64,000 nt of DNA, taken from assembly GCA_018609195.1 (NCBI GenBank), contig JAHCSE010000018.1, positions 4,750-68,749 on the forward strand, in the 5' to 3' direction. How positions within the stretch are numbered: the stretch's first letter is position 1; the number at the start of each line of letters is the position of its first letter. The DNA comes from Patescibacteria group bacterium (lineage in GTDB: Bacteria > Patescibacteriota > Minisyncoccia > Minisyncoccales > RBG-13-36-15). The notes below the pieces were generated by a model. The model ran no database searches. It was not told the origin of the DNA and worked only from the letters and a program-made list of their open reading frames with translations. Positions 1 to 64,000 of the stretch are shown here, piece after piece. The position numbers were made by a program, and so were the translations under genes.

Positions 1-153
1 GAAATCTTCCTCATGTGCGTCAATGCTTATTGCTCCTGGAAGATGTCGCTTGGCGTATGATATTTTTCCAAGTACATCAATAAGGACGAAATCAGATTCT
101 TGGTCTATCTTCTTTTTGAGAGCATCTCTTGTAATGGTAAAATATTTTTTCAT
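1..153 (-). CDS. rhodanese-like domain protein (N-terminal part; gene runs off window start)
   Basis: ATG at 153..151 (not in ORF track). Translation MKKYFTITRDALKKKIDQESDFVLIDVLGKISYAKRHLPGAISIDAHEEDF resembles a rhodanese-fold N-terminus. Confidence 0.5.
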   Translation of the reverse strand, partial: MKKYFTITRDALKKKIDQESDFVLIDVLGKISYAKRHLPGAISIDAHEEDF

Positions 154-273
154 ATTTTCTCACTAATTTTTAAGTAATAAATATAGAAATCCATCGACCT
201 ATTGAATTCCTATCTCCACATTAATACAAACCTTATTTTCCTGCAGTGATCCTGGTCACAAGGGATATAATAT

Positions 274-1053
274 TTATAAATAATCATATAGTCTCTCATA
301 GTTGATAAATTGAAAAAGCTGAAATCCGTAGGAAATAAGTATACCAAAATTATTTGTAATGAGAAGTATGCCTAAAGCTACAAGAAACACTCCTCCAATA
401 ATCTCAACCCAACGTAAATATTTTGTAATTTTTGACACTTTTGTTGAAAGAGCTCCAAATCCTGCTGCGATTATCAAGAATGGTACCGCCAGCCCCATGG
501 AGAAAACAAACAAGAGAAACCCGCCTTGAAATGCGGTAGTCGAAGTCGAGGCAAGCAGAAGAATAGAACCGAGAATCGGACCTACGCAAGGGGTCCAGCC
601 AAAAGCAAAAGATGAGCCAAGTACCGTAGAACTCAACGGATTCCCTCGCTTGATCCGGAAGGGTAGCTTAATTCTTTTATCGGTGCCAAGCAACGAAGTA
701 AGAAAAGGAATCTTGAGTACGCCAATCATATACAATCCAAAAAATATCACAAATGCTCCTCCAATCCGCGTAAGCCAGATGCGCCATGGGACAAGCGCTT
801 GCCCCAGAAGACCTGCAAGGGTGCCGAACAGAACAAAAACCAAAGTTACTCCGATCATAAAGAATAATCCATTGAGAAAAATTTTTCCCCGCGCTTGTTT
901 CACTTTTTTTGGATCTTTGAGTTCTTCAGCTGAGGTTCCGCTGATAAAACCTAAATAAGCCGGCACAAGAGGAAGAGTGCAAGGGGCAAGGAATGTAATG
1001 AGCCCGGCTATAAAAGCGGGAATAATTAACGCAATTACTGTTAGTTCTGGCAT
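274..1053 (-). CDS. ccdA: cytochrome c biogenesis / thiol-disulfide electron transfer membrane protein CcdA (DsbD family)
   Basis: Polytopic membrane protein with FLAPCTLPLVPAYLGFISG and GWTPCVGPILG motifs, typical of CcdA/DsbD-beta. Confidence 0.85.
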   Translation of the reverse strand: MPELTVIALIIPAFIAGLITFLAPCTLPLVPAYLGFISGTSAEELKDPKKVKQARGKIFLNGLFFMIGVTLVFVLFGTLAGLLGQALVPWRIWLTRIGGAFVIFFGLYMIGVLKIPFLTSLLGTDKRIKLPFRIKRGNPLSSTVLGSSFAFGWTPCVGPILGSILLLASTSTTAFQGGFLLFVFSMGLAVPFLIIAAGFGALSTKVSKITKYLRWVEIIGGVFLVALGILLITNNFGILISYGFQLFQFINYERLYDYL

Positions 1054-1069
1054 AATAAAATAGTTTAAA

Positions 1070-1669
1070 TTAGAGATTAAAAAGTTTTTCTACTTTCTGC
1101 TTCATTTCTTCAAATGTCATGGGGCCCCGCTTATGGAAGAGGATATTTCCTTCTCCATCAACAAAAATTGTCTCTGGCATAGAAAATCCACCTATAGAAC
1201 GGTAAAAAGAGTCACTTGGATCCAGGAGAAATATTAAATCATCTGTGACCCCAAGGTCATCTGTATAGCTCTTGGTTAGCTCAAGAGATTCAGCTCGGTC
1301 AATTGGAATAATGGTGATTTTAGCCCCAAATTCCTGTTGGAGTTTTGCAAAATCTTCGAGTTCCTTGACACAGAACGGACACCAAACTGCCCAGGAATTT
1401 ACAATAATGGATTTGCCCTCAAAATCAGCGAGATTCACTGTGTTGCCATTAGAATCCTTCAAACTAAAATTAGGCGCTTTCCCGAGTGTGGGTGATTGTG
1501 TCTGTTCACTCGTTGAGGAGGACACTTCCTGATTACGATTTTCACCCAACACAACTACACCTATAACGGCAATCATGAGAATACCTCCAAAGATAAGATA
1601 TATTTTGTTCATAATATCGGATGATGTAGCTGAGCCATGCGCTTTCCGTGTATACATGGCCCAGCCCAC
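1070..1669 (-). CDS. membrane-anchored thioredoxin-fold thiol:disulfide oxidoreductase (TlpA/ResA-like)
   Basis: N-terminal TM helix, WAVWCPFC (CxxC) motif, adjacent to ccdA. True start may be the internal MNKIYLIF Met. Confidence 0.8.
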   Translation of the reverse strand: MGWAMYTRKAHGSATSSDIMNKIYLIFGGILMIAVIGVVVLGENRNQEVSSSTSEQTQSPTLGKAPNFSLKDSNGNTVNLADFEGKSIIVNSWAVWCPFCVKELEDFAKLQQEFGAKITIIPIDRAESLELTKSYTDDLGVTDDLIFLLDPSDSFYRSIGGFSMPETIFVDGEGNILFHKRGPMTFEEMKQKVEKLFNL

Positions 1670-1682
1670 AATTAGGTTTTAT

Positions 1683-2045
1683 CTATTCCTTTTTAAGCAT
1701 CTTTGCTAACCTTATAGGCATCATGAAGAGAATAAATACGATAGCCAACAAGGAAAGGAAAATACCTGTCAATATCTTTCCGAGACCTACCAGCTTTAAC
1801 TGCATAAGCTGAGAGGGATATTGCTGAATCCGAGCAAGGTCTTGATTCAACTGGGAGTTCGTTTCGGCTGCATCTCTCACTGCCTTGCTCTGCAAGAAAT
1901 AGGACTCCTGCAACTGATTGAATTTCACCTCTTCTGTTATTACTTGACTGTGCATTCCTGTCCCCTGCAAGACAAACACAATAGATGCGATGGTGAGAAC
2001 CATTAAGATGAGCATTGGCACCATCATTTGTTTCATGTTCTGCAT
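1683..2045 (-). CDS. hypothetical membrane protein
   Basis: 120 aa ORF with N- and C-terminal hydrophobic helices, in the same operon direction as its neighbours. Confidence 0.4.
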   Translation of the reverse strand: MQNMKQMMVPMLILMVLTIASIVFVLQGTGMHSQVITEEVKFNQLQESYFLQSKAVRDAAETNSQLNQDLARIQQYPSQLMQLKLVGLGKILTGIFLSLLAIVFILFMMPIRLAKMLKKE

Positions 2046-2093
2046 AGTTTTTGATTGAAGTTAATTAATAATAATTTCCATCTTTCGACCTTT

Positions 2094-2156
2094 CCCCCCC
2101 CCACACCGAACGGGGACCAAAACTTAACGAAGTCAGTCCCCGATAGGTATGGGGGG
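2094..2156 (-). repeat. GC-rich nested hairpin element in intergenic spacer
   Basis: C9 run pairs with a G-run (CCCCCCA..TGGGGGG). An inner GGGGAC..GTCCCC hairpin is present. Strongly GC-rich against AT-rich flanks. Confidence 0.55.
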
Positions 2157-2176
2157 TTTATTTTTTTTCAAAATTT

Positions 2177-3199
2177 TCATTTATATAGTTCCGTATCAGG
2201 ATGCGCGGCTGCCCAGCTGAACCAAAAGCCAGAAATGGGACTGATGCGTTCCTCCTCTCCATTTGGTAGCTGCCTGAACATTCGAATGACGTCGAGTTCT
2301 GGATCATGCCTCAAGATAATACGTTCACCTTGGAACATATCTTCAACCACTCCTTTTGCCTTCACTGCTTCCGTGGAGTAAGCTTTCGTCTTTCCGTTAA
2401 TCTCGATACCAAATACAAATGCATCGTTAGGAAGCCTGGTATCTGTGGGATTTGCCAAAGAGAGAGAAAGATTCGTGACATCAAAATAATCACCATAGGG
2501 ATTGCTTCCATAACTCCGGAAGGCACCGGTATCTCGAGAGAGAACTTCGCCAGTAGGATGTAACTTCTTCCATTCTCCGTATCGTGCTTGGTCTGATGGC
2601 AACACCTTGAGTTTTGTGCCTGTCATCTCGCCCACCACGGCTTCAGCTAAAACCTGAGGCCATAAACTGTCGGTCTTCCTGTCGTACATTACGAGATTTG
2701 ATTTCCAGAGTAACCCTGAAGTTCCAAATTCAACACGTTCACCTTGTACCAATGGATCTAAAACAAATCCGGTAAGGCAGAGAGGGCAATAAGTCACAAG
2801 AACTCGTTGTCCTTCAACGATGTCGTTCACAATTTCATGCCATACAAGAATTTGATAGGGATAAAAGCGATGAGTATTCCCTCGCGAAAATACAATGCCA
2901 GGATCCTTATCTCCTAACCACTTCTCTGCTTGTTTGACAGAAACAAATTTCGGGTTATCAATAGAAGGAATGCCATCCTTTGGTGGTCCGCCACCTCGCA
3001 GTTCTTCTAAAGGAATACTATGTTTTACACCGTCAGTAATCATAATTTCAATTTCTTTTCCGTCCTCAATAACGATAGCCTCTTTTCTTGTATCTCCACC
3101 TCGCGGCAGATTAAAGTCGTCCCGTGGTAATTGACGAAATATAAAAAATCCAATACCAATAGCAACTATGAGAAGTAAAATAAGGGAATAAGGTTTCAT
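2177..3199 (-). CDS. DUF3179 domain protein
   Basis: N-terminal TM helix; DGIPSIDNPKF and YCPLC motifs characteristic of DUF3179. Confidence 0.7.
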   Translation of the reverse strand: MKPYSLILLLIVAIGIGFFIFRQLPRDDFNLPRGGDTRKEAIVIEDGKEIEIMITDGVKHSIPLEELRGGGPPKDGIPSIDNPKFVSVKQAEKWLGDKDPGIVFSRGNTHRFYPYQILVWHEIVNDIVEGQRVLVTYCPLCLTGFVLDPLVQGERVEFGTSGLLWKSNLVMYDRKTDSLWPQVLAEAVVGEMTGTKLKVLPSDQARYGEWKKLHPTGEVLSRDTGAFRSYGSNPYGDYFDVTNLSLSLANPTDTRLPNDAFVFGIEINGKTKAYSTEAVKAKGVVEDMFQGERIILRHDPELDVIRMFRQLPNGEEERISPISGFWFSWAAAHPDTELYK

Positions 3200-3212
3200 A
3201 TTTGATAAATTG

Positions 3213-4370
3213 TTAAATTATTTTTTTCTGATTATTCCGATGAACGGCCATTGCTTTTTGCACTCTCTCCTGAGCAATATCTATTGCTGCCTTGCGTGGA
3301 TTTATTCCGTACCTTTCTGCATTTTCTAAAATCATTTTTGTATTTCTTGAAATTTTGCGCTTTATCACTCGGAACATATCTTTTGGGTTATATCCACGGT
3401 ATTCTGCATATGACGAAATGACTCCACCTGCATTTGCAATGATATCCGGGACCACAACAATCCCTCTTTCTTGTAGCTTTTTTTCAATATCATGGGGAAT
3501 GGGAATGTTTGCAGCTTCGATAATGATTTTTGCCTCGACCTTTTTATAATTATCGTTAGTAATTACATTTGGAATAGCAGCAGGAATTAAAATATCAACT
3601 GGTAGTTCAAATATTTCCTCATGTAATAACTTTTTTCCTTCTTTGTATTGGGTGACCGAACCTTTCCTTTTAGCTTCAAGAAGTTTTGGAAAATCTAGCC
3701 CATCCGCATCATAAATCGTACCCTTAATATCAGAAGTAGCGACTACTTTTGCACCCATTTCTCTCAAATATTTTGCCGCAAATTCTCCCACATTACCAAA
3801 ACCCTCGATTGCAATGCGCGCTCCTGCAATATCCATACCAATATGATTGGTTGCAACTTTTGTTGCCTCAGCTACCCCAGATCCCGTACTCCCAAACTCA
3901 TGAGGAATGCCGCATTTTTCACCTGGCTTGCCAAAAATTTTCATACAAAGATTTGCTGGTTTACCAGTGGCTGCGTGCCAATTTCCGTTTGCCTCAACAA
4001 ACCATTGCATCTCACGTTCTCCCAAGTTCATATCTGGTGCCGCAATATATTGCTTTGGGGCAAAGGGTTTGAGTGCTCTCGAAAATGCCTGGACTATTTC
4101 TTTTTTTTCTTCTTCGGAATAACTCTTTGGGTCAAAAACAATACCTGCTTTTGCTCCACCAAAAGGTAACTCTGCTAAGGCATTTTTCCAAGTCATGGTA
4201 CGAGCTAGTGTAAAGATCTCCTCCAGTGTTATATCAGGCGTCATGCGGATTCCTCCCTTTCCAGGACCAAGAGTAGTATTATCTATTACTAAAAAACCTC
4301 GCATGCCGTTTTTTGAATCGTAAACCTCTAAAAGATATTCAGGGCCAAATTTATCCTTTTTAATATTCAT
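3213..4370 (-). CDS. gdh: Glu/Leu/Phe/Val dehydrogenase family (glutamate dehydrogenase-like)
   Basis: GPGKGGIRM catalytic-lysine motif and GFGNVG Rossmann motif. Confidence 0.85.
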   Translation of the reverse strand: MNIKKDKFGPEYLLEVYDSKNGMRGFLVIDNTTLGPGKGGIRMTPDITLEEIFTLARTMTWKNALAELPFGGAKAGIVFDPKSYSEEEKKEIVQAFSRALKPFAPKQYIAAPDMNLGEREMQWFVEANGNWHAATGKPANLCMKIFGKPGEKCGIPHEFGSTGSGVAEATKVATNHIGMDIAGARIAIEGFGNVGEFAAKYLREMGAKVVATSDIKGTIYDADGLDFPKLLEAKRKGSVTQYKEGKKLLHEEIFELPVDILIPAAIPNVITNDNYKKVEAKIIIEAANIPIPHDIEKKLQERGIVVVPDIIANAGGVISSYAEYRGYNPKDMFRVIKRKISRNTKMILENAERYGINPRKAAIDIAQERVQKAMAVHRNNQKKII

Positions 4371-4552
4371 GACAACTTGACCATATCATGTGCATATATA
4401 TTTATCAGTGATTTGTGTCACATAAAGAATTACATGGAAGAACCCTAGTTATAATAGAAGAAAGTACCCGTCACTTCATCTCCTAGGCGGAGTGCTATAG
4501 GATTTTTTGAACAAATTTCTTCCAATCTATCTTTATTTTTGATACTCTTATA

Positions 4553-4948
4553 ATGATGTCTCTGAAAAAACAAAATAAACAAAAGAAAGTTATGGTGTTT
4601 GGAGTGTTTGACGGAATTCATGAGGGGCACAGAAATTTTTTAAAGCAAGCGAAACAATACGGGGATTATCTGCTTGTTGTTGTGGCACCAGACGAAGCTG
4701 TACAGCAATTTAAAAATCGGCTAGCACGTTTCAGCTTACCAGAGAGAATAAACTTTCTGAGCAAAGAGGGGATAGTTGATGAAATAGTAGAGGGGGACAG
4801 GGTTCAATATAGTTGGAAAGTGATAAAGAAGCATCAACCCTCGATCATTGCACTCGGTTATGATCAAGGGGCTATACGCAAAGAATTAGAAGCGATTCGG
4901 TATAGTTTTCCTTTCGCTCTCAAAATAAGCACCATGGATGCCTATTGA
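4553..4948 (+). CDS. cytidylyltransferase-like nucleotidyltransferase (FAD synthetase/RibF-N-like)
   Basis: VFGVFDGIHEGHRNFL (HxGH-type motif) near the N-terminus; 131 aa. Confidence 0.5.
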   Translation: MMSLKKQNKQKKVMVFGVFDGIHEGHRNFLKQAKQYGDYLLVVVAPDEAVQQFKNRLARFSLPERINFLSKEGIVDEIVEGDRVQYSWKVIKKHQPSIIALGYDQGAIRKELEAIRYSFPFALKISTMDAY

Positions 4949-5054
4949 CCGAATCTGTACTATTCGAGCTCACTTTAATAAGTTATCGCCCGAGAGTTGT
5001 TGCCTCGGACTTTTTTCTTAGGTATTCAAACCCTCTAAATGATATAATCAACAT

Positions 5055-5771
5055 ATGGAGCATTTTTTCTTTTTCATAATTGCCTTTATTGCTGCAGTAA
5101 TTGGAACTATAGCGGGCTTCGGTACAGCTACTATTTTAACACCATTTAGTTCTCTGGTGATTGATATCAAGGTGGCCATTGTTTTGGTAGCCTTTTTTCA
5201 TTTATTTAGGAATGTATCTACAATTTTTCTTTTTAAAAAAATAAATTGGGGAATATTTTTAAAATTTGGTATTCCCAGTATTGGGGCTTCATTCCTCGGC
5301 GCCAAACTCATAGCCATACTAGATACAGAAACCGTAAAAGTTATTTTTGGTTTATTTTTGATAACTTTTGTTTTTTATTCCTTTACGAAAAAAGTCATTC
5401 AGCTAAGACCAGTCAATTATGTTGCGTTTGGAGGTGGATTGGGTTCAGGATTTTTAGCAGGGCTCATTGGTACAGGCGGAGCCATTCGTTCACTTTTTTT
5501 GAATGCTTTTGGCTTGCCTAAAGAAGTTTATATAGCCACTTCAGCGATGATTGCCATTGTTATTGATTTAACCAGAATACCTGTGTATTTTGCAAGTGGG
5601 ATTATTTTGGATAAAATTTACCTCTATTATATCCCAGCTTTAATTGTAATAGCTTTTTTCGGAGTTATAATCGGGAAAGGGATAGTCAAGAAAATACCAA
5701 CCGAAACTTTTAGAAGAGTGGTGTTAATGGCCTTACTTTTGATTGGGCTAACGTTATTATTCGGAATTTAA
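5055..5771 (+). CDS. TauE/SafE (DUF81) family anion exporter
   Basis: About 8 TM helices and a duplicated G-rich motif (GFGTATILTP / GLIGTGGAIR). Confidence 0.8.
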   Translation: MEHFFFFIIAFIAAVIGTIAGFGTATILTPFSSLVIDIKVAIVLVAFFHLFRNVSTIFLFKKINWGIFLKFGIPSIGASFLGAKLIAILDTETVKVIFGLFLITFVFYSFTKKVIQLRPVNYVAFGGGLGSGFLAGLIGTGGAIRSLFLNAFGLPKEVYIATSAMIAIVIDLTRIPVYFASGIILDKIYLYYIPALIVIAFFGVIIGKGIVKKIPTETFRRVVLMALLLIGLTLLFGI

Positions 5772-5792
5772 ATAAACCAAATCGAAAATCGT

Positions 5793-5935
5793 CTACCCCA
5801 GTACCATTCGGTACGGGGTAGGTATGAACCGGCTGGTTCTGTACCACGACTCCCAGCCACAGCACCATTCGGTGCGTGGCTAGGCACGAACCGTATGGTT
5901 CTGTGCCAGCCCCAGTCACCGAATTAAAACCTTGA
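5793..5935 (+). repeat. about 2.5 tandem copies of a ~56-nt double-hairpin unit (structured RNA candidate)
   Basis: CCCCaGTACCattcGGTACGGGG + GAACCggctGGTTC, then CAGCCACaGCACCattcGGTGCGTGGCT + GCACGAACCgtatGGTTCtGTGC. Stems differ but stay complementary (compensatory changes). Confidence 0.6.
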
Positions 5936-5965
5936 GCGCGGTTCGAGAGACCGAGCAAGTAAAAG

Positions 5966-5995
5966 AATCGCCAAGAAGGCGGTTTTTTGATATGC
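5966..5995 (+). terminator. ATCGCC..GGCGGT hairpin + T-run (member of window-wide hairpin family)
   Basis: aatcgccaagaaggcggttttttgata. Confidence 0.55.
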
Positions 5996-6001
5996 AAAAA
6001 C

Positions 6002-6030
6002 TTGACAAAACGGAAATACGGGCGTATCAT
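6002..6030 (+). promoter_or_regulatory. sigma70-like promoter of the GC-rich ORF
   Basis: TTGACA (6002-6007), 17-nt spacer, TATCAT (6025-6030). Confidence 0.5.
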
Positions 6031-6100
6031 AGAGGTATTGGACAGTAACGATTCCGTAGTTTTACGGGCTCCGAGTAATCTCGGGGAAAGGAGACAAGTC

Positions 6101-6490
6101 ATGAGTGGATACGGATTTGCGGATCGTAGTCAGCCTACTCCTGCACCGCAAGCGCCAAAGATGACTTACAAGCAGATGCTTGAGGTTATCAATTCGGTCA
6201 AGCCTGGTGATAGGCTTCGTATAGTCTTCGCCGATGAGGAGTTCGATGGCGATCTCAAGGGTCGCGTCTATCATATCCTTGCGATGTGTGCCCCGGTCGG
6301 TCGAGCTATAGACATCGGCGAGCTTCCGATGTTCAACCTTCAGGCGGTCGCCGACAGTGGCAGGTGGATAGGATTTCGCACCTACGTCGCCACGATCCTC
6401 GACGGGTTCGATCCCAGACACTTTGTCAGCCGTACAATCGGGCACGACATGCTTGAGAGCATCAACCGAATCGATGGTCCGCTGATCTGA
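6101..6490 (+). CDS. hypothetical protein encoded in GC-rich island (129 aa from MSGYGFADRSQ)
   Basis: ATG 6101 is preceded by GGAGA. Strongly GC-rich compared with flanks. A hairpin + T-run follows (6515-6560). No recognisable domain. Confidence 0.5.
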   Translation: MSGYGFADRSQPTPAPQAPKMTYKQMLEVINSVKPGDRLRIVFADEEFDGDLKGRVYHILAMCAPVGRAIDIGELPMFNLQAVADSGRWIGFRTYVATILDGFDPRHFVSRTIGHDMLESINRIDGPLI

Positions 6491-6638
6491 TTTATCCTTA
6501 CAAGGGCTTCGGCTCAAGAAGGTCTCTTAACAGCCAGTTAGGAGACTTTTGTTTTTAAACAAAATATAGTGAGTTAACGAGTAGGGTAGAATAAGCTAAA
6601 TACTCAAATTTAACTTAAAAAATTTCTCAAAATTCGCT

Positions 6639-6662
6639 TACCCCAGGGTAGGATTCGAACCT
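6639..6662 (-). other. isolated tRNA 3'-end fragment (T-loop + acceptor 3' strand)
   Basis: Minus strand reads AGGTTCGAATCCTACCCTGGGGTA. There is no matching 5' half, D-arm or anticodon arm upstream. Confidence 0.4.
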
Positions 6663-6853
6663 TTATCGTTAAATTAATATTTTTTTATTTGAAAAGACAA
6701 TTTTAATATTGACATATTTTTTAAATATGTTATGTTTAAAGAGTAATAAGGTGGATTTCCCTGCATCATCATAATAAAAAAAAAGGGAAAAAATGTTCGT
6801 TAATAATTGAATATTCTGCACGAAAGAAAAAACAGAGAGGAGAGGAAAAGAAC

Positions 6854-7852
6854 ATGGTAACTCCTGAGATTTCTCGTCCAAAAAGAAGCAGGACATACAC
6901 CAAAAGAATTCAGATTAAGAGGTTCTCTCACAATCCCCTGATAGTTCCTGATCCAAACAGTTCTTGGATGAAAGTCGCCGTATTTAATTGCGGCGTAATC
7001 AAAGATGATAACGATGGTTTGTATAAAATGTTATTTAGAGCCACTTCTCGCAAGGACCACCAATATTCTAATATTGGGCTGGCCCTGAGTGAGGACGGAA
7101 AAAACTGGTCTATCCATGATGAGCCGGTATTACGAAGAGGCTTTAATCAATACTGTGCACGAGGAATTGAAGATCCGAGAATTATTCAATGGGTTGACGG
7201 GTGGTATTATGTCTTTGCCGCCGTCAAATCTGCCACTGCAGAACCTGACAATGTGCGAGTAGGAATTTTCAGAACAAAGGACTTCTTTGAGTATGAATGG
7301 GTAGGTTTTTCTTTTAATCGAATAGACAGGAATACTGTGGTCTTCCCTGAACCAATAGGGAATTGCGCATTTTTACTTCACAGGACGTATCCACATATCT
7401 GGATTTCAAGGAGTGAAGATCTCAGCCTTAATAATAACTGGCAGGACGGTCAGATTCTAATTAAATCAGAAGAATTGTATCCAAATCCACACAACGAAGT
7501 TAAGCCTTGGAAAATCGGAATTGCCTCTCCACCAATCAAAACTCCAAAGGGGTGGTTAGTGCTAATTAATACTTCTAACAAAGAGAGTCGTTATGACGTG
7601 GAGAGGGTATACAGTCTCGGATTTGCGGTTTTGGATCTACACGATCCAACCAAGGTAAACTATATTCATCCTGAGCCCATTTTGTGGCCTGCTGAAGAAT
7701 ACGAAACTATTGGGTGTGTACCCAATGTATGCTTCTGTTGTGCAGCGGTAGATACTGGAGGAGATGACATTTATGTTTACTATGGCGGCGCAGATACCGT
7801 TGTCGCTGGAGGTATACTCCACAAGGAAGAATTGGAAGGAATTTGTTACTAA
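6854..7852 (+). CDS. GH130-family glycoside phosphorylase/hydrolase (DUF377-type beta-propeller)
   Basis: NPLIVPD, VFNCGVI, IGLALSEDGKNW, GIEDPRI and VYYGGAD motifs typical of GH130. Confidence 0.7.
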   Translation: MVTPEISRPKRSRTYTKRIQIKRFSHNPLIVPDPNSSWMKVAVFNCGVIKDDNDGLYKMLFRATSRKDHQYSNIGLALSEDGKNWSIHDEPVLRRGFNQYCARGIEDPRIIQWVDGWYYVFAAVKSATAEPDNVRVGIFRTKDFFEYEWVGFSFNRIDRNTVVFPEPIGNCAFLLHRTYPHIWISRSEDLSLNNNWQDGQILIKSEELYPNPHNEVKPWKIGIASPPIKTPKGWLVLINTSNKESRYDVERVYSLGFAVLDLHDPTKVNYIHPEPILWPAEEYETIGCVPNVCFCCAAVDTGGDDIYVYYGGADTVVAGGILHKEELEGICY

Positions 7853-7860
7853 ATTATTAA

Positions 7861-7890
7861 AGTGGTCCATATCTGGACCACTTTTTATTT
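7861..7890 (+). terminator. intrinsic terminator
   Basis: agtggtccatatctggaccact + ttttatttt. Confidence 0.7.
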
Positions 7891-8064
7891 TATTGAAAAC
7901 ATCATAGGATTTGTAATAATTTCTTCGATTGTTGTAGAATTAACTCAGGATATTTAATCATTTCTACCTAATTTACGGTTCGAAAATTGTCTCATCTGGC
8001 ATTTAGACCCAGCTTGACTTTTCCAAGGCAAAGAATGTGACTATTAGTTTGAGAAAATTAATGT

Positions 8065-9024
8065 ATGATTGAAAGTAAAAAAGGACCATCAGAAGTTAGG
8101 GAAGTAAGTGCGGTTCCATTTATGGTAATTTTAATAGTATTAGGTTTTTTGTTAGCAGCTTTGGTCTTAATATTGCTATTCGTGTTTACTCCAGCCGATA
8201 GACAGGTATTATTATCCAGCCCGAAAAACCTGACTCATGATGGATTGGAACGAACCTACAGAATATATGATCCTGAAAGTGGCGGGAAGAAATCATTAAT
8301 CATTGGGCTTCATGCTCTAGGAGGAAGCAGCCGACGTTTTTCCTACTACACTGGACTTCACAATGTCACCGACGAAAATACAATCGTAGTCTATCCTGAC
8401 GCCGTTCCATCAAATAAGAAAGGGTTGCAAGCAGGTTGGAACTCGACTTACTGCTGTGGAACTGGACTTGAGAACAATATTGATGATGCTGGATTCATTC
8501 TGGCTCTTATAGAGAGGCTTGTTCAGGATTACGATATAGATCAGTCAAAAATTTTTATAACAGGATTTTCTAACGGTGCAACAATGTCTCAATATCTAGC
8601 TACTGAGCAGCCGGACAAATTTGCTGGAGTAGCTGCTATATCTGGATCAGTAGGAGTCGAAAAAAAGGTATTAAAACCATCGACTGCAATTCCAATATTA
8701 CTAGCCCATGGCATGAGGGATGCCAGTATTCCATTCAAGGGCGGAGTCGCGGGTGATGATGGTTTCTTTAATTGGTTAGATTTCGGCACCACCGTAAATA
8801 CTTGGAAAAATGTAAACGGCTGCAGCCAAGAAACTAAGATCATAGAACAGTCTAATACTCGTGAGATTATCGACTATGAAGGATGTGATGCCTTGGTTCG
8901 CAGCGTTATTTATCCAAACCTAGGCCATCAGTGGGATGACTGGCGCATTGGCCAGCTTTGGCGCAGAACACCAAGAGGTTCGAAATTAGTGGTCTCGTTT
9001 TTTGAAGACATTTCTAATAATTAG
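8065..9024 (+). CDS. secreted alpha/beta esterase, PHB-depolymerase (LpqC-like) family
   Basis: TM/signal anchor; GLHALGGSS oxyanion region; GFSNGA (GxSxG) nucleophile elbow. Confidence 0.65.
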   Translation: MIESKKGPSEVREVSAVPFMVILIVLGFLLAALVLILLFVFTPADRQVLLSSPKNLTHDGLERTYRIYDPESGGKKSLIIGLHALGGSSRRFSYYTGLHNVTDENTIVVYPDAVPSNKKGLQAGWNSTYCCGTGLENNIDDAGFILALIERLVQDYDIDQSKIFITGFSNGATMSQYLATEQPDKFAGVAAISGSVGVEKKVLKPSTAIPILLAHGMRDASIPFKGGVAGDDGFFNWLDFGTTVNTWKNVNGCSQETKIIEQSNTREIIDYEGCDALVRSVIYPNLGHQWDDWRIGQLWRRTPRGSKLVVSFFEDISNN

Positions 9025-9060
9025 CTAGGTAAATTATTTCTGCATTGGAACTGACTGAAG

Positions 9061-9116
9061 TTCGAAAATCGTCCACGACTGCCAGCACTTCGACAAGCTC
9101 AATGCAAGCTAATAAA
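9061..9116 (+). repeat. short copy of the 5783-5999 element
   Basis: Shares tcgaaaatcgtc(c/t)ac, cacgact(g/c)ccagc and the terminal atcgccaagRRggcggttttttgata with the long copy. Confidence 0.45.
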
Positions 9117-9149
9117 AAAATCGCCAAGGGGGCGGTTTTTTGATAAAAT
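9117..9149 (+). terminator. ATCGCC..GGCGGT hairpin + T-run fused to extended -10 (TGATAAAAT)
   Basis: aaaaaaatcgccaagggggcggttttttgataaaat. Confidence 0.55.
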
Positions 9150-9182
9150 ACAGGAATATGGAAGAAGATAAGAATTATCTTA

Positions 9183-10532
9183 TTGAAGCAAATGAATATG
9201 ATTGCAAGGAACTCTAAAAGAAAACTTCTATTTATATCAAAAGAAAATCTAAGTGGCGATCTTGCATGGCAACTAAAACGCAACGGTCATGAGGTAAAAG
9301 CTTATATTGAAACAAAGGAGGATGTCGATGTTTATACTGGCTTCATTGAGAGAATAAAATCATGGAAACCTTATAAAAATTGGGCCGATGTCATAATATT
9401 TGATGATGTGGGCTTTGGAGAGATCGCTGATAGCCTTCGTAAACAAGGCAAGCTAGTAATAGGAGGTAGTAAATATACTGACAGATTAGAAAAAGATCGT
9501 AAGTTTGGTCAATTAGAACTCAAAAAATATGGGATAAACATACTGCCAAGTTGGCAGTTCTCTGATTATGATAAAGCCATGTGCTTTATTCGTAAAAATC
9601 CCATGCCCTATATATTCAAGCCAAGTAGTAATAGATTACAGGATGGTGAAAATAAAGAATACGAAAAAGATTTAATTGTTTTGGGAGAAGAAAAAAACGG
9701 CAAAGATCTTCTTGAATTTCTTGAACAAAACAAGATTATTTTACAAAAAAAATGTCCAACTTTTTTAATCCAGAAATTCGTAAGAGGAGTTGAAGTTGCA
9801 GTTGGGGCATTTTTCAACGGAAAAGAGTTTATTTACCCCATCAATATTAATTTTGAACACAAGAGATTTTTCCCCGGCAATATCGGTCCCTTTACGGGTG
9901 AAATGGGAACACTTATGTACTGGAGTTCATCGAATACTTTATTCCGTGCAACACTTAAACGTATGCTGCCCGCACTTAAGGAATCTGGTTATATAGGTTA
10001 TATCGATATTAATTGTATTGTGAATAATGAGGGAATATATCCACTTGAATTTACTTCTCGATTTGGATATCCCACAATTCAAATTCAACTTGAGGGGATA
10101 ACCACACCAACAGCAGAATGGTTATATCGCTTAGCGAGGGGAGAAAAATTTCAGATTCAGACAAAACGAGGTTTTCAGGTCGGTGTAGTAATTTTAGTGC
10201 CTTCATATTTCTCGTATTTTTTTGGAGGAAACAATCGAGAACTTATCAAAACATATAAAAATTTAACAATTATTTTTAAAAATTCATCTAATTTAGGAGG
10301 TGTTCATATTGGGGACGTGAAAAAAGATAAACAAGATGTTTGGCGTATTGCCGGAGGATCAGGTTGGCTTCTTGTTGTGACTGGAAGCGGTGTTACTGTA
10401 AAAAAAGCAAGACAGAAAACCCACAAACTAATAAGGGATATTAAAATTCCACATATGTTTTATCGTACTGATATAGGTAAAAATTGGAGAGTGGATAGTA
10501 AAAAACTTCGCACCTGGGGTTATATTAATTAA
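9183..10532 (+). CDS. ATP-grasp enzyme, phosphoribosylamine-glycine ligase (PurD)-like
   Basis: FEHKRFFPGNIGPFTGEMGT resembles the PurD (N)EHKR..GP.TGGMG motif within an ATP-grasp layout. Start codon uncertain. Confidence 0.55.
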   Translation: MKQMNMIARNSKRKLLFISKENLSGDLAWQLKRNGHEVKAYIETKEDVDVYTGFIERIKSWKPYKNWADVIIFDDVGFGEIADSLRKQGKLVIGGSKYTDRLEKDRKFGQLELKKYGINILPSWQFSDYDKAMCFIRKNPMPYIFKPSSNRLQDGENKEYEKDLIVLGEEKNGKDLLEFLEQNKIILQKKCPTFLIQKFVRGVEVAVGAFFNGKEFIYPININFEHKRFFPGNIGPFTGEMGTLMYWSSSNTLFRATLKRMLPALKESGYIGYIDINCIVNNEGIYPLEFTSRFGYPTIQIQLEGITTPTAEWLYRLARGEKFQIQTKRGFQVGVVILVPSYFSYFFGGNNRELIKTYKNLTIIFKNSSNLGGVHIGDVKKDKQDVWRIAGGSGWLLVVTGSGVTVKKARQKTHKLIRDIKIPHMFYRTDIGKNWRVDSKKLRTWGYIN

Positions 10533-10590
10533 ATTGTAGGTTTAATTAACTAAAAAATATCGCACAAGCTAAAAAATAACTTATCAAATA

Positions 10591-10637
10591 GTGTACCCTA
10601 TAAGGTACACTATAGGGTACACCATAGAGTACCCTAT
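10591..10637. promoter_or_regulatory. cluster of interlocking palindromes/direct repeats (GTGTACC/GGTACAC, GTACCCTATA/TATAGGGTAC)
   Basis: gtgtaccctataaggtacactatagggtacaccatagagtaccctat, about 135 nt upstream of the excisionase-family HTH gene. Confidence 0.45.
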
Positions 10638-10665
10638 TTCGTGGAATAAAAAAATGCCCATCGCT

Positions 10666-10714
10666 GGGACGTAAAGTCCCCGTGGGGACCACGTCCCTTT
10701 ACGGGGCGTTTTTT
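10666..10714 (+). terminator. GC-rich hairpin(s) with T-run; two mutually exclusive pairings are possible
   Basis: GGGACGTaaaGTCCCCgtGGGGACcACGTCCC versus CCCCGT..ACGGGG + cgtttttt. Confidence 0.5.
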
Positions 10715-10717
10715 ATT

Positions 10718-10765
10718 CTGTCAAAAATTGCCAAAATTGACAGAGAAAAGATGAAAAGTTAAAAT
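10718..10765 (+). promoter_or_regulatory. promoter with palindrome over -35
   Basis: CTGTCAA..TTGACAG inverted repeat; TTGACA (10737-10742), 17 nt, TAAAAT (10760-10765). Confidence 0.5.
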
Positions 10766-10772
10766 AAAACAT

Positions 10773-10964
10773 ATGGATAAACTCTTAACCATAAAAGAAG
10801 TTGCCAAATATTTAAGAGTCAGCGAGCGTTCAGTCAACCGTTATATTGAATCTGGCCGGCTTAAAGCCTCCAAAATCGGCCAATGGAGAATCAAACAAAG
10901 CGATTTAGAAAAATTTTTAAAAGAAAACTCAAATGACAAAAGAAGGTTTAAGAAAAAGCTATAA
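10773..10964 (+). CDS. excisionase-family helix-turn-helix DNA-binding protein
   Basis: LTIKEVAKYLRVSERSVNRYIESGRLKASKIG matches the excisionase/MerR-like HTH pattern. Confidence 0.7.
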   Translation: MDKLLTIKEVAKYLRVSERSVNRYIESGRLKASKIGQWRIKQSDLEKFLKENSNDKRRFKKKL

Positions 10965-11631
10965 GATAAAAGATTTACCTAAAGTTGAAAGGCCGAGAGA
11001 GAAATTGATTTCAAAAGGCGCCCAAAACCTAAAAGATGAAGAACTTTTAGCTATTTTACTCCGGACCGGCAGGGAAGGTAAGAATGTTTTAGATTTGGCA
11101 AAACAAATTTTAAATAAATTTTCTAAAAAGAGGTTCTTTAAAATGAAATATGAAGATTTAATAAAGATTGATGGAATAGACCAATCTAAGGCTTGTACAA
11201 TTTTAGCCTCTCAGGAATTGATCCAAAGAGCGTTAAAGGTTAGAGACGAAAGTTTACCTCAAATCAAATCGATTCAAGATGTTTTAGCTCAAGCGGTTTA
11301 TATGAGAGATAAAACTCGTGAGCATTTAATGGCAATTTATCTTAATGCCAGAAATGAGATGGTTTACAAAAAGCCAATGTTTGTTGGCACACTTAATGCT
11401 AATCTTGTTCATCCTCGGGAAATTTTTAATGAAGCTCTGAAACAAAATGCAGCTTCAGTCATTCTAGTCCACAACCATCCTTCTGGAAATCCCGAACCTT
11501 CAGAAGACGATTTAGAAATTACCAAAAGGCTAATTGAAGCTGGTAAAATAATGGGCATTGATGTTTTAGACCACATAATTATTGCCAAAAACAAACCTCC
11601 TTTTAGTTTCAAAGAGAAAAAATTGATTTAA
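10933..11631 (+). CDS. radC: RadC-like JAB/MPN domain protein
   Basis: ERPREKL, ELLAILLRTG and HNHPSGNPEPSEDD (JAMM motif). Confidence 0.85.
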   Translation: MTKEGLRKSYKIKDLPKVERPREKLISKGAQNLKDEELLAILLRTGREGKNVLDLAKQILNKFSKKRFFKMKYEDLIKIDGIDQSKACTILASQELIQRALKVRDESLPQIKSIQDVLAQAVYMRDKTREHLMAIYLNARNEMVYKKPMFVGTLNANLVHPREIFNEALKQNAASVILVHNHPSGNPEPSEDDLEITKRLIEAGKIMGIDVLDHIIIAKNKPPFSFKEKKLI

Positions 11632-11635
11632 AATT

Positions 11636-13345
11636 ATGGCAAAGACTAATAAAAAATCAGAGGTTGAAAAATTGAAAGGCGAAGTTGATCGCCTGAAAAA
11701 GGAATTGAAGAAAAGGAAGAAATACGGCTTGGTTTGGGAAGAAAAACCTGAAGAAGTGGTTGAGATGTGCAAAGAAAAACTGCCAGTGCTAAAAGAAGTA
11801 AAAAATAAAGAAATAATCACCGACAAAGACAAGCCGGTAAATTTACTGATTGAAGGCGACAATTATCACGCCCTTTCAGTTTTGAATTATACCCACGCAA
11901 AAAAAGTTGATGTCATTTACATTGATCCACCGTATAACACCGGTAAGCCAAAGGAATTTAAATATAACGATAAGTGGGTAGATCTTAATGATGGGTATAG
12001 ACATAGTAAGTGGGTTGCTTTTATGGAAAAAAGGATGAAGCTGGCTAAAAATTTACTTAAAGATACTGGACTTATTTTTATTTCTATCGATGATAATGAG
12101 TTGGCCCAGTTGAAGTTGTTGATGGACAGACAGCCAGAATTATTTGGAGAAAATAATAAAATAGGAATTTTTACGATAGAGACTCCGAATCAAACCTCCG
12201 ATGTTAATAAAATAAAGAACTCCGATTTCTTATTAGTATATGGGAAAACATCACAAGCGGCGTTTAAGTTGTTATTTAAAAAACAGGTTGCGAGGTGTAC
12301 TACAGGAAAGGAGAACCAAACACAACCAATTATAGAATTCCCCAAGGGGTTAAAAGTGGTTGGTGTGTCAGATGGGATATATAAAGATACGAGAAAAACA
12401 AATGGTATGGAAGATATTTTTTTAATAAAAGGACCAATAATCGTAAGAAACGGGAAACTGGTTCAATCTATCAGATTAAAAGCCAGATGGGCCAATCCAA
12501 ATGATATGAAACGATTTATAAATAAATTTATCAGCAAAAGCAAGCATCCAATATTTAATAAATTTGGCAAAGAACTTTTAGATCTATATCTGCTAGGCGA
12601 TCGTTTTCAGCCACAAATGGTAAAGCGTGGCTTTGATATACCCCATACAATCTTGTTAGGATTTACTCAAAAAGGAGGAGATTTATTAAAAAATATTTTA
12701 CACAAAGAAACATTACAATATCCCAAGCACCCATCATTTATAAAATATTTATTAAGCATTTCAATAGACAAAAACTCCATCGTGTTAGATTTTATGGCTG
12801 GCTCTGGCACTACTGGCCATGCGGTTTTGGAACTTAATAAAGAAGATGATGGCAATCGCCAATTTATTCTTTGTACCAATAACGAAAACAATATTTGTAC
12901 CGATGTTTGTTATCCAAGGATTAAAAAAGTTATTAGAGGATACAAAAATTCGAAAGGGGAAAAGGTGGAAGGATTAGGCGGTAACCTAAAATATTTCAAA
13001 ACTAATTTTGTCGATGCTGAACCGACCGATAAAAATAAAATTAAACTTACACAGCAAGCTACGGAGATGCTTTGTATTAGAGAAGAAACTTTTGAAAAAG
13101 TTTTAGACAAAAAGGATTTTAAAATTTTCAAAAATAATAATCATTATACCGGCATAATTTTTGACCAATTAGCAATCCCAGGATTTAAAAAGACAATTAA
13201 AAACATCAAGGGTAAGTTTAGCGTCTATGTTTTTTCGCTAAGCGACGAAACTTTTGACGAAGAATTCGCTGATATTAAACAAAAAGTAAAATTATCTCCT
13301 ATACCAGAAGCGATTTTAAGGGTGTATAGGAGAATATTTAGATAG
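11636..13345 (+). CDS. mod: Type III-like (beta-class) N6-adenine/N4-cytosine DNA methyltransferase (Mod)
   Basis: DVIYIDPPYNTG (motif IV) precedes VLDFMAGSGTTGHA (motif I). Gene is 4 nt after radC and 4 nt before the next gene. Confidence 0.85.
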   Translation: MAKTNKKSEVEKLKGEVDRLKKELKKRKKYGLVWEEKPEEVVEMCKEKLPVLKEVKNKEIITDKDKPVNLLIEGDNYHALSVLNYTHAKKVDVIYIDPPYNTGKPKEFKYNDKWVDLNDGYRHSKWVAFMEKRMKLAKNLLKDTGLIFISIDDNELAQLKLLMDRQPELFGENNKIGIFTIETPNQTSDVNKIKNSDFLLVYGKTSQAAFKLLFKKQVARCTTGKENQTQPIIEFPKGLKVVGVSDGIYKDTRKTNGMEDIFLIKGPIIVRNGKLVQSIRLKARWANPNDMKRFINKFISKSKHPIFNKFGKELLDLYLLGDRFQPQMVKRGFDIPHTILLGFTQKGGDLLKNILHKETLQYPKHPSFIKYLLSISIDKNSIVLDFMAGSGTTGHAVLELNKEDDGNRQFILCTNNENNICTDVCYPRIKKVIRGYKNSKGEKVEGLGGNLKYFKTNFVDAEPTDKNKIKLTQQATEMLCIREETFEKVLDKKDFKIFKNNNHYTGIIFDQLAIPGFKKTIKNIKGKFSVYVFSLSDETFDEEFADIKQKVKLSPIPEAILRVYRRIFR

Positions 13346-13349
13346 AAAT

Positions 13350-16109
13350 ATGGCTAATCAAAGTCTATACCAAAGAGGATCGAAATGGAGAAAATGGGAT
13401 TTACAAATCCATTGCCCTGATGATGTTCTCAATAATCAGTTTAATGGTAAGACTTCCGATGAGAAATGGGAGAGTTATATTGCGAAAATAGAAAGAACAG
13501 ATTTAGAAGGTGTGGGGTTAACCAATTATTTTTGTATAAATGGGTACGAAAAAATTTTGAGTTATAAAAAGAAGGGTAGATTGGATAAGATAAAAATTAT
13601 TTTGTCAAATATAGAATTTCGGTTATCGCAGCCGAATCGTAGTGGAGAATACATAAATTTACATGTTATTTTTTCTGACTCGGTAAGTATAAAGAAAATT
13701 AAAGATTTTCTTGCTAGGCTTCCTATCATTGGCACGGATTCTAAAAATAGAAGTCTATTCTGTACAGAAAATGATTTACAGCAAATTGGTTATGATAAGG
13801 CACTAGTTGAATTTAGTGAATTACGAAAAAAATTAAAAGAAAACTTTGTTCATAGAAAAGATTATCTTATTGCTGGAGTTTCAAGAGGTTATGGTTCTTT
13901 TAGACCTTCACCGAATGAAGGTAGGGGAGCATCGTTAGCAATCGAAATTGATAAAATATCCGATTTCTTTTTTGGGAAAATAGAAGATGTTAACTTTTTT
14001 TTAGGTATTGGAAGATATAAAAATGCAAAGCCAAAACCAGTTGTACGAGTTTCTGATGCTCATAGACTAGAAAAGATTGGCTCTGAATTTTCTTGGATTA
14101 AAGCTGACCCCACTTTTGAAGGATTGAAACAAATAATTTACGAACCGGAATTAAGAACTTCTTTAGGAGAAAGACCAGAGCTTTACTTATATCCACAAAT
14201 TATTTCGGTTCAATTGAAAGGGGTCGAAAGATACCAAGGCCAACAGGACATCGAAGATTTCCCGCCTATAAATCTCGGAAAACAAATTTTTTTCAGCTCC
14301 AATTTAACAAATATTGTTGGTCCTCGGGCTTCTGGAAAAACTGTTCTTGTAGAATTACTTAATTATCCATTTAATCAACATCAAAAAGAGGCTAAAAAAG
14401 ATGAGAAATTACCTTTAATTCGCTTCTTATCAAAGAGATTCCCGGGTTTAACTGTTGAGATTTTATATCAGCAAGGAGAAAAAGAAATAGATGGAATAAA
14501 GAGAAAGATTGTTGATTTATTAGACCCGTTTTATACACCGCCTTTAACTATGGAATATTGGTCGCAAGGACAAATAGAGCAAGTGGCTAATAAAAAAGAG
14601 AAGTTAGATGAGTACATAAGAAATAGGTTAGAATCAACTCTTCTTTCGAACCTTTCTCTAAAAATTGATGAATTGAAAGAAAATCTAAAAAAATTGCGTG
14701 AAAAATATCTCCGTAAATTCGAGGTAGAGATTGAACAAAAGAAGCTTTTAGCAGAGAAAAAGCAAATTGAAGAATATTTTGAAAAACTAAAAACCAAAGA
14801 GTACAAAGATTTAATCAAGAAAATCAGAGAAAATAGGACAAACAGCCAACTTTTAGATACATTTATCGAAAATATTCAAACAATAATTAAATTTTTAGAA
14901 GAAGCCAATAAACAGTTTAGTTTTATAAGTCTTCCTGATAAGGGTGAACTTTTAAAATTATTTCCCAAGAGCCCTTCAACATCTCAAGAGATTGAGAATT
15001 TTTATAAATTTATTAAGAGTGATTTTGCAACTATCATTAAAAGATTTCCAAGGCTTCAACAGAACATCAGTAGTTCGGAAGAAAGAAAAAGATTAGCAAA
15101 AGAAGCTACGCTACTTAAAAAAGAGTTCCTTGCTTATTGTAAAAAACACGGAGTCAAGATTACACAATTAGAATATGAGAAACGGACAAAAAGATTAGAC
15201 GCTGTAAATCGCCAGTTAAGAGTATTAGAAGCTAAATTAAAGGAGTACGAAGCAGCAAAAGAAACACATAGTCAGTTTGCACAACAGCTTAATAGAAAAT
15301 TAGCCAAATGGGAAGAAGAAAATAATCGGATACTTAAGAAATTTAACAAACTGTCCTCAAAGACCAATGTCAGAGTAGTTTGGGATAACCCCTTTAAAAG
15401 ACTACCGGAATGGATAAAAAAACAATTTTTAGCTAGTGATTCAGTAGCCAAACCACTAATAAGAAAATATTTTTATATTTTCTCTCCTGTTAAAGAAAAT
15501 TTTATTGAAGAAATTGTAAAAGAATTAGTAGAAAGTAAGAAGTACTCGATAGAAAAGATTATTGAAAATTTGAACAATAAAGAACGACCGGCATTAGTGA
15601 AAAGTGGTGGAAAACAGGAAAATTTAAAATGGTTTTTTCAACGAGATGAAACAGAAATTATGCGCAAGGATTTAATTATGAGACTTCAAGAATATGCCGA
15701 GAGAGGAATTAATCTTATTCAATATAAAGGGAAAATTCTTGGTAAAGACAGCATGTCCTTCGGTGAACGCTGTGGTACTCTTATTGAACTTATTTTACAA
15801 TCAGGAGACCACCCACTTATTATTGATCAGCCTGAGGAACATCTTGACTCAAAGTTTATTGCAGACCGAGTTGTGAATATTATTAGAGGGCAAAAAATAA
15901 AGCGCCAAATAATCATATGTACACATAATGCAAATATTGTAGTATTGGGCGATTCAGAATTAGTTACAGTACTTTCTGCGGATAGACAGGGTACAGATGC
16001 CTATCAAGGTTCTTTGGAAAATTCAAAGCTTAGAAAGCAAATTTATGATGTTTTAGAAGGTGGTCCCGAGGCATTTAAGAAAAGAGAACAAAAATATGGT
16101 TTTAAATAA
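13350..16109 (+). CDS. PHP phosphoesterase domain fused to Rad50/SbcC-like coiled-coil ABC ATPase
   Basis: N-terminus has WDLQIHCPDD, NLHVIF and VSDAHRLE (PHP His/Asp motifs). Walker A GPRASGKT starts at aa 324. A long K/E-rich coiled-coil follows, then signature-like SFGERCG, Walker B LIIDQPEEHLD (D826) and H-loop CTHNANI. Confidence 0.75.
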   Translation: MANQSLYQRGSKWRKWDLQIHCPDDVLNNQFNGKTSDEKWESYIAKIERTDLEGVGLTNYFCINGYEKILSYKKKGRLDKIKIILSNIEFRLSQPNRSGEYINLHVIFSDSVSIKKIKDFLARLPIIGTDSKNRSLFCTENDLQQIGYDKALVEFSELRKKLKENFVHRKDYLIAGVSRGYGSFRPSPNEGRGASLAIEIDKISDFFFGKIEDVNFFLGIGRYKNAKPKPVVRVSDAHRLEKIGSEFSWIKADPTFEGLKQIIYEPELRTSLGERPELYLYPQIISVQLKGVERYQGQQDIEDFPPINLGKQIFFSSNLTNIVGPRASGKTVLVELLNYPFNQHQKEAKKDEKLPLIRFLSKRFPGLTVEILYQQGEKEIDGIKRKIVDLLDPFYTPPLTMEYWSQGQIEQVANKKEKLDEYIRNRLESTLLSNLSLKIDELKENLKKLREKYLRKFEVEIEQKKLLAEKKQIEEYFEKLKTKEYKDLIKKIRENRTNSQLLDTFIENIQTIIKFLEEANKQFSFISLPDKGELLKLFPKSPSTSQEIENFYKFIKSDFATIIKRFPRLQQNISSSEERKRLAKEATLLKKEFLAYCKKHGVKITQLEYEKRTKRLDAVNRQLRVLEAKLKEYEAAKETHSQFAQQLNRKLAKWEEENNRILKKFNKLSSKTNVRVVWDNPFKRLPEWIKKQFLASDSVAKPLIRKYFYIFSPVKENFIEEIVKELVESKKYSIEKIIENLNNKERPALVKSGGKQENLKWFFQRDETEIMRKDLIMRLQEYAERGINLIQYKGKILGKDSMSFGERCGTLIELILQSGDHPLIIDQPEEHLDSKFIADRVVNIIRGQKIKRQIIICTHNANIVVLGDSELVTVLSADRQGTDAYQGSLENSKLRKQIYDVLEGGPEAFKKREQKYGFK

Positions 16110-16123
16110 TTTTTAAATCGTTT

Positions 16124-18352
16124 ATGCGACTAAAAATTTATCAAGAAAACGCAATAGAGGAATTATTAGAGAAAGCCAAGAAACTTTTAGGTTATTCTGG
16201 CGAGAAAAAGCTTGTTTTTAAGGCGCCGACAGGTTCAGGAAAAACAATAATGATGGCAGAATTTTTGAAACAACTGGTTGATGATAGAGAAATAAGGCAA
16301 AACCTTACTTTTATTTGGACGGCGCCAAGACAACTCCATATTCAAAGTAGAGCTAAGTTAGAAAATTATTTTGAAGAAAGCCGAGCGTTAAAATGCTCAT
16401 ATTTTGAGGATTTAGATGACAGGAAAATCGGCGAGAATGAAACTTTGTTTTTTAATTGGGAGAGCATAAACAGAGCTGATAATGTCTATATTCGCGATAA
16501 TGAGCAGGATTTTAATTTATCCAAAGTACTGGAAAGAACGAAAGAAGAGGGTAGAGAAATAATCTTGATTATTGATGAAGCCCATCATCACGCAACAAGC
16601 GAAATTTCTCAAGGATTGATTCAGATGATTGGACCAAAGTTGACGATTGATGTTTCCGCAACGCCGGCTATCATTGATCCTGACGCCGAAAAAGTAAATG
16701 TTCATTTGGAAGAAGTAAAAAGGGAAGGAATGATTAAAAAGGCAGTGGTCTTGAATGAAGAGTTTGTCAATCTTTTGAAAAGAGGAAAGATCGAATCTGA
16801 TTTAAGTGGCAGTAGTGAAGAATTGGTTATTGATGCGGCATTGAAAAAACAAAAAGGATTATTAAAAGCATTTCAAAAAGAGAAGGCAAAAATTAATCCA
16901 TTAATTTTGATTCAACTTCCAGACAGGATTGGACAGCTTGAAGATATAATGAAAGATAGGGTGATTAGAATTTTAAAAGATAAATATAAAATCTCAATCG
17001 AAAATGGCAAGTTAGCAATTTGGCTTTCAGGAGAACATATTAATAAAGAAGATGTTGAGAAAAATGACAGCGAAGTAGAGGTTTTAATTTTCAAGCAGGC
17101 GATTGCTTTAGGTTGGGATTGCCCTCGCGCGCAGATTTTAGTTTTGTTTAGACAATGGCACAGCCCAATATTTTCTATTCAAACAGTGGGTAGAATTATG
17201 AGAATGCCGGAACCAATAAAAGGACATTATGAAAATGATATTTTGAACTACAGCTATGTATATACCAACTTGAGCGATATAGAAATTAAAGAAGATATTG
17301 CTCGCGATTATATTACTATTTACACAAGCAAGAGACGACCTGATTATAAGCCAATAAATTTACTATCTTGTTATTCAAAACGATATCGTGAGAAAACAAG
17401 ATTATCGCCGCTTTTTATAGAGTTGTTTTTGAAGGAGACGAAAAGTTATGGGCTAAAAAAGAAAATAGATACGAAGGCGAAGAAATTGAATATAAAGGTT
17501 TTTAATGATTGGAAAGCTGAAAATATTGATTTATTAGCGGGGAAAACAATCGCTGGCGATAAAGCAATTAAAGTAAGTGGGTTTGATCTACAGAGATTGT
17601 TTGATTTTTTTGTAAGAAATAGTTTGAGAGAGGGCTCTGTTTCATTTTATCCAGAAGACAGGTCGGTTGGTCGTGTTAAAGAAGCAATTTATAAATTTTT
17701 TGAAACAGAATTCAAAATGAAGCGAGGCGAGGGAGAAGATGAGACCGCTCAGATTGTTTTAAGCGATAAAAATATTCAACAATTTGTTAATGTAATTGAT
17801 AAGACTAAAGAAGAATATCAGAAGGAAGTAGTTAAACGCGAACCAGAAATTATTCCTCTTGAAAATTGGGACATGCCAGAATCTTTAACTTTTGGTAGTG
17901 ATTATAAAAAAGAGGAGAGAAAAAAGAGTGTAATGCAGCCGTTTTACAGTGATAATAGATGGAAAACAGAAAAAGTATTCATTGAGTTTTTGGAAAAATC
18001 AGAGAATATTGAATGGTGGTTTAAAAATGGGGATCGAGACAAAATATTTTTCGCTGTGTCATATGATAATGGCGAGCAAAAACCTTTTTACGTTGATTTT
18101 ATCGTTAAGATAAAAGACGGAAGGATTGGCTTATTTGATACCAAGACGGGAATTACATTGCGAGATGCTAAACCGAAAATTGATGGTTTGTATAAGTATA
18201 TTCGAACGCAAAACAAAAAAGGCAAAAAACTTTTTGGTGGCATAGTTACTAACACTGACCAAAGAAATTATCGCGGAAGATGGATTTATTTTGATAAAAA
18301 TTCTAAAGAATTAAGAAACAATTTCAGTAACTGGCAAATTTTAGAATTATAA
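16124..18352 (+). CDS. res: Type III restriction enzyme Res-like helicase-nuclease
   Basis: FKAPTGSGKT (motif I) and IIDEAHH (motif II). C-terminal FYVDFIV..GLFDTKTG is PD-(D/E)XK-like. Confidence 0.8.
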   Translation: MRLKIYQENAIEELLEKAKKLLGYSGEKKLVFKAPTGSGKTIMMAEFLKQLVDDREIRQNLTFIWTAPRQLHIQSRAKLENYFEESRALKCSYFEDLDDRKIGENETLFFNWESINRADNVYIRDNEQDFNLSKVLERTKEEGREIILIIDEAHHHATSEISQGLIQMIGPKLTIDVSATPAIIDPDAEKVNVHLEEVKREGMIKKAVVLNEEFVNLLKRGKIESDLSGSSEELVIDAALKKQKGLLKAFQKEKAKINPLILIQLPDRIGQLEDIMKDRVIRILKDKYKISIENGKLAIWLSGEHINKEDVEKNDSEVEVLIFKQAIALGWDCPRAQILVLFRQWHSPIFSIQTVGRIMRMPEPIKGHYENDILNYSYVYTNLSDIEIKEDIARDYITIYTSKRRPDYKPINLLSCYSKRYREKTRLSPLFIELFLKETKSYGLKKKIDTKAKKLNIKVFNDWKAENIDLLAGKTIAGDKAIKVSGFDLQRLFDFFVRNSLREGSVSFYPEDRSVGRVKEAIYKFFETEFKMKRGEGEDETAQIVLSDKNIQQFVNVIDKTKEEYQKEVVKREPEIIPLENWDMPESLTFGSDYKKEERKKSVMQPFYSDNRWKTEKVFIEFLEKSENIEWWFKNGDRDKIFFAVSYDNGEQKPFYVDFIVKIKDGRIGLFDTKTGITLRDAKPKIDGLYKYIRTQNKKGKKLFGGIVTNTDQRNYRGRWIYFDKNSKELRNNFSNWQILEL

Positions 18353-18453
18353 AGATATTTAATCCCACGTCGCCTCAAAAAAAACAAAAAGAATTATTTG
18401 AAGGAGCAAACAAAAGGTCGAGGAGTTAATAGAGAACGAAGATAGATAGATTC

Positions 18454-18888
18454 ATGGCAAAATCAAATCACAATGCCAAGGGATGGCCTCGAGATAGCTA
18501 CACCGGCCCCGGCGGCGGACTATATACCGACCCAGGGGGAGGGCTTTATACCGGTCCTGGCGGCGGAGCGTATACTGGACCCGGCGGCGGTCTTTACACA
18601 GGGCCTGGAGGAGGTTTGTACACTGGGCCAGGTGGCGGATTATATACCGGACCGGGTGGTGGCCTCTACACTGGCCCCGGTGGTGGATTATCTACGGGTC
18701 CGGGAGGAAGTCTTTATACAGGCCCAGGTGGAGGGCTGTACACTGGACCCGGTGGGGGTCTTTATACTGGACCATGCGAAGAACCTTACTATAGCAATTG
18801 GCCGCCTAGGGAAGTTTTTCTCAAACACTTAAAGGAGCTTGGTATGGATGATATATACCAGCTTCTCAAAGATAGTTGGGGTTTATAA
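18454..18888 (+). CDS. Gly/Tyr-rich octapeptide-repeat protein with small alpha-helical C-terminal domain
   Basis: 15-aa head, 11.5 x (Y-T-G-P-G-G-G-L), 37-aa tail CEEPYYSNWPPREVFLKHLKELGMDDIYQLLKDSWGL. The repeat peptide is conserved only in this frame. Confidence 0.6.
   Translation: MAKSNHNAKGWPRDSYTGPGGGLYTDPGGGLYTGPGGGAYTGPGGGLYTGPGGGLYTGPGGGLYTGPGGGLYTGPGGGLSTGPGGSLYTGPGGGLYTGPGGGLYTGPCEEPYYSNWPPREVFLKHLKELGMDDIYQLLKDSWGL
18499..18774 (+). repeat. 11.5 tandem 24-nt repeats (coding)
   Basis: Units differ mostly at third codon positions (e.g. ggc/ggt/gga/ggg, ctt/ttg/tta/ctc/ctg). Confidence 0.9.
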
Positions 18889-19168
18889 AAAATACTTAAT
18901 TTACTATGGCAAGAAAACGAAAAGCAGACCTGGAAAAAATTGGAAGTTGAATCTGTGGAAGTTTGACTCCCACAGACTCTTCTAATTATTTGAATCAGTT
19001 TTAAATCAATCAATGACAGGCAAGTTGATTAAATGAGTATATACAAGCAAAAACCCCACACTACAGCAAAGCTGAGTACGGGGCAGGCTTTTAGAACACC
19101 CTGAAGTATGCCTCGCGGAGTTTACCCCGTATCAAATTTATTCTGATGCGGGGCTCGGCAACTACAGG

Positions 19169-19243
19169 GCAAGAAAACAAAAACTTCAAGAATTATTCGA
19201 AAGCGTTTTAAATAAAGCATTTAAAGGAGAATTGGTAGAATAA
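19169..19243 (+). pseudogene. possible remnant of a restriction-modification specificity (HsdS-like) gene C-terminus
   Basis: Frame ending at TAA 19241-19243 reads ..ARKQKLQELFESVLNKAFKGELVE*. This resembles the conserved C-terminal helix of S subunits. No start codon or upstream domain is present. Confidence 0.35.
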
Positions 19244-19251
19244 AAAGAAAT

Positions 19252-19884
19252 ATGTTAGTTTTTATTGACGAGTCTGGAGATCCAGGATTAAAAATAGAAA
19301 AAGGATCTAGTCGATATTTCACGGTATCGTTGGTTATATTTGAGGAGAGAGATGAGGCCTTGGCTTGCGATCAGAGAATCAATCTTTTGAGAAAAGAATT
19401 AGGCTGGGAGCCAAATAGCGAATTCCATTTTAAAAGAAACTCCGATAAGGTAAGGCGGGCTTTTTTACAGGCGGTGGCTCCATATAATTTTTTCTATTAT
19501 GGAATTGTTATTAATAAAGACCCCAAAAAGCTTTGGGGTGAGGGTTTTAGAGATAAAAAATCTTTTTATAAATATACTTGTGGTTTAGTATTTGAAAATG
19601 CAAAAGAGAAGTTAGAAAGCGCAATCATCATAATTGATAAAAGCGGAAATTTAGATTTTAGAAGACAGTTGGCAAAATATTTACGAAAGAGAATGAATGA
19701 AAGAGATAAGAAATTAATTAGAAAAGTAAAAATGCAACGATCGAGTGGGAATAATTTATTGCAGTTAGCGGATTATGTTGCGGGTGTGATAAATAGATCT
19801 ATCCAAAAAGGGAAGAAATATGCAGAGGAATACAGAAAAATCATAGCGCATAGAGAAATTTATGTTCAAATTTGGCCAAAATAA
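19252..19884 (+). CDS. DUF3800 domain protein
   Basis: MLVFIDESGDPG N-terminus and C-terminal LLQLADYVAG, typical of DUF3800. Confidence 0.8.
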   Translation: MLVFIDESGDPGLKIEKGSSRYFTVSLVIFEERDEALACDQRINLLRKELGWEPNSEFHFKRNSDKVRRAFLQAVAPYNFFYYGIVINKDPKKLWGEGFRDKKSFYKYTCGLVFENAKEKLESAIIIIDKSGNLDFRRQLAKYLRKRMNERDKKLIRKVKMQRSSGNNLLQLADYVAGVINRSIQKGKKYAEEYRKIIAHREIYVQIWPK

Positions 19885-20042
19885 GAACCTTGCCTTCGGC
19901 AGAACCTTGATTCCTTTGGAATTAAGAACCTCACCTTCGATGAGAACCTTGTTTTCTTGTTTCACTCGAAAATAAAACTTCCGAGCCTATCCCTTTCGGG
20001 AACGCGGCGATAAACGCCACAGTTCAGCTCGGAAGCAATTCC
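19885..20042 (-). ncRNA. candidate structured sRNA convergent on DUF3800 (three-way junction + AGGTTCT/hairpin repeats)
   Basis: Minus-strand TTGACA (20078-20073), 18 nt, TAATAT (20054-20049). Then CUUCCGAGC..GCUCGGAAG closes two hairpins (GUGGCG/CGCCGC, UCCC-GAAA-GGGA) followed by UUUUAUUUU. After that come 4 x AGGUUCU separated by small hairpins. Confidence 0.4.
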
Positions 20043-20165
20043 ATTTCTATATTAGCAAATTTCAAGAAGGGTTGTCAATACTCTAACTTAGTTCTTGAAA
20101 CCCTCCTTTATAGTTTCTCATTTGTCTTATGAATAACTCGTCTTTATTAATTGAATCTCCAAATC

Positions 20166-21452
20166 ATGAAAGAAGAAAATAAGCAAAAAGCTGAGAAAAT
20201 TTTTTCTATTTCTGATTATATTAAAATTGTAAACCAGGGCTTGAAAGATTTTAGAGCAAAAATTATAGGAGAAATTAGCGAGGTTAGTTTTGGTCCCACG
20301 GGCCATGTCTATTTTTCCCTAAAAGACGAAAAAGATGGAAGTATAATAAAATGTATAATTTGGAAATCCAGATATAATATTTATGGCATTGAATTAAAAG
20401 AGGGGCTTAAAATTATTGCTTCCGGGTATCCTGAAATATATCCGCTATCAGGAAGGCTATCTTTTATAGCCGAAGTCATTGAATATGCCGGAGAAGGGAC
20501 TTTGAAAAAAGAGTATGAAAAATTAAAGAAAAAATTAACCACAGAGGGGCTTTTTGAAGAATCTAGAAAGCGGCCAATTCCAAAATATCCGCAGAAAGTC
20601 GGAATGATTACATCACGACAAGGGGCGGTTCTTGCTGATTTTTTAAATAACTTAGGGAGGTTTGGATTTAAAGTTAAAATGATTGATTCTCGAGTAGAAG
20701 GGCAAGCTGCTATTGCCGATTTATTGCTTTCAATTAAAACGTTTAAAAAAGAAGACATAGAAGTATTGGTAATTATGCGCGGGGGAGGTTCTTTAGAATC
20801 AATGCTGGCATTTAATAATGAATTATTGGCTAGGGAAATAGCTAATTTTCCAGTCCCGGTAATTGCGGCAATCGGTCACCATAAAGATGTTCCCCTTGCA
20901 GCATTAGCGGCTGATGTAATGGTTTCTACGCCAAGCATTGCGGCAACCGTTCTTAGCGAGTCGTGGGAACAAGCAGCTTTACTATTAGAGGAATACGAAA
21001 GAGATATTATTAGTTCTTATGAGGATGTATTGGAAAACGCCGATTCATTAATAAATCAATCGGTAGATACAATTCGTGGAATAAATAATTTAATTTTTGA
21101 TAAATACAGAGAGATTGAAACCTCGCTAAAGATTTCTTTTCAAGGATTTAAGAATGCTCTCCAGAATTGTAAAATTAATTTAAAAAGCTCATGGAGAAAA
21201 TCCATATTTGGATTTAAATCATTAGTATCAATAATCAATCAGCAATTAGAGCACTCGGATAAAATTGTTTATCTTCGTAATCCAGAAACCCAACTTAAAC
21301 TTGGGTACAGTATTGCACGATGTAATGGTAGATTGATTAGAAGTATACGAAATACTAAAATAGGAGAAGATGTAGATATCCGTGTAGTGGATGGAACAAT
21401 TATTTCTAAAGTAAAAAATATTAGTAAAATTAATAAAAAGCAAAATGCCTAA
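20166..21452 (+). CDS. xseA: exodeoxyribonuclease VII large subunit
   Basis: N-terminal OB-fold region, IMRGGGSLE motif, long C-terminal helical region. TTG 20151 is an alternative start. Confidence 0.85.
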   Translation: MKEENKQKAEKIFSISDYIKIVNQGLKDFRAKIIGEISEVSFGPTGHVYFSLKDEKDGSIIKCIIWKSRYNIYGIELKEGLKIIASGYPEIYPLSGRLSFIAEVIEYAGEGTLKKEYEKLKKKLTTEGLFEESRKRPIPKYPQKVGMITSRQGAVLADFLNNLGRFGFKVKMIDSRVEGQAAIADLLLSIKTFKKEDIEVLVIMRGGGSLESMLAFNNELLAREIANFPVPVIAAIGHHKDVPLAALAADVMVSTPSIAATVLSESWEQAALLLEEYERDIISSYEDVLENADSLINQSVDTIRGINNLIFDKYREIETSLKISFQGFKNALQNCKINLKSSWRKSIFGFKSLVSIINQQLEHSDKIVYLRNPETQLKLGYSIARCNGRLIRSIRNTKIGEDVDIRVVDGTIISKVKNISKINKKQNA

Positions 21453-21741
21453 AGAAAAACCAGATATTAAAAATTTAAGCAACAATCTTAAACAGCTTTC
21501 TAAAATTACCGAATGGTTTGAAAACCAGGAAGATATTGATATTGAAGAAGGTTTGAAAAAAGTAAAAGAAGCAGCAGTCCTTATTAAAGCCAGTAAAGAA
21601 CGACTTAAAACGATTGAGAATGAATTTAAAGAAATAAAAAAAGAAGTAGACCTCGAAGAAGAAAATAATGAAGACGAGGATAATAATACTGATAAGGAAG
21701 TAGAGGGGGACGACGTAGGCTCAAAAAACATACCACTTTGA
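21445..21741 (+). CDS. xseB: exodeoxyribonuclease VII small subunit
   Basis: Overlaps the xseA stop. L..I..WFE..E.DIEEGLKK..EA motif; acidic tail. Confidence 0.75.
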   Translation: MPKEKPDIKNLSNNLKQLSKITEWFENQEDIDIEEGLKKVKEAAVLIKASKERLKTIENEFKEIKKEVDLEEENNEDEDNNTDKEVEGDDVGSKNIPL

Positions 21742-22101
21742 GACATCCTTAAAAGCCGCCGAAATTCCCCTTAAAAAGCGGGTTCTAGACCGAGGTCGCC
21801 AGCCAGTATCTTTTGTCTTTTTTTTTGAAAGTGAATTGACTTTTACTTCTAAAAGAGTTAGGATTAAAAAGAATATGAGAAAAAGTAAAAAAGCTAGAAG
21901 AAAACAAAGATTAAAAAAAAGATTGTTCAAGAATATCTTTAAAAGAAAAGGATAATGCCTGCTAAAGTAATAAATATCAATTTGACAGAGAAAAACATTT
22001 CCTGTATATTTGAGAATAGCAGTTCTTTTTTCTCAAGGAAGTACTGTAATTTCTAAGTTGAGAACAAGGTCGGTAAAATTTAATTAATCAATTTTCTAGA
22101 A

Positions 22102-22362
22102 ATGAATAAAAAACTTTATATAGGAAGTCTTTCTTTCGATACTACCGAAGATGGTCTTCGCGATCACTTTGCAAAAGCAGGTAAAGTAGAGTCAGCAAGT
22201 ATCATCATAGATAGAACTTCTGGTAGATCAAAAGGATTTGGTTTTGTAGAAATGTCTTCAGAGGACGAAGCGAAAAAGGCAATAGAAATGTTTGATGGAA
22301 AAGAATTAGATGGAAGAACTATTGTAGTAAATGAAGCAAGGCCAATGAAAGAAAGGTTTTAA
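22102..22362 (+). CDS. RRM-type RNA-binding protein
   Basis: LYIGSLSF (RNP-2) and KGFGFVEM (RNP-1). Confidence 0.85.
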   Translation: MNKKLYIGSLSFDTTEDGLRDHFAKAGKVESASIIIDRTSGRSKGFGFVEMSSEDEAKKAIEMFDGKELDGRTIVVNEARPMKERF

Positions 22363-22384
22363 AAAACTCCTAAACTGATGAACA

Positions 22385-22407
22385 AAAAGCCCCTAAGGGG
22401 CTTTTTG
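22385..22407 (+). terminator. intrinsic terminator
   Basis: aaaagcccctaaggggcttttt. Confidence 0.75.
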
Positions 22408-22556
22408 CGTTTAAGAAACAGGAAATTAGGGACGGTTTTGAATTTTCAGAAATAGTGAGTAGTCCTTCACGGTGGCCAGCATTGACGGATTGAGCTCATT
22501 TTATTACCATACAAGTAGCACATTTAAGTAGCATACTCGTAAAAAGGAGGGATTTT

Positions 22557-23552
22557 GTGTCTTTTCAGGTTTTGGTAGCTAAACCCCGGGGATTTTGCAG
22601 TGGTGTAGAAATGGCCATCGATACACTGGAAATCGTGCTTGAGCTCTATGACCCGCCGATTTATATGAAGCACAAAATTGTGCACAATGACCACGTAGTT
22701 CAACATTTTAAGGAAAAAGGGGTAATCTTTGTGGAGAGAATCGAAGAAATTCCCCAGGGAGCTACGGTTGTCTTCTCAGCCCATGGTTCACCTCCTGAGG
22801 ATCATAAGATAGCGAGCTCAAGAAGAATTACGGTCGTTGATACAACATGTCCATTAGTGCTGAAAGTTCACAAAGAAGCTATCTTTTACGCAAAGAAGGA
22901 TAAGGAAAACACCATCATTATTGTCGGCCATCATGATCATGTGGAGCCTCGTGGAGTATTAGGACAAATCCCGAAAGAACAGAGAAGACTGGTTGAGACC
23001 GTTAAAGACGCTGAAACTGTCGAGGTTGCAGATCCAACAAAAGTAGTCCGCCTTACCCAGACCACCCTTTCCGTAGATGATATGAAAGAGGTCACCTCAG
23101 CCCTAAGGCAGCGCTTTCCTCAGCTTTTGGAGCCGGAAGATATCTGCTATGCAACTGATAACCGTCAAGCTGCGGTGAAGAAATTAGTAAGAAAAGCAGA
23201 TGTTGTGCTTGTTGTGGGCTCTGAAGAAAGCTCAAACAGCAAACGGTTGAGAGAAGTTGCTGAAATTTATGGGGCAGAAGCTCATCTTATAGATAGAGCA
23301 AGCGATATTAATCTTGATTGGCTCAAGGATGCAAAAATAGTAGGGGTGACTTCAGGAGCCTCCACTCCAGAAATCCTTGTTAAGGAAGTGTTAACTTCTT
23401 TAGAAAAACATGGAGCAAGTAGTATCGAAGAACTGACAGTTATTGAAGAAGACGTTTCCCCTTTTAAACTGCCAGAGAATGTAGTGCGTAAAGCCAAGGA
23501 AAAAGGGCAAGACCCTGCAAAAATCAGAAGAACCATAGCTCAACAATGGTAA
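22557..23552 (+). CDS. ispH: 4-hydroxy-3-methylbut-2-enyl diphosphate reductase
   Basis: GTG start after GGAGGG. PRGFCSGVEMAI, TTCPLV and HGS motifs of IspH/LytB. Confidence 0.9.
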   Translation: MSFQVLVAKPRGFCSGVEMAIDTLEIVLELYDPPIYMKHKIVHNDHVVQHFKEKGVIFVERIEEIPQGATVVFSAHGSPPEDHKIASSRRITVVDTTCPLVLKVHKEAIFYAKKDKENTIIIVGHHDHVEPRGVLGQIPKEQRRLVETVKDAETVEVADPTKVVRLTQTTLSVDDMKEVTSALRQRFPQLLEPEDICYATDNRQAAVKKLVRKADVVLVVGSEESSNSKRLREVAEIYGAEAHLIDRASDINLDWLKDAKIVGVTSGASTPEILVKEVLTSLEKHGASSIEELTVIEEDVSPFKLPENVVRKAKEKGQDPAKIRRTIAQQW

Positions 23553-23560
23553 GTTCCAAA

Positions 23561-23592
23561 GCGACTCAACAATAGCGAGAGTCGCTTTTTTT
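23561..23592 (+). terminator. intrinsic terminator
   Basis: GCGACTC..GAGTCGC + ttttttt. Confidence 0.7.
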
Positions 23593-23668
23593 ATCATCCT
23601 CATCGGATGATGTGCCGGAGAGGCACATTTCTCTGGACTCAAAATCAGTATCTTGATATATTTTAACT

Positions 23669-24331
23669 ATGTTTCCTCTTTATGATAAATCAGCTCCTCG
23701 TCTAAAGCCTCCCTATGTTACTCTGGCCTTAATTTTTATTAATGTTTTAGTATTTATATTTGTTTTTTTCAGCGGAAATTTCGAAGAAATAATTTTCCAA
23801 TACGGAACAATTCCTAGTCAGATTTTAGAAGGCGAACGACTCTTCACATTATTTACTTCCATATTTTTACATGCAGGTATTTTGCATTTAGTCGGTAACA
23901 TGTGGTTTTTGTGGATTTTTGGAGATAATATTGAGTACAATTTAGGAAAAATAAAATTTTTAATTTTTTATCTGGCAGTAGGCATCTTTGCCAGTCTTTT
24001 TCATGTCTTCGGAGCCCCAGCAGCACAAGCCGGCATCCCGGCAATTGGTGCCTCGGGAGCTATTTCTGGAGTGTTGGGAAGCTATGTAATTCTTTATCCT
24101 AAAAATAGAATTCGAGCTTTTATAATAATTTTTTTTCACCCTATCCTTTTCTGGGTTCCGGCCTATCTTTATGTAGGTGCGTGGTTTTTCTATCAATTAG
24201 CCTACATTGGCCAGCCAACTTCCATTGCTTATTTAGCCCACATTGGAGGGTTCATATCTGGCATTATTTTAATTTTGCTTTTGAGAAGGAAAGGCATTAG
24301 AGGCGTGCCTCTTCGGCACGTCCGCCGATGA
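23669..24331 (+). CDS. rhomboid family intramembrane serine protease
   Basis: HLVGNM, GASGAISGVLG (catalytic Ser) and AHIGGF (catalytic His). Confidence 0.8.
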   Translation: MFPLYDKSAPRLKPPYVTLALIFINVLVFIFVFFSGNFEEIIFQYGTIPSQILEGERLFTLFTSIFLHAGILHLVGNMWFLWIFGDNIEYNLGKIKFLIFYLAVGIFASLFHVFGAPAAQAGIPAIGASGAISGVLGSYVILYPKNRIRAFIIIFFHPILFWVPAYLYVGAWFFYQLAYIGQPTSIAYLAHIGGFISGIILILLLRRKGIRGVPLRHVRR

Positions 24332-24373
24332 GGCGGATTTGACAGAAATTTTCGCTAGTTTTATATTAAGCTA

Positions 24374-25771
24374 ATGGCAAGAAGAGTCTCAAAAAGGAAA
24401 AAAGGATTAAAGAAAAGAAAAAAGATTAAAAAAATCCGAAAATCTCAGGTTCAAGAGAAAGTTTTTGATTTTCAACCAAGGAAAATCAAAATGAAGGTAG
24501 TTGGCATTGGTGGAGGAGGAAGTTCAATTGTTTCAGGAATTGCTCCTAAATTAAAGAAAATAAAATTTGTGGTAGCCAATACCGACCTACAAGCTTTAAA
24601 GAAATCAGCGAAAGGGGTTACAAAATTTCATTTTGGTAAAGATTTTACTCGAGGACTGGGAACGGGAATGAATCCTGAGTTAGCTGAGAGAGCTGCTCTG
24701 GCAGAAATAGAAAAAATTAAAAAAATTTTTCGGGGTCAAGATCTCTCGATTTTAATTTCTTGTCTGGGAGGAGGAACAGGATCAGGAGCTACCCCTATCT
24801 TTGGTCAAGCAGCTAAAGATTTAAAAAATTATACATTAGGTATTTTTACTTTGCCTTTTTTGTTTGAAGGGGAAAAAAGGTTAGCAATAGCATTAAATGC
24901 CCTGGAAAAAATAAGGCCAAATTTAAATTCAATTGTTATTGTTCCCAATGAAAGAGTTTTCCAGTTAATTTCTCAAAAAACGCCAATTAAAGAGGCTTTC
25001 TCTGCTATTAATAAGATTTTAGCTGAAAACTTGGAGGGATTGATTGAAATGTTATATTTAGCAGGTTTAATTAATATTGATTTTGCTGATGTAAAAACTA
25101 TTCTCTCTGGGAAAGGAAGGCTTTCTTATTTACATACAGTTTTGATTCAAGGGGGAAATAAGGTTGAAGAAGAAGCTAAGAAAATCTTGGAAAATCCATT
25201 TTATGAATATACAATGGAAGGGGCAGACAGAATCTTATTTAATATTTCAGGTGGGAAAGATTTGAAAATTACAGAAGTTGAAAAAATTAGTAAACGCATC
25301 GCAGATTCCAATAAAAAAGCAAAAATTATTTTTGGAATATCGGAGAATGAAAAATACAAAAATAAAATAAAAATTACGCTGCTGGCCGTAGGCTGTAGAG
25401 AAAAACCAAAAATTTCTACTCCAGCCAAGAAAAAGATTTCTAAAATTAAAAAAATCACTAAAATTACTCGCCTCGCTCTCGCCTCGCCTCGGCGGAGCGG
25501 GTCGGAGGCGAAGCGGGCTCGCCTCGCTGAAGCTACGGCGAAGCGGGCCAAAAAGTCTAAAAAAAACAAAAAGAAAGAGATTAAATCAGAAGAGTCTAGT
25601 ACTAGTAAAAATCTAGTCTTTTCTCCAGAAATTAAAGAGGAGAAAACGGAGATGAAAACGAGGAGAAATGCTCTGGAACTAAAACAAGAAGCAGAGCAGG
25701 CTGAAAAAGAACACCTATCCAGAGAGGCTGCGTGGGATATTCCTGCTTTTTTAAGAAGGAGAAAAAAATAA
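24374..25771 (+). CDS. ftsZ: cell division GTPase FtsZ with basic N-extension and long C-terminal linker
   Basis: GIGGGGSSIV, GGGTGSGATPI (tubulin signature), and C-terminal DIPAFLRRRK peptide. Confidence 0.85.
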   Translation: MARRVSKRKKGLKKRKKIKKIRKSQVQEKVFDFQPRKIKMKVVGIGGGGSSIVSGIAPKLKKIKFVVANTDLQALKKSAKGVTKFHFGKDFTRGLGTGMNPELAERAALAEIEKIKKIFRGQDLSILISCLGGGTGSGATPIFGQAAKDLKNYTLGIFTLPFLFEGEKRLAIALNALEKIRPNLNSIVIVPNERVFQLISQKTPIKEAFSAINKILAENLEGLIEMLYLAGLINIDFADVKTILSGKGRLSYLHTVLIQGGNKVEEEAKKILENPFYEYTMEGADRILFNISGGKDLKITEVEKISKRIADSNKKAKIIFGISENEKYKNKIKITLLAVGCREKPKISTPAKKKISKIKKITKITRLALASPRRSGSEAKRARLAEATAKRAKKSKKNKKKEIKSEESSTSKNLVFSPEIKEEKTEMKTRRNALELKQEAEQAEKEHLSREAAWDIPAFLRRRKK

Positions 25772-25878
25772 TAAAAATAAAAAATCTCAGAATTATTTCT
25801 AATATAGAATTAAGAGTAGATGAAACTTAAATTTATCTACTCTTTTTTTAAAAATTTATGTTAAAATAAATAAATACT

Positions 25879-26757
25879 ATGGTAGAAATCAAAAAAGCAA
25901 TTATTCCAATCGCTGGTTTAGGAACAAGGTTTTTGCCGCTTAGTAAGGTGGTCCCAAAAGAGTTTTGGCCTTTAGTCGACAAACCCGTGCTTCAATATAT
26001 TGTTGAAGAAGTTAAGAATTCAGGAATCGAGGAGATAATCTTCGTCGTTCCGCCCGAAAAAAAATTTGTTTTGGATTACTTTAAAAAACCTAAAAAACTG
26101 GAAAAAATTTTGAAAGAAAAAAAACAAACTCATCTTTTGCCGGAAATAAAAAATTTACAAGAGCTCTTTAAAAATATTTCCTTTTCCTCTGTCTTTCAGA
26201 AAAAACCCTTAGGTGATGGACAAGCCATTTTGCAGGCGAAAAATAAAATAGGGAAAGAGCCCTGCGCCGTTTTATTCGCAGACGATGTTGTTGATTCAAA
26301 AACACCTTGTATTTCTCAGTTAATGAAAGTGTTCAAAACCTGCCAGAAGCCAGTTATAGCTCTTTTCCGCCTTCCTAAAGAAAAACTATCTGCTTATGGA
26401 ACAGTTAAGATTGAGAAAATTGCGCAGCGTATTTACAAAATTAAGGAAATTGTGGAAAAACCTCCCCTTGAAATCGCTCCTTCTAACTTAGCTATCGTTG
26501 GCAAATATATCATCACCTCTGAAGTTTTTGATTATCTGAAAATAACTCAACCTTCCCCAAGGGGGGAGATTCTACTCGCTGAGGCTTTGTCCAAAATGAT
26601 AAAAGATGGTAAAATAATTTATGGCTATGAATTTGAGGGGAGATGGTTAGAATGTGGAAATAAGCTTGACTGGCTAAAATCTCATTTTTATCTTTCATTA
26701 AATCACCCGGAAATTGGTCCCAAACTTAGGAAATATTTAAAAGAAATACAATTATGA
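25879..26757 (+). CDS. galU: UTP-glucose-1-phosphate uridylyltransferase
   Basis: KAIIPIAGLGTRFLPLSKVVPKE N-terminal motif. Confidence 0.85.
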   Translation: MVEIKKAIIPIAGLGTRFLPLSKVVPKEFWPLVDKPVLQYIVEEVKNSGIEEIIFVVPPEKKFVLDYFKKPKKLEKILKEKKQTHLLPEIKNLQELFKNISFSSVFQKKPLGDGQAILQAKNKIGKEPCAVLFADDVVDSKTPCISQLMKVFKTCQKPVIALFRLPKEKLSAYGTVKIEKIAQRIYKIKEIVEKPPLEIAPSNLAIVGKYIITSEVFDYLKITQPSPRGEILLAEALSKMIKDGKIIYGYEFEGRWLECGNKLDWLKSHFYLSLNHPEIGPKLRKYLKEIQL

Positions 26758-27617
26758 TTGAAGTAACCAAGGAGATCTTAAAAAAGATTTATCCAAAAAG
26801 GCCAAAAGTAGGCAAAAAATATGATTATGGTTTATTAGTGATTATTGGAGGGTCTGAATTTTATTCAGGGTCTCCGGCTTTGGCTGCATTAGCTGCCTTC
26901 CGATCAGGAGTGGATATGGTGAGAATTGTTGCTCCAAAAAGAGCAGCAGATATTATCGCTTCCTTTACTCCAGATTTAGCAGCTTACCCCTTAAAAGGTG
27001 ATTGGTTAACAAAAGAACATTTAGCCACTCTGCTTGGAATGACAGAAGGAGCAAAAGCGGTAGCGAGAGGAAAGACAGCCGTAGTCATTGGAGGAGGAAT
27101 GGGAAGATCTGAGGAAACCCAACAAACTATCTTGGATTTTCTTACTGAACTTTCTGTTCCCTGTATTATTGATGCCGATGCCATTTATGCTATAGCAGAA
27201 AAACCAGAGATAATTTCTGGCAAACCATTTTTAATCACTCCTCATGGGTATGAATTTTTTATCTTAACTAAAAAGGAAGTCACTGGAAAAAGTGATACGG
27301 AGCGAATAAAAATTGTTCAAGAAGAGGCTCAAAGATTGCAAACCACAATTTTGTTAAAAGGCGGGGTAGATATAATTTCTGATGGCAAAGAGGTAGCTTT
27401 AAACAAAACCGGAGTTTCCTTAATGACTGTCGGGGGAACGGGAGATACTTTAGCCGGAATTGCAGGGGCAATTTTAGCTCGAGGTATAAACCCATTTGAA
27501 GCAGGACAGGCTGCAGCCTATATAAATGGTTTAGCTGGTGAGAGAGCTGGTAAACAATTAGGAGAATCAGTAATTGCCACCGATTTAATCGAGAAAATCT
27601 CTGAAGTTTTAAAATAA
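26754..27617 (+). CDS. nnrD: ADP/ATP-dependent NAD(P)H-hydrate dehydratase (YjeF C-terminal family)
   Basis: Ribokinase-like fold with GGTGDTLAGI motif. Confidence 0.8.
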   Translation: MIEVTKEILKKIYPKRPKVGKKYDYGLLVIIGGSEFYSGSPALAALAAFRSGVDMVRIVAPKRAADIIASFTPDLAAYPLKGDWLTKEHLATLLGMTEGAKAVARGKTAVVIGGGMGRSEETQQTILDFLTELSVPCIIDADAIYAIAEKPEIISGKPFLITPHGYEFFILTKKEVTGKSDTERIKIVQEEAQRLQTTILLKGGVDIISDGKEVALNKTGVSLMTVGGTGDTLAGIAGAILARGINPFEAGQAAAYINGLAGERAGKQLGESVIATDLIEKISEVLK

Positions 27618-27632
27618 AATCTCAATCTTAAA

Positions 27633-28946
27633 TTGCAATCTAAAATCGAAAATCTAAAAGCAAGAGAGATTCTTGATTCAAGGGGAGAGCCCACCGTAGA
27701 AGTACAATTAATCACTAATGTTGGTGATTTTTTTTCTTCGGTTCCGTCAGGATCCTCAAAAGGAAAATATGAGGCAGTAGAGATAAGAGATGGCGGAAAG
27801 AGGTATCACGGGAGGGGAGTAGGGAAGGCTGTACGGAATGTTAATGAAATAATATTCCCGCAACTCAAGGGAAAAGATGTTAGAGATCAGAAAACGATTG
27901 ATGAGATTTTAATTCAACTAGATGGAACAAAAAATAAATCAAAATTAGGGGCTAATGCCATTTTACCCGTAAGTATAGCAACCTGCCGAGCTGGAGCTGC
28001 GGCAGAAAATTTACCTCTTTATAAGTACATTCAAAAGATTTTTCAACCAAGATACCCGCCAAAGGCAAGGCTCGCCAGGGGCGGCAAGATACAAGCTACC
28101 CCGAAAGAGAGCAAGCATCCTACGGGGCAAGCACGCTACAAACTCCCTATCCCTTGCTTTAATATCATCAATGGGGGAGTACACGCTGGTAATGAATTGG
28201 CACTTCAAGAGTTTATGATTGTTCCTCAATTTAAATCAATTAAAAAGTCTCTTCAGGCAGCTTCAGAAATTTATCATACTCTTAAGAAAATCTTAATAAA
28301 ACATTTTGGGAGGAAATCTGTGAATGTTGGGGATGAAGGAGGTTTCGCCCCGCCCCTGTCTTACACGAAAGAGGCTCTCAGCTTACTAATGGCAGCGATT
28401 AAAGAAGCAGGCTACAACCAAAAAGTACAAGTTGGTTTAGACGTAGCTGGTTCCCAAATTTTTGAAAAGGGAGTCTATAAGTTAGATAAAACAATTTTTA
28501 TCAGAGCGGGTTTAATAATCTTTTATCAAGACCTTATTAAAAAATATCCGATTGTTTTTATTGAAGATCCCTTTTTTGAAGAAGATTGGGTGGGATTTCA
28601 AGAGATTACTCAAAAGTTAGGCAAGAAAATAACTATTTTTGGTGATGATTTATTAGCTACAAATACGGAAAGGATAAAAACGGCTCAAAATAAGAAAGCT
28701 TGCAACGGTTTGATTTTAAAACCAAATCAGATTGGCACAGTGACGGAAACCATAGAAGCTGCAAAACTATCCAGATCTTTTGGTTGGAAGATAATGGTCT
28801 CGCATCGCTCAGGAGAAACGAGGGACGATTTTATTGCAGATTTAGCAGTAGGAATTTCAGCTGACTTTATTAAAGCCGGAGCCCCAGCCAGAGGGGAAAG
28901 ATTAGCAAAGTATAATAGGCTAGTAAGAATTGAGGAGGAATTATGA
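27633..28946 (+). CDS. eno: enolase (with ~30-aa GC-rich insertion)
   Basis: AREILDSRGEPTVEV, NIINGGVHAGN, SHRSGETRD. TTG start. Confidence 0.9.
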   Translation: MQSKIENLKAREILDSRGEPTVEVQLITNVGDFFSSVPSGSSKGKYEAVEIRDGGKRYHGRGVGKAVRNVNEIIFPQLKGKDVRDQKTIDEILIQLDGTKNKSKLGANAILPVSIATCRAGAAAENLPLYKYIQKIFQPRYPPKARLARGGKIQATPKESKHPTGQARYKLPIPCFNIINGGVHAGNELALQEFMIVPQFKSIKKSLQAASEIYHTLKKILIKHFGRKSVNVGDEGGFAPPLSYTKEALSLLMAAIKEAGYNQKVQVGLDVAGSQIFEKGVYKLDKTIFIRAGLIIFYQDLIKKYPIVFIEDPFFEEDWVGFQEITQKLGKKITIFGDDLLATNTERIKTAQNKKACNGLILKPNQIGTVTETIEAAKLSRSFGWKIMVSHRSGETRDDFIADLAVGISADFIKAGAPARGERLAKYNRLVRIEEEL

Positions 28947-30193
28947 AAATTCTTTTTATTGTCATTGATGGCCTGGGTGATCGGCCAATTTCTGAATTAG
29001 GGGAAAAAACTCCGCTGGAGGCCGCTAAAACTCCAAATTTAGATCGGTTGGCTAAAAATGGAATTTGTGGGCAGATTTCACCTTTTCAATTTCCCTGGCA
29101 GAAATATCCAGTATCAGACACTGCCCATTTAGCTCTATTTGGCTATAACCCAAAAATTCATTATTTAGGCCGAGGACCCTATGAAGCAGCTGGAATTGGA
29201 ATGGAATTAAAGAAAGGAGACGTGATATTAAGAGTAAATTTTGGCACAGTAAACAGGAAGCTTAAGGTAATTGACAGGAGGGCAGGAAGAATAGAAAAGA
29301 CCGAACTTTTCGTAAAAGCTTTAAATGGAATCAAGATTGAAGGAGTTACATTTTTGGTAAAAAAATCTTTTGGCCACCGAGCAGTACTAATCTTGAGAGG
29401 GAAAAATCTATCAGAGAAAATAACCGATTGTGATCCAAAAAAAACAGGGAAGATTATGAAAAAGGCAGTTCCTTCAACAAGCGCGAAGGGAAAGGAGTTA
29501 AGTAAAGCTAAATTTACTGCGGACATTTTGAATAGATTTTTAGAAAAGGCGCATTTTATTTTAAAAAATCACCCTCTGAATAAAAAAAGAATCAAAGAAA
29601 AGAAATTACCCGCAAATTATTTCTTAGTAAGAGGAGCAGGAAAGTTTAAAAAGACAACCAGTTTTTATCAAAAATATAAATTAAACGCTTGTTGTATTGT
29701 AGGAGGAGCCTTATACAAGGGGATAGGAAAGATTTTGGGAATGAAATTGATAAAAGTCAAAGGAGCTACCGGTTTTCCCACTACGAATTTGAAAGGAAAA
29801 TTCCAGGCAGCAAAAAAAGCTTTAAAAAAACCTGCCCCGTACCGAAACGCAGTTTCTGGTGCGGGGTACGATTTTGTTTTTCTTCATATTAAGGCTGCAG
29901 ATACCTTGGGAGAAGATGGAAATTTTCAAGGAAAAAAAGAATTTATTGAAAAAATTGATAAGAATTTAAAAATTTTAATGGATCTAAAGAATGTTTTAAT
30001 TGTAATAACTGGCGATCATTCCACTTGTTCCAAACTCAAAAGCCATTGTTCGGAGCCAGTGCCAATTTTAATATATGGGAATAGGAAAGATAAAGTTCGA
30101 GAATTTGGAGAAAGAGCTTGTAAAAAGGGGAAATTAGGGACGATTGAGGGATTAAATGTAATGCCAAAAATTTTAGCTCTGATGAAATCATAG
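28943..30193 (+). CDS. apgM: 2,3-bisphosphoglycerate-independent phosphoglycerate mutase, archaeal type
   Basis: MKILFIVIDGLGDRP, YDFVFLHIKAAD and ITGDHST motifs of ApgM. Confidence 0.85.
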   Translation: MKILFIVIDGLGDRPISELGEKTPLEAAKTPNLDRLAKNGICGQISPFQFPWQKYPVSDTAHLALFGYNPKIHYLGRGPYEAAGIGMELKKGDVILRVNFGTVNRKLKVIDRRAGRIEKTELFVKALNGIKIEGVTFLVKKSFGHRAVLILRGKNLSEKITDCDPKKTGKIMKKAVPSTSAKGKELSKAKFTADILNRFLEKAHFILKNHPLNKKRIKEKKLPANYFLVRGAGKFKKTTSFYQKYKLNACCIVGGALYKGIGKILGMKLIKVKGATGFPTTNLKGKFQAAKKALKKPAPYRNAVSGAGYDFVFLHIKAADTLGEDGNFQGKKEFIEKIDKNLKILMDLKNVLIVITGDHSTCSKLKSHCSEPVPILIYGNRKDKVREFGERACKKGKLGTIEGLNVMPKILALMKS

Positions 30194-30282
30194 ATTTTAT
30201 TTTGGAAAAGAAATATGGTAAGATAAATATGAAGCTTCAAAGGTCAAAATAATCAAAATAATTAAACAAAAAAATAAAAAAT

Positions 30283-30510
30283 ATGGTTAAAATATTTTCA
30301 ACGCCCGCCTGCGTCTATTGCATCACCTTAAAGAAGTTTTTAAAGGAAAAAAATGTTGAATTTGAAGATATCGATGTATCGCAAGACAAGAAAGCCTTAG
30401 ATGAGATGGTTGAAAAATCCGGTCAGATGGGAGTACCAGTAACTGAAATTGACGGCCAAATCGTGGTAGGGTTTGACAAAGGGAAGATATCAAAACTTTT
30501 AAATCTCTAA
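30283..30510 (+). CDS. glutaredoxin-like (NrdH/YruB-type) small redox protein
   Basis: 75 aa, CVYC active site, GVPV..IDG motif. Confidence 0.75.
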   Translation: MVKIFSTPACVYCITLKKFLKEKNVEFEDIDVSQDKKALDEMVEKSGQMGVPVTEIDGQIVVGFDKGKISKLLNL

Positions 30511-30560
30511 TCAATTACGAATCTGATTCGCGAATAAATTAGAGTTTGATTAGCGTTAAT

Positions 30561-30593
30561 ATGATAAAAGTCGCAATCAATGGTTTTGGCCGT
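30561..30593 (+). pseudogene. orphan N-terminal fragment of a second gap allele (MIKVAINGFGR)
   Basis: atgataaaagtcgcaatcaatggttttggccgt parallels the real start atgccaagaattgcaataaatggatttggtagg (30650). It runs into a GC-rich hairpin and stops. Confidence 0.55.
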
Positions 30594-30649
30594 ACCCCAC
30601 ACCAGAACAGAGTTCGGTACGGGGCAAGTTGGCCGCCCGGTAATAAATT

Positions 30650-31669
30650 ATGCCAAGAATTGCAATAAATGGATTTGGTAGGATTGGGAGACCCACTTTC
30701 AAGAAAATTTTAAAAGACCATTCCGATTTGGAAGTGGTAGCGATTAATGATTTGACAGATACGAAAACCTTGGCTCATCTGTTAAGATATGATTCTGTTT
30801 ATGGAATCTATAATAAACAAGTAAAATCTTCTGAAGATTCCCTTTTAATCGATGGAAAGCGCGATGGAAAAAAAGTTAAGGTTTTAGCTGAGACAGATCC
30901 CGCAAAACTCCCTTGGAAAAATCTGGGAATAGATCTTGTTTTGGAATGCACTGGCAGGTTCACTGAAATTGAGGGAGCAAAAAAGCATTTGGCAGCAGGA
31001 GCTAAAAAAGTGATAATCTCTGCCCCCTGTAAAAGCCCAGGGGTGAAAACTTTTGTTTTGGGAGTAAATGAAGAAATGTATGATCCGAAAGCAGATAATG
31101 TAATTTCAATGGCTTCTTGTACTACCAATTGTTTCGCTAACGTAGTTAAAGTTTTAAATGACAATTTCAAGATAATTCGGGGTTTTATGACCACTGTCCA
31201 TAGTTATACCAATGATCAAAGAGTTCTGGATTTACCCCATAGGGATTTGCGAAGAGCAAGGGCAGCAGCCTTAAATATTATTCCAACTACCACAGGGGCA
31301 GCAAAAGCCATTGGTAGGATTATTCCTGAATTAGAAGGGAAATTAAATGGTATTGCCTTTCGAGTTCCCACTCCCACAGTATCAATTTTAGATTTAATTT
31401 GTGAAGTTGAAAAGAAAACAACTACTGAGGAAGTAAATTATATTTTTAAAAAGGCTTCTGAAAAAAAAGAACTACAGGGAATTTTAGGAATAGAGGACAC
31501 TCCCTTAGTTTCTTCTGATTATATTGGCAATTCTTTCTCTGCAATTGTTGATAGCCCTTTGACTATGGTCAAAGACAATTTGGTCAAAGTTGTCGCCTGG
31601 TACGATAACGAATGGGCATACGCTTGTCGTCTTGCTGAGTTCGCAGAATTTGTTGGAAAGAAACTTTAA
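30650..31669 (+). CDS. gap: type I glyceraldehyde-3-phosphate dehydrogenase
   Basis: INGFGRIGR, SCTTNC and WYDNEW motifs. Confidence 0.9.
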   Translation: MPRIAINGFGRIGRPTFKKILKDHSDLEVVAINDLTDTKTLAHLLRYDSVYGIYNKQVKSSEDSLLIDGKRDGKKVKVLAETDPAKLPWKNLGIDLVLECTGRFTEIEGAKKHLAAGAKKVIISAPCKSPGVKTFVLGVNEEMYDPKADNVISMASCTTNCFANVVKVLNDNFKIIRGFMTTVHSYTNDQRVLDLPHRDLRRARAAALNIIPTTTGAAKAIGRIIPELEGKLNGIAFRVPTPTVSILDLICEVEKKTTTEEVNYIFKKASEKKELQGILGIEDTPLVSSDYIGNSFSAIVDSPLTMVKDNLVKVVAWYDNEWAYACRLAEFAEFVGKKL

Positions 31670-31866
31670 TTTTTGATTAACTAAATAAATAAAGTTAGCG
31701 TATGCCCATTCGCACAGGAGGGGTCGGGAGGATTGGGTATCCTCCCGTGGTGGAAAAATAGGAGGTTGCCGAAGGCAACCGACGTAAGAAACCGAAGGTG
31801 TCTTAGGAGCGGAGCGAAGCGAACCCGAAGGGCGAGCGCCTGAACAAAGTGAAGGAAGAGCGGAGC

Positions 31867-31929
31867 GACGAATGGGCTTACGCCTGCCGTCTAGCTGAAT
31901 TTGCAGAATATGTTGGAAAAAAGCTATAA
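31867..31929 (+). pseudogene. orphan C-terminal fragment of a second gap allele (DEWAYACRLAEFAEYVGKKL*)
   Basis: 20 codons + stop parallel the real C-terminus NEWAYACRLAEFAEFVGKKL* (31607-31669), with mostly synonymous differences. Confidence 0.6.
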
Positions 31930-31953
31930 TCTTGAAAGTTAATGGCGTAATTA

Positions 31954-31977
31954 AGCGAGGCTTCGCCTCGCTTTTTT
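31954..31977 (+). terminator. intrinsic terminator
   Basis: agcgaggcttcgcctcgct + ttttt. Confidence 0.75.
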
Positions 31978-32031
31978 ATTTGGTTTTGCATAGGCTTTTT
32001 ATTTCAGGTATAATAAAATTACAATAAAAAT

Positions 32032-32640
32032 TTGCGTTTCGAAAATATGTCTGGTAAAACTAAAAAATTAATCAGGAAAAGCAAAAAAGTCAATTTTAAA
32101 AAATTTCTTGAGATTGAAAGAAATCTTGATAGAATAGTGAGATTTAGCACGAGTGTTCGAATAAAAGATGAGAGTGTTTCTGAACACTCTTTTCATACTG
32201 CTCTCTATGCTATGATCTTAGCTGATTTGGAGGAACAGTTCGGAAATAAAGTTGATAAAGAAAAAATACTGAGAACCGCTCTCCTGCACGACCTTGAAGA
32301 GAGTTTAACTGGGGATGTAATTTACTCTTTTAAATATAGCGAGGAGGACCTTACCCGAGAAATTAAAAAAATTGGTAGAAATCTATTACAAAAATTGATG
32401 GATAATTTACCAAAGGAAATTTCTCAAAAGTATATGGAACTCTGGATTGGTGCGAAAGATAGAAGAACTTTGGAAGGAAAAATTATAGAAGCTGCAGATA
32501 AATTGGAGGGGTTGATTTACGTAATGAACGAACTGAATCTCGGGAACAAATCTCTGAAAGGAGTTCGAGATAATTATTTTAAGCTGTTAAAAGAACTGAA
32601 ATTAAAGTCGGTTGATACACTCCTCAGACAAATCAAATAA
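32032..32640 (+). CDS. HD-domain phosphohydrolase (YfbR-like 5'-nucleotidase family)
   Basis: ESVSEHSFH..LLHDLEES..GD motif series. ATG at 32047 is the more likely start. Confidence 0.65.
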   Translation: MRFENMSGKTKKLIRKSKKVNFKKFLEIERNLDRIVRFSTSVRIKDESVSEHSFHTALYAMILADLEEQFGNKVDKEKILRTALLHDLEESLTGDVIYSFKYSEEDLTREIKKIGRNLLQKLMDNLPKEISQKYMELWIGAKDRRTLEGKIIEAADKLEGLIYVMNELNLGNKSLKGVRDNYFKLLKELKLKSVDTLLRQIK

Positions 32641-32657
32641 AATTACTAATATTCTTC

Positions 32658-34625
32658 TTGCAATATATGATCAAAAAAGGTAATTTGTATTTTCCAACGA
32701 AAGAATTCAAAAAAAGGGCTTTGATAAAAAGTGCGGCAATCTATAAGACAGCCGCTAAAAATCCAATTAAATTTTGGGAGAAGTTAGCCAAAGAGCTTTT
32801 ATGGCAAAAGAAATGGAAAAAAGTATTTTCCCACCGACCACCCTATTTTAAATGGTTTGTCGGAGGAAAATTAAACATTACCGAGAATTGTCTGGAGAGA
32901 AATCTTGAAAAAAGGAAAAACAAAGTAGCTTTCATTTGGGAACCAGAACCAATAGCCGCTCCAAATGGGCGAGCCTCGCCCAGTAAAACTGGGCGGGAAG
33001 AAAGAGAAAGGTATTTCACATATTATGATTTGTATAGAGAAGTTAATAAATTAGCCAATGCTCTTAAAAAATTAGGGGTGAAAAAAGGAGATCGAGTAGG
33101 AATTTATTTGCCAATGATTCCTGAAGCAATAATTTCAATGTTGGCCTGTGCCAGAATAGGAGCTATTCATACTGTCGTTTTTTCTGCCTTCTCCCCACAA
33201 GCGCTACGGATAAGGCTTCAAGATACTACAGCCAAAATTTTAATCACGGCTGATGGTTACTATCGAAAAGGTAAAATTATTAATTTAAAACAAAATGCAG
33301 ATAAAGGGGTAAAAAGCACTAAAGTGAAGAAGGTAATTGTGGTAAAGCGAGCGAAAAACGAAATTCCCTGGCAAAGAAAACGAGATCTCTGGTGGTCAGA
33401 TTTAATTAAAAATGAAAAAGAATTCTGCAAACCTGCAGCAATGGATAGTGAAGATACTTTATTTATTCTCTACACGTCGGGAAGCACCGGGAAACCAAAA
33501 GGAATAGTTCACACCACAGGTGGCTATATGGTACAAGCCAATTTCACCGGCAAATGGATTTTTGATTTAAAAGAAGATGATATTTTCTGGTCTATGGCAG
33601 ATGTAGGTTGGATTACCGGGCATACGTACAGTTGTTACGGGCCATTACTGACAGGCACCACCTTTTTAATTTTTGAAGGGGCACCAGATTGGCCGACTCC
33701 TGACAGGTGGTGTAAAATCATTGAGAAATATGGAGTCACTACTTTTTATACAGCTCCCACTGCCATTCGGATGTTTGAAAAATACGGGATAAAACTTCTC
33801 AAAAGATATACATTTAATACTTTACAAATTTTAGGCTCAGTAGGAGAACCAATCGATACAGCAGCCTGGCAATGGTATTTTAAAGAAGTTGGGAGAGAAA
33901 AATGCCCAATTGTTGATACTTGGTGGCAAACAGAAACAGGTGGAATTTTAATAACTTCTCTTCCTGGAATCGGGCCCTTTAAACCAGCTTTCACTGGTTT
34001 GCCCTTCCCTGGATTACGAGTTAATATTTTAGACGAAAAGGGGAAATCTCTTCCAGTTCACAAAGAGGGGAACTTGGTGATTTTACCTCCTTTTGCTCCT
34101 GGATTATTAAGAGGAGTGTATAAAAATCCAAAAAAATATTTAGAAACCTATTGGAGTCAATACGGGAAGAGAATCTATTTTACCTCAGATACAGCATACC
34201 GCGATAAAAATGGTCTCATCAGAATTGTGGGAAGAGTAGATGATGTAATTAAAGTAGCTGGTCATAGATTAACTACCGGAGAGCTGGAAAGTGCAATTGC
34301 GAAACATCCAGATATTACTGAATCAGCCGTGGTTGGCATTCCTGATGAGATTAAGGGAGAGGTACCGGTAGCTTTTGTGGTCTCTCATAAAAAAAGGAAA
34401 GCTGAAACAATAGCAAAAGAGGTGAGAGAACAAGTGAGAAAAGAAATTGGCCCCATTGCCCTGCCAAAAAAAGTTTATTTAGTAGAAGATATTCCAAAAA
34501 CTCGCTCAGGAAAAATTATGAGGAGAATTTTAAAGAGATTATTTACTAAAGAAAAGTTAGGAGACCTTTCTACCTTGGCCAACCCAGAAAGCGTCAAAAA
34601 AATTAAAGAAGTAATTGTTAAATGA
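32658..34625 (+). CDS. acs: acetyl-CoA synthetase (AMP-forming)
   Basis: YTSGSTGKPKG, WWQTETGG and the C-terminal PKTRSGKIMRR motif. Confidence 0.9.
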   Translation: MQYMIKKGNLYFPTKEFKKRALIKSAAIYKTAAKNPIKFWEKLAKELLWQKKWKKVFSHRPPYFKWFVGGKLNITENCLERNLEKRKNKVAFIWEPEPIAAPNGRASPSKTGREERERYFTYYDLYREVNKLANALKKLGVKKGDRVGIYLPMIPEAIISMLACARIGAIHTVVFSAFSPQALRIRLQDTTAKILITADGYYRKGKIINLKQNADKGVKSTKVKKVIVVKRAKNEIPWQRKRDLWWSDLIKNEKEFCKPAAMDSEDTLFILYTSGSTGKPKGIVHTTGGYMVQANFTGKWIFDLKEDDIFWSMADVGWITGHTYSCYGPLLTGTTFLIFEGAPDWPTPDRWCKIIEKYGVTTFYTAPTAIRMFEKYGIKLLKRYTFNTLQILGSVGEPIDTAAWQWYFKEVGREKCPIVDTWWQTETGGILITSLPGIGPFKPAFTGLPFPGLRVNILDEKGKSLPVHKEGNLVILPPFAPGLLRGVYKNPKKYLETYWSQYGKRIYFTSDTAYRDKNGLIRIVGRVDDVIKVAGHRLTTGELESAIAKHPDITESAVVGIPDEIKGEVPVAFVVSHKKRKAETIAKEVREQVRKEIGPIALPKKVYLVEDIPKTRSGKIMRRILKRLFTKEKLGDLSTLANPESVKKIKEVIVK

Positions 34626-37045
34626 AAAAGTCCCAAAAAAATATTTTGTGGTTCAAGGAAATTTCCTCTAAAGATGTTCTTTTGGTTGGAGGTAAAAATG
34701 CCTCTTTGGGAGAAATGTTCTCGCAATTACAAAGAAAGGGAATTAATATTCCAGATGGTTTCGCTACCAGTTCTTTTGCGTATCGAAACTTTTTAACTAA
34801 GAACAAAATTTTACCTCAATTAAAAGAAGTTTTTAAAAAACTCAATGTAAAAAATATAAAGAGTTTACAAGCAACTGGCAAGAAAGCGAGAAATCTCATT
34901 TTAAAAGCTGAACTTCCTGAGGATTTAAAGGTAGACATTATCAAGGCCTATCGGATTCTTGGAAGAAAATATGGGCAAAATCCAGATGTAGCAGTAAGAA
35001 GTTCAGCAACGGCAGAAGACCTTCCTCGAGCTTCTTTTGCTGGGTTACACGAAACTTACTTAAATATTAAAGGGAAAAAGGAATTATTAGAGGCTGTCAA
35101 AAAATGCATAGCTTCTTTATTTAATGACCGGGCGATCTCTTATAGGGAGGAGCAGGGATTTGACCATTTTAAAGTGGCTTTGTCAGTCGGGATTCAGAAA
35201 ATGGTCAGGTCAGACCTATCTTCAGCAGGAGTAATTTTCACCTTAGATACAGAAACTGGATTTAAAGATGTGGTGTTAATTAATGGTTCTTGGGGATTAG
35301 GAGAAATGGTGGTGAAAGGAAAGGTTATTCCTGATGAATTTTTGATTTTCAAACCGACTTTAAAAGGGGGCTTCGCCCCCATAATTTCTAAAAATTTAGG
35401 AACAAAGAGAAGAAAACTTATTTACCCTCATTCGCCAAAGCTTCGGAGGGAAAGCACCATTCAAGAAGTTCGAGTACCAGAAAAGGACCAGAAACGATTT
35501 ACTTTAACTGATGCTGAGATTTTGAAATTGTCAAAATGGGCTTTACTTATTGAAGATCACTATTCAAAAAAAGCTAAAAAATGGATGCCTCAAGATATTG
35601 AGTGGGCAAAAGATGGAAAATTGAATCAGTTATTTGTGGTCCAATCAAGACCGGAAACAGTTCATGCCCCAAAAGAAATCAAAACCTATAGCCAATATAT
35701 TTTAAAAGGAGAAAAGGAACCTATTTTAACAGGGGACGCAATTGGTTCAAAAATTACTTCAGGCAAGGTCAATGTGATCCCAGACGTTTCTAAAATAAGA
35801 AGCTTTCGACCAGGAGAAATTTTAGTGACAAGAATTACTGATCCTGATTGGGAGCCAATTATGAAGATTGCGAAAGCCATCATTACTAATTCTGGAGGAA
35901 GAACTTCCCACGCAGCAATTATCTCTCGGGAATTGGGAGTTCCTTGCATTGTTGGAACTAAAAATGCTACCAAAATTTTAAAATCAGGTTCATTAATTAC
36001 TGTAGATTGCTCAGGAGGCCAAAAAGGGAGAGTTTTTTCAGGCCAGTTAAAATTTGAAATTAAAAAATATAATTTAAAAAAAATTCCAAAGACCAGAACC
36101 AAAATTATGATGAATACCAGTTATCCTGATACCGCTTTTTCCCATTCCTTCTTACCCAATTCTGGAATTGGATTAGCTCGAGAAGAATTCATTATTGCTT
36201 CCCAAATTCAAATCCATCCTTTGGCTCTTTACTATTTCCAAAAATTAAAGGGTAAAAAATTAAAAAGCGAGATTTCTAAATTGACTTCCGGTTTTAAAGA
36301 CAAAAAAGAATATTTTATTGACAAACTCACTCAAGGAATAGCCAAAATTACAGCCGCCTTTTACCCGAAACCCGTGATTGTCAGGTTTTCTGATTTTAAA
36401 TCAAATGAATATGCACAATTGCTGGGTGGGGGAATTTTTGAACCAAAAGAGGCAAATCCAATGCTGGGTTGGCGGGGAGCCTCAAGGTACTATGATAAAA
36501 AATTCAAACCAGCCTTTGAGATGGAATGCAAGGCGATAAAAAGAGTGAGGGAAAAATTTGGCCTCAAAAATCTGAAAGTAATGATTCCTTTTTGTCGGAC
36601 TGTTGAAGAGGGAAAAAAAGTGCTAAAATTAATGAGAGAATATGGGTTAGAGAAAAGGAAGGAAGGTTTAGAGGTTTATGTAATGTGTGAAATTCCTTCT
36701 AATGTTATTTTAGCTGGAAAATTCCTGGATATTTTCGATGGAATGAGTATTGGTTCAAATGACTTAACTCAATTAGCCTTGGGATTGGATAGAGATTCAG
36801 CTTTAGTAGCAAAAGTCGCGGATGAAAGAAATTTAACTGTTAAAAACTTAATTAAAACGGTAATTACTGAGTGCAAAAAAAGGAAAAAATATATAGGGAT
36901 TTGTGGAGAAGCCCCAAGTACCTTTTCAGAATTTGCTGAATTTTTAGTTGAGCAGAGAATTGAATCAATATCCCTGAACCCAGATACGGTTATTCCAACC
37001 ACGATAATCATCGCAAAAAAAGAAGAACAACTAAAAGGTCGATAA
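34622..37045 (+). CDS. ppsA: phosphoenolpyruvate synthase (pyruvate, water dikinase)
   Basis: VGGKNASLGEM, GGRTSHAAIISRELGVPCIVG (phospho-His) and a C-terminal PEP-utilising TIM domain. Confidence 0.9.
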   Translation: MKKSQKNILWFKEISSKDVLLVGGKNASLGEMFSQLQRKGINIPDGFATSSFAYRNFLTKNKILPQLKEVFKKLNVKNIKSLQATGKKARNLILKAELPEDLKVDIIKAYRILGRKYGQNPDVAVRSSATAEDLPRASFAGLHETYLNIKGKKELLEAVKKCIASLFNDRAISYREEQGFDHFKVALSVGIQKMVRSDLSSAGVIFTLDTETGFKDVVLINGSWGLGEMVVKGKVIPDEFLIFKPTLKGGFAPIISKNLGTKRRKLIYPHSPKLRRESTIQEVRVPEKDQKRFTLTDAEILKLSKWALLIEDHYSKKAKKWMPQDIEWAKDGKLNQLFVVQSRPETVHAPKEIKTYSQYILKGEKEPILTGDAIGSKITSGKVNVIPDVSKIRSFRPGEILVTRITDPDWEPIMKIAKAIITNSGGRTSHAAIISRELGVPCIVGTKNATKILKSGSLITVDCSGGQKGRVFSGQLKFEIKKYNLKKIPKTRTKIMMNTSYPDTAFSHSFLPNSGIGLAREEFIIASQIQIHPLALYYFQKLKGKKLKSEISKLTSGFKDKKEYFIDKLTQGIAKITAAFYPKPVIVRFSDFKSNEYAQLLGGGIFEPKEANPMLGWRGASRYYDKKFKPAFEMECKAIKRVREKFGLKNLKVMIPFCRTVEEGKKVLKLMREYGLEKRKEGLEVYVMCEIPSNVILAGKFLDIFDGMSIGSNDLTQLALGLDRDSALVAKVADERNLTVKNLIKTVITECKKRKKYIGICGEAPSTFSEFAEFLVEQRIESISLNPDTVIPTTIIIAKKEEQLKGR

Positions 37046-37092
37046 GTTCGTTGATTATAAATTAAATTTTGGTAGTATAAAAATAGCGCTTT

Positions 37093-38196
37093 ATGAAAAT
37101 CACTTTATCAATAATCAAAGCAGATATTGGCAGTATTGCCGGACATATCAAGCCCAGTCAAAAATTATTGGAGACAGTGGAGAATTATGTCAAACAAAAG
37201 AGCAAGGGTCTTTTCATTGATTCTTATATTGGCTTTACTGGGGACGATATCGCCATTTTGAGCACTCATAAGAAAGGGGTTTTAGCAGAGCCAGTTCACA
37301 AACTTTGCTGGGATGCCTTTATTGCAGGAACTAAGGTGGCAAAGTCACAGGGGCTTTACGGAGCAGGCCAAGATTTACTGAAAACGGCTTTTTCGGGGAA
37401 CGTGAAAGGGATGGGGCCAGCTGTGGCTGAAATGGAAATTGAAGAACGACCAGGTGAACCATTTTTGTTCTTTGCTGCAGATAAAACTGATCCTGGGGCT
37501 TATAATCTACCCTTATACCTCACCTTTACGGATCCTATGCATACCCCTGGTTTCATGTTAGCTCCTCAAATCAAAAAAGGCTTCAAGTTTATAATCATGG
37601 ATGTGAGTTTTACCAAGGCTGATAAAATTATTGAATTGGTATCACCCGAAGAAATTTATGATATCGCAGCTCTCCTTCGTGATCCAGAAAGATTTGTGGT
37701 GGATTCAATCTGGTCAAGAGCAACGAAGGAACAGGTGGTAGTAGTGAGCACCACAAGACTCCACAATATCGCAGGGAAATATGTAGGAAAAGATGATCCC
37801 GTGATGCTCGTGAGGTCTCAGAAAAACTTTCCTGCAACCGGTGAAATTCTTTCTCCCTACATAATCTCTCCTTATGTTGGAGGAGACTTAAGAGGTTCTC
37901 ACAACCTTCCTTTGATGCCGGTAAAGAAAAACTCTTCCATTCCCTATTTCGATGGCCCCCCTATCGTTTCTTGTTTGGGTTTTTGCGTCCACGAGGGAAA
38001 ATTGACAGAACCTGCAGACATCTTTGGTCAGCCCTTCTGGGATTATGTGAGAGATAAAGCTGCAAGGAAAACAGAGGAAATGAGGCGTCAAGGATTTTTC
38101 GGAGCGGCAATGTTGCCTTATGCAGAACTGGAATACGGAGGAATTGTGAAAACCTTAAAGGAGCTTGAGAAAAGATTTATTGTTAGAAAAAAATAA
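37093..38196 (+). CDS. fbp: bifunctional fructose-1,6-bisphosphate aldolase/phosphatase (class V FBPase)
   Basis: MKITLSIIKADIGSIAGH N-terminus and overall length typical of archaeal-type FBP A/P. Confidence 0.85.
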   Translation: MKITLSIIKADIGSIAGHIKPSQKLLETVENYVKQKSKGLFIDSYIGFTGDDIAILSTHKKGVLAEPVHKLCWDAFIAGTKVAKSQGLYGAGQDLLKTAFSGNVKGMGPAVAEMEIEERPGEPFLFFAADKTDPGAYNLPLYLTFTDPMHTPGFMLAPQIKKGFKFIIMDVSFTKADKIIELVSPEEIYDIAALLRDPERFVVDSIWSRATKEQVVVVSTTRLHNIAGKYVGKDDPVMLVRSQKNFPATGEILSPYIISPYVGGDLRGSHNLPLMPVKKNSSIPYFDGPPIVSCLGFCVHEGKLTEPADIFGQPFWDYVRDKAARKTEEMRRQGFFGAAMLPYAELEYGGIVKTLKELEKRFIVRKK

Positions 38197-38264
38197 CCCT
38201 GCGCTGTCGTCGAAAGCGACTCTCCTAAGGGTTGATTACGAATATACGAATTCGTAGGTGGTTT

Positions 38265-38717
38265 ATGAATAAGTTATTAATTTTGATTGTTGCAATAATC
38301 TTACTGGTTATTTTACTGTTTTCTTTTTTAGCCTGGAAGGGTTATCAAATATCAAAAGAGCGGGCACTTTCTGTTTCCACTGACCAAAAAGAATATCAAG
38401 TAGAAGAAAATCCAAAAGTAAAAATTAAGAACAATTCAAAAGAAACTGTTTGTTTTTCCTCTTGTTATCCTTATTATTTGGAGAGAAATAATGGCTCTCT
38501 CAAATCCTATAGTTATGGCAGCTGCCCCGATCCTGATGTGGCTGAAACCTGCATTGATCCCAGAGAGCTTAAAACCTTTGAAATTTTATTAGTAGATAGA
38601 ATGAAATTAGAGAAAGGTATCCACCGAATAGCTATTCCTGCTTGTATTGGCTGCACCTTGCAGGAAAATTTCAGAAAGGATAAGTTCTTTTACTCCAACG
38701 AATTCCTTATTAAATAG
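38265..38717 (+). CDS. hypothetical membrane-anchored Cys-containing protein
   Basis: MNKLLILIVAIILLVILLF signal anchor and 6 Cys in the ectodomain. The ORF-track start at 38232 is less likely. Confidence 0.45.
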   Translation: MNKLLILIVAIILLVILLFSFLAWKGYQISKERALSVSTDQKEYQVEENPKVKIKNNSKETVCFSSCYPYYLERNNGSLKSYSYGSCPDPDVAETCIDPRELKTFEILLVDRMKLEKGIHRIAIPACIGCTLQENFRKDKFFYSNEFLIK

Positions 38718-38721
38718 AGAT

Positions 38722-39441
38722 ATGCTGACCTTACCTGTTAAAATTCGCCAAACTTTTGGAAAGGAAACAAAAACCCTTAGAAATAAGGGTCTTTTACCTG
38801 CTATAGTTTATGGCCCAAAAATAAAATCTCTGCCCTTAGAATTGGATTACAAAATCTTTGAAAAAGTTTACAAAGAAGCTGGAGAAAGCTCTCTCATCTC
38901 TCTTGAGATTGAAAATCAAGGAGAAAAGCCTTCAGTTTTAATTCACGAAATTCAAAAAGATCCTCTATCTGATAAAATAATCCATGTTGATTTTTACCAG
39001 GTTCCTGTAGATAAAGAGGTGGAAGCAAAAGTTTCTTTAATTTTTGAAGGAGAGACAAAAGCAATTAAAGAATTAGGAGGAACCTTAATTAAAAATATTT
39101 CTGAATTGGAAGTTAAAGCCCTTCCTCAAAATTTGCCAAAAGAAATTAAAGTGGGAATTTCACAGCTGAAAACTTTTGAGGATAATATTTTAATTAAAGA
39201 TCTGAAGATACCTAAAGGGGTGAAAATTTTACGAGACCCAGAAGAAATCGTAGCGAATGTCGTTCCCCCTGAAAAAGTTGAAGAGGAATTAGAAAAACCA
39301 ATTACTGAGGCAGTGGAAGAAGTAGAAAAGGTAGCCGCCAAAGGCGAGCCTCGCCAAGAGCGGGAAGAAAAGAAAGAAGAGGAAGAGGTGAAAGAAGAAA
39401 AAGAGGGAAAGAAAGAAGAAGAAAGTGCTAAAGAGAAATAG
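38722..39441 (+). CDS. rplY: ribosomal protein L25/Ctc with K/E-rich tail
   Basis: MLTLPVKIRQTFGKETKTLRNKGLLPAIVYG. The ORF-track N-extension (38647) overlaps the previous gene and is rejected. Confidence 0.85.
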   Translation: MLTLPVKIRQTFGKETKTLRNKGLLPAIVYGPKIKSLPLELDYKIFEKVYKEAGESSLISLEIENQGEKPSVLIHEIQKDPLSDKIIHVDFYQVPVDKEVEAKVSLIFEGETKAIKELGGTLIKNISELEVKALPQNLPKEIKVGISQLKTFEDNILIKDLKIPKGVKILRDPEEIVANVVPPEKVEEELEKPITEAVEEVEKVAAKGEPRQEREEKKEEEEVKEEKEGKKEEESAKEK

Positions 39442-39458
39442 TTAATTGTTAATAGCTA

Positions 39459-40796
39459 ATGGTTACTCGGTTTTTAAAATTTGTTTTGCTTTTTACTCTC
39501 CTGTTGGCTTTCATTTTGCCAAATTTGGAGAGTTTTGCTCTTACCCCAACAGAAGAAAGAGAGGCGCTGGAGGCAGAATTAAGAGAATTAGAGGAACAAA
39601 TTGCGAAATATGAAACAGATATTACCAAGACTCAACAAGAGAAGAAAACTCTACAAAATCAAATTTATATTTTAAAAAGGAAAATCGGAAAATTGAATCT
39701 TCAAATTCAAGGATCAAATGTGATGATTCGCGATGTAACTCTCCAAGCTAAAGACACTGAAAGTTCAATTGAAACTACCTCCTTGAAAATCGGGGATTCT
39801 AAGACGCAGCTAGGAAATTTGTTAAGAAAAATTTATGAAGAAGATCAAAAGACCCTTTTTGAGATATTAATTTCTGAAGAGAGTATTTCTGATTTTTTTG
39901 CAAATTTAGTCTATCTCGAAAATTTAAGTGAAAATTCATTTCAACTCCTCCAAAATATTAAAAGCCTAAAATCGAAACTTCAAACTCAGAAAGAAACCCT
40001 AAGTACAGAAAAAGAAGACTTAGAGAGAATTCTTAAAATACAAATTTTGCAAAAAAGAGAAGCTGATGTGACAAAATTCGAAACAGATATACTTTTGAAA
40101 AAAACTAAAGGTGAAGAGGCCCTCTACCAAAAATATCTCAAAGAAACTCAAGCAGAGGCAGCTGAAATCAGGGCAAGAATTTTTGAATTAATCGGGGTAC
40201 CTAAAGCTCCAACTTTTGGGGAGGCCTTAGAAATTGCAAGATATGTGGAAAGTATCACCGGAGTGAGACCGGCTCTTTTACTGGCGGTTTTAACCCAGGA
40301 GTCAAATATCGGAAAGAATGTTGGCCAGTGTTATTTAAAAGATCCTGCTACGGGAACGGGGGTTGTTATTGCAACTGGAAAATCGATTTCAAGGGTGATG
40401 AAACCTTCTCGTGATGTGCAACCGTTCTTGCAAATCACCCAGGCTTTGGGCAGAGACCCTTATAATACGCCGGTGTCTTGTCCAATGTCCTTTGGGTGGG
40501 GAGGGGCAATGGGACCTGCCCAATTTATCCCTTCTACCTGGAATTTGTACAAGGACAAAGTAGCAGCTATCACCGGAAAAACAGCCGATCCCTGGGACAT
40601 CAGAGATGCCTTTTTAGCAGCAGCCGTTTATCTAAAAGATTTTGGAGCAGCTTCCCAGAATCCGAATGATGAATGGCGAGCAGCTATGATTTACTTCTCC
40701 GGCTCCACCAATACCAGATATCGATTTTACGGAGACTCAGTTTTGGCTATTGCTTCTCGCTATCAACGAGATATTGAGACACTTGAAGGAGTATAA
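39459..40796 (+). CDS. secreted coiled-coil protein with C-terminal lytic-transglycosylase-like domain
   Basis: Signal peptide, ~230-aa coiled-coil, and GAMGPAQFIPSTW (SLT/MltB-like). Confidence 0.6.
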   Translation: MVTRFLKFVLLFTLLLAFILPNLESFALTPTEEREALEAELRELEEQIAKYETDITKTQQEKKTLQNQIYILKRKIGKLNLQIQGSNVMIRDVTLQAKDTESSIETTSLKIGDSKTQLGNLLRKIYEEDQKTLFEILISEESISDFFANLVYLENLSENSFQLLQNIKSLKSKLQTQKETLSTEKEDLERILKIQILQKREADVTKFETDILLKKTKGEEALYQKYLKETQAEAAEIRARIFELIGVPKAPTFGEALEIARYVESITGVRPALLLAVLTQESNIGKNVGQCYLKDPATGTGVVIATGKSISRVMKPSRDVQPFLQITQALGRDPYNTPVSCPMSFGWGGAMGPAQFIPSTWNLYKDKVAAITGKTADPWDIRDAFLAAAVYLKDFGAASQNPNDEWRAAMIYFSGSTNTRYRFYGDSVLAIASRYQRDIETLEGV

Positions 40797-41890
40797 CCTA
40801 ACTTAGTATTCAAAGTCTCAATGATCTTATCCAAGTTCCCGGCTAAAATCCTATCTAAATTTTTCCAGGACTTTTTAATCCGGTGGTCAGTTAATCTATC
40901 TTGGGGGAAATTATAAGTTCTAATTTTTTCTGCTCTCTTTGCCCAACCAATCTGGGCTTTTCTTTTTCCGTGAATTTTCTCTTCTGACTCTCTCTCTTTT
41001 TTCTCCAAAAACCTAGCTTCTAAAATCGAGAGAGCATTTTCTTTATTTTGTAATTGATTTCTTTCAGTTTGAGAAGTAACCACAATACCTGAGGGGGAGT
41101 GAGTAATTCTCACTGCAGTTTCCCTGCGATTTACATATTGGCCCCCTGGGCCTGAAGCCCGGTAAAAATCAATTTTTAAATCTTCTGGATTTATTTTAAT
41201 TTTCGCCTTCTTTGGTTTAGGTAGAATGGCAACTGAAGCCGTAGAAGTATGAACTCTTCCCCCCTTCTCGGTTATGGGAATTCTCTGAACTCGATGGACG
41301 CCTCCTTCATATTTCATTTTCGAGAAAACATTTCCATTTGATAACTCAAAGATTACTTCTTTAAAACCTCCGATCGAACTTTCCCTTGAATCTAAAGTTT
41401 TTTGCCTCCAGCCTTGAGACTGGGCATATTTTAAATACATTCTAAATAAATCTCCGGCAAAGAGCGCAGCTTCTTCCCCACCTGTACCTGCTCGAATCTC
41501 AACAATTACTGATTTTGGGCTTCGACTGAGTCCTTCGGCAGTGAGCTTAGGGCCGAACTGCTCAGTCAAACGTCCCTCCTCTGGTTCTTTATTTTGTATA
41601 AGTTCTTGGATCTCTCTCTCTAAATTTTTTTCTCTGGATTTAAGTCGAGTAATTTCCTCCTCAGCTAAAGAAGATAGCTGAGGATCTTCTCCGGCATTTA
41701 ATATTGTTTTGTTTTCTTCAATTTGGTTTCTCAAATTTTTTATTTCAGTATTTTTTTCAATAATTTTTTCTAATCGGTTTTTTCTTTTCGTTAAAGCTTC
41801 AAATCCTTCCCAGTGAGAAATTAGCCCAGGATCTGAGAGCTTTTGGAGAATGTTGTTGTATTCCTTTTGGATTTCTTCGGGATTTACCAT
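40763..41890 (-). CDS. prfA: peptide chain release factor 1
   Basis: GGQ motif (SGPGGQYVN); RIPITE (PxT-type tripeptide); EIRAGTGGEEAALFAGDL. Confidence 0.85.
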   Translation of the reverse strand: MVNPEEIQKEYNNILQKLSDPGLISHWEGFEALTKRKNRLEKIIEKNTEIKNLRNQIEENKTILNAGEDPQLSSLAEEEITRLKSREKNLEREIQELIQNKEPEEGRLTEQFGPKLTAEGLSRSPKSVIVEIRAGTGGEEAALFAGDLFRMYLKYAQSQGWRQKTLDSRESSIGGFKEVIFELSNGNVFSKMKYEGGVHRVQRIPITEKGGRVHTSTASVAILPKPKKAKIKINPEDLKIDFYRASGPGGQYVNRRETAVRITHSPSGIVVTSQTERNQLQNKENALSILEARFLEKKERESEEKIHGKRKAQIGWAKRAEKIRTYNFPQDRLTDHRIKKSWKNLDRILAGNLDKIIETLNTKLGYTPSSVSISR

Positions 41891-41908
41891 GTTTTTTCGC
41901 TGTTATAA

Positions 41909-42118
41909 TTATTTTCTTTTTTTTGCTAATCTCTTTCTAAATTTTTCTACTCTTCCCATCGTATCTAAAATCCTCGTTTTCCCAGTATAAAAAGGGTGGC
42001 ATTTTGAGCAAATCTCAACTTCAATAAATTCTTGAGTTGAACCTACAGTAAAAGTATTTCCACAGGCGCAATGGACCCTTGCTTCTGAGAAATATTGTGG
42101 ATGTATGTTTTTTTTCAT
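41909..42118 (-). CDS. rpmE: ribosomal protein L31
   Basis: [20 protein letters not shown]. Confidence 0.9.
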
Positions 42119-42167
42119 GCTATTTTATTTCTTTATCAATCTGATTCCTAAACCAGAAAGAGGAAAA

Positions 42168-42269
42168 TTAAGGTATTAAAGTTGGAATTAAAGTATCCCA
42201 AGAATTCACCATATACCAGCCAATAATTGCAACGGCAATTATAACAGTGAGAATATCAAATTTACTCAT
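42168..42269 (-). CDS. possible 33-aa single-TM mini-protein
   Basis: Not in ORF track. MSKFDILTVIIAVAIIGWYMVNSWDTLIPTLIP*. No other support. Confidence 0.25.
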   Translation of the reverse strand: MSKFDILTVIIAVAIIGWYMVNSWDTLIPTLIP

Positions 42270-42314
42270 ATATTCCGATTTTACTCAAAATCTAAATAAA
42301 ATCAAGGGAGTATA

Positions 42315-43064
42315 TTATTTTAATCTCTTTGGATAATTTTCAATTTGAGATAATAAATCTCGATTTACTAACTCCCAAAGTTTTTTTGCTGTTAAAAACA
42401 TCTCAAGATAAATTTGGTGGTTGTTTACTTCTTTTAATTCACATATTCCTTTTGCCAGAGACCATTTATGGGGGCAAGTTGTATCTCCTTCTTTAATATC
42501 AGGCTCACCTCCTTTTTCTCTTTTTTTAGCCCCACATAGACTGCACTCTTGATACTGATCGATTCTCAAAATCCAATGAGTTTCAGCTTTTCTCAAATCT
42601 CCTTCATTATGAGCTTGGAAATAAGCTGCGGTTTGGATAAATTGATCATCCCAGACTCTATCGGTCGTCTTTAAATCCAAAACTCCAAAATTTCCATCTA
42701 TTTCAGTTAAAACATCAAGGGTACCTGTATAAAAATGTTTATTACTTACCACCCTCCTTTCAACATCAAAGGCTTTCACTTTGTGCGCCTTTAACCAATG
42801 AGAAAAAGCGTCTACGGAAGGTGAAATGAGAGGGTCTACTTCAGGGGCTTCGCCCATAAGCATTTTTTCTATTGTATCGTGGACTAAATTACCAAAATCA
42901 AATATTTTTCTCCTCTTTTCTGTCATAGCAGCAACACTTCCGTGTTTCGCAAACCACTTTTCTAAACCAGGTTTCCCAATGATTTTACAGATAGCAGTAA
43001 CTCTTGGGTACCAAATTCCTCCAACCTTATATCCGTTTATTGACTTAAAAAATTGTAAATCCAT
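42315..43064 (-). CDS. PD-(D/E)XK nuclease family protein (RecB/Cas4-like) with C-terminal Cys cluster
   Basis: GTLDVLTEIDGNFGVLDLKTT (D..DxK) and C-terminal CSLC..C..C. Confidence 0.6.
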   Translation of the reverse strand: MDLQFFKSINGYKVGGIWYPRVTAICKIIGKPGLEKWFAKHGSVAAMTEKRRKIFDFGNLVHDTIEKMLMGEAPEVDPLISPSVDAFSHWLKAHKVKAFDVERRVVSNKHFYTGTLDVLTEIDGNFGVLDLKTTDRVWDDQFIQTAAYFQAHNEGDLRKAETHWILRIDQYQECSLCGAKKREKGGEPDIKEGDTTCPHKWSLAKGICELKEVNNHQIYLEMFLTAKKLWELVNRDLLSQIENYPKRLK

Positions 43065-43101
43065 ATATTGGAAAAATAGGAAAGATTACTTTTTTCATTA
43101 T

Positions 43102-43131
43102 ATTATAACAAAAAATCGCCAAAAAGGCGAG
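43102..43131 (-). terminator. ATCGCC..GGCGA hairpin + extended -10 (TGTTATAAT) module
   Basis: Minus strand: ctcgcctttttggcgattttttgttataat. Confidence 0.5.
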
Positions 43132-43156
43132 ATCTTCTTTAGATAATCTATGTACC

Positions 43157-43996
43157 TTACAAGTCCTCCCCAACAAAATATAATTCTCTATTCATTTTTC
43201 TATCAAAACCGACATATTCTGCTTTATTGGAAATTACTTTTTCATATTTCTCACATTTAAAGCACTTCCCCGATGGGTGTTTACAGCGCAATTCTTCCTT
43301 ATCTATTGCCTTTTTGATCTCCAATGCCTTTTCTTGAATGATTGGAATATAAAATTGGGGAGTATTTAATTTTCTCAAAACAGGATGGCCATCTTTTTCC
43401 AGATACCAGTAACTCGTCTTTTCAATCGGCTTTTTAAAATTATAATTTCCTAAAATCAGATAAATTGGCAATTGCAAAGAGCTCTTCTCTTCCTCGGATT
43501 TACCAGTTTTGAAATCTATGATATGAAGCGATCCTGTGGGTAATATCTCAACCCAATCAATGCCTCCGACTAAAACAATATCTCTATCCGGGAACAATCT
43601 AACTTTTGGCAAATCACCTCCTATTGTATAAGATTGATTGTGAATTATTTGAGAATTCTCCAATTTCTCTATCATTTTCCTTCCTCTCGCATAAAAAATT
43701 TTCTCTTTTTTAAGTGGGGAAAAACCTCCTCTTTTTCCGCTAAAGAATTGCCATATTCTCTCAAACCTATCTAATAGGGGAATATCTTTTCGCTTTTCAG
43801 GTTCCAAATTATAAATCTCGTCCACGGATCTGTGAACTACCGTTCCTAAAGTTAAATAAGGATCTACCACCTGAATTTTTCTTTCTGTTACTGGAGTGTG
43901 GTATAAATTCTTTAAATAATACAATCTCGGGCAATTCTTAAAATCTGAAATTCCTGAATAAGAAATCCAAAGGGTCCGCTTTAATTGATAATTCAT
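43157..43996 (-). CDS. Cas4/AddB-type PD-(D/E)XK nuclease with putative 4-Cys cluster
   Basis: N-terminal FKNCPRLYYL, GGIDWVE..IIDFKTGK, and C-terminal CKHPSGKCFKC. Confidence 0.65.
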   Translation of the reverse strand: MNYQLKRTLWISYSGISDFKNCPRLYYLKNLYHTPVTERKIQVVDPYLTLGTVVHRSVDEIYNLEPEKRKDIPLLDRFERIWQFFSGKRGGFSPLKKEKIFYARGRKMIEKLENSQIIHNQSYTIGGDLPKVRLFPDRDIVLVGGIDWVEILPTGSLHIIDFKTGKSEEEKSSLQLPIYLILGNYNFKKPIEKTSYWYLEKDGHPVLRKLNTPQFYIPIIQEKALEIKKAIDKEELRCKHPSGKCFKCEKYEKVISNKAEYVGFDRKMNRELYFVGEDL

Positions 43997-44016
43997 AATA
44001 ATTTTGTTATTTCGAT

Positions 44017-44736
44017 TTAACCTAAGAATTGACCAATTGCAACAACAAAAATAATACCCAATAAAACCAAGAATATATTCAAGAAGTTATATTTTTTATG
44101 GATTTCTGGCACTAAATCAGAAGCCCCAATATAGATAAAGCTGCCGGCGGCGGCTGCCAGTAACCAACCCAAAACGAAAGGCGAAATTCCTTGGATGAAT
44201 AAAAAGGTTATAATAGCTCCAAAAGGAGTAGCCAAAGCTACAATCCATGCATAGAATAGGGCTTTGCTTCGGAAAGCTTGGTCGTGCATTAATAATGTAT
44301 AAATAAAAACTCCTTCGGCGGTCTCGTGGAGAATAACAGCTAAAGAAGTGATTAATCCCACAGTAAAACTGACCCCGAAACCAACACCAATAATAATTCC
44401 ATCAATCAATGAATGCAAAGCTATGCCTAAAAAACTGGTTGTACCTAAAGCGTGAGCGTGGTATTCTTCTTCACGACAGGAGTGAATGATAATTAAATGC
44501 TCAACCAGGAAAAGAAAGAAAATTGAGCCTAGTGTCCAGTAAAACCAGGTAGGATTTTTTTCAATTGCTTCTGGTAATAGTTGAAAAAAAGCATTGGCGA
44601 GTAATACTCCAATTGCAAAACTGAGCAGAAAAATAGCATTGCGTTTTGTCCAGTTTTCAAAACGCCTGACAAGATAAACTCCGAAGATTGTCGAAAGTCC
44701 AGCTATAAAACTGTAAATGATGACATTGATTAACAT
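44017..44736 (-). CDS. ZIP family divalent metal (zinc) transporter
   Basis: HSLIDGIIIG and HETAEGV motifs; 8 TM helices. Confidence 0.85.
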   Translation of the reverse strand: MLINVIIYSFIAGLSTIFGVYLVRRFENWTKRNAIFLLSFAIGVLLANAFFQLLPEAIEKNPTWFYWTLGSIFFLFLVEHLIIIHSCREEEYHAHALGTTSFLGIALHSLIDGIIIGVGFGVSFTVGLITSLAVILHETAEGVFIYTLLMHDQAFRSKALFYAWIVALATPFGAIITFLFIQGISPFVLGWLLAAAAGSFIYIGASDLVPEIHKKYNFLNIFLVLLGIIFVVAIGQFLG

Positions 44737-44754
44737 AATTTATTCGGCATGAGA

Positions 44755-45378
44755 TTATTTCGAATTTTGGGTACGCTCAAGGATGAAGTGGAGAAGATGG
44801 GCAGGAGCTAAAGTAGGGTAGGGGTCTTGGCTAGCAGAAAGAATGCGAAAATACTGGCCAAATAATTCTTTGATTAATTCTGGAGTAAAACGTTCGCCAA
44901 TACCTTCTGGGTTTTTGGTGGAAAAGACAGAAAGGTAAACTAAGCTTTTTGGTTTAAGAACTTTGAGTATGTTTTGAAAATAAAGCGTTCGATTTGCAGG
45001 TAAAATGTGGTGGAATAAACCCCGATCGATTGCAGCTTCAAAAAACTCTTTTTCGTAAGGCAGATTCAAAGCATCGCCAACTTGGAAATGGATGGTATTA
45101 GCTACTCCTGCGGCTTTGGCAGCCTCTTTCGCTTCCTCAATAGCAGTCTCTGAAGAATCAATACCCCAGACGACATTACCTTCTTTTACAGCACGAATTG
45201 AAATCCAGCCGTCACCACAACCAATATCGAGGATTTTAGCTTTAGGGTATTTTTGCGAAAGTACACGAAAGAAATCATCTAAAGCAGGTTCCGCTCCATG
45301 TTTAACCCAGGGTTTTTCTCCTGCCTGATACATTCCTTCAAAATGCTCTTTTATTTGTTTTTGCCTCTCAAGATCCAT
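44755..45378 (-). CDS. class I SAM-dependent methyltransferase
   Basis: ILDIGCGDGW (motif I). Start taken at MDLERQKQ. The ORF-track N-extension to 45537 overlaps a better small ORF. Confidence 0.75.
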   Translation of the reverse strand: MDLERQKQIKEHFEGMYQAGEKPWVKHGAEPALDDFFRVLSQKYPKAKILDIGCGDGWISIRAVKEGNVVWGIDSSETAIEEAKEAAKAAGVANTIHFQVGDALNLPYEKEFFEAAIDRGLFHHILPANRTLYFQNILKVLKPKSLVYLSVFSTKNPEGIGERFTPELIKELFGQYFRILSASQDPYPTLAPAHLLHFILERTQNSK

Positions 45379-45391
45379 TATTGGATGATTG

Positions 45392-45571
45392 CTATTTCTC
45401 AGTTTCGGTTTCCGACGCACTATCTTCTTTTTCAAAAGCCCCGCCGTGCTTATCATCCGTACAGTTGCATTCTTTGAGTGGCTGATTATTTTTAGGACAA
45501 TCTGACGCTTGGCAGGTGCCAGGATTATCCGAAACACCTTTACATCCGCCAGTGCAAATATAATGTGCCAT
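45392..45571 (-). CDS. 59-aa Cys-rich (6 Cys) small protein, possible metal-binding
   Basis: Not in ORF track. MAHYICTGGCKGVSDNPGTCQASDCPKNNQPLKECNCTDDKHGGAFEKEDSASETETEK*. Sits just downstream of the hairpin/-10 module at 45625-45658. Confidence 0.5.
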   Translation of the reverse strand: MAHYICTGGCKGVSDNPGTCQASDCPKNNQPLKECNCTDDKHGGAFEKEDSASETETEK

Positions 45572-45624
45572 ATGTTTTTACCTTTTCATTATTATTTAAA
45601 ATTGATCGACCATTTTTATCTTCC

Positions 45625-45658
45625 ATTCTACCAAAAACCGCCTTCTTGGCGATTTTTT
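45625..45658 (-). terminator. hairpin + extended -10 (TGGTAGAAT) module
   Basis: Minus strand: aaaaaatcgccaagaaggcggtttttggtagaat. Confidence 0.55.
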
Positions 45659-45680
45659 GTGTTGTGTAGATATACACAGC

Positions 45681-46439
45681 TCATTCTTGCGGAAATACAG
45701 CCTTCAAATCTGCCCGTGCGCTTTCTAACTCTGATTTAAAATCTTCAATTGCTTTTTTGATTGCTTCTCTTCTCGCAGCAATAAGCGTCTCCTTCGGAGT
45801 CTTTAGTTTCTCAATCTCTTGCCGATCGCTTGCAAGCTTTTCTCGAGCTGCTCTCAGATCGGCGCGCAAATTCTCGCGGGCAGTTCTTGGATCGACGCCG
45901 TTTTCACAATCAGAAGTAGCTTTTCCAAAAGCAGATTGAATGGAATTTCTAAAGGTACTGACCACTGTATCAACAGACAATTTGTGTGAAGCAATCGCTT
46001 CTTTTACGCCTTCACGAAAATCCTGAATTGCTTCATCAATTGCAGCCCGACGAGTTGCTATTGACGCATTAATTGTTTCTTTAAACGCCACTACTGCCTG
46101 TTGTTGTTCATCAGTTTGTGCCCTTTCTTCCAACTTTGCAAAATGTTCAGCGCGATTGGCATCCCATTTCGCTCTCTTCTCTAAAATCCTTGCATCACGC
46201 TCACCCTGGCGTGTCTCAATCCTATTAGCTATCTCCGTACGTTTAGCTTCCAGCCTTGAATCACGATTGGCAATTCTCTGGTCAATATTTGAAGAAAGTG
46301 TTGAAAGTCGCGCACAGTAACCTTTTGCCTTCTCCTCGGCATTATCATGACCAGCAAAAATCAGAACGGGTACCAAAATACCCATTATTATTGCCGCCCC
46401 AAGTCCAGTTGTAAATATTTTTCTAGAGTTCACTTTCAT
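45681..46439 (-). CDS. hypothetical secreted all-alpha (A/R/E-rich) protein
   Basis: Signal anchor FTTGLGAAIIMGILVPVLIFAG followed by repetitive helical sequence. GC higher than the genome background. Confidence 0.5.
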   Translation of the reverse strand: MKVNSRKIFTTGLGAAIIMGILVPVLIFAGHDNAEEKAKGYCARLSTLSSNIDQRIANRDSRLEAKRTEIANRIETRQGERDARILEKRAKWDANRAEHFAKLEERAQTDEQQQAVVAFKETINASIATRRAAIDEAIQDFREGVKEAIASHKLSVDTVVSTFRNSIQSAFGKATSDCENGVDPRTARENLRADLRAAREKLASDRQEIEKLKTPKETLIAARREAIKKAIEDFKSELESARADLKAVFPQE

Positions 46440-46725
46440 TGATGGATTGACCAAAATCACCAACCTCTTGACTATCGGTGGTTATTAATGCTGCATCATT
46501 CTCTCCTTCTGTAAGTACTGCCCCTTCATCAAGTAATTCTTTCAGTAAAGCATCTACTACATCATCAATGTTACCGGTTGCAGGAGGCGGAACAATTTCC
46601 TCCTCCTCTATCGGGCTTATTGGCGAGGGTTTTGGCGCAGGGGAATAAAAAGCAAAAATGGCAACAAGCACCGCTACCACGATTACCACAATCACGAGAG
46701 CTATTACCTTATTCTGCGTTGTCAT
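46423..46725 (-). CDS. hypothetical membrane-anchored acidic protein
   Basis: N-terminal TM VIALVIVVIVVAVLVAIFAF and an acidic C-terminus. Confidence 0.45.
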   Translation of the reverse strand: MTTQNKVIALVIVVIVVAVLVAIFAFYSPAPKPSPISPIEEEEIVPPPATGNIDDVVDALLKELLDEGAVLTEGENDAALITTDSQEVGDFGQSINESEL

Positions 46726-46937
46726 AAGATTGTGAATTTGATTTGTTATGTTAATAACAAAGATTCGACCTTTTTGAACACCTTTCTATAATGGCTAATT
46801 TCGTTATTTGAGGTGCTCCTATTTTATCAATTCTAGCAAAAAACTTCTCCTTTGTCGATTGTTATCTAAAAAAAAGACCCCCAGGCATTGCATTGATGCT
46901 TTGCCTGAGGGCTCAGAAAGGGGGGAAATCGGCTGGG

Positions 46938-47162
46938 TTAGTCGTGGTCTGCGATCCATCTTTGAAGCTGGGCGATCCGTTCTAGGACCTGGACGTGACA
47001 GGTCCCGATTGCCTTGATTTCTCCGAACTCCTGCGGGGACATCCCGAGCCCAAGGGCCTCCTTTTCGAGGAACCAGAGTTCCTCTTCTGGAGTACGCTGC
47101 GTCTCAGCCGGTACCTCCCGAACCGGTGCTTTCCTAACCGGTGCCTCCACAGTCAATACCAT
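46938..47162 (-). CDS. 74-aa protein in GC-rich mini-island
   Basis: AAGGAGGT RBS 7 nt upstream of ATG. Own TTGACA-17-TAGAGT promoter (about 47196-47224). Long terminator hairpin at 46868-46915. Confidence 0.5.
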   Translation of the reverse strand: MVLTVEAPVRKAPVREVPAETQRTPEEELWFLEKEALGLGMSPQEFGEIKAIGTCHVQVLERIAQLQRWIADHD

Positions 47163-47238
47163 CTCGACACCTCCTTTCTTTTGAACTAATGCTACTCTAT
47201 CAAATTATCAACAAAATGTCAATTTAAATATTGTGTGC

Positions 47239-48138
47239 TTATCCGGCGACACACGCATTAAACGCCTTGGCTTGATTATTGTATTCAATAACGAGCACTT
47301 GAGTCGCTTCAGAAAGATTATTATATTGAAAAACTAAAGCATTGTACTCCTCAACCTTTCTATTGTATCTAGGCCCCCATTTGGGGCGTGCCCTTTGCAG
47401 TTCCCGTTTCTTTACAGCTAACTCTTTCTCAAGTTCTTGAAGTTGAGTCGCGTTACTCTCAATCTGCGCTTTTAACGATTCATCTAATTCTGGGCATGCG
47501 GATATGGGCAGGCCGAATTCTTGAACCGCAACCCAGGTCGACTTCCCCTCAAAAACACCTTTTGCTACTCCAACCCCTATTTCTGCATAGCGAGAATTTA
47601 GGATATTAGCCCTATGTCCAGGGCTATCCATCCAGGCTCGTATCAAGGTTTTATCATCCTCAAAATTACCGAGTGCTAAATTTTCACCAATTGCAATGAA
47701 TTGATACCCGACACTTTCAGCCAAATCTCCAGCATCAACGCCTGATGGTGAAACATGAGCAAAATATTGTTTCTCAAACATATCCTGCATCTTGAGGGCA
47801 GCAGCGATATTCAGTTGTTTATCTTCTGTTAATTGTAAGAATCCCTGAGCGCTTCTCTGAACGTTGGTCCAGGTAATTATTCCAGATTGAGTGAGAAAAG
47901 AGTCGGGAACTTCTTTTGCTGCCCGAAGGGGTGGGGGAGAAGAAATGTCTTTGCTGATTTTTTCAATCGTAAATTCTGATGGCACTTCTTGAACTAACTG
48001 TTCAATTTTCGAAAACTGAGGAAAAAGACGCAGAATATCCGCCCAGAAAAAATACAAAACCAAAAAAACAAGAACTAAAACTAAAATATATTTAAGATTT
48101 TTTATACTTAGATGCGTGTAGATATTTAACATCTGCAC
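47239..48138 (-). CDS. CAP (SCP/PR-1-like) domain secreted protein
   Basis: YFAHVSPSG, GENLA and WMDSPGHRANIL motifs. Confidence 0.75.
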   Translation of the reverse strand: MQMLNIYTHLSIKNLKYILVLVLVFLVLYFFWADILRLFPQFSKIEQLVQEVPSEFTIEKISKDISSPPPLRAAKEVPDSFLTQSGIITWTNVQRSAQGFLQLTEDKQLNIAAALKMQDMFEKQYFAHVSPSGVDAGDLAESVGYQFIAIGENLALGNFEDDKTLIRAWMDSPGHRANILNSRYAEIGVGVAKGVFEGKSTWVAVQEFGLPISACPELDESLKAQIESNATQLQELEKELAVKKRELQRARPKWGPRYNRKVEEYNALVFQYNNLSEATQVLVIEYNNQAKAFNACVAG

Positions 48139-48146
48139 AGGTAAAA

Positions 48147-48878
48147 TTATTTGCCGAAAAGTTCGAGGGCGAAAGCGTAGGCAGCCATTACCTCTCCTTC
48201 GGTGAGTTCCATTCCATTGGCACCTCTGAACATCAAGCGGTTTATTGATTCGTCGGTATGGGAAAGCGAAAGAAGATGGCCTATCTCGTGGGCTGTGGCC
48301 CGAAAATCATACACGGTTGTAAAATCAGCAACAGCTAAGCTTTTGATACCAGAAAAAGCAATGCCATTGATGCCGCCAAGGCTTCGTACCAAAAATAAAT
48401 TAAAGGACGTTCGGTCAAATTGGGGAATATCCTTTGCCAAAAGACTAGGTGTTTTGAAAAATTGAGAAATAGTCTCGTCACTCGTCTCAATTGAATAAAC
48501 GACTCTGATAGAAAGGGTGATATCGGCCTGGGCCCAAATACGCGAAGCATTCTCAACAAGCAGTACAATATTTGCTGCGTCTCTTTGGCTTCCAAGATTC
48601 CCTGTATTTCGAAAAACAATGATATTAAGTGGCACTACGATTTTTTCAGCCTCTAGTATGCTTTGAAGCTCCTTTTCTTTTATTGGAGGGGTCTTTCGAT
48701 AAAAAAAAGCCTGACGCCCCCCAGACAACCAAAGCAAACCAAGGATCACCATTATAGCAACGCCTGTTAAGAGTAAGGTTTGCCAAATTGGCCTTGGCTT
48801 TTGCTCTTCAATATATTCTTCTTCCGGCAGAATATCATTAAAGTCTGGGTCTAATCCTTTTTTGTTTTCTTTTTCCAT
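48147..48878 (-). CDS. membrane-anchored zinc metalloprotease (HExxHxxxxxH)
   Basis: AHEIGHLLSLSH motif; N-terminal TM helix. Confidence 0.65.
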   Translation of the reverse strand: MEKENKKGLDPDFNDILPEEEYIEEQKPRPIWQTLLLTGVAIMVILGLLWLSGGRQAFFYRKTPPIKEKELQSILEAEKIVVPLNIIVFRNTGNLGSQRDAANIVLLVENASRIWAQADITLSIRVVYSIETSDETISQFFKTPSLLAKDIPQFDRTSFNLFLVRSLGGINGIAFSGIKSLAVADFTTVYDFRATAHEIGHLLSLSHTDESINRLMFRGANGMELTEGEVMAAYAFALELFGK

Positions 48879-48884
48879 CTTCTC

Positions 48885-48920
48885 ATCTTATCAAAAAATC
48901 GCCTTTAAGGCGATTTTTTG
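48885..48920 (-). terminator. hairpin + extended -10 (TGATAAGAT) module
   Basis: Minus strand: aaaaaatcgccttaaaggcgattttttgataagat. Confidence 0.55.
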
Positions 48921-48991
48921 GTTATTCTTACGACTCCACTCTTTACAGACTTATGACACCGGGTCTTCAACGGTGCTTGTAACAAGGAGGT

Positions 48992-50728
48992 TCATGTGGG
49001 TTGTTGTTGTTCGATTATTTCTTTGACTTTTTGACTTATCGGCAAAGTAAGGAAAAAGGTTGATCCCGCGCCCTCTTTGGATTCAAACCATATCTTCCCT
49101 TTATGTCCCACAATGACATTTTTTGCGATATACAGGCTCAGTCCCGTCCCTTCCGTGTTAAGCCGCATGGCAAGATTCCCTCGGAAGAATTTCTGAAAAA
49201 TCTTATCCCGTTCATTATCTGGAATTCCAACCCCTGTATCAGATATAGCAATCTCAACTGCATCACCAACTTTTCTAATACGAAGTTCAACTCTTCCTTT
49301 GGGGTATGTGTACCAAAAGGCGTTATCGAGAATACCATAGAGAACAACCCCGATTTTCACTTTATCCATATCTACTTCAGGAAGCTTGGCTTCGATTTGC
49401 ACACTAAAATTGATCTTTTTTGACTCAAATCGCTTTATAAAACTCTTTGCGGTCTCTTCAACAACCCACCGAGGAATAACTCGAGAGAATTGATATCCGA
49501 ATTTTCCTTCTTCGATACTTACTGCATCTAGCAGCTCACTGATCAACTTTGTCAACCGATCCACTGATCCAAATCCCTGGCCAACGGCACTTTTCTGCTC
49601 AGGAGATAGATGATCTAATGATCCAGCTAATAATTCACTGAAGAGCCACTTCATTTCTGAAAGGGGCGTGCGGATCTTATGAGAAGCAATTTTCACAAAA
49701 CTTGATCGCATTTTATCGATCTCCTTCTCTCGAGTGATATCATGTAAGACAATGATGTATCCAGCCTCCTTTTTGTCCTGAAGAAGAGGTATTTTGGTAA
49801 TCCCGAGGATACGCTCGCGGTCGTATTGATCGGCAACAGATATTTCATATTTCTCAAGCGGTTGAGGCGCTCGAGAAAATTCTGAAATTTTCTCGAGGTT
49901 AAGATGAGAAAAGTGGGCAGAGATCTTCTTCCCGAGGATTTCTTCACTGGAAAGATCAAGAAGTTCTCGGGCTCGAGGATTGACGAATACAACCTGCTCC
50001 TCCTCGTTAATCAAAAAGAGGCCGTCAGTAAGATTCTCAATGAGCGCACGGAGGTGATTACGTTCATTACGAAGCCTGCTGCGCCCAGTTCGAATGCTTC
50101 GGACAAACAGTCCTCCGTGATACCCGATATAAACCAGCAGAACTAAACTTAACGGAAGAAAGATCGCGAGGTATTGAGGATTCTGGAAAAAGCCGGCATC
50201 CAATGAAACAATCGGCGTAGGAACAATGATACGAAAATATTCAAGCAAGGTTGTAGCGAAAAGGAAAACAATGGTCTCAGTAATAAGAACCGACACTTGC
50301 CACAGATACGGCAAATATCGAAAAGCAGACACGATATACAGCGGAAAAACGAAGAGTCCTCCGACGCTGTAACTCCCGGACAAAAAAACTAACGGGATAA
50401 CAACAGCTGCATCAACAAGCAAAAAAACCGTGTACACTATACTCAATCTTCTAAAATTCTGGAGATACGACAAAGGAAAAATTAATAAATAAAAAAAGGC
50501 TGTATAGAAAAAAAGCCAACCGAAGAGTAAGAAAGCGGCTGTTGGGATATGGACTTGAAAAATAGGAGGAATAACAAATGCAAGAATTGTAATGATTAAG
50601 CTCACTACCATTCTAGAACGAGAGTCGCTTGCAAGAACATTACGTAATGCTTGAAGCTCTTCTGCTTCTTGGATCCTTTCAAAGTAGGAATTCCTCCGCC
50701 TCTTTTGTGTAAAAATATTGATGGGCAT
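48992..50728 (-). CDS. membrane sensor histidine kinase with PAS domain
   Basis: Multi-TM N-terminus, PAS-like region, H-box ASHKIRTPL, N-box, G-boxes DTGVGI / GTGLSL. Confidence 0.85.
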   Translation of the reverse strand: MPINIFTQKRRRNSYFERIQEAEELQALRNVLASDSRSRMVVSLIITILAFVIPPIFQVHIPTAAFLLFGWLFFYTAFFYLLIFPLSYLQNFRRLSIVYTVFLLVDAAVVIPLVFLSGSYSVGGLFVFPLYIVSAFRYLPYLWQVSVLITETIVFLFATTLLEYFRIIVPTPIVSLDAGFFQNPQYLAIFLPLSLVLLVYIGYHGGLFVRSIRTGRSRLRNERNHLRALIENLTDGLFLINEEEQVVFVNPRARELLDLSSEEILGKKISAHFSHLNLEKISEFSRAPQPLEKYEISVADQYDRERILGITKIPLLQDKKEAGYIIVLHDITREKEIDKMRSSFVKIASHKIRTPLSEMKWLFSELLAGSLDHLSPEQKSAVGQGFGSVDRLTKLISELLDAVSIEEGKFGYQFSRVIPRWVVEETAKSFIKRFESKKINFSVQIEAKLPEVDMDKVKIGVVLYGILDNAFWYTYPKGRVELRIRKVGDAVEIAISDTGVGIPDNERDKIFQKFFRGNLAMRLNTEGTGLSLYIAKNVIVGHKGKIWFESKEGAGSTFFLTLPISQKVKEIIEQQQPT

Positions 50729-50757
50729 AAAGAAGACGATGTTGTTGAATCAACTCC

Positions 50758-50791
50758 ATCCTACCAAAAAATCGCCTTTAAGGCGATTTTT
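50758..50791 (-). terminator. hairpin + extended -10 (TGGTAGGAT) module
   Basis: Minus strand: aaaaatcgccttaaaggcgattttttggtaggat. Confidence 0.55.
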
Positions 50792-50798
50792 ATTTCCT

Positions 50799-51101
50799 TC
50801 AACTGAGCTCCTCTAAAATCTTCTTTATTCTTTCTGCTTCTCCTTCAACTACCTCACCCGTGTATTCTCCGCTGTGAGCTCGGCTTCCCGAATAAGAAGG
50901 TCTTTTCTGGTCCAAATGTAAATTAAAAGTAAATTCATCTTTTTTTCTATCTTCTTTGATATAAAGATGAAACCTGGGATATTCAGCTCCCAGATATCTT
51001 ACGCAATTGAACTCTTCCTCGGTCCTTAGCAACGGCCGATATCCTAATTTTCTGATTAAAGTCACAATACTTTCTTTTGGGCTCCTCACAACAAATTTCA
51101 T
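50799..51101 (-). CDS. hypothetical protein
   Basis: 100-aa ORF with compact spacing; no recognisable motif. Confidence 0.45.
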   Translation of the reverse strand: MKFVVRSPKESIVTLIRKLGYRPLLRTEEEFNCVRYLGAEYPRFHLYIKEDRKKDEFTFNLHLDQKRPSYSGSRAHSGEYTGEVVEGEAERIKKILEELS

Positions 51102-51116
51102 ATATTTTTTAGTAGT

Positions 51117-52310
51117 TCATTTTATATTTTCATTTGCTGGAAAAAGAGCTTCCTTTGTATAAATATTTTTTGAGTTCCACAACATAAAACCTGAAAAATT
51201 CTCTCCTAATGCCTCAGATACAGCATCAATTTCTGCTCGAACCTGCTCTTCATCGTACGTAGCTCCTAAATCAAAATCCTGAAGCCAGGGTCGCAATTTG
51301 GCCTTTGTTGGATTAAGCTGGTTAAGAAGATTTAATTTCTTTAAAGCACTCTCCATTGAATGTTTCACTACTTCATAGGGATATTCGGCAGGATTTTGGT
51401 ATCCTAAAAATCCCTCAGCATAATGAGAAGGATAAACCATTGGGGAGACAAAATCAAAGTATTGGTAAGCATTTTCAATAACCTGACCTACGCCCAAATC
51501 AGAATTAACGGTGGAAAGCCCAAAAAGATCAATTGAAAGAACAGCTTGGGGAAGTTTTTCCCGAAGATATTTATAAAACTCTTTAATGATTACATTTCTT
51601 GGAGTGGTTTCATCCCAAAGAGGAAAATTCATATCTTGCAAATTACCATCTGAGGGGAATCTCACATAATCAAAGTTCAATTCATCAAAACCTCGATTCA
51701 AGACATCCCTTGCAATGGCAATATTATAATCCCAAGCATCTTTCGCTGCTGGATCAATCCAAGCCAATCCTGATTTATCCAGCCATAACAAAGATTTATC
51801 TGATTTTTGATGAACTGCCAGATCTGGTCTGGCTAAAGCCAAGACCGGATCTTGAAAAACAGTAATTCTGGCAATCACGTATATTCCTTCTTTGTGAAAT
51901 CTTTCCACAAATGCCTCAATATCCGGAATTAATGCTCTTTCAGCATTATATTGTTCAGCTTCAAGAACCTGGGTATCGTAGGTGATATAGCCTGACCAAT
52001 CTTTAATATCAATTACTACCGCATTAATCTCTGTATTTTTGGCAATATCAACTGCATAATCAACAACCCTGGGATTGGCAGCTGACCAGTTAGTTAAATA
52101 AACAGCTCTTACTATTTCTGGTGGCTGAAAGGTTGATTTTTGAGATTCAATATCAACAGCAGGAGTAATGTCAGTTGTAATGCTAGGGGAAAATTCTTTT
52201 TCAATAAAATTATTCTCTTTTTGAGGCAAAAAGATAGATTTTTGAAGAAAAATAAAAAAACCTCCAACTATGATGATTATTATTAAAATTAAAAAACTGC
52301 GAGGTATCAT
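51117..52310 (-). CDS. putative TIM-barrel glycoside hydrolase (DUF4015-like)
   Basis: TM anchor; RAVYLTNW..AVVIDIKD..FDYVRFP pattern as in the DUF4015/GHL family. Confidence 0.55.
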   Translation of the reverse strand: MIPRSFLILIIIIIVGGFFIFLQKSIFLPQKENNFIEKEFSPSITTDITPAVDIESQKSTFQPPEIVRAVYLTNWSAANPRVVDYAVDIAKNTEINAVVIDIKDWSGYITYDTQVLEAEQYNAERALIPDIEAFVERFHKEGIYVIARITVFQDPVLALARPDLAVHQKSDKSLLWLDKSGLAWIDPAAKDAWDYNIAIARDVLNRGFDELNFDYVRFPSDGNLQDMNFPLWDETTPRNVIIKEFYKYLREKLPQAVLSIDLFGLSTVNSDLGVGQVIENAYQYFDFVSPMVYPSHYAEGFLGYQNPAEYPYEVVKHSMESALKKLNLLNQLNPTKAKLRPWLQDFDLGATYDEEQVRAEIDAVSEALGENFSGFMLWNSKNIYTKEALFPANENIK

Positions 52311-52326
52311 CCGCTAAAAATTTTAG

Positions 52327-52605
52327 TTATTTTATTATCTCATCTTCATATTCGGGAAAGTAGTTGCTAATCACCCGGAGATTAAATTCTCTTAAAATAG
52401 ATTCTTTTAGCTCCCTCGCCAATAAAAATTCAAAAGATTTTTCTACCAACTCAGCAGGTGTGTGTTTCCCATCGGTTAGCTTCTGGTAATATTCTTTATC
52501 CAACGTTACTGAATACTCAATTTTATCCTCATTATCACCAACTTCAACCAAAAAATTCCACCCATTTTCAGTCTGTTCCTCTTTTTTAATTTTGATATTC
52601 TTCAT
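52327..52605 (-). CDS. hypothetical protein
   Basis: 92-aa ORF preceded by TGGTAGAAT at 52610-52618. Confidence 0.45.
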   Translation of the reverse strand: MKNIKIKKEEQTENGWNFLVEVGDNEDKIEYSVTLDKEYYQKLTDGKHTPAELVEKSFEFLLARELKESILREFNLRVISNYFPEYEDEIIK

Positions 52606-52732
52606 ATTGCAATTCTACCAAAAAACATACCCCATATAAAGCCCCGAACCAGAAACTTCGTTTCAGTTCGGGACTAGTCCAGCACCGTGCTCTGCTCTGG
52701 TGCTGGGCTTAGTTTTTGTGCGGGGTCGCCAC

Positions 52733-52963
52733 AAAAAAAAGAGCCCCCAAGCATTACATCAATGCTTTGCCTGGGGGCTTGGTGGTGGCCCTGAAGGGGC
52801 CTTGGCAAAAAGGGCTAATGGGGGAGAGGGAAAGCGATCCCGGGGTGAGACACCCCGCCGAGGTCATAAAGGAAGGTTACCGGTTTGGCGCATCGCCATG
52901 GAGCCAACTTCCATCCTTCCCGCTTCGAGACCTCTGGTTGAAGAGAACCACCTTCCCTCTCCC
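52733..52963 (-). ncRNA. GC-rich structured RNA, paralog A (unknown class)
   Basis: TTGACT (52997-52992), 16 nt, TATAAT (52975-52970). Transcript starts GGGAGAGGGAAGG and pairs with UUCCCUCUCCC (52821-52833). There are several internal hairpins. It ends in a 17-bp hairpin + U8 (52733-52780). Confidence 0.5.
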
Positions 52964-53021
52964 AAATTAATTATAATTTTTTCAGAACTTGAGTCAAGAG
53001 GAAGGCTAAATAAAAACTCTC

Positions 53022-53056
53022 ATTCTACCAAAAATCGCCCACAAGGCGATTTTTTG
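53022..53056 (-). terminator. hairpin + extended -10 (TGGTAGAAT) module
   Basis: Minus strand: aaaaaatcgccttgtgggcgatttttggtagaat. Confidence 0.55.
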
Positions 53057-53079
53057 GGTTCTCTTTATTCTTGGTTCAC

Positions 53080-53562
53080 TTAATAAAGTAAAGAAAAAGT
53101 AATTATACCAAAGGCGACTGCTACGTTGAGGGATTCTTTCTTGCCCCTCATTGGAATTTCTAATATTTTATCAGCTCTTTGAAGAATTGATGAGGGTAAA
53201 CCTTTTATTTCGTTACCTACTACCAATGCTGCTCTCTCTAAATTTGATTTTGATAGTTTCACTTTGTAGTAGGGGATTGATTTCTTACTTTGCTCAATGG
53301 CAAAAATTTTATAACCTCTGCCAGCAGGTCCATTTTTGATTTTATCAATAAGGCGGGCAGTAGATTTCACTTTCTCCCACGGAACAGATTTTTCTGCTCC
53401 CAAAGATACTTTTATTAATTGCTGGCGAGGGCGACCGAGTTCATCAAAAGGGGCAGGTGTAATTCCGCAAAGATAGATTTTTTCAACACCGGCAGCATCA
53501 GCTGTTCGAAAAATCGAACCCACATTATGCAAACTCCGAATATTATAAAGCAAAACTATCAT
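53080..53562 (-). CDS. SpoU/TrmH family RNA 2'-O-methyltransferase
   Basis: NVGSIFRTADAAG, and C-terminal IPMRG..ESLNVAVA knot motifs. Confidence 0.8.
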   Translation of the reverse strand: MIVLLYNIRSLHNVGSIFRTADAAGVEKIYLCGITPAPFDELGRPRQQLIKVSLGAEKSVPWEKVKSTARLIDKIKNGPAGRGYKIFAIEQSKKSIPYYKVKLSKSNLERAALVVGNEIKGLPSSILQRADKILEIPMRGKKESLNVAVAFGIITFSLLY

Positions 53563-53572
53563 AGATTTTTAT

Positions 53573-53767
53573 TTATTTTCTTTTTGGCGGCTCTATACCA
53601 AGATCTTGGCAAATTTTCTTTGCTAAAAAATTATCAATTTCTTTGTGGCGAGAAACAGTGGATGTTTTTTTCATTAGGGAATTAAAAAAGACGCTATGTC
53701 TTGCGCCTTCCCTTATACAAATACATCTATTTTTAATAAGGTGCTTAATTAAATCCCTTCACTTCAT
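53573..53767 (-). pseudogene. hicA: HicA-family toxin with in-frame TGA at codon 3
   Basis: ATG AAG TGA AGG.. reads MK*RDLIKHLIKNRCICIREGARHSVFFNSLMKKTSTVSRHKEIDNFLAKKICQDLGIEPPKRK*. The ATG overlaps the hicB stop (ATGA). Confidence 0.6.
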
Positions 53768-53988
53768 TTTAAAGAAATTGAGAGTGGCTCCCGAATAACT
53801 TTCCCTTTGGCAATTTCTTTTTTATTAAGAGTCCGATTAGTCTCCAGAATTAACAAAAGCGCGTCTTTCAGATTCTCTTTTACCTCTTTAAGGGTTTTTC
53901 CCTGGGTATTAACTCCTGGAATTTCTTCTACCCAGCCCAAATACCATTTTCCATGTTTTTTGTAAATTGCGGTAAATTGCCTCATCAT
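53764..53988 (-). CDS. hicB: HicB-family (UPF0150) antitoxin
   Basis: FTAIYKKHGKWYLGWVEEIPGVNTQGKTLKEVKENLKDAL pattern. Confidence 0.7.
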   Translation of the reverse strand: MMRQFTAIYKKHGKWYLGWVEEIPGVNTQGKTLKEVKENLKDALLLILETNRTLNKKEIAKGKVIREPLSISLK

Positions 53989-54043
53989 ATATTTTAATTA
54001 TAGATTCCTCAAAAATTATGTCAAATCCGGCTTTTATTTTCTC

Positions 54044-54078
54044 ATCCTACCAAAAAATCGCCGTTTCGGCGATTTTTA
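54044..54078 (-). terminator. hairpin + extended -10 (TGGTAGGAT) module
   Basis: Minus strand: aaaaatcgccgaaacggcgattttttggtaggat. Confidence 0.55.
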
Positions 54079-54090
54079 GCTTCTCAGGAT

Positions 54091-54936
54091 TCACACAGTC
54101 TTGCATCCTTGGAGCAGTTCATCAATATCGTTTCCCACATTTTTACCGACATACCCTCCCTCCAAAACAAAAAACGTAGGTTTTCTCAATTTTGCAAGCT
54201 CTTCTCCTATTTTCCGATAAGATTTTCCTGTCAACCCCAAAGAAGCCAAATCCCTTTCATGAGCATCAAACCCAGCTGACACAGCGATAATTTCTATCTT
54301 CTTAAAATCTATTTTTCTCAAAGCCTCTTGTAAAGTTTTCAAATAAATTTCCTCACCACAGTCAGCCTCTAATGGGAAATTAAAATAATTCCCTTTTGAT
54401 TCAAAACCAGTTCCTGGATAATAAGGGGATCTGTGAAGAGAGAAATAAATTACCTTGGAATCTTCAAAGAAAATTTCTTCTGTGCCGTTGCCATGATGGC
54501 CATCGATATCTAAAATTAATGCCGGCTTTCCCAAATATTTAACAGCAATAGCGACATTGTTGAAATAACAAAATCCTCTGGTTGGAACGCCGAGAGCAAA
54601 ACCTGCTCTTCCGGCATGATGGCCGGGAGGTCGCATTAAAGAAAAGCCGCTAACTTTAGCAGCTAAAATTGCACCTCCCGCAGAAAGCATTGCATATTCG
54701 TAAATATTTTCATAGGCTGGCGTATCTGTGTCTTCTATCTTTCCTTTTTTGAGTTTTTCAATGTAATCTGTTTCGTGAACTAAAAGAAGATCTTTTTCAG
54801 AAGCTAATTCAGGTTTTAAAAACTCATATCCTTTCTCTTTAAGAATTTTGGCAGCTATTTTGACCCTCTCTGGACTCTCAATATACCCCTTCCCATACTT
54901 CAAACACCTTTCATCAAAAATTATTTTCCTTTTCAC
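54091..54936 (-). CDS. histone deacetylase-family (AcuC/Aph-like) deacetylase
   Basis: RPPGHHA, DIDGHHGNGT and EGGY motifs. Confidence 0.85.
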   Translation of the reverse strand: MKRKIIFDERCLKYGKGYIESPERVKIAAKILKEKGYEFLKPELASEKDLLLVHETDYIEKLKKGKIEDTDTPAYENIYEYAMLSAGGAILAAKVSGFSLMRPPGHHAGRAGFALGVPTRGFCYFNNVAIAVKYLGKPALILDIDGHHGNGTEEIFFEDSKVIYFSLHRSPYYPGTGFESKGNYFNFPLEADCGEEIYLKTLQEALRKIDFKKIEIIAVSAGFDAHERDLASLGLTGKSYRKIGEELAKLRKPTFFVLEGGYVGKNVGNDIDELLQGCKTV

Positions 54937-54942
54937 TGGATT

Positions 54943-54972
54943 ATTCTACCAAAAAATCGCCTTTTTGGCGAT
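54943..54972 (-). terminator. hairpin + extended -10 (TGGTAGAAT) module
   Basis: Minus strand: atcgccaaaaaggcgattttttggtagaat. Confidence 0.55.
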
Positions 54973-54976
54973 TAAA

Positions 54977-55171
54977 CAAAAAAGCCCAGAGGGGGCCTTT
55001 TGGCGAAAAGAGCTGGAAAGAGCTGAAGGGAGAGGGGAGGCGATTCTGTCTGAGGTGAGCCTCCCGTATCTGACCACGATGAGGTAGAGAGGTACCGTTC
55101 TGCATCGCGCCACGTCTGAGTCCCCAAGGAGGGGAACGTTTGAGGGTCCGGAGAACCACCTGCCCTCTCCC
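54977..55171 (-). ncRNA. GC-rich structured RNA, paralog B (unknown class)
   Basis: TTGAAT (55205-55200) + TATAAT promoter, nearly identical to paralog A. The 5' end GGGAGAGGGCAGGUGGUUCUC pairs with CCUCCCCUCUCCC (55028-55040). The interior has diverged but keeps hairpins. Confidence 0.5.
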
Positions 55172-55286
55172 AAGTTAATTATAGTTTTTCCAGAACTTGA
55201 TTCAACCCCCACACCTATTTTTAGGTAGTGGCGGGCTTGCCATTCCATAGCTTTAGCGAAGGATGGGCTAAAAGTTGGCTGACTTT

Positions 55287-55859
55287 TTATTTTAGTTTTT
55301 TTAATTTAATGTCGTATATAATATTTTCTATTTTTCTTAGATTTCTTTCTGTTTCATCATATTTTCGCCTTAATTTTCCCGTAAAACCAATCTTAGTAAG
55401 TTCCTCGCTAATATTTTCAATTACTTTTTTATACGAAAGTAACTGTTCAAGATTCTCTGCGCTTGCTATAGTTATTGCTCTTCTTATAAGCTCACCCGTA
55501 AAATCACAGATTCCAGAAATTATCTCCTCTGGCCCCACTTTAATAAAATCAGGAGTTTCTTTTTCAGGTTTGGTTAGAAAGTTATAAAAGGTTATGGCTT
55601 CAATATATTCTTCGACCGCTTCTCTATAAGAAACTTGATTTACCAAATCTTTATTTTTCTTAATTATTTTGTTAATTAATCTAAAAAGATTTTCTACTTT
55701 TTCAATTATCTTTTCACTTTCTTTTATATTATCTCTGCGCAATAAGGCAATCGCTTTTTTAGATGCAACTCTAATTTCATTAGAAATTTTTTGAATCTCG
55801 TATATTAATTCCTGGGTTTCTTGATGCTCTTTAATCGATTTTTTTAATAAATTATTCAT
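55287..55859 (-). CDS. possible translin-family nucleic-acid-binding protein
   Basis: All-alpha 190 aa. GICDFTGELIRRAI resembles the translin/TRAX G..D..GEL.R motif. Weak call. Confidence 0.4.
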   Translation of the reverse strand: MNNLLKKSIKEHQETQELIYEIQKISNEIRVASKKAIALLRRDNIKESEKIIEKVENLFRLINKIIKKNKDLVNQVSYREAVEEYIEAITFYNFLTKPEKETPDFIKVGPEEIISGICDFTGELIRRAITIASAENLEQLLSYKKVIENISEELTKIGFTGKLRRKYDETERNLRKIENIIYDIKLKKLK

Positions 55860-55918
55860 ACTTTTAGTTAAATTCTTCTACGGGATTTGCCCCCATCCTT
55901 ATTTAGGCAGTGGTGGGG

Positions 55919-56638
55919 CTAAAATTTGGCTGCTTGGTCAAACCACTTGCCAAATTGGCAGTCTTGACGGTGGGCAGGCGGTGTATTTTTTCTCAAAACA
56001 GCCACTGCTTCTTCAAAAAGTCCCTGGACATACGCAGGGTCTGTCTCTATCTCATGAAGTTCTTTTCGAAAAGGTAATCTATCACCAAAACCGTTTTCCT
56101 TATCAACGATATAAAAAGCTAGATAACCCTTTCTTGGGGTTAAAAATCCATTTTTTTCCAACAAGTAAGTATAAACATCCATTTGCAGCTGAAAACGATC
56201 ATATACAGTAGGCACCTTGCTACCAGTAGATTTATAATCAAGAGGAGATAATTTGCCATCTGGAAATTCTAAAATATCATCAACCGCTCCAAAAATAGTT
56301 GCTTTAAGCTCTGAATCATAATAACGTATCCCTGCAAAATTACTGCGCCATTGATTTAACTTATCTTGATTAGGAAAGAGTTTTGCCTTGATATTATTCT
56401 CCAAAAGCAAAGGATGAGGTTCTCCTTTCGCCCGATAATCATCAAACTCCTTTTTTAAAAGAGTATCTACAGCCATGTTTAAAGCATAGGGATAGGGCGG
56501 TGGCCTTTTAATTCCTTTACGCTTTCCCAGCCAAAAACAAAGTTGACACTCTAAGAATAAATTTAGGCTCGTCGGCGAAAGTTTAACCTGCCCCGTAGGG
56601 AACTTGTTCTCCTTCGGGGTTTGATTATTATTGCTCAT
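55919..56638 (-). CDS. PD-(D/E)XK nuclease family protein (Cas4/RecB-like)
   Basis: N-terminal SLNLFLECQLCFW; GAVDDILEF..LSPLDYKSTG (D..DxK). Confidence 0.6.
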   Translation of the reverse strand: MSNNNQTPKENKFPTGQVKLSPTSLNLFLECQLCFWLGKRKGIKRPPPYPYALNMAVDTLLKKEFDDYRAKGEPHPLLLENNIKAKLFPNQDKLNQWRSNFAGIRYYDSELKATIFGAVDDILEFPDGKLSPLDYKSTGSKVPTVYDRFQLQMDVYTYLLEKNGFLTPRKGYLAFYIVDKENGFGDRLPFRKELHEIETDPAYVQGLFEEAVAVLRKNTPPAHRQDCQFGKWFDQAAKF

Positions 56639-56725
56639 TTTTTATTTCAGCTTCGGCTTTGTCATCCATAGCTTTAGCGAAGGATGGGCTAAATTTTGGT
56701 TTTTTTAGGATTTTTGTAAGGATAA

Positions 56726-58060
56726 CTATGGCGTTTCCGATTGTAGACTGTTCATATAATCAACGATTCGATCATCAACAAATATATCGTTTGGGTAAAG
56801 TTCTTTTGTGACAGTAAGCCCCTCTAAAGTACGGCAACGACTGAGAGCAACATATGTTTGTCCGCCTACAAAAGGAGATCGAGTGTAATCAATATTGATA
56901 CGATCAAAAGTCATTCCTTGGCCCTTGTGAATAGTAATTGCCCAGGCAAGACGAAGCGGGAATTGTTCTAATTCCCCAATAATTTCCGTCGTAATGGTAT
57001 TTGAATCCGGATCAATGCCATAACGAATATTCTCCCATTTTTCACGTAGCACGATAAATTCTTCCCCACTTGAATCTAATTTGATAAGAATATTTCTTTT
57101 ATCCAATTTCGTTACAATCCCCATATCTCCGTTATTAAACTTTCCCGTGTTCTTCAAAATCATCACACGTGCACCTTTGCGTAATAATAGACTTCGAGGA
57201 ACAATCGTATCTTTTTCTTCAGGAAATTCACCTATGATATTGGCTTCAAATTCATATTCAGGGCCAGAGAGTTTTAATAACTCTGTCTGATTGATAGTAT
57301 CTGCCACTCTGTTCGTCGTCGTAAGAGTAACGCCTTGATCCTTATAAGAGTGTGTATAGAAAGGCTTAACAAGCCGATCGTTAATTGGCTGGAGGATTCG
57401 CATATTCACGCTTCCGTGGCGAATTAAGTTCAAGAGTTCAATGAACTCCGCATCATGTTGTCGATGAAATTCTGTCAATTCTAACAGTCGAAAATTACCA
57501 TGATTATACGCTTCTGTACTGAAAAAATATGGCGTTTTGTAGATTCTCGATATTACCGGTTCCTCTGCGGAAGTCACAACGGGTGGTAGTTGATAGGGAT
57601 CCCCAACTAAGATAATCTGAGCACCACCAAATGGTAATCTACTATCCCGCCCCTTTAATCTCATAAAGTTGTCTATACCATCAAGGACATCGGCTCGAAC
57701 CATTGAGACCTCATCGATGATAATAGTGTCGACGACCTTGTAAATTCTGTCATTCGAATGTAACTCGTCAATAACCTGAGGTGTTATGATACGGGGTGGA
57801 AAATGAAAAAAAGAATGTATCGTTTTTCCCCCGACATTAAAAGCAGCGATACCAGTTGGAGCTAAAACAACTATTCTTTTTTTCGTTTTATCTCGAAACT
57901 GTTGGATAAGAGTAGTTTTTCCTGTGCCCGCATTGCCGGTTAAAAACCAATTGTCGTTGGAGTTTTCAAATAAAGACAATACGGAACGAAATTCATCAGT
58001 TAATACGATTCGCGATGAGCTGGTTATTTTTTTATTTGAGAATGGCCAGAAGAGACCCAT
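56726..58060 (-). CDS. Pif1/RecD-like SF1B DNA helicase
   Basis: GNAGTGKTTL (Walker A), IIIDEVSMV (Walker B), and C-terminal TIHKGQGMTF. Confidence 0.8.
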   Translation of the reverse strand: MGLFWPFSNKKITSSSRIVLTDEFRSVLSLFENSNDNWFLTGNAGTGKTTLIQQFRDKTKKRIVVLAPTGIAAFNVGGKTIHSFFHFPPRIITPQVIDELHSNDRIYKVVDTIIIDEVSMVRADVLDGIDNFMRLKGRDSRLPFGGAQIILVGDPYQLPPVVTSAEEPVISRIYKTPYFFSTEAYNHGNFRLLELTEFHRQHDAEFIELLNLIRHGSVNMRILQPINDRLVKPFYTHSYKDQGVTLTTTNRVADTINQTELLKLSGPEYEFEANIIGEFPEEKDTIVPRSLLLRKGARVMILKNTGKFNNGDMGIVTKLDKRNILIKLDSSGEEFIVLREKWENIRYGIDPDSNTITTEIIGELEQFPLRLAWAITIHKGQGMTFDRINIDYTRSPFVGGQTYVALSRCRTLEGLTVTKELYPNDIFVDDRIVDYMNSLQSETP

Positions 58061-58173
58061 AAATTATTTACTTACTATTTAAAGTCCTTTTGATTCATGG
58101 TTTTCGATTAAATTTTTCTCAACTTCGGACTAAATTTTGGAGATTTTTATGAGATTTAAATAACGCGTCTCGG

Positions 58174-58401
58174 TCAAGAGGTTAAAACCCAAACATCCCG
58201 CATCTCTAGTCTGTCTGGTGGAGTCACAATTCTGTACTTTGTGTCTTCACTTTTCAAATCGGCACAAATTTGTTCTAAAGTAGGGTTTTTATGGTTAAGA
58301 GAATAACGGTGCTTAAAGCCCTCATTCTCTAGTGCTTTATTATCATAGTTATAAGTTGTAGGACGCTCCTGACTTACTAGATCAGGATATTCTTTTTTCA
58401 T
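58174..58401 (-). CDS. hypothetical small protein
   Basis: 75-aa ORF in the operon direction; no motif. Confidence 0.4.
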   Translation of the reverse strand: MKKEYPDLVSQERPTTYNYDNKALENEGFKHRYSLNHKNPTLEQICADLKSEDTKYRIVTPPDRLEMRDVWVLTS

Positions 58402-58454
58402 ATTATTTCACTAATTCTCCCTTAAATGCTTTGTCTAAAATTGATTGCTTCTAT

Positions 58455-58682
58455 TTATTTAATTTCTTCTAAAAATATCCAGCGTTGTTTTTCCTTTTCA
58501 TTTAACTTATCAAAGCATTCTCCGCACATCTTAGCATAATCTAGTTTATAATCACCTTTTTCATCTACTTCTCCTTTGCCTGTCTGTATACCAAGATTAT
58601 AGTACCACCGACCAGAATCCCTGGGGTATACTTTATTACAATTTAATCCATTGCAAGTTTGTTCCATAAATTTATTTCTCAA
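58455..58682 (-). CDS. hypothetical small protein with CxxxxC..CxxC (zinc-ribbon-like)
   Basis: CNGLNC ... CGEC. Confidence 0.4.
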   Translation of the reverse strand: MRNKFMEQTCNGLNCNKVYPRDSGRWYYNLGIQTGKGEVDEKGDYKLDYAKMCGECFDKLNEKEKQRWIFLEEIK

Positions 58683-58776
58683 TTAATTCTTCGATCTTTT
58701 GTTTGGCCTCTTCTAATAATTCTTTTGCTTTTTTGTGGAGGGGTGGACCACAAACTATTATATTGCTACTGCTTGT

Positions 58777-59460
58777 TTAATTTTCTGAGGAGGAGGTGTT
58801 TTTGTAACCACTTTCTAAAAATTTTTTAATTTCTAATTCTCTGAGTTTCCAGCAATCATTTTTCAAATTTCCAAGTTCTTCACCGTTTAAATTTTTCCCA
58901 CCTGATTCTGAAATCTGCCAAACATCTATAGGAAAGCCTAGTCCATATGCCCCAATTTCAATTGCTTCTTCTATTACTTTAAACGCGAGGAGAGTTCCTT
59001 TTCCAATATCAATTTTCGTAGGGATTAACTCTTGATATTTTTGCAATAGCGCATGAACAAATGTACGTCCTATTCCTATTCCGAATGGTCCTGTTTTTAT
59101 CCATTCTGGGGTGCCACTCGCTGTTATATGGAGAATACGAGGGACCTTATGATATTCCACAAAAATAAATTCTTCTTGAGGCGGTTGTTGGTCTATCCCA
59201 AATAACTCGATGGAACAATTCTTTACAGTTTGAGCTAAATTATCTCGAATATTTCCTAACGGATTTTCTTTATTAGGTAAATTAACAATTTTTTCTTCCA
59301 CTCGCTGAATTAATGATTCTCTGCCAGCCGCCGCCCAAAGACAATTTTTATTTAATTGTTTAATTTTTTTACCAGGAGCCCGAATTTCTCCGGAGGTAAT
59401 CTGACCATCTGATGCTAAAATTATGCCGTTTTTTGTAGGAATAGCTAAAATAATTGTCAT
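58777..59460 (-). CDS. proteasome beta/HslV-like Ntn-hydrolase
   Basis: Taken from MTIILAIPTKNGIILASDGQ, with Thr directly after the initiator Met and the Asp17/Lys33-equivalent pattern. The ORF-track start at 59508 would bury the Thr. Confidence 0.55.
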   Translation of the reverse strand: MTIILAIPTKNGIILASDGQITSGEIRAPGKKIKQLNKNCLWAAAGRESLIQRVEEKIVNLPNKENPLGNIRDNLAQTVKNCSIELFGIDQQPPQEEFIFVEYHKVPRILHITASGTPEWIKTGPFGIGIGRTFVHALLQKYQELIPTKIDIGKGTLLAFKVIEEAIEIGAYGLGFPIDVWQISESGGKNLNGEELGNLKNDCWKLRELEIKKFLESGYKNTSSSEN

Positions 59461-59471
59461 AATTTTAAAAT

Positions 59472-59798
59472 CTAAGAAAATCGGCATCCTATTACGGGGC
59501 ATCTCCAATTCATTCCAAGGGGAGCCGCTGGATGATTTACATTGTCTTTTGGATTATATTTATGATAATAATCGCATTCTTTTAGATAGGCATCTTTTGA
59601 TGAACTTGTATATTCAAACCAAAAATAAGTATGTCCTAACCCTTCCTGTACTGATTGTTTAATTCGCGAGTTTAAATCTGTGTCTGATCTACCCACATAA
59701 GCCGCGGTTTTACCATCACGTGAAAAAAGATAAACCCCTGGTGATTGTTGTGTTACATAAACATCTACCCTAGTTATTGGGAATGGTCCTAATAACAT
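59472..59798 (-). CDS. GIY-YIG-like nuclease domain protein
   Basis: PGVYLFSRDGKTAAYVGRSDTDLNSRIKQ ... E..YHKYNPKDN. Confidence 0.5.
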   Translation of the reverse strand: MLLGPFPITRVDVYVTQQSPGVYLFSRDGKTAAYVGRSDTDLNSRIKQSVQEGLGHTYFWFEYTSSSKDAYLKECDYYHKYNPKDNVNHPAAPLGMNWRCPVIGCRFS

Positions 59799-59848
59799 AA
59801 TTTTATTCTAATTTAGATTTTTATTCCGATCAACTTATTTGTATCATT

Positions 59849-59977
59849 TCAGAATATATCTTCGACCCTTTCGTTTGGTCCCGGTTTGAGATTTTGGACT
59901 ATTTCATCACTTACCCGCGATGTAAAATAATCCTGCCCGAATGATTCTTTTATTGAATTAAAAGTTTCGTAGAGCAT
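59849..59977 (-). CDS. mosaic mini-ORF L1 (42 aa; module A + unique tail)
   Basis: Not in ORF track. MLYETFNSIKESFGQDYFTSRVSDEIVQNLKPGPNERVEDIF*. It differs from L3 module A at 8 nt, 7 of them synonymous. Confidence 0.55.
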   Translation of the reverse strand: MLYETFNSIKESFGQDYFTSRVSDEIVQNLKPGPNERVEDIF

Positions 59978-59979
59978 AG

Positions 59980-60648
59980 TTAGAATTTCTTTATAATGTC
60001 AGTAATGATTTTTTCTAATTGATAGTAATCTTCATAATAATCGACATAAACATCAAACGCTCTTTCAGTGTCAGGCTTATGAATATGAATTTCTAAACGA
60101 GAATCTGTAGCACCCAGACTCCATATTTTTGGGTCTATTTGTAAGTCTAACCCATATGGATTGTAATTATGTTCAATTAGTTTGTTTCTCATTTCGTTAA
60201 ATTTTGTCAAAAATTCCCAATCATTATGGTTCTCATCAATGAGTTTTAGTGCTTTCAATAAATCAATACATTTTTTACCATGATGATACATCCCGTATAA
60301 ACTAACCCCGGTTAGCTCATTAAGATGTAACATTTTCAATCTATTTCCAAAAGATTCATTGATGCATGCCACTTTATTAAATCTTAATTGTTCAAAACTG
60401 AAATAGAAGAGCTTAAATGAATCGTATAAAAAACGATAATTTTGTCTTTCCTCATTCCAATTATTACCAAACGATTTCCATTTATTGTTCCAATTATTTT
60501 CAAAATCGTTTAAATTAACTTGTTGCCCCTGATCGTTTTGAAATCTACTAACAAAGTATTCGTCTCCAAAAATTGTTTGACGAGACATATTATCATCCAC
60601 TTTAACAATTGTTGTTAAATCTATTAGTTTTTGTATGTCAGCATCCAT
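59980..60648 (-). CDS. hypothetical protein with HEPN-like Rx5H motif
   Basis: 222 aa; FNEMRNKLIEHN (R-x5-H) in a predicted helical region. Functional call is weak. Confidence 0.45.
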   Translation of the reverse strand: MDADIQKLIDLTTIVKVDDNMSRQTIFGDEYFVSRFQNDQGQQVNLNDFENNWNNKWKSFGNNWNEERQNYRFLYDSFKLFYFSFEQLRFNKVACINESFGNRLKMLHLNELTGVSLYGMYHHGKKCIDLLKALKLIDENHNDWEFLTKFNEMRNKLIEHNYNPYGLDLQIDPKIWSLGATDSRLEIHIHKPDTERAFDVYVDYYEDYYQLEKIITDIIKKF

Positions 60649-60769
60649 AAAATTCCCTATTTAACTTCTTGTCCTTCTCTTTCAGCCCATACTCCTCATC
60701 ATCAATCCGTTGAGTAAAATAATCTTGTCCAAACGATTCTTTTATTGAATTAAATGTTTTGTAAAGCAT
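60638..60769 (-). CDS. mosaic mini-ORF L3 (43 aa; module A + module B)
   Basis: Not in ORF track. MLYKTFNSIKESFGQDYFTQRIDDEEYGLKEKDKKLNREFYGC*. Overlaps the previous gene's stop and the next gene's start. Confidence 0.55.
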   Translation of the reverse strand: MLYKTFNSIKESFGQDYFTQRIDDEEYGLKEKDKKLNREFYGC

Positions 60770-61532
60770 AAATTTTTTCTATAATAGTGCTGAACATCCT
60801 ATCTATCCACTCAAAACCGAACAAGGAATTTACTACACTGATCAGCGTAATAATTAGCGTCAATCCTGCAATAACGAGGACCCATTTGGTTAATTTACTA
60901 GCACTTTTTTGCTCGTTTAATATATTCTTTTGAACTTTCAAAGAAGTGTTTGATACGCTCAATAGCTCAGCGTGCCGTTCCCAGTTATTTTCTTCCTGTA
61001 TAACAGATATCGGCTTGAAGGACATCGATTCAGAAGAAGCCATATCAAAAACTTTAGGTAAAGTAATTTTAGGCATGGTTTTTTGTATATTTTCTACGGT
61101 ACTACGCACTTTCTCTAATGCTTCTCGCGCTATCTCTTTCATTGGTTCAATGTGTCTATCAAGATATTCCTCAACGCCTACTCGAAAATCTTTAAAAAAG
61201 TTTCCGGTTTCTTTGTAGTTTTCGAAAAATGACTCCTCGTTTTTAATAAAAGCTCTTGCAATCTCAATTATCTCTTTTTCACTAATTTTTTGAAATTCTG
61301 CAAAGTTTATTTTAGGTTTCAGTAACTGATTGTATAAAACCTTTAAAGTGAAATCTTTACTTGTTAATTCATCTTTTCTTTCTAGCTTAAACTTTTCATC
61401 AATCTCCTTCAACTCCCCCATTAATTCCATAAATTTATGTATATCACCACCAGAAATATATTTAAGCTCAACTTCGTCCAATGAAGAAGTTTTTAATCTT
61501 GTATTATAGTCGTTGTAATTAAGCTTAGGCAT
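60750..61532 (-). CDS. hypothetical helical protein with C-terminal TM helix
   Basis: MPKLNYND.. start (ATG 61532; TTG 61538 in track). WVLVIAGLTLIITLISVV near the C-terminus. Confidence 0.55.
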   Translation of the reverse strand: MPKLNYNDYNTRLKTSSLDEVELKYISGGDIHKFMELMGELKEIDEKFKLERKDELTSKDFTLKVLYNQLLKPKINFAEFQKISEKEIIEIARAFIKNEESFFENYKETGNFFKDFRVGVEEYLDRHIEPMKEIAREALEKVRSTVENIQKTMPKITLPKVFDMASSESMSFKPISVIQEENNWERHAELLSVSNTSLKVQKNILNEQKSASKLTKWVLVIAGLTLIITLISVVNSLFGFEWIDRMFSTIIEKIYALQNI

Positions 61533-61554
61533 AATCAAAATCTTCGTAGAGCAT
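61525..61554 (-). pseudogene. truncated module-A mini-ORF L2 (MLYEDFDYA*)
   Basis: ATGCTCTACGAAGATTTTGAT matches the first ~20 nt of L1/L3, then runs into the next gene's start. Confidence 0.35.
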
Positions 61555-61564
61555 AATTTAAAAA

Positions 61565-62473
61565 TTAGGGCTCAATTTTTTTAATTTCTAAGCCATTCTC
61601 CTTATATTCTGCCCTCCATTGTTGTAAAAACGAAAAGATGTCTAAGTCTATTGGAAATTTAGCCCTTGGATTGTATACCATTATACAATCTGAGCCCATA
61701 ACTTCCGGATGATTTAAGACAGTTTCGGTTGAATAAATAACAGCGCTGACAATATTATGATTTTCTTCTTCAAAAAATTTCATTGAAACTTTTTCTCCGT
61801 CTTTCTTTTTAATATAGTCCCTTCTTGTCCAGCCCGCATAAACTAAATGGTCGTTAACTTTTTTAAAGTGTTCGTATCCGAAACCAAGTAAACATTTTAA
61901 GATTAGTGGAATTTGAGGGTCAGGATGTTCTAACCCTCCTTTATTAACGGCAATAATATACGGTTTCTTTTTATTTTCTATAAAATCTTTATACTTTTTA
62001 TATTTTGTATCTAGCGAGTTAGTTAATCTAAGTAACATTTCATCGTGTGGGATATCCTGTACTACCATTTCTTCCGGGCTTCTCGCTACAAACATTTCAG
62101 GAACTGCATCTTCGGTTGTTCCCTTTTCACAAGCAACTGCCTCAATAAAAATCTCATTTTCTTTATCTTTGTTAATAATAAAATCCGGGCCTTTATCTGG
62201 AGAAAAAACATCAAGGTTATTTTTGATAAAAACAACACCTAAATACATCTCCCATGTTCTCTGATGAAAATGCTTTTTAACATCCGATAAAAAATTACTA
62301 TCAGCTAATGATCTATAAATTTTCCATAGTTTATCAAAATTTTCTCTTCTTTCTTTTATACAACCGCTCACAATGTAGTAAGAGTCGTAATCAGGATATA
62401 ATGCCTTCACCCGTTCTAATCCTCCATTATTATTTATCAATGGAAGTTCAACAGTAAAAATTGAATTTTGCAT
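61565..62473 (-). CDS. hypothetical protein, possibly restriction-endonuclease-like fold
   Basis: 302 aa. GPDFII..IFIEAVACEK loosely resembles a PD-(D/E)XK core. Weak call. Confidence 0.45.
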   Translation of the reverse strand: MQNSIFTVELPLINNNGGLERVKALYPDYDSYYIVSGCIKERRENFDKLWKIYRSLADSNFLSDVKKHFHQRTWEMYLGVVFIKNNLDVFSPDKGPDFIINKDKENEIFIEAVACEKGTTEDAVPEMFVARSPEEMVVQDIPHDEMLLRLTNSLDTKYKKYKDFIENKKKPYIIAVNKGGLEHPDPQIPLILKCLLGFGYEHFKKVNDHLVYAGWTRRDYIKKKDGEKVSMKFFEEENHNIVSAVIYSTETVLNHPEVMGSDCIMVYNPRAKFPIDLDIFSFLQQWRAEYKENGLEIKKIEP

Positions 62474-62476
62474 AAT

Positions 62477-62617
62477 TTAATTTTTATAAAATTCTTTATT
62501 CAACTTCTTATCCTCCTCGTTCACTCCATACTCCTCATCATCAATCTCGCTGTAGTTGACATAGAGATGATTTTTATCTAAACACTCCAGTAAAAATTTC
62601 TTTTGATCTTCCAACAT
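62477..62617 (-). CDS. mosaic mini-ORF L4 (46 aa; unique head + module B)
   Basis: Not in ORF track. MLEDQKKFLLECLDKNHLYVNYSEIDDEEYGVNEEDKKLNKEFYKN*. Its stop is 3 nt before the next ATG. Confidence 0.5.
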   Translation of the reverse strand: MLEDQKKFLLECLDKNHLYVNYSEIDDEEYGVNEEDKKLNKEFYKN

Positions 62618-62679
62618 TAAATCCCTAAACTCTTTAGTATTTTTTATTGATTTCCCTCAGCTTCAGCTAAATTTTCTTT

Positions 62680-62708
62680 ATTTTACCTCATTTCGCCCAT
62701 TTTTTCAA
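62680..62708 (-). promoter_or_regulatory. candidate promoter of the mini-ORF/effector operon
   Basis: Minus strand TTGAAA (62708-62703), 17 nt, TAAAAT (62685-62680). Divergent from the MTase gene. Confidence 0.45.
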
Positions 62709-62771
62709 TCTCCGATCTCATCTTGTCTTTTTCCAAAAATCGCGGTAATTTGAAGGTAGGGAATACTATTT

Positions 62772-63596
62772 ATGAAAGGAAATCAAAAAATATTATCTTC
62801 TGTCAAAGAAAAACCTCACTTTTCTGAAGGAAATTTTGTGCTCTATCATTCAGATTGCTTGAAAATATTAGAGCAATTACCAGATAACTCAATCCATATG
62901 ATATTCGCTGATCCCCCCTACAACCTTTCTAATGATGGATTCACTGTTCATGCTGGCAGAAGGGTTAGCGTAAATAAAGGAGAATGGGATGTCAGTAGAG
63001 GATTAAAAAAAGATTTTGAATTTCATTTTAACTGGATAAAGGCTTGTAAGAGAGTTTTAAAACCAAATGGGACTATCTGGATAAGCGGCACTTATCACTC
63101 CATACATGAATGCGGTTTTGCCTTGCAGGTAGCAGGCTTTCATATTTTAAATGATATAACATGGTACAAGCCTAACGCTTCCCCAAATCTCAGTGGGAGG
63201 TATTTTACTGCTAGCCATGAAACTCTTATTTGGGCAAGGAAAGATAAAAAAGCCAAACACTTATTTAACTATAAATTAATGAAAATGGGGGATTGGCCAT
63301 CTGATTTTTTAAAAAAACCTGGCAAACAAATGAGATCTGTTTGGGCTATAAACACACCCCAAGTATGGGAAAAGAAGTTTAAAAAACATCCCACTCAAAA
63401 ACCATTTGAACTATTAAGGCGTGTTGTTTTAGCAAGTACTAAGAAAGGAGATATTGTATTAGATCCGTTTACTGGGAGTTCAACCACTGGTTTAGCGGCA
63501 ATAAAATTTGGGTGCAAATTTGTTGGAGTTGATACAAAGAAAAAATATTTAGATTTATCAAAAAAAAGATTTAACGATTTAAATAAAAATAAATAA
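62772..63596 (+). CDS. Type II beta-class N6A/N4C DNA methyltransferase
   Basis: IFADPPYNL (motif IV) precedes VLDPFTGSSTTGLAA (motif I). Confidence 0.85.
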   Translation: MKGNQKILSSVKEKPHFSEGNFVLYHSDCLKILEQLPDNSIHMIFADPPYNLSNDGFTVHAGRRVSVNKGEWDVSRGLKKDFEFHFNWIKACKRVLKPNGTIWISGTYHSIHECGFALQVAGFHILNDITWYKPNASPNLSGRYFTASHETLIWARKDKKAKHLFNYKLMKMGDWPSDFLKKPGKQMRSVWAINTPQVWEKKFKKHPTQKPFELLRRVVLASTKKGDIVLDPFTGSSTTGLAAIKFGCKFVGVDTKKKYLDLSKKRFNDLNKNK

Positions 63597-63600
63597 ATTT

Positions 63601-64000
63601 ATGGAGATTATTTCCCGAAAACAAGCCGTTGGACAGCTGCAAAAACTTATTGGTAAAGATTTAAGAAAATTAGCGGATAAATATAAGGTCACCGTTTTTA
63701 AAAATGGAAGGCTTAATAAGGGATGGGCTGGACATACCCTAGAGCGTTACTTAGGCTTAGATCTCAGTTCAAAACAAGCACCAAATAGCGAATTTTGGGA
63801 ATTGAAAGTTGTTCCACTAAAGAGACAGGGTAATTCTTATATTCCAAAAGAAACTATGGCAATTACAATGATTAATGCAAAAGATGTAGCTACAACCGAC
63901 TTTGAAAACAGTCATCTATTAAAAAAGTTGCAGAGTTTGATTATCTGTGGAAGAGAATTTGAAAGCAAAGAAGAAAGATATTCAATTTTAATTAGCGTTG
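63601..64000 (+). CDS. MutH/Sau3AI-family restriction endonuclease (N-terminal part; runs off window)
   Basis: NKGWAGHTLERYLGL ... FWELKVVP matches the MutH KGW.G..LE..LG / ..ELK catalytic pattern. Confidence 0.7.
   Translation, partial: MEIISRKQAVGQLQKLIGKDLRKLADKYKVTVFKNGRLNKGWAGHTLERYLGLDLSSKQAPNSEFWELKVVPLKRQGNSYIPKETMAITMINAKDVATTDFENSHLLKKLQSLIICGREFESKEERYSILISV

Follow-up and report, generated by a model that had tools for sequence, protein, structure and literature searches.

How did a core glycolytic enzyme come to carry a short, sharply GC-rich segment between its N-terminal domain and its barrel? In the enolase gene considered here, positions 28053-28140 reach 60.2% GC versus 37.6% in the remainder of the gene and 37.0% in the window, by which we mean the whole 64-kb stretch of DNA that was analysed; the 90-nt GC maximum at this place (0.61) lies ~3 sd above the window mean. 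The sequence-only reading had taken the segment for one in-frame insertion of about 30 extra residues, marked by inverted repeats and resembling the Rickettsia palindromic elements (RPEs), with a surface loop as its possible place in the enzyme. The features on which our answer builds are collected in Table 1.

Table 1. Enolase host gene, its two insertions and related hairpin copies in the window (R1, covariance model of family 2)
Feature	Position	Strand	Length	Context and sequence	R1 score (bits)
Enolase host gene	27633..28946	+	437 aa	TTG start; Pfam Enolase_N and Enolase_C	
Element 1 (family 1, copy 1a)	28056..28085	+	30 nt	CCGCCAAAGGCAAGGCTCGCCAGGGGCGGC; gap in codon alignment with L001/P0002	
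Host linker between elements 1 and 2	28086..28098	+	~15 nt	AAGATACAAGCTA.. = K I Q A T; from codon alignment	
Element 2 (family 2, copy A)	28099..28131	+	33 nt	CCCCGAAAGAGAGCAAGCATCCTACGGGG plus tail CAAG; gap versus L001	40.1
Family 1, copy 1b	39334..39363	+		GCCGCCAAAGGCGAGCCTCGCCAAGAGCGG; C-terminal tail of ribosomal protein bL25/Ctc (38647-39441), reads AAKGEPRQER	
Family 1, copy 1c	32955..32996	+	42 nt	core GGGCGAGCCTCGCCC; in frame in acetyl-CoA synthetase, encodes AAPNGRASPSKTGR	
Family 2, copy B	56587..56619	-	33 nt	N-terminus of PD-(D/E)XK nuclease (55919-56638, -)	49.4
Family 2, copy C	29831..29866	-	36 nt	antisense, in frame in cofactor-independent phosphoglycerate mutase (apgM), encodes PAPYRNAVSGAG	44.8
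Family 2, copy D	30595..30628	+	34 nt	length not a multiple of 3	47.1
Family 2, tail-to-tail pair	19054..19153	H +, F -		intergenic; H 19054-19087, F 19121-19153	45.6 and 42.3
Family 2, second tail-to-tail pair	52642..52710	+ and -		~52642-52676 (+), 52674-52710 (-); GC-rich non-coding	36.1 and 29.5 (latter copy outside training set)
Weaker family 2-like copy	5794..5826	+		CCCCAGTACCATTCGGTACGGGG-TAGG; non-coding	22.5 (E = 0.003; outside training set)

Two insertions in the enolase linker

Pfam assigns aa 5-133 to Enolase_N and aa 169-437 to Enolase_C, the catalytic columns and the invariant columns common to 69 homologues are kept, and PDB enolases match the product of 27633-28946 at E about 1e-127 in an alignment of two blocks that skips aa 137-164. 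The span from LPLY to NGG comprises 56 residues here versus 28-35 in most of 120 homologues from the Candidate Phyla Radiation (CPR). The insert is missing from the closest homologue and from 118 others, and we did not find the segment shared by enolases of unrelated lineages. An in-frame GC-rich insertion was thereby borne out, at a smaller size than the ~30 residues initially proposed: 21 versus the closest homologue and ~21-28 versus most of the 120 CPR homologues.

Codon alignment with the closest homologue (L001/P0002, 71% identity) resolved the segment into two separate in-frame insertions of 30 and 33 nt split by 15 nt of host linker that has been kept, so that the in-frame insert is real but the idea of a single one has to be given up; the nucleotide-level boundaries are based on this single 71% homologue, in a linker that is hypervariable among relatives. 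At the protein level, QSQY-KIQNT-KYKIP of L001 faces QPRY[PPKARLARGG]KIQAT[PKESKHPTGQA]RYKLP in this enolase (insertions in brackets), with element 1 encoding PPKARLARGG (aa 142-151) and element 2 encoding (T)PKESKHPTGQ(A), aa about 157-167. The intervening KIQAT corresponds by homology to KIQNT in L001; it is what is left of a heptamer-like linker, (AARATAC)n, which in L001 reads (AAATACA)x5; a (Y/F)K-IQN-(Y/F)K-(I/M)P linker is also present in enolases of several other lineages. The inverted repeats pointed out beforehand are located at 28056-28084 (CCGCC..GGCGG) and 28099-28127 (CCCCG..CGGGG), and both elements are imperfect hairpins with GC stems, element 1 having an outer stem CCGCC/GGCGG and an inner stem GGC/GCC. 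The inserted blocks are neither copies nor reverse complements of flanking enolase sequence. An 8-nt direct repeat, CAAGATAC, lies on both sides of element 1 within the heptamer-repeat linker; judged from the sequence, it could be a target duplication, as left by DDE/MITE-type transposition, or equally part of the ancestral heptamer array.

Both insertions are divisible by three and free of stop codons, and would on this ground simply be translated. In agreement with the suggested surface position, an AlphaFold2 model (mean pLDDT 89.6) predicts the insert to lie in a disordered surface loop, with residues 141-165 below 50 and in coil conformation between helix 129-137 and strand 173-180. Peptides expected from a translated loop include YPPKARLARGGK and HPTGQAR.

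The insert recurs identically in four other assemblies, each from a different sample (two from Logan/SRA runs and two from JGI metagenomes), over 7-21 kb, with a single mismatch in one, which rules out an assembly artefact. No empty site or strain polymorphism was seen, since all five assemblies of the organism carry the same insert and the partner of the protein in its cluster proved to be the same protein. An element of intein or intron type was considered and rejected on the evidence. For the GC islands and hairpins, ARAGORN and Rfam, the latter at gathering and E-value thresholds, detected neither a tRNA nor an RNA family; Rfam 15 likewise gave zero matches for the window hairpins and for 14 metagenome loci, even with E up to 0.1-1. 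The predicted folding energy of the whole 111-nt enolase stretch was no better than that of shuffles (z = -0.52), meaning that structure alone would not reach significance.

Two hairpin families dispersed in the window

A search for copies of the insert, as proposed at the outset, returned diverged paralogues of both halves in other genes of the window. Family 1 has three copies (1a, 1b, 1c). The region around copy 1b (39328-39368) is 83% identical to 28049-28089 over 41 nt, and the core of element 1 differs from 39335-39363 at 4 of 29 positions; the core of element 2 differs from 56591-56619 (-) at 5 of 29, as part of an 84% match at 56589-56620. None of 300 local-composition shuffles did as well in either case, the best shuffled match to either 29-nt core showing 8 or more mismatches. 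Copy 1c, alignable with 1a and 1b, is a 14-aa insertion in a host with Pfam domains ACAS_N/AMP-binding and is missing from 16 of 16 acetyl-CoA synthetase homologues of up to 75% identity, and at copy 1b the host (Pfam Ribosomal_L25p) shows a 9-aa gap in one relative (L063). Stems of this family are CCGCC/GGCGG (outer) and GCGAG/CTCGC (inner), followed by an unpaired end SAAG. The peptides read from the three copies, PPKARLARGG (1a), AAKGEPRQER (1b) and AAPNGRASPSKTGR (1c), differ by frame; the repeat is thus a DNA element, and a peptide-level motif was rejected.

Family 2 has the form CCCCG-hairpin-TACGGGG-CARG, is 33-41 nt long and comprises nine copies in the window, compared with 3-4 in related Parcubacteria DNA totalling 1.14 Mb when scored with covariance model R1. 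Its hairpin has 11 pairs with 91.9% of cells paired and 13 compensatory cells; none of 500 shuffles was as good, and slid controls stayed at or below 52%. The conserved unpaired end is CARG (CAAG or CAGG), and YARG is found in eight of nine aligned copies. Copy B, in a host with Pfam domain PDDEXK_1, encodes TPKENKFPTGQ in the same frame as in enolase and coincides with a 10-aa gap in one relative (L022); one common frame is used in all three sense copies. Copy C lies in the gene next to enolase as a clean 12-aa insertion without target duplication, missing from 16 of 16 relatives, and is 87% and 86% identical to 52642-52672 and 30591-30630, respectively. Copy D is located upstream of gap, inside what remains of a decayed GAPDH 5' end. 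The pair at 19054-19153 has a REPIN/BIME-like arrangement.

Across both families the cores measure 29-32 nt, half of the window copies (6/12) lie in frame within genes, and all six coding or near-coding copies have TA or TAC immediately to their left. Measured against orthologues, the copies in other conserved genes are clean insertions. Pure-GC hairpins with 5-bp stems number 29 in the window versus 5-9 in shuffles. The enolase copies are the most degenerate hairpins within their families. Signals as to the strand that folds are in conflict: CTTCGG loops point to sense RNA, whereas G-T pairs (26 antisense versus 12 sense) and C-GAA-G loops point to an antisense single strand.

Copies in metagenomes and kinship with known repeats

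A metagenome scan for family 2 yielded at least 120 loci. Among the matches listed, at least 93 copies reside in contigs whose GC content does not exceed 50%, almost all of these copies being well-built hairpins and most having an A directly 5' of CCCCG; 46 of the 93 fall within ORFs of at least 100 aa, 36 of the 46 in sense orientation, with recurring peptides including TPKESLRLPTGQA and NPEGKPSASYGAG. When copies with at least 50 ORF codons on both sides are considered, 13 of the 17 listed are 36 or 39 nt long and the other four (34-41 nt) are antisense, whereas listed copies outside ORFs vary freely between 34 and 41 nt. This difference is a signature of translation combined with selection on frame. 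In a scan of viral contigs, matches came exclusively from GC-rich contigs (47-68% GC) and mostly lacked a clean hairpin, and are taken as chance background. Clustering of 860 ORFs near metagenome copies revealed no recurrent neighbour gene among the matches listed; the clusters consisted of housekeeping genes plus, in three loci, a small GIY-YIG protein, none adjoining a copy.

The closest known counterparts are REPs (repetitive extragenic palindromes), with super-families tagged GTAG and CGTC (Di Nocera et al. 2013, PMC3733652), for which in-frame intragenic copies contributing 20-30 residues to loops or linkers are described in Proteobacteria, Opitutus and Rickettsia (PMC3733652). Like the elements studied here, REPs are GC-rich imperfect palindromes of 20-40 nt that have, on one side, a conserved tetranucleotide left unpaired; they occur as dispersed copies in several families per genome, form inverted dimers and show compensatory stem changes. 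On occasion they insert in frame into housekeeping proteins, at loops, linkers or termini and frequently in pairs that add 20-30 residues. The tag, however, is CARG/SAAG here (CYTG on the other strand), GTAG or GTAC being confined, in some copies, to the other strand of the stem. The host belongs to the CPR/Parcubacteria, which do not figure among the listed REP-bearing phyla, and about half of the copies lie inside ORFs (in metagenomes, among the matches listed) as against a small minority for REPs, so that 'predominantly extragenic' does not describe them. REPs also associate with the gene of a RAYT (a Y1/HUH transposase) that they flank; Pfam detected no transposase, Y1_Tnp and RAYT included, in window ORFs of at least 110 aa or in the annotated flanks of ~20 kb (genome ~750 kb).

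The likeness to RPEs stood as far as behaviour is concerned, whereas membership did not. RPEs (Ogata et al. 2000), as far as summarised in PMC10969869, are about 100-150 bp long, with a conserved peptide per family. In terms of that summary, both are palindromic repeats inserted in frame into a range of unrelated essential genes, at surface positions and with orthologues lacking them; the present elements differ in being three to four times smaller (30-42 nt), in the varying frames of family 1, in having no sequence similarity to RPEs and in belonging to another phylum. MITEs, which have terminal inverted repeats and a target-site duplication of fixed length and are mobilised by DDE transposases, share the small size, the non-autonomous and dispersed nature and the possibility of in-frame fusions (PMC10969869). 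Compared with MITEs, our elements are far shorter and their ends are the arms of one hairpin rather than transposase-binding terminal inverted repeats; the apgM insertion, moreover, is without target duplication. Single-strand (HUH) mobilisation of the IS200/IS605 type is marked by the lack of a target duplication, by a hairpin that is recognised on one strand and by insertion 3' of a short specific word. Coding palindromes of Nematomorpha mitochondria (PMC6649704) are likewise inverted repeats in frame in conserved protein genes, but they are long, reaching 284 bp, as well as perfect, and they stay local instead of forming dispersed families; they are closer to the perfect linker palindromes of other Parcubacteria enolases than to this locus. 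In the literature we found nothing specific on palindromic or REP elements in CPR bacteria.

Fungal mitochondria harbor mobile GC clusters, double-hairpin and 'byp' elements, which are organellar and in some cases bypassed rather than translated. Being short hairpins rich in GC that spread through a compact genome rich in AT, sometimes inside coding sequence, they offer an analogy only; yeast GC clusters are reviewed in PMC8811140.

Origin of the insertions and alternatives

We consider it probable, with good confidence, that the GC-rich enolase segment represents two adjacent, independent insertions of short non-autonomous REP-like palindromic repeats from two related dispersed families, which spread in trans and were tolerated in a permissive loop. 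Each element would consist of a GC-rich imperfect hairpin of 29-32 nt and a conserved unpaired 3' tetranucleotide (CARG or SAAG), and both would have landed directly behind TA(C) in the linker that connects the N-terminal domain with the TIM barrel. Translation would then give an enzyme with 21 more residues in a disordered surface loop and intact in other respects. Copies may have spread by transposition in trans, the likeliest route being a single-strand hairpin-recognising mechanism (HUH/Y1, RAYT- or IS200/IS605-like); we favor it because MITE-type terminal inverted repeats are missing and the cleanest site, in apgM, has no target duplication. Coding copies presumably persist because selection retains only those in frame and in permissive loops and tails.

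Palindromes might alternatively arise at the site itself, by slippage in the heptamer linker and/or fold-back template switching and without any mobile element. This would be in line with heptanucleotide tandem repeats in the linkers of relatives L001, L013 and L024, with the CAAGATAC words bracketing element 1, and with perfect palindromes in other relatives that take in host flank (AAATTTAC..GTAAATTT), as fold-back copying predicts. Such a local process cannot account for copies of both elements with 83-87% identity in unrelated genes 11-28 kb away, nor for at least ~90 family members in other metagenomes, and the inserted blocks do not derive from their enolase flanks. At the enolase locus it thus appears largely refuted by the paralogous copies, and we regard it as highly improbable. 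Almost no credence can be given to a further scenario, in which the segment remains untranslated because it is cut out of the mRNA or skipped by the ribosome. T4 gene 60 and, in Magnusiomyces mitochondria, the GC-rich 'byp' elements are bypass systems with matched take-off and landing sites, and GC-rich hairpins in an AT-rich gene, with element 1 between matching CAAGATAC words, do resemble this layout. A bypassed segment, however, would be at odds with two inserts that are both divisible by three and stop-free, with the preference for 36 or 39 nt among the listed copies deep in ORFs, and with the location of copy D, which at 34 nt is out of frame and lies in the remnant of a dead gene instead of a live one.

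An adaptive interpretation holds that the hairpins are kept for a function in cis at the domain boundary, either to pause ribosomes between the enolase domains or to stabilise or process an eno-apgM-grx-gap mRNA. Many Parcubacteria enolases indeed have a palindrome at the exact site (83.8% paired, 8 of 13 pairs changed on both sides), although the covariation test on this alignment (A3) is biased because its sequences were chosen for being palindromes, and most relatives, the closest one included, have no hairpin in the linker. Three family 2 copies and element 1 are found within 2.6 kb of the glycolytic gene cluster, yet the same families occupy unrelated sites such as protein tails, N-termini, intergenic pairs and a pseudogene remnant. 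REPs are known to act as RNA elements (PMC3733652), and the sense bias of the ORF-embedded metagenome copies listed, together with the common CTTCGG loops, would suit a role in RNA; the G-T pairs, in turn, favor the antisense strand, and it is in enolase that the hairpins of either family are most degenerate. Taken together, we judge maintenance for a cis function to be unlikely.

Returning to mobile REP-like repeats, a broader proposal is plausible, with our inclination slightly against it: the two families could belong to an undescribed super-family of 30-41-nt hairpin repeats in CPR/Parcubacteria of the form A|CC(C/G)C(G/C)..stem-loop..(C/G)G(C/G)GG-SARG, with a tag unlike that of GTAG/CGTC REPs, routinely found in coding sequence (about half in ORFs) and a systematic source of the insertions, specific to a lineage, that CPR proteins show in their loops and tails. 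The enolase linker, generally a hypervariable and palindrome-prone site in Parcubacteria, would then be a recurrent landing pad, where different hairpins may occupy the same TAC| site in many lineages and some may have been co-opted as conserved intragenic structure.

As they stand, these elements would form a new tagged REP-like family and offer a concrete, checkable account of how a core glycolytic enzyme came by its odd insertion. For annotation and structure prediction they would be a caution that such GC-rich islands are repeat insertions, not functional motifs. In a published survey, two CPR phyla are reported to exceed all other phyla in inverted-repeat density (PMC13155455), to which elements of this kind might contribute. 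Selfish palindromic DNA in coding genes, best known from Rickettsia, would extend to ultra-small, gene-dense CPR bacteria in the form of elements of ~10-14 codons and, if general, would help account for the unexplained short insertions that are frequent in CPR proteins.

The GC-rich stretch of the enolase gene

The sequence-only reading had singled out a GC-rich, in-frame segment in the enolase gene, and this segment does stand out by its composition (60% GC vs 37.6% in the remaining gene and 37% in the window) and as a gap relative to the closest homologue; both inverted repeats cited in that reading were found within it. Solved enolases aligned to the ORF in two blocks, skipping residues 137-164. 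The span from LPLY to NIINGG comprises 56 residues here and 28-58 across 120 homologues, all of them CPR/Parcubacteria-like. An assembly artefact as the source of the segment is ruled out, since it is identical over 7-21 kb in four further assemblies from four samples (two Logan/SRA runs and two JGI metagenomes, including a 750-kb JGI contig), with a single mismatch in one.

The closest homologue (P0002, encoded on the related genome locus L001; 71% identity) reads QSQY-KIQNT-KYKIP where the present enolase reads QPRY[PPKARLARGG]KIQAT[PKESKHPTGQA]RYKLP. Codon alignment with L001 resolved two clean gaps of 30 and 33 nt, the latter equivalently placed at 28099-28131, with 15 nt of conserved host linker between them, which indicates that the 'insert' consists of two insertions, each a GC-stem hairpin (elements 1 and 2). 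The insertion and the hairpins claimed before are hence real, but the single insert has to be replaced by two separate ones. The L001 linker is a heptanucleotide repeat, (AAATACA)x5, and heptamer-repeat remnants, CAAGATAC and AAGCTAC, flank the elements in the present gene.

In an AlphaFold2 model based on a 70-sequence alignment (mean pLDDT 89.6), residues 141-165 appeared as coil with pLDDT <50, between helix 129-137 and strand 173-180. According to this model the insert forms a disordered loop on the surface where the two domains meet; no invariant enolase column is lost, and the protein carrying the insert is probably an active enzyme.

Coordinates of the repeats and other features (window positions; L, genome loci of relatives)
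Feature	Position	Strand	Remarks
Enolase ORF	27633-28946	+	Pfam Enolase_N aa 5-133, Enolase_C aa 169-437
GC-rich enolase segment	28053-28140
Enolase gaps	28056-28085; 28101-28133
Element 1, second copy	39335-39363		bL25
Family 1, third copy	32955-32996		within acetyl-CoA synthetase
Element 2, second copy	56591-56619	-	PD-(D/E)XK nuclease
apgM hairpin	29831-29866		repeated at 30591-30630, 52642-52672
Linker palindromes	L007:2163-2197; L023:10402-10436; L236:1847-1881; L237:3408-3442; L238:3411-3445		further loci: L033, L040, L051, L200, L004
GAGAAC-N-GTTCTC	L026:8580; L037:10898, 10923; L047:4465, 4488; L059 (3 sites); L064:4357
P0009 enolase	L239:3001-4338
FtsZ linker island	25466-25560
Intact gap	30650-31669
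GAPDH remnants	30561-30649; 31868-31930		5'; 3'
Element D	30595-30628	+	family 2
GC-rich block beside gap	31691-31913
Other GC-rich blocks	5777-5963; 46875-47186; 52638-52969; 54975-55191
Common 55-nt end	52943-52997; 55151-55205
29-nt direct repeat	55244-55272; 56665-56693
Terminator-like hairpins	5960, 9113, 43108, 45624, 48884, 50757, 53021, 54043, 54946
GPGGGLYT-repeat ORF	18454-18888
DUF3800 gene	19252-19884
DUF3800-IX RNA motif	19973-20036	-	Rfam RF02968, 58 bits

Dispersed copies in the window and in metagenomes

Element 1 recurs with 4/29 mismatches (83% over 41 nt with flanks) in the C-terminal tail of bL25 and element 2 with 5/29 at the N-terminus of a PD-(D/E)XK nuclease, while the best chance match in 300 shuffles keeping local composition had at least 8 mismatches; a related hairpin is present in apgM, the gene next to enolase. 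When the genes were aligned with their orthologues, taken from 80 related genome loci, the copies in apgM and acetyl-CoA synthetase proved to add 12 and 14 residues, respectively, each missing from 16 of 16 relatives, and those in the nuclease and bL25 to add 10 and 9 residues relative to the orthologue. As judged from these alignments, all of these copies are insertions, and such in-frame dispersal, with absence from orthologues, supports and sharpens the earlier interpretation as palindromic elements. Since family 1 is read as three different peptides (PPKARLARGG, AAKGEPRQER and AAPNGRASPSKTGR), its conserved unit is the DNA, not the peptide.

Nine aligned family 2 copies gave the consensus A|CCCC(G/A)-hairpin-TACGGGG-CARG (33-36 nt). 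The hairpin has 11 pairs, with 91.9% of cells paired and 13 compensatory cells from four pairs altered on both sides; this pairing was equalled by 0 of 500 shuffles, and slid controls reached at most 52%. The covariance model found 9 copies within the window, among them two tail-to-tail pairs and two copies that had not been used for training; in 1.14 Mb of DNA from related Parcubacteria it found no more than 3-4, located in two Nealsonbacteria genomes, one being in frame within a 542-aa ORF (peptide PQKENLRFPTGQA, frame as in enolase). Rfam contains no family matching the hairpin repeats.

When JGI metagenomes were scanned with a sequence pattern, at least 120 loci matched, with at least 93 family 2 copies in contigs of up to 50% GC. 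Among the matches listed, nearly all copies form good hairpins whose inner stems vary in a compensating manner (e.g., CCCCGAAGGAAAGCCTTCGGCTTCCTACGGGGCAAG), 36 nt is the most frequent length, and 46 of the 93 low-GC copies, 36 of these in sense orientation, are embedded in ORFs of at least 100 aa, with TPKESLRLPTGQA and NPEGKPSASYGAG as repeatedly seen peptides. Among the same matches, 17 copies have at least 50 ORF codons on each side, of which 13 measure 36 or 39 nt and the remaining four (34-41 nt) lie on the antisense strand, and copies outside ORFs take all lengths from 34 to 41 nt, as translation and selection on reading frame would produce. The only viral contigs matched by the same pattern have 47-68% GC, and most of these matches lack a clean hairpin; they give the chance background.

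Several other features of the window deserve mention. FtsZ has an in-frame island of sharply raised GC content (up to 71%) in its lysine-rich C-terminal linker; this island encodes ..RLALASPRRSGSEAKRARLAEATAKRA.., contains many CTCGCC/GGCGAG words, as in family 1, and probably represents one or more additional repeat insertions. The intact gap gene lies between decayed ends of another GAPDH allele (5', MIKVAINGFGR-element D-IGRPVINYAKN; 3', ..DEWAYACRLAEFAEYVGKKL*), separated from the 3' remnant by a 220-nt GC-rich non-coding block, an arrangement resembling the outcome of a gene replacement in which both stubs stayed behind. Other non-coding blocks (200-330 nt, 60-67% GC), without a match in Rfam, may be structured RNAs or clusters of repeats; two share a 91% identical 55-nt end (GAGAACCACCT.CCCTCTCCCAA.TTAATTATA..). 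A perfect 29-nt direct repeat, TCCATAGCTTTAGCGAAGGATGGGCTAAA, encloses ~1.4 kb with a translin-like gene and the PD-(D/E)XK nuclease gene, and an intergenic terminator-like hairpin family, (CATCCTA)CCAAAAAATCGCC-loop-GGCGATTTTTT, is separate from the GC-stem families. A small ORF of ~12 tandem GPGGGLYT repeats (71% GC peak) adjoins a restriction/helicase-like gene. The DUF3800-IX RNA motif directly follows the DUF3800 gene, which is directly preceded by two family 2 hairpins.

The enolase linker in other Parcubacteria

Other Parcubacteria enolases carry various different features in the same linker. In many lineages, an in-frame palindrome, AAATTTAC-variable stem-loop-stem-GTAAATTT, translated ..IYRG(R/Q)(A/T)SVN.., occupies a conserved position at the domain junction, sometimes as a tandem duplicate; very long perfect palindromes occur at L047 (22-bp stem) and L064 (-57 kcal/mol). 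A minority reading would see here an intragenic hairpin selected for function, in line with the compensatory pairs at this linker: when ten such linkers were aligned, 83.8% of cells were paired and 8 of 13 pairs showed compensatory change, values that are biased because the sequences were picked as palindromic. Heptanucleotide tandem repeats are found at L013, (AATCAGG)x5, and L024, (AATACSM)x7, as at L001; a unit that is not a multiple of three is odd within an essential gene. The P0009 enolase of L239 (63% identical) has a 27-residue linker insertion starting from the same site after TAC and holding a related tagged hairpin of the CCCCG..CGGGGCAAG type, CCCCGCCCTAAAGGGACGGGG..CTTCGGGGCAAG, which suggests that one site has been hit recurrently. 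Another palindrome, GAGAAC-N-GTTCTC (13 nt), was counted 10 times in 1.2 Mb from five different genomes, where ~0.07 would be expected; five of these copies are within enolase genes and one precedes an enolase start by 70 nt. This palindrome is a shared element or else a site resembling an operator.

Proposed mobilisation and relation to known elements

Insertion, dispersal, hairpin constraint and tolerance at permissive sites are demonstrated for the repeats. As to how copies move, our preferred explanation is an enzyme of the RAYT (the Y1/HUH transposase tied to repetitive extragenic palindromes, REPs) or IS200/IS605 type that recognises hairpins on a single strand and mobilises the copies in trans, because of the tag and hairpin architecture, the lack of a target duplication at the cleanest site, the existence of inverted dimers, and the TA or TAC that directly precedes copies in or beside genes of the window. 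Counted against such an enzyme are the contradictory strand signals of the hairpins and the CAAGATAC repeat on both sides of element 1, which may represent a target duplication. A further point against it is that the window ORFs that were scanned and a further 20 kb of flanking DNA yielded no transposase, and that none recurred near the metagenome copies.

The nearest described class is that of REPs, although these are defined by GTAG or CGTC whereas the elements here carry CARG/SAAG and thus fall outside that definition, and their coding fraction is far above that of classical REPs. In-frame intragenic REPs, often paired and adding 20-30 residues in loops, were reported by Di Nocera et al. 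(PMC3733652). Rickettsia palindromic elements behave in the same way but, unlike the present elements, measure 100-150 bp and each contain a family peptide. A 2026 survey located the highest densities of perfect inverted repeats among all phyla in two CPR phyla, without describing coding insertions (PMC13155455), and targeted searches of the literature turned up no account of elements like these in CPR. The kind of element is already known; new are the REP-like family itself, the lineage that hosts it, and the unusual preference of this family for coding sequence.

Follow-up and report, generated by a model that had tools for sequence, protein, structure and literature searches.

The window, by which we mean the whole stretch of 64,000 nucleotides analysed here, contains an intact gap gene. 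It encodes a type I GAPDH of 339 amino acids, in which both the Gp_dh_N and the Gp_dh_C domain are matched, and it has homologs that are approximately 80–85% identical. The named genomes nearest by homology are Nealsonbacteria, Paceibacter and Gribaldobacteria; one homolog carries the label Pacearchaeota, which was deemed unreliable. An initial annotation described the gene as nested between N- and C-terminal fragments of another gap allele, and this arrangement is confirmed: the intact gene is flanked by two stubs, one on its 5' and one on its 3' side, which derive from another gap allele that was once functional. The features of the locus are listed here, with the basis of each.

30561–30594, + strand: first part of the 5' stub, from the displaced resident allele, reading MIKVAINGFGR plus the first base of an Ile codon (ATG..GGC CGT A); matches the family consensus.
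30595–30628, no strand assigned: palindromic mini-element of 34 nt, CCCCACACC..GGTACGGGGCAAG, inserted at CGTA^TT; has relatives in apgM and in contig L085.
30629–30639, + strand: second part of the 5' stub, TT GGC CGC CCG, giving (I)GRP, the end of the resident-allele sequence; from comparison with the hairpin removed.
30640–30649, + strand: leader of 10 nt, GTAATAAATT, which would have arrived with the intact gene; read from the sequence.
30650–31669, + strand: intact gap, type I GAPDH, 339 aa; open reading frame, Gp_dh_N/Gp_dh_C matches and homologs.
31609–31624, + strand: A-site, the gap codons (N)EWAYA(C), partner of the antisense block; inverted repeat.
31670–31696, + strand: AT-rich spacer from the gap stop codon to the antisense block; 22–31 nt in all copies and poorly conserved.
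31697–31712, + strand: antisense block AGCGTATGCCCATTCG, 5' strand of the predicted closing helix P1; perfect complement of 31609–31624.
31713–31811, + strand: conserved structured core, from hand alignment and nhmmer, consisting of J1 31713–31725, P2 31726–31733/31739–31746, J2 31747–31763, Pv 31764–31770/31774–31780, P3 31785–31789/31801–31805 and GGAGCG 31806–31811.
31812–31869, + strand: variable GCGAAGC-rich 3' part and conserved tail ...GAGCGGAGCGAC, abutting the displaced gap end; copy comparison.
31870–31929, + strand: displaced 3' end of the resident gap, EWAYACRLAEFAEYVGKKL and stop; direct repeat and codon comparison.
31953–31983, + strand: intrinsic terminator, AAGCGAGGCTTCGCCTCGCTT then a T-run, with its hairpin at 31953–31973; terminator prediction.

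The 3' stub is part of a direct repeat of 66 nt with 83% identity (31608–31673 versus 31868–31933). Over 21 codons it differs from the intact gene at 11 nucleotides, nine of them at codon position 3, with two amino acid changes, a pattern for which P = 2e-5 under random placement of substitutions. The initial annotation began this fragment at 31867. The fragment and its mostly synonymous differences stand, but its start does not: the sequence in register with gap is 31870–31929, and the GAC (D) at 31867–31869 is part of the inserted element and lies outside gap. The 5' fragment, annotated as MIKVAINGFGR at 30561–30593, holds up and in fact extends further. With the 34-nt hairpin at 30595–30628 taken out it reads MIKVAINGFGRIGRP, continuing as ...R-I-GRP to a total of 15 codons, and has 14 nucleotide differences and three amino acid changes from the real start of gap (P = 3e-5). 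MIKVAINGFGRIGRP is the family consensus N-terminus, found for example in P0005 and P0010, and both stubs agree with the consensus termini of the gap family.

The displaced ends at the 3' side were compared in five copies. All are intact, and they vary by codon position (6/2/16) in the same manner as functional ends (6/3/18), so that each was a working gene end until recently. Because the stubs and the inner gene are different alleles under purifying selection, we conclude that the interior of the resident gap was replaced by an incoming gap, as had been proposed, and that the stubs are not the remains of a decayed local duplication. The left edge of the 10-nt leader is an illegitimate 5' junction, at which stub and gene have no homology. 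In relatives, 12–93 nt separate grx from gap and the stub is absent; among the relatives compared, the 5' stub is known only from the window genome.

The GC-rich sequences on either side of the gene had been taken as the borders of a cassette, and this finds no support at either end. The 5' hairpin is not a cassette border; it is an unrelated palindromic mini-insertion inside the stub. A relative of 36 nt, matched with blastn-short, lies in reverse orientation at 29835–29870 within apgM, in the same CGTA^TT context, where it forms a 12-aa in-frame insert that is lacking from the apgM of L170, and a third copy lies at L085:2961–2989. The hairpin is thus a short palindromic insertion element that is present in several copies and can sit in frame. 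Rickettsia palindromic elements are short palindromic repeats of roughly 100–150 nt, found in frame within protein genes. The window hairpin resembles these in being a short palindromic repeat with several copies, and in that apgM gains its 12 residues with the enzyme undisrupted; it differs in being much shorter (34–36 nt), in having three copies so far, and in having no sequence relationship to them. Its entry into the 5' stub would have been a separate event, before or after the stub was formed.

Nor is the GC-rich spacer at the 3' end a repeat that marks a border. This conserved element, predicted to be structured, is linked to a replacement 3' end of gap and recurs at the same junction elsewhere, whereas the 5' duplication is unique to the window genome; the two ends do not have the appearance of symmetrical cassette borders.

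The element starts with an antisense copy of the gap 3' end, as annotated. The sequences 31609–31624 and 31697–31712 form an inverted repeat that is perfect over 16 nt, and this is the only perfect inverted repeat of at least 14 nt with a loop of at most 150 nt in the 64-kb window. The antisense block is also complementary at 14 of 15 positions to 31869–31883, and the first 14 nt of the displaced end are a possible alternative 3' strand of P1. For the duplex that the block forms with the A-site the energy is −30.5 kcal/mol, and for the one with the displaced end it is −25.4 kcal/mol. The block is kept in L103, L124, L125, L176 and L181. With the gap codons upstream of it in the same contig it can pair at all 16 positions in the window and at all 14 in both L124 and L176/L181, and it has decayed to 11/14 in L103 and 13/14 in L125. 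In L176/L181 four positions have changed on both sides, in the block and in the gap codons, with the pairing preserved. The complementarity begins at the recurrent junction base (31610 in the window, between N320 and E321) in four of the five distinct copies; in the window it begins 1 nt upstream of it.

The core was aligned by hand, with RNAalifold and nhmmer; MAFFT placed the window and L176 copies out of register. Copies of the core are matched by nhmmer with E values of 1e-17 to 1e-23, and the fold of the element has z = −3.4 relative to shuffled sequences. In the hand alignment of five copies, P2 has three double changes, Pv up to three pair types per position and P3 one double change, and these changes represent few independent lineages, since the known copies are six full ones, of which L176 and L181 are identical over the element, and one partial one. 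The variable 3' part has been lost in L103, between the direct repeats GAGCGRAGCGA. L173 retains only the tail, together with the stub, and at L093:283–430 there is a stand-alone core with an ordinary closing stem of its own and no link to a gene end.

A search of Rfam 15 at E values up to 10 gave no match to 31697–31869, nor to the copies in L103, L124, L125 and L176; the only gathering-level Rfam match in the window is DUF3800-IX at 19973–20036. Judged from sequence comparison, the 3' spacer is a conserved structured element outside Rfam, with predicted P2, Pv and P3 hairpins that show covariation. A group I or group II intron was also considered and rejected, there being no Rfam intron match and gap being complete upstream of the element, so that splicing would not be needed. 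In searches for further copies, junction-frame peptide queries succeeded; a concatenated six-frame peptide query of the element gave nothing at E up to 1, where the list was probably filled by low-complexity matches. In a viral contig collection, the exact 16-mer had seven matches, none of which reaches into the element and which are hence attributed to chance, and two structured/degenerate core patterns had no matches.

The sole good + strand terminator is that at 31953–31973, downstream of the 3' fragment, as noted in the initial annotation, and would serve a whole gap-element-stub transcript. In empty alleles, the terminator hairpin follows directly after the gap stop codon. Most simply, the element would belong to the gap 3' UTR and be transcribed with it as far as the terminator that follows the stub. 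Independent transcription as an antisense sRNA finds no support, no promoter-like site being found in the spacer 31670–31696. The helix between the antisense block and gap-derived sequence is likely to be a processing or stability stem for an embedded RNA. An RNA-level role for the pairing (then counted as 15 bp) had been offered as an alternative to gene replacement, and it gains support from the conserved pairing and the four compensatory changes in L176/L181. This would be an undescribed structured motif, in which a non-coding element pairs with the coding end of a host gene and the helix is maintained by compensatory change.

The complete module, consisting of the AT spacer, the antisense block, the core and a tail GAGCGAY followed by GAATGGGC..., occurs after an intact gap in L103, L124, L125, L176 and L181. 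Together with L173 (tail and stub), this places the element at the identical junction, between WYDN and EWAY, in six other metagenome contigs, and the 3' architecture is found in contigs of five other samples or runs.

The cargo is not identical at all loci. Between the intact gap and the displaced end, L174, L177 and L178 have a HicA toxin gene and a partner ORF with no Pfam match. At the same 3' site, L124 has MNT/HepT, L093 has DUF5678 and an aspartyl protease, and L097 has a 3-kb island with bAvd, RVT_1 and a C-terminal remnant of Phage_integrase (53 aa, E = 6.9e-5, which is under the Pfam gathering threshold). Every cargo-bearing gap locus also has a displaced gap 3' end: there are two in succession in L124, and one each in the window, L093, L097 and L174. 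Across cargo types, the point at which the displaced end becomes homologous lies 0 to 34 nt away from one and the same codon. The cargo lies between direct repeats of the gene 3' end which have a block of identity in common. This block is 10 nt long in the window; in L093, L097 and L174 it is continuous over 23–32 nt and overlaps the WYDNEW-coding sequence. The blocks of L093 and L097 span the junction between WYDN and EW, and that of L174 stops 2 nt past it. Empty alleles, in which gap is followed directly by the terminator, are present in L170, L171, L172, L179 and L182.

The clustering of the displaced ends in these other loci suggests that the gap 3' end is a landing hotspot for foreign DNA. 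The 3' end of a core glycolytic gene would then serve as a landing pad in CPR-type bacteria, whose genomes are very small and whose gene exchange is poorly understood. Besides the structured RNA-like element, the cargo sampled comprises toxin-antitoxin pairs of three kinds and one retroelement island.

Arrangements of this type have been described before. C-terminal displacement, together with homology-facilitated illegitimate recombination (HFIR), has been proposed for T6SS effector-immunity arrays and Rhs loci (Kirchberger 2017, PMC5361080), and orphan 3' ends have been reported in Rhs, CDI and T6SS effector-immunity loci (Jackson 2009, as cited in PMC5361080). The window is similar in that gap is followed by displaced 3' end(s) that keep the conserved coding sequence. 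The likeness extends to new ends that are acquired horizontally, with the conserved portion of the gene as the anchor, to successive displacements that build arrays (two in L124), and to the movement of arrays, once formed, by ordinary homologous recombination. It differs in that gap encodes a housekeeping glycolytic enzyme and no polymorphic toxin. The gap ends encode nearly identical peptides, with nothing diversified and no variable toxin or immunity part; the gain is the cargo between the ends, namely the structured RNA-like element, toxin-antitoxin pairs or retroelement island; and the window alone also has an N-terminal stub.

Islands at tRNA, tmRNA and protein genes insert at the 3' end of the gene and restore it with their own copy. 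The gap loci are similar to these in that direct repeats of the gap 3' end flank the cargo, with an identity block common to both, and in having empty sites in relatives and an integrase remnant in L097; the window module, having no integrase, is like cis-mobilizable elements. They are unlike 3'-end-targeting islands in that no intact integrase was found at the gap loci examined, in that the cargo is very small (approximately 200 nt to 3 kb), and in that the repeat reaches to a different point on the left in different cargo types. An internal inverted copy of the target, as found in the RNA-element class, is not known from 3'-end-targeting islands.

On the basis of these observations, we hypothesise that the locus arose by C-terminal displacement at a recombination or integration hotspot, and that here a whole gap gene came in, leaving a 5' stub as well. 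We regard this as the probable explanation. In CPR/Patescibacteria-like genomes the hotspot would be the WYDNEW-coding DNA near the gap end. Incoming DNA would bring its own copy of the last ~20 codons, such that gap is kept whole while the resident 3' end is moved downstream. In the window, a functional gap would have replaced most of the resident gap, of which the first 15 and last 20 codons would be left as stubs. The cargo would be a non-coding element of ~170 nt, the first 14–16 nt being antisense to the EWAYA codons and the rest forming three predicted hairpins and a variable part. A site-specific recombinase of the tyrosine type, acting in trans, would most likely have made the original insertions, and homologous recombination within the gap sequence on either side would most likely have shuffled the gap-plus-element module among genomes since then. 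The incoming piece would have consisted of the whole gene and its 10-nt leader; its right end would have been resolved at the hotspot, while the left end, without homology, would have been joined illegitimately in resident codon 15/16, giving the 5' stub. If the element were excised, the circular junction would join the tail ...GAGCGAC to GAATGGGCATACGC.... Since the 5' stub is confined to the window genome, the origin of both stubs in one event is an inference. Counting against this hypothesis, there is no recombinase gene in or beside the window module, and the integrase evidence consists of the one 53-aa remnant in one relative. No integrase gene was found between 31670 and 31869 or among the 20 larger window ORFs scanned, which is an incomplete survey, and no reverse transcriptase, TnpB, IscB, Cas or integron integrase among the window ORFs scanned.

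It is possible, although we doubt it, that homology-driven recombination acted with no enzyme of this kind. Diverged gap alleles would then cross over preferentially in their longest identical blocks, and no such block follows the WYDNEW one ahead of the stop codon; where homology is limited to one side and the far side is joined illegitimately, as in the HFIR put forward for the comparable arrays of T6SS and Rhs loci (PMC5361080), stubs would occasionally be left; and the RNA-like element would be the native 3' UTR of one gap lineage, carried as a passive passenger. In its favour, the left breakpoints vary: in L176/L181 the breakpoint precedes the junction by 201 nt, in L180/L170 it precedes it by 1 nt, and in the window it lies past the 5' end of the gene. 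The L180 and L170 gap genes are identical over nt 1–947 and then differ at 20 positions within the final 61 nt, the first of these being the third base of the Asn codon, and their downstream flanks differ too. L181 and L176 have 455 identical nt in common, a tract that opens 201 nt before the junction and closes 5 nt inside the stub, beyond which the stubs are 80% identical and the flanks unrelated. As a proof of site-specific crossover this pair is weakened, because the L181 flank resembles that of the element-bearing L125: L181 may be a recombinant of two element-bearing genomes, and a crossover in the 25-nt conserved tail/junction block would be enough to explain it. The element and the gap linked to it have diverged roughly in step (core 73–76%, gap 78–82%), which fits long co-inheritance better than frequent independent hopping, and the scan of window ORFs gave no recombinase. 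Homologous recombination alone can explain several of the breakpoints. It is less easily reconciled with five unrelated cargo types whose displaced-end boundaries, in a gene of 1 kb, all cluster within ~35 nt of a single codon, with the 23–32-nt identity blocks of L093, L097 and L174, which resemble att cores, or with the integrase remnant adjoining gap in L097. In the original experimental studies of HFIR, homologous anchors were reportedly ~150–180 bp or more; the right homology arm here is only ~60 nt, well below this.

C-terminal displacement at a hotspot could also be governed by the element itself, though we think this unlikely. The antisense block would set the insertion target, in one of two ways. 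As a folded single-strand attachment hairpin, gap codons and antisense block would form a duplex copy of the target, as in CTX-phage attP or integron attC; alternatively, an RNA guide beside a structured scaffold would direct a nuclease or recombinase to the EWAYA codons. The start of complementarity at the junction base in 4/5 distinct copies is consistent with this, as is the position of the inverted partner, ~72 nt inside one element end only, which is the geometry to be expected once a hairpin att site has been integrated. In L176/L181 the stem is kept perfect by the four compensatory changes, and the layout is that of a 14–16-nt antisense block and then a scaffold of ~150 nt. However, a guide matching its own functional gap at 16/16 positions would attack the host itself, and the ORFs surveyed contain no TnpB, IscB, Cas or integron-integrase gene. 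The region has no Rfam match, omega-type guide RNAs included; the antisense block has decayed in L103 (11/14) and L125 (13/14); the stand-alone core of L093 has an ordinary closing stem unlinked to a gene end; and protein-coding cargo occupies the same hotspot with no antisense block. We hold it improbable that the element is a tiny protein-less mobile unit equipped with a spare copy of the end of its host gene and with an inverted copy of the site at which it inserts. The two would form a hairpin in single-stranded DNA, or a guide helix in RNA, by which a recombinase or nuclease acting in trans would be brought to the EWAYA codons of gap. Should the helix prove to set the site of insertion, the element would represent a new type of minimal homing element, and a target-recognition block of this sort would be a new route for a selfish element into an essential gene without damage.

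The likeness to the CTX-phage attP hairpin and integron attC is an inverted repeat with a spacer of ~70–90 nt near one end of the insert, and a stem that reproduces the target with the pairing kept despite sequence change. The element differs in having no XerCD/dif-like or R''/R' box consensus, in that no integron integrase or attI was found, and in that one stem arm is protein-coding gap sequence. An integron attC was rejected, the stem arms CGAATGGGCATACGCT not fitting R'' RYYYAAC / R' GTTRRRY and no integrase being present in the surveyed ORFs. An IS200/IS605-type omega RNA (TnpB/IscB) was likewise rejected, with no Rfam match at E up to 10, no tnpB or iscB in the surveyed ORFs, and a block that matches its own functional gap 16/16.

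It is very improbable that strains living together were mis-assembled, or that gap was duplicated in tandem and then underwent deletion and decay. The sequence does come from a metagenome assembly, the 5' stub is limited to the window genome, and certain contigs, L002 among them, break off within the element or shortly behind it. However, the window sequence is also present in JGI contig L001, with 1 mismatch in 10,889 nt, and the independently assembled Logan contig L002 agrees with it as far as it reaches, breaking within the element. The 5' stub and its join are present in both contigs, and the full 3' element and stub in the JGI contig. No sequence is common across the 5' junction that could mislead an assembler, and the 3' architecture recurs in the five other samples or runs. 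A recent tandem duplication would not give rise to the synonymous differences between stub and gene. A diversity-generating retroelement (TR/VR) or other programmed duplication of the gap 3' end, as might be thought of from two similar gap 3' ends 260 nt apart and from the reverse transcriptase and bAvd beside the displaced gap end in L097, is effectively refuted by the mismatch pattern, in which A occurs at 3/11 mismatches in one copy and 5/11 in the other and nine are synonymous third-position changes, not diversifying ones; the L097 pair differs at non-A positions too, and the scan of window ORFs found no reverse transcriptase.

It is worth adding that C-terminal displacement at gap accounts for otherwise identical database GAPDHs that differ in the last few residues only (P0007 versus P0011), and for short GAPDH-like ORFs downstream of gap.

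The gap gene lies in a syntenic block in the order enolase, apgM, glutaredoxin, gap, HD-domain hydrolase, acetyl-CoA synthetase and PEP synthase. The G+C content of the window is 37%, and the nearest named carriers of this gap family are CPR/Patescibacteria (Nealsonbacteria, Paceibacter, Gribaldobacteria). The gap product is a member of a large family, with relatives approximately 80% identical. Among known relatives, the one nearest to the inner gene (85% identity), on the metagenome contig L182, is an ordinary empty allele. All the features reported in the initial annotation are present in the sequence; those that matter here are as follows.

29835-29870: 36-nt palindromic element in apgM (28943-30193), inverted relative to the 5' hairpin, adding PAPYRNAVSGAG in frame
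30595-30628: hairpin in the 5' stub, following MIKVAINGFGR, with an oppositely oriented relative in apgM
30650-31669, + strand: intact gap ORF, 339 aa, both GAPDH domains
31870-31929: 3' fragment of gap
31953-31973, + strand: terminator behind the 3' fragment, the only good one on this strand, as originally noted

The arrangement is not confined to one assembly. A JGI contig (L001) differs from the window by one base over 10,889 nt, and a separately assembled Logan contig (L002) has the same 5' architecture, ending inside the 3' element.

The 3' fragment and the end of gap form a direct repeat of 66 nt with 83% identity. Aligned in register with the last codons of gap, the fragment differs at 11 of 63 nt, and nine of these differences are at third codon positions (P = 2e-5 under random placement), in agreement with the mostly synonymous divergence described initially. 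There are two amino-acid changes, of which N-to-D really lies outside the fragment: its GAC is part of the inserted element, so that the fragment as first described was one residue too long. The 5' stub shows the same pattern, with 14 nt differences from the real gap start and only three amino-acid changes (P = 3e-5). The fragments and the intact gene are thus different alleles, and a resident gap gene was overwritten by an incoming one. This much of the original interpretation stands, as does the pairing discussed below; its GC-rich cassette borders do not.

The 5' hairpin is a small dispersed palindromic repeat that became inserted in the stub, rather than a cassette boundary. Its relative in apgM is a 12-residue in-frame insertion, as judged by alignment with the apgM of a related contig (L170) which lacks it, and both copies have the insertion context CGTA^TT. 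Without 30595-30628, the stub reads MIKVAINGFGRIGRP, the consensus N-terminus of the family. The last base of the stub is 30639, followed by 10 nt (GTAATAAATT) before the ATG of the intact gene. No sequence is shared across this join, and a second N-terminal motif at gap is absent from every other locus among the approximately 180 examined. A further related copy of the palindromic element is found at L085:2961-2989, and the L170 apgM has an insert of similar appearance, also 12 aa (GVAPRPYGASGN), at a different place. A 132-nt GC-rich stretch 3' of a TauE-family gene (window 5796-5927) contains several hairpins, for example CCCCAGTACCATTCGGTACGGGG, which have a GGTACGGGG arm in common with the element.

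The 3' architecture, on the other hand, recurs. A scan of 80 metagenome loci encoding gap relatives found extra C-terminal fragments 3' of an intact gap in L093, L097/L099, L103, L124 (two fragments) and L125, and further cases (L173, L174, L176 and L181) came from searches with the reading frame of the junction. Empty alleles, in which a terminator directly follows the gap stop codon, are common (L170, L171, L172, L179, L182). The same structured element lies between stop codon and fragment in the window, L103, L124, L125, L176 and L181, while L173 has only its tail and the fragment. The element tail ...GAGCGAY always abuts GAATGGGC, starting from the first base of the Glu codon (WYDN|EWAY). 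The displaced fragments are intact in all cases, and five copies have 6, 2 and 16 variable sites at the three codon positions, resembling functional gap ends (6, 3 and 18); they are therefore working ends of different resident alleles, displaced recently, and not one old pseudogene.

Other loci carry different cargo between gap and its displaced end.

L174, L177, L178: HicA toxin gene and partner ORF
L124: MNT/HepT behind the RNA element, giving two successive displaced ends
L093: DUF5678 and aspartyl protease
L097: 3-kb island, 4024-6996

In the L097 island, a 53-aa remnant of the Phage_integrase C-terminus directly follows gap. The island further carries a GC-rich 205-aa ORF without a Pfam match, a bAvd-like gene and a reverse transcriptase (RVT_1), and is likely to be a diversity-generating retroelement. 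In L174 the HicA unit is followed by a non-coding stretch of about 315 nt, and the same 36-nt palindromic repeat closes both units. This repeat, ATGTTAGACATCGGATGTCTAACATCTCTACCCAAT, has a palindromic centre and lies at L174:2830-2865 and 3181-3216; the first copy is also in L177 and L178, with one mismatch. Its arms, GTTAGA...TCTAAC, are similar to hairpin P3 in the RNA-like element (GTTAGA...TCTAAG). Across the cargo types, homology of the displaced end starts at 0, -11, -12, about -12 and -34 nt, counted from the same Glu codon.

Breakpoints can also be seen between nearly identical alleles. The L180 and L170 gap genes are identical for 947 nt, up to a switch at the third base of the Asn codon; 20 of the final 61 nt then differ, as do the downstream flanks. 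This accounts for database proteins that differ from each other only at the C-terminus (P0007/P0011). Otherwise identical GAPDH proteins that differ only at their extreme termini were also noted for P0009, P0010, P0012, and L180 against L170/L171. Mosaic ends may be widespread in the family. L181 and L176 are identical over 455 nt, a stretch that begins 201 nt before the junction, takes in the entire element and stops 5 nt inside the displaced end; beyond it the ends are 80% identical and the flanks unrelated. The L181 flank resembles that of L125, another element carrier, so recombination between two carriers, with the crossover in the conserved tail/junction block, would suffice to account for L181.

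Some integrative elements target the 3' end of a gene and restore the gene, and the gap architecture matches their footprint. It also matches C-terminal displacement in Rhs, CDI and T6SS loci, where incoming DNA anchored in the conserved part of a gene supplies a new 3' end and the old one is displaced downstream, the arrays later moving by homologous recombination (PMC5361080). We favour an original site-specific integration at a putative att-like core in the WYDNEW-coding block, on the basis of five unrelated cargo types within approximately 35 nt of one codon, continuous identity blocks of 23–32 nt overlapping this block in L093, L097 and L174, the integrase remnant adjoining gap in L097, and the empty sites in relatives. 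Subsequent shuffling by homologous recombination would explain why left breakpoints vary and why element and gene have diverged together (element core 73–76% against 78–82% for the linked gap across copies, with L124-L125 an exception at 91% for the core). A purely homology-driven origin ranks second. A single event is the most economical scenario for the window, one in which a piece comprising the 10-nt leader, the entire gap, spacer and element would enter the genome, its right end resolving at the hotspot and its left end, without homology, joining illegitimately in resident codon 15/16. Overall, we interpret the locus as a case of end displacement, an event of a known kind, at a hotspot of integration or recombination.

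The element itself has five parts and three core hairpins, the latter supported by a hand alignment of the copies.

Part 1: AT-rich spacer, 22–31 nt
Part 2: 14–16-nt block antisense to codons EWAYA
Part 3: conserved core
Part 4: variable GCGAAGC-rich part, deleted between direct repeats in L103
Part 5: tail ...GAGCGAY
P2: 8 bp, three double changes in L176
Pv: 5–7 bp, triloop GAA, AAA or TTT, stem sequence almost wholly different in each lineage, with tandem G.A pairs in two
P3: 5 bp, one double change in the window

In L103:1180-1207, compared with window 31806-31868, the variable part bounded by GAGCGRAGCGA repeats is missing; this looks like a deletion between the repeats, and the variable part therefore seems dispensable. 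Neither an Rfam match at E up to 10 (window and four other copies) nor a reading frame conserved across copies was found. An nhmmer profile identified one further, smaller core at L093:283-430, intergenic and unrelated to gap, with its own closing stem. The core is therefore a more general motif, and in its gap-linked version one strand of the closing helix comes from gap. The L093 copy has P2 and P3 but no Pv, its stem is AAGGTCG/CGACCTT, and its neighbours are a small membrane-protein ORF on one side and an SDR gene on the other; the gap of that genome is 2.7 kb downstream of it.

The antisense copy of the gap 3' end proved to be a perfect 16-mer (31609-31624 / 31697-31712), the only perfect inverted repeat of at least 14 nt with a loop up to 150 nt in the 64-kb window. 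The block matches its own upstream functional gap codons at 16/16 positions in the window, 14/14 in L124, 14/14 in L176 and L181, 13/14 in L125 and 11/14 in L103. L176/L181 have NEFAYA (GAATTTGCTTATGC) in the gene and GCATAAGCAAATTC in the block. Four positions have changed in both strands of the pairing, while GAATGGGC is unaltered in the displaced fragment. These compensatory changes show that the helix with the gap codons is maintained. The pairing is real, and the RNA-level role offered initially as an alternative is strengthened. The window element folds with z = -3.4 relative to shuffles, its closing helix pairing the antisense block with the first bases of the displaced fragment; duplex energies favour the upstream gap codons, or are equal, in every copy. 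The spacer contains no promoter-like site, and the element is most simply read as part of a 3' UTR transcribed together with gap.

Our preferred explanation is that selection on an RNA processing or stability stem keeps the helix. Template switching within a quasi-palindrome can match the arms with no selection needed, and could do so here. The data also allow a folded single-strand recombination site or a guide-like device, but against a guide the block perfectly matches the genome's own functional gap, has decayed in two copies, and is accompanied by no nuclease or recombinase gene among the 20 larger window ORFs scanned. Relative to Rfam and the literature searched, two aspects are new: in these CPR bacteria displacement affects a housekeeping gene of glycolysis, and the coding end of this host gene pairs with a structured element not catalogued before.

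Several other features of the window are worth adding. GC-rich islands occur inside conserved genes, at 28042-28121 (enolase), 32938-33013 (acetyl-CoA synthetase), 39322-39378 and 25455-25562 (the C-terminal part of the FtsZ ORF 24374-25771). Motifs such as GCCGCCAAAGGCGAGCCTCGCCA are common to several of them, and they resemble short GC-rich repeats inserted in frame. The enolase has a 27-aa insert that is not in L170. A stretch of about 320 nt (18469-18788, ~60% G+C) consists of repeated units such as GGNCCNGGNGGNGGNCTNTAYAC, possibly coding for a glycine-rich (PGGGLYTG-like) repeat. An Rfam DUF3800-IX RNA at 19973-20036 (- strand; 58 bits, above the gathering score) adjoins a DUF3800 protein gene (19252-19884, + strand), an association already known. 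Finally, genes for a Translin-family protein (55287-55859, - strand) and a histone-deacetylase-domain protein (54091-54936, - strand) adjoin PD-(D/E)XK nuclease and PIF1-like helicase genes, a combination unusual for a bacterium.

Follow-up and report, generated by a model that had tools for sequence, protein, structure and literature searches.

Does the GC-rich sequence between a SpoU methylase gene and the gene of a 92-aa protein in a Patescibacteria chromosome encode a stand-alone structured RNA, and to which class of RNA would it belong? The genomes of Patescibacteria are tiny and encode few recognised regulators, and to our knowledge almost nothing is known about their non-coding RNAs. 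The window, meaning the whole stretch of DNA analysed here (64,000 nucleotides of contig JAHCSE010000018.1), represents ordinary chromosome that encodes FtsZ, enolase, GAPDH, PPDK, RF-1 and L25; homologs of one neighbor gene, at 66-75% identity, are named Candidatus Nealsonbacteria. The original prediction read the locus as a promoter-driven, terminator-ended non-coding structured RNA with a paralog, and this reading is supported by the paralog itself, by strand-specific G·U pairs and by the absence of Rfam and Pfam matches. The best explanation overall, held with moderate confidence, is that a stand-alone gene for a small non-coding RNA is present twice in this Nealsonbacteria-like Patescibacteria chromosome, as RNA A at this locus and as its paralog, RNA B. 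The pair is at present a good candidate from one species and no discovery; a strongly promoted, GC-rich and end-locked RNA in two diverged copies would be of value as a specific candidate for a regulatory or ribonucleoprotein RNA confined to this lineage.

Transcription units and coding potential

RNA A is preceded on the minus strand by the promoter TTGACT-16-TATAAT (52970..52997), which agrees with the consensus at 11 of 12 positions; the -10 box is followed by TAATTT and then by G52963, the predicted start, 6 nt past TATAAT. A TTGACT-16-TATAAT promoter with the RNA beginning 6-7 nt further on had been part of the original prediction and was confirmed, with GGGAGAGGG beginning after 6 nt. 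RNA B is located 2.2 kb from A (55171-54975), in direct orientation, and its promoter is TTGAAT-16-TATAAT (55178..55205, minus strand): the 28-nt promoter pattern, spacer included, occurs twice in the 64-kb window, at A and B only, against 0 expected occurrences. The predicted paralog was recovered with conserved promoter, end helix and tail. Both RNAs, A from 52963 to ~52733 and B from 55171 to ~54975 on the minus strand, are predicted to have their own sigma-70-type promoters and intrinsic terminators; the predicted transcripts start with the first G of GGGAGAGGG and would be about 195-230 nt long.

The genes of this region are arranged in the order PIF1 helicase, PD-(D/E)XK nuclease, Translin, RNA B, HDAC-like protein, HicB-like protein, SpoU methylase, RNA A, 92-aa protein and DUF4015. 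An extended -10 module, TTTTGGTAGAAT, occurs 10 times in the window compared to 1.2 expected occurrences, with more copies in relatives; minus-strand examples from the pattern count include 52612-52623, 53022-53033, 54943-54954 and 45625-45636, among others. In the copies that were read, a start codon follows 6 nt further on; several genes of the window and of its relatives are apparently leaderless, with the module as a recurrent promoter element of the lineage. Some of these modules are fused to an ATCGCC...GGCGAT terminator hairpin. The copy upstream of RNA A (53022..53033, minus strand, read from the sequence) directly follows the SpoU terminator and precedes the -35 box of RNA A by 25 nt; this TGGTAGAAT module, at 53033-53022, would provide a possible second, upstream start for RNA A.

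The genes downstream of A and of B carry TTTTTTGGTAGAAT-N6-ATG/GTG modules of their own; two terminators lie between each RNA and the module of its downstream gene, and these downstream genes are unrelated, being the 92-aa protein and DUF4015 for A and the HDAC-like protein for B. For these reasons, A and B look like separate transcription units. If they were instead cis-acting leaders (riboswitch or attenuator), A would control the 92-aa/DUF4015 operon and B the HDAC-like gene; an RNA upstream of a gene in the same orientation, with terminators in between, is the arrangement expected for such a leader, yet this reading is highly improbable in view of the two tandem terminators, after which each downstream gene has a promoter module of its own right at the start codon, the unrelated downstream genes of A and B, the lack of a match to any riboswitch family, and a very stable end helix of 19-20 bp (P1, below) that leaves no plausible switching. 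The tandem terminators, the separate promoter modules at the downstream start codons and the 19-20-bp P1 were also the grounds for rejecting membership in the riboswitch/cis leader class.

The claim that the best open reading frame comprises 11 codons was mistaken, and the sense strand of RNA A has ORFs of 37, 30, 24 and 16 codons. Those starting with ATG (37 and 16 codons) lack a proper ribosome-binding site, as read from the sequence, and the sense ORFs of RNA A have no counterparts in paralog B. Antisense to RNA A runs an ORF of 127 aa, and another, of 100 aa, extends across RNA B together with its promoter and terminators; Pfam gave no match for these long overlapping ORFs. The 100-aa ORF, a spurious one, served as a protein query in case the gene callers of relatives had called it; it matched itself alone in the databases searched (1.84 billion representative proteins; 5.8 billion clusters).

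Predicted fold and comparison of the two copies

The core of RNA A consists of 142 nt and forms, in the MFE fold, a predicted three-way junction of the helical domains P1, P2 and P3. P1 pairs nt 1-19 or 1-20 with nt 124-142; its 5' strand, termed the handle, is GGGAGAGGGAAGGUGGUUC (52945..52963, minus strand), identical in paralog B at 20 of 21 positions, and its 3' strand is GGAUCGCUUUCCCUCUCCC (52822..52840, minus strand), which the fold pairs with the 5' strand through four wobbles that are G·U on the minus strand only. The original prediction had paired the ends through GGGAGAGGGAAGG and UUCCCUCUCCC; the pairing itself held, and its extent was understated, the helix being longer (nt 1-19/20 with 124-142). 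The 7-nt junction strand J1/2, UCUUCAA, leads into P2, the large variable domain (RNA nt 27-106; 52858..52937, minus strand) with the base helix CC-GAGGUC/GACCUC-GG; P2 includes the helices AGAGGUC/GACCUC and GGAAGG/CCUUCC, and its blocks GCGAUGC and AACCGGUAACCU are common to paralog B at matching positions. P3, the 7-bp hairpin CGGGGUG-UCU-CACCCCG (52841..52857, minus strand), is stacked directly on the P1 3' strand. Among the hairpins predicted at the outset, AGAGGUC/GACCUC, GGAAGG/CCUUCC and CGGGGUG/CACCCCG are part of the MFE fold, whereas AUGGA/UCCAU and GGCG/CGCC do occur in the sequence and are alternatives to its apex.

The 3' tail of RNA A (52733..52821, minus strand, from the fold) consists of the 20-nt linker CCAUUAGCCCUUUUUGCCAA, the hairpin GGCCCCUUCAGGGCC, the terminator hairpin and U8. 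The hairpin GGCCCCUUCAGGGCC is not followed by a U tract in A; its equivalent serves as the terminator in B. The terminator had been described as a 17-bp hairpin with U8; the U8 was right, and the stem is one of 12 + 3 bp with internal loops. The complete 231-nt RNA A folds with -111.1 kcal/mol, compared to -85.0 +/- 5.0 for dinucleotide shuffles (z = -5.2), and 0 of 200 shuffles were as low; the 142-nt core alone reached z = -4.95 against shuffles. The cores of A and B have a GC content of 60-62%, compared to the window average of 37%.

The RNA B core comprises 144 nt (55028..55171, minus strand), with a P1 of 20 bp that contains one C·C mismatch, P2 at nt 21-108, P3 at nt 109-120, and AGAC as J3/1. 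Its tail (54975..55027, minus strand, from the fold) is composed of a linker with two copies of the repeat CAGCUCUUU, the terminator GGCCCCCUCUGGGC and U6; a terminator-like site is found at 55001..54979. The 21-nt 5' handle of A recurs in B at 55171-55151 with one mismatch, which amounts to two occurrences in the window against 0 expected. The unit of A/B homology extends exactly from the -35 box to the GGCCCC..GGGC terminator hairpin, and nothing aligns outside; these boundaries fit a gene-sized duplication. From the -35 box to +21, promoter spacer included, A and B are about 94% identical, and the P1 3' strands are largely identical as well; the interiors of ~100 nt are weakly alignable, with a score of 28.5 against 12.5 +/- 7.2 that was reached by 23 of 1000 shuffles. 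Positional anchors common to both interiors are GCGAUGC (nt 67/63), AAC(C)GGUA(A)CCU, and CUCACC (nt 114/112). GCGAUGC is paired in the MFE fold of B whereas it forms a hairpin apex in A, and one convincing common P2 structure could not be derived from the two interiors. Ahead of the terminator hairpin, A and B both retain, in part, the linker motif CUUUU-N-GCCAA.

The pattern of change between the copies was examined helix by helix. In the RNAalifold comparison, 16 of 19 P1 pairs are unchanged between A and B, and the other three changed one-sidedly with the pairing kept, once from G·U to G-C and twice from U·G to U-A. All four non-Watson-Crick pairs in P1 of RNA A read G·U on the minus strand, whereas the opposite strand would give A·C; two of these wobbles, U14·G and G16·U, recur in B. 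Folding of the plus strand of A leaves a P1 of only 11 bp and a free energy of -62.3 kcal/mol, compared to -74.3 kcal/mol for the minus strand; for the B core, the corresponding values are -60.5 kcal/mol on the minus strand and -58.8 kcal/mol on the plus strand, with z = -2.3 and -1.1, respectively. The P3 stem differs in sequence (GGGGUG/CACCCC in A, GAGG-CUCA-CCUC in B) while it occupies the same place and has CUCACC in common; similarly, GAGGUC/GACCUC at the base of P2 in A has GACC/GGUC as its counterpart in B. The mismatches that are G·U on the minus strand, together with the pairing of P3 and of the P2 base kept with different sequences, argue for selection at the RNA level; since the comparison comprises two sequences only, the pairing kept between A and B is suggestive and not statistical.

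As a caveat, the near-identical promoter and handle could be the result of gene conversion between copies 2.2 kb apart, and not of selection. In a rival reading, A and B would be non-functional GC-rich duplicated or mobile DNA, such as an inverted-repeat element or a foreign remnant, whose apparent conservation would come from gene conversion. The direct orientation of the copies at a distance of 2.2 kb favors conversion; the exact handle is absent from three sequence collections, and no such RNA lies beside the Translin or DUF4015 homologs of relatives (see below); other GC-rich inserts exist in this genome, and a terminator module is common to A and an unrelated locus. Nevertheless, we regard non-functional DNA as decidedly unlikely: the mismatches of the inverted repeat are all G·U on one strand, the homology takes in promoter and terminator and stops exactly there, the unit borders show by eye no target-site duplication, there are two copies only in about 94 kb of genome, and no transposase or integrase is found among the Pfam matches of the window ORFs that were scanned. 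A MITE or inverted-repeat DNA element was rejected specifically, with homology that runs 45 nt upstream and ~50 nt downstream of the repeats, mismatches in the A repeat that are strand-specific (G·U, minus), and two copies in about 94 kb; an invertible promoter switch was also dropped, the promoter being outside the repeats. Judging from sequence and predicted fold, it is fairly likely that A and B constitute a genuine, independently transcribed structured non-coding RNA gene pair.

Known RNA families and candidate functions

In Rfam 15, no family reaches its gathering threshold for A or B, and relaxing the cut-off to E<=10, for a stretch of 901 nt as well as for the isolated cores, yielded nothing but noise; the original assignment to no known class is in agreement with this outcome. 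ARAGORN found no tRNA or tmRNA. A likeness of GGUGGUUCUC to 4.5S RNA had also been proposed and did not hold up, as it extends over 10 nt only and has no covariance-model support; the models RF00169 and RF01854 for domain IV of the bacterial SRP (4.5S) RNA gave no match at E<=10. Other candidates were dropped on inspection: RNase P, for which the CR-I/CR-V-like strings are not long enough and the size of the RNA is insufficient; a mimic of the 16S 3' end or anti-SD (AUCGCCUCC vs. AUCACCUCC), which lacked CM support; and tRNA-like CCA ends, which are not conserved in B.

In overall layout, A and B share features with several known systems. The bacterial Y RNAs (Yrn1, YrlA) also have their ends in a long conserved stem, a variable distal module, and neighboring paralogs, and the Y RNA stem acts as a protein handle; in contrast to Y RNAs, A and B showed no tRNA-like module and no Rfam match, and no Ro/Rsr (TROVE) domain was found in the Pfam annotation of the window ORFs that were scanned or on record for 20 kb of flanks. 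Retron msr-msd RNAs and hok-type toxin mRNAs resemble A and B in the long-range helix that joins the transcript ends; unlike in retrons, there is no reverse transcriptase gene near A or B, with the 92-aa protein and DUF4015 or the HDAC-like protein located downstream, and unlike in hok-like type I toxin mRNAs, A and B lack a conserved small ORF with a ribosome-binding site. Finally, the GC island (60% vs. 37%), the strong predicted structure and the long intergenic region recall the orphan GC-rich intergenic RNAs of AT-rich genomes, as sought by the GC-rich intergenic-region approach (e.g. PMC8632094). Motifs of this kind are defined by multi-species covariation, whereas A and B are two paralogs in one species.

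The comparison with 6S RNA (RF00013) has more to weigh on both sides. A and B resemble 6S RNA as small RNAs predicted to be stable, with a sigma-70 promoter, a long closing end helix, an asymmetric junction and a 3'-side hairpin, and 6S RNA also occurs as two paralogs in some genomes; they differ in lacking an RF00013 match, in the short unpaired junction strand, in a distal domain that is branched rather than a rod, most clearly in B, in a core of 142-144 nt, and in lacking sequence conservation found in related species. A closing stem from both ends is present, P1 having 19-20 bp in A and B; with regard to a 6S-type bubble, J1/2 of A has 7 nt and its P2 is roughly rod-like, and in B the junction strand varies by fold from 0 to 14 nt and P2 is branched. 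As a 6S-like RNA, either copy would sequester the sigma-70 holoenzyme, with P1 mimicking upstream promoter DNA, J1/2 and the P3 hairpin the open bubble, and P2 the downstream duplex; release would proceed by pRNA synthesis templated on J1/2 and the conserved P1 5' strand, with a predicted pRNA, 5'-AAGAGAACCACC..., complementary to about nt 8-26. This proposal draws on the end helix of ~20 bp, the junction flanked by G-C pairs, and the hairpin on the 3' side of the junction, a position that many 6S RNAs are said to share in the 2005 description by Barrick et al. It also draws on a 5' strand by the junction, the putative template, that is more conserved (20/21) than its 3' partner; on two paralogs, as in Bacillus; on the near-consensus promoter; and on RNA C of a related species (below), with its similar build and unrelated sequence. 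We nonetheless consider a 6S-like RNA unlikely: the isolated cores have no match to RF00013 or any other 6S-type model at E<=10, the unpaired 5' junction strand has 7 nt only in A, P2 is branched, clearly so in B, the core of 142-144 nt is smaller than usual for 6S, and the handle is conserved in no GTDB species representative.

A base-pairing sRNA would have the core as its stabilising part, with the single-stranded U/C-rich linker between P1 and the terminator or a C/U-rich P2 loop (such as CCUCUC in B) pairing with mRNAs. The stand-alone layout of promoter, sRNA and terminator would suit this function, and so would the linker motif CUUUU-N-GCCAA, partly conserved in both copies, and the C/U-rich motifs in P2. 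However, complementarity to the window and to related loci is at chance level (best 13 nt, E about 1); several window genes look leaderless, so that few Shine-Dalgarno targets are left; and conservation is highest in P1, which is fully paired, and not in a single-stranded seed. An action by base pairing is therefore improbable.

A stable trans-acting structured RNA fits best with the combined features of the locus: the promoter, the predicted start at the first base of the end-locking helix, the strand-specific G·U pairs, the helices kept between the copies, the GC content, the terminator, and the duplicate with a divergent interior. In our best reading, A and B represent a lineage-restricted RNA of this type that may be bound by protein via the conserved P1 handle. 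In the proposed mechanism, P1 with its 19-20 bp would lock the ends together and shield both from exonucleases; the conserved P1 duplex would be the recognition handle for a protein partner, and the divergent P2 domains could give the two copies different specificities. This protein-handle mechanism is the one favored here and is put forward as a tentative possibility. The ORFs scanned across the 64-kb window were also considered as a source of candidate partners; their Pfam matches include neither Ro/TROVE nor reverse transcriptase proteins, nor Cas proteins, transposases or integrases, and yielded no partner. A more far-reaching reading makes A and B the founders of a new class of stable RNAs in Patescibacteria, with an end-locked three-way junction, a constant handle marked by G·U pairs, and a fast-diversifying distal domain; this class would constitute a modular ribonucleoprotein or decoy system whose paralogs have a common protein partner and differ in specificity, and RNA C (L043 6087-5959) would be a sequence-divergent member. 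Such a class appears doubtful and is offered as speculation.

Distribution and other GC-rich regions

Relatives of A and B were sought by sequence, by structure, and by genomic position. The exact 5' handle gave chance matches only, without the closing strand, in viral contigs, JGI metagenome contigs and one genome per GTDB species; one of these chance matches is an unrelated Angelakisella repeat. The handle probe was an exact 19-21-mer and thus insensitive, and a covariance model made from two sequences is a weak instrument; the model built from A and B (R1) matched only A and B in about 270 kb. blastn of phage and plasmid collections returned nothing, and anchoring on PIF1 and Translin identified no viral loci. 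Seven loci of related species, anchored on neighboring genes, contain no homolog of the RNA, and their gene order is shuffled; RNA B is absent downstream of Translin homologs with 68-80% identity (L001-5, L013, L014), and RNA A is absent upstream of DUF4015 homologs with 75-81% identity (L041-44, L050). Locus L049 (98% identity) ends 119 nt upstream of DUF4015 and is hence uninformative. Three other samples yielded contigs of the same species in which the RNAs are identical, and ~30 kb more of the same genome (L045, L047) contain no third paralog. Within the reach of these searches, the family comprises two genes in one species; since no homolog was found outside the species, the gene may be young or dispensable. 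The Translin-family protein next to RNA B (55287-55859, minus strand) is of bacterial type and has 93 homologs, mostly from metagenomes of related bacteria; in relatives, its gene is unlinked to RNA B.

This genome and that of a relative contain several other GC-rich, strongly folding regions without an Rfam match. In RNA C, from a related species (L043 5959-6087, minus strand), the ends are locked by a helix of 18 bp (ACGGGAGUUUCUUUGGGA / UCCCAAAGAAACUCUCGU); there is also a three-way junction, with a small hairpin ahead of the 3' strand, and a U tract. RNA C and a tyrosine integrase gene are arranged with their 3' ends facing each other. RNA C has no match in Rfam and no sequence similarity to A or B. 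Since other GC-rich folding regions exist, RNA C among them, such RNAs may be common in the lineage, which lowers the singularity of A and B and raises the value of a systematic search; the further structured GC-rich regions without Rfam match suggest an unexplored RNA repertoire.

Two such regions flank the window in the same genome. RNA D (L045 16051-16275, plus strand) lies ~5 kb past the end of the window; its promoter, TTGACA-17-TATAAT, is perfect and is followed by 108 GC-rich nt closed by GGCCAGGGAAGG/CCUUCCCUGGCC and then by a terminator, and RNA D has no Rfam match. An intergenic region of ~230 nt that is likewise GC-rich (L047 15950-16180, minus strand), located ~5 kb ahead of the window, contains GGUUCGAGUCC and gave no match by ARAGORN or Rfam.

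Within the window, the only Rfam match at gathering level is a DUF3800-IX RNA (RF02968) at 19973-20036 on the minus strand (58.3 bits, E = 4e-10); it lies immediately 3' of a DUF3800 gene (19252-19884, plus strand), on the opposite strand. The region 5780-5990 (plus strand) is composed of two tandem units of ~55 nt with two hairpins each, followed by a terminator (z = -6.5, no Rfam match); after it come a TTGACA..TATCAT promoter and a GC-rich orphan ORF of 129 aa (6101-6490, plus strand), a layout that recalls type III toxin-antitoxin loci. At 31609-31925 (plus strand), a GC-rich insert of 188 nt (31697-31884) directly follows the GAPDH stop codon; the insert is closed by a 16-17-bp inverted repeat with a third copy inside the 3' end of the GAPDH gene, and the last ~30 nt of the GAPDH gene are duplicated after it, so that it looks like an inserted structured or mobile element. 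A GC-rich orphan ORF of 74 aa with a strong Shine-Dalgarno sequence is found at 46938-47162 (minus strand); its terminator (46868-46913, minus strand) is 87% identical to the RNA A terminator (52733-52779), and the two look like a shared or duplicated terminator module. Finally, a GC-rich ORF at 18454-18888 (plus strand) contains tandem repeats of the GPGGGLYT type and has no Pfam match.
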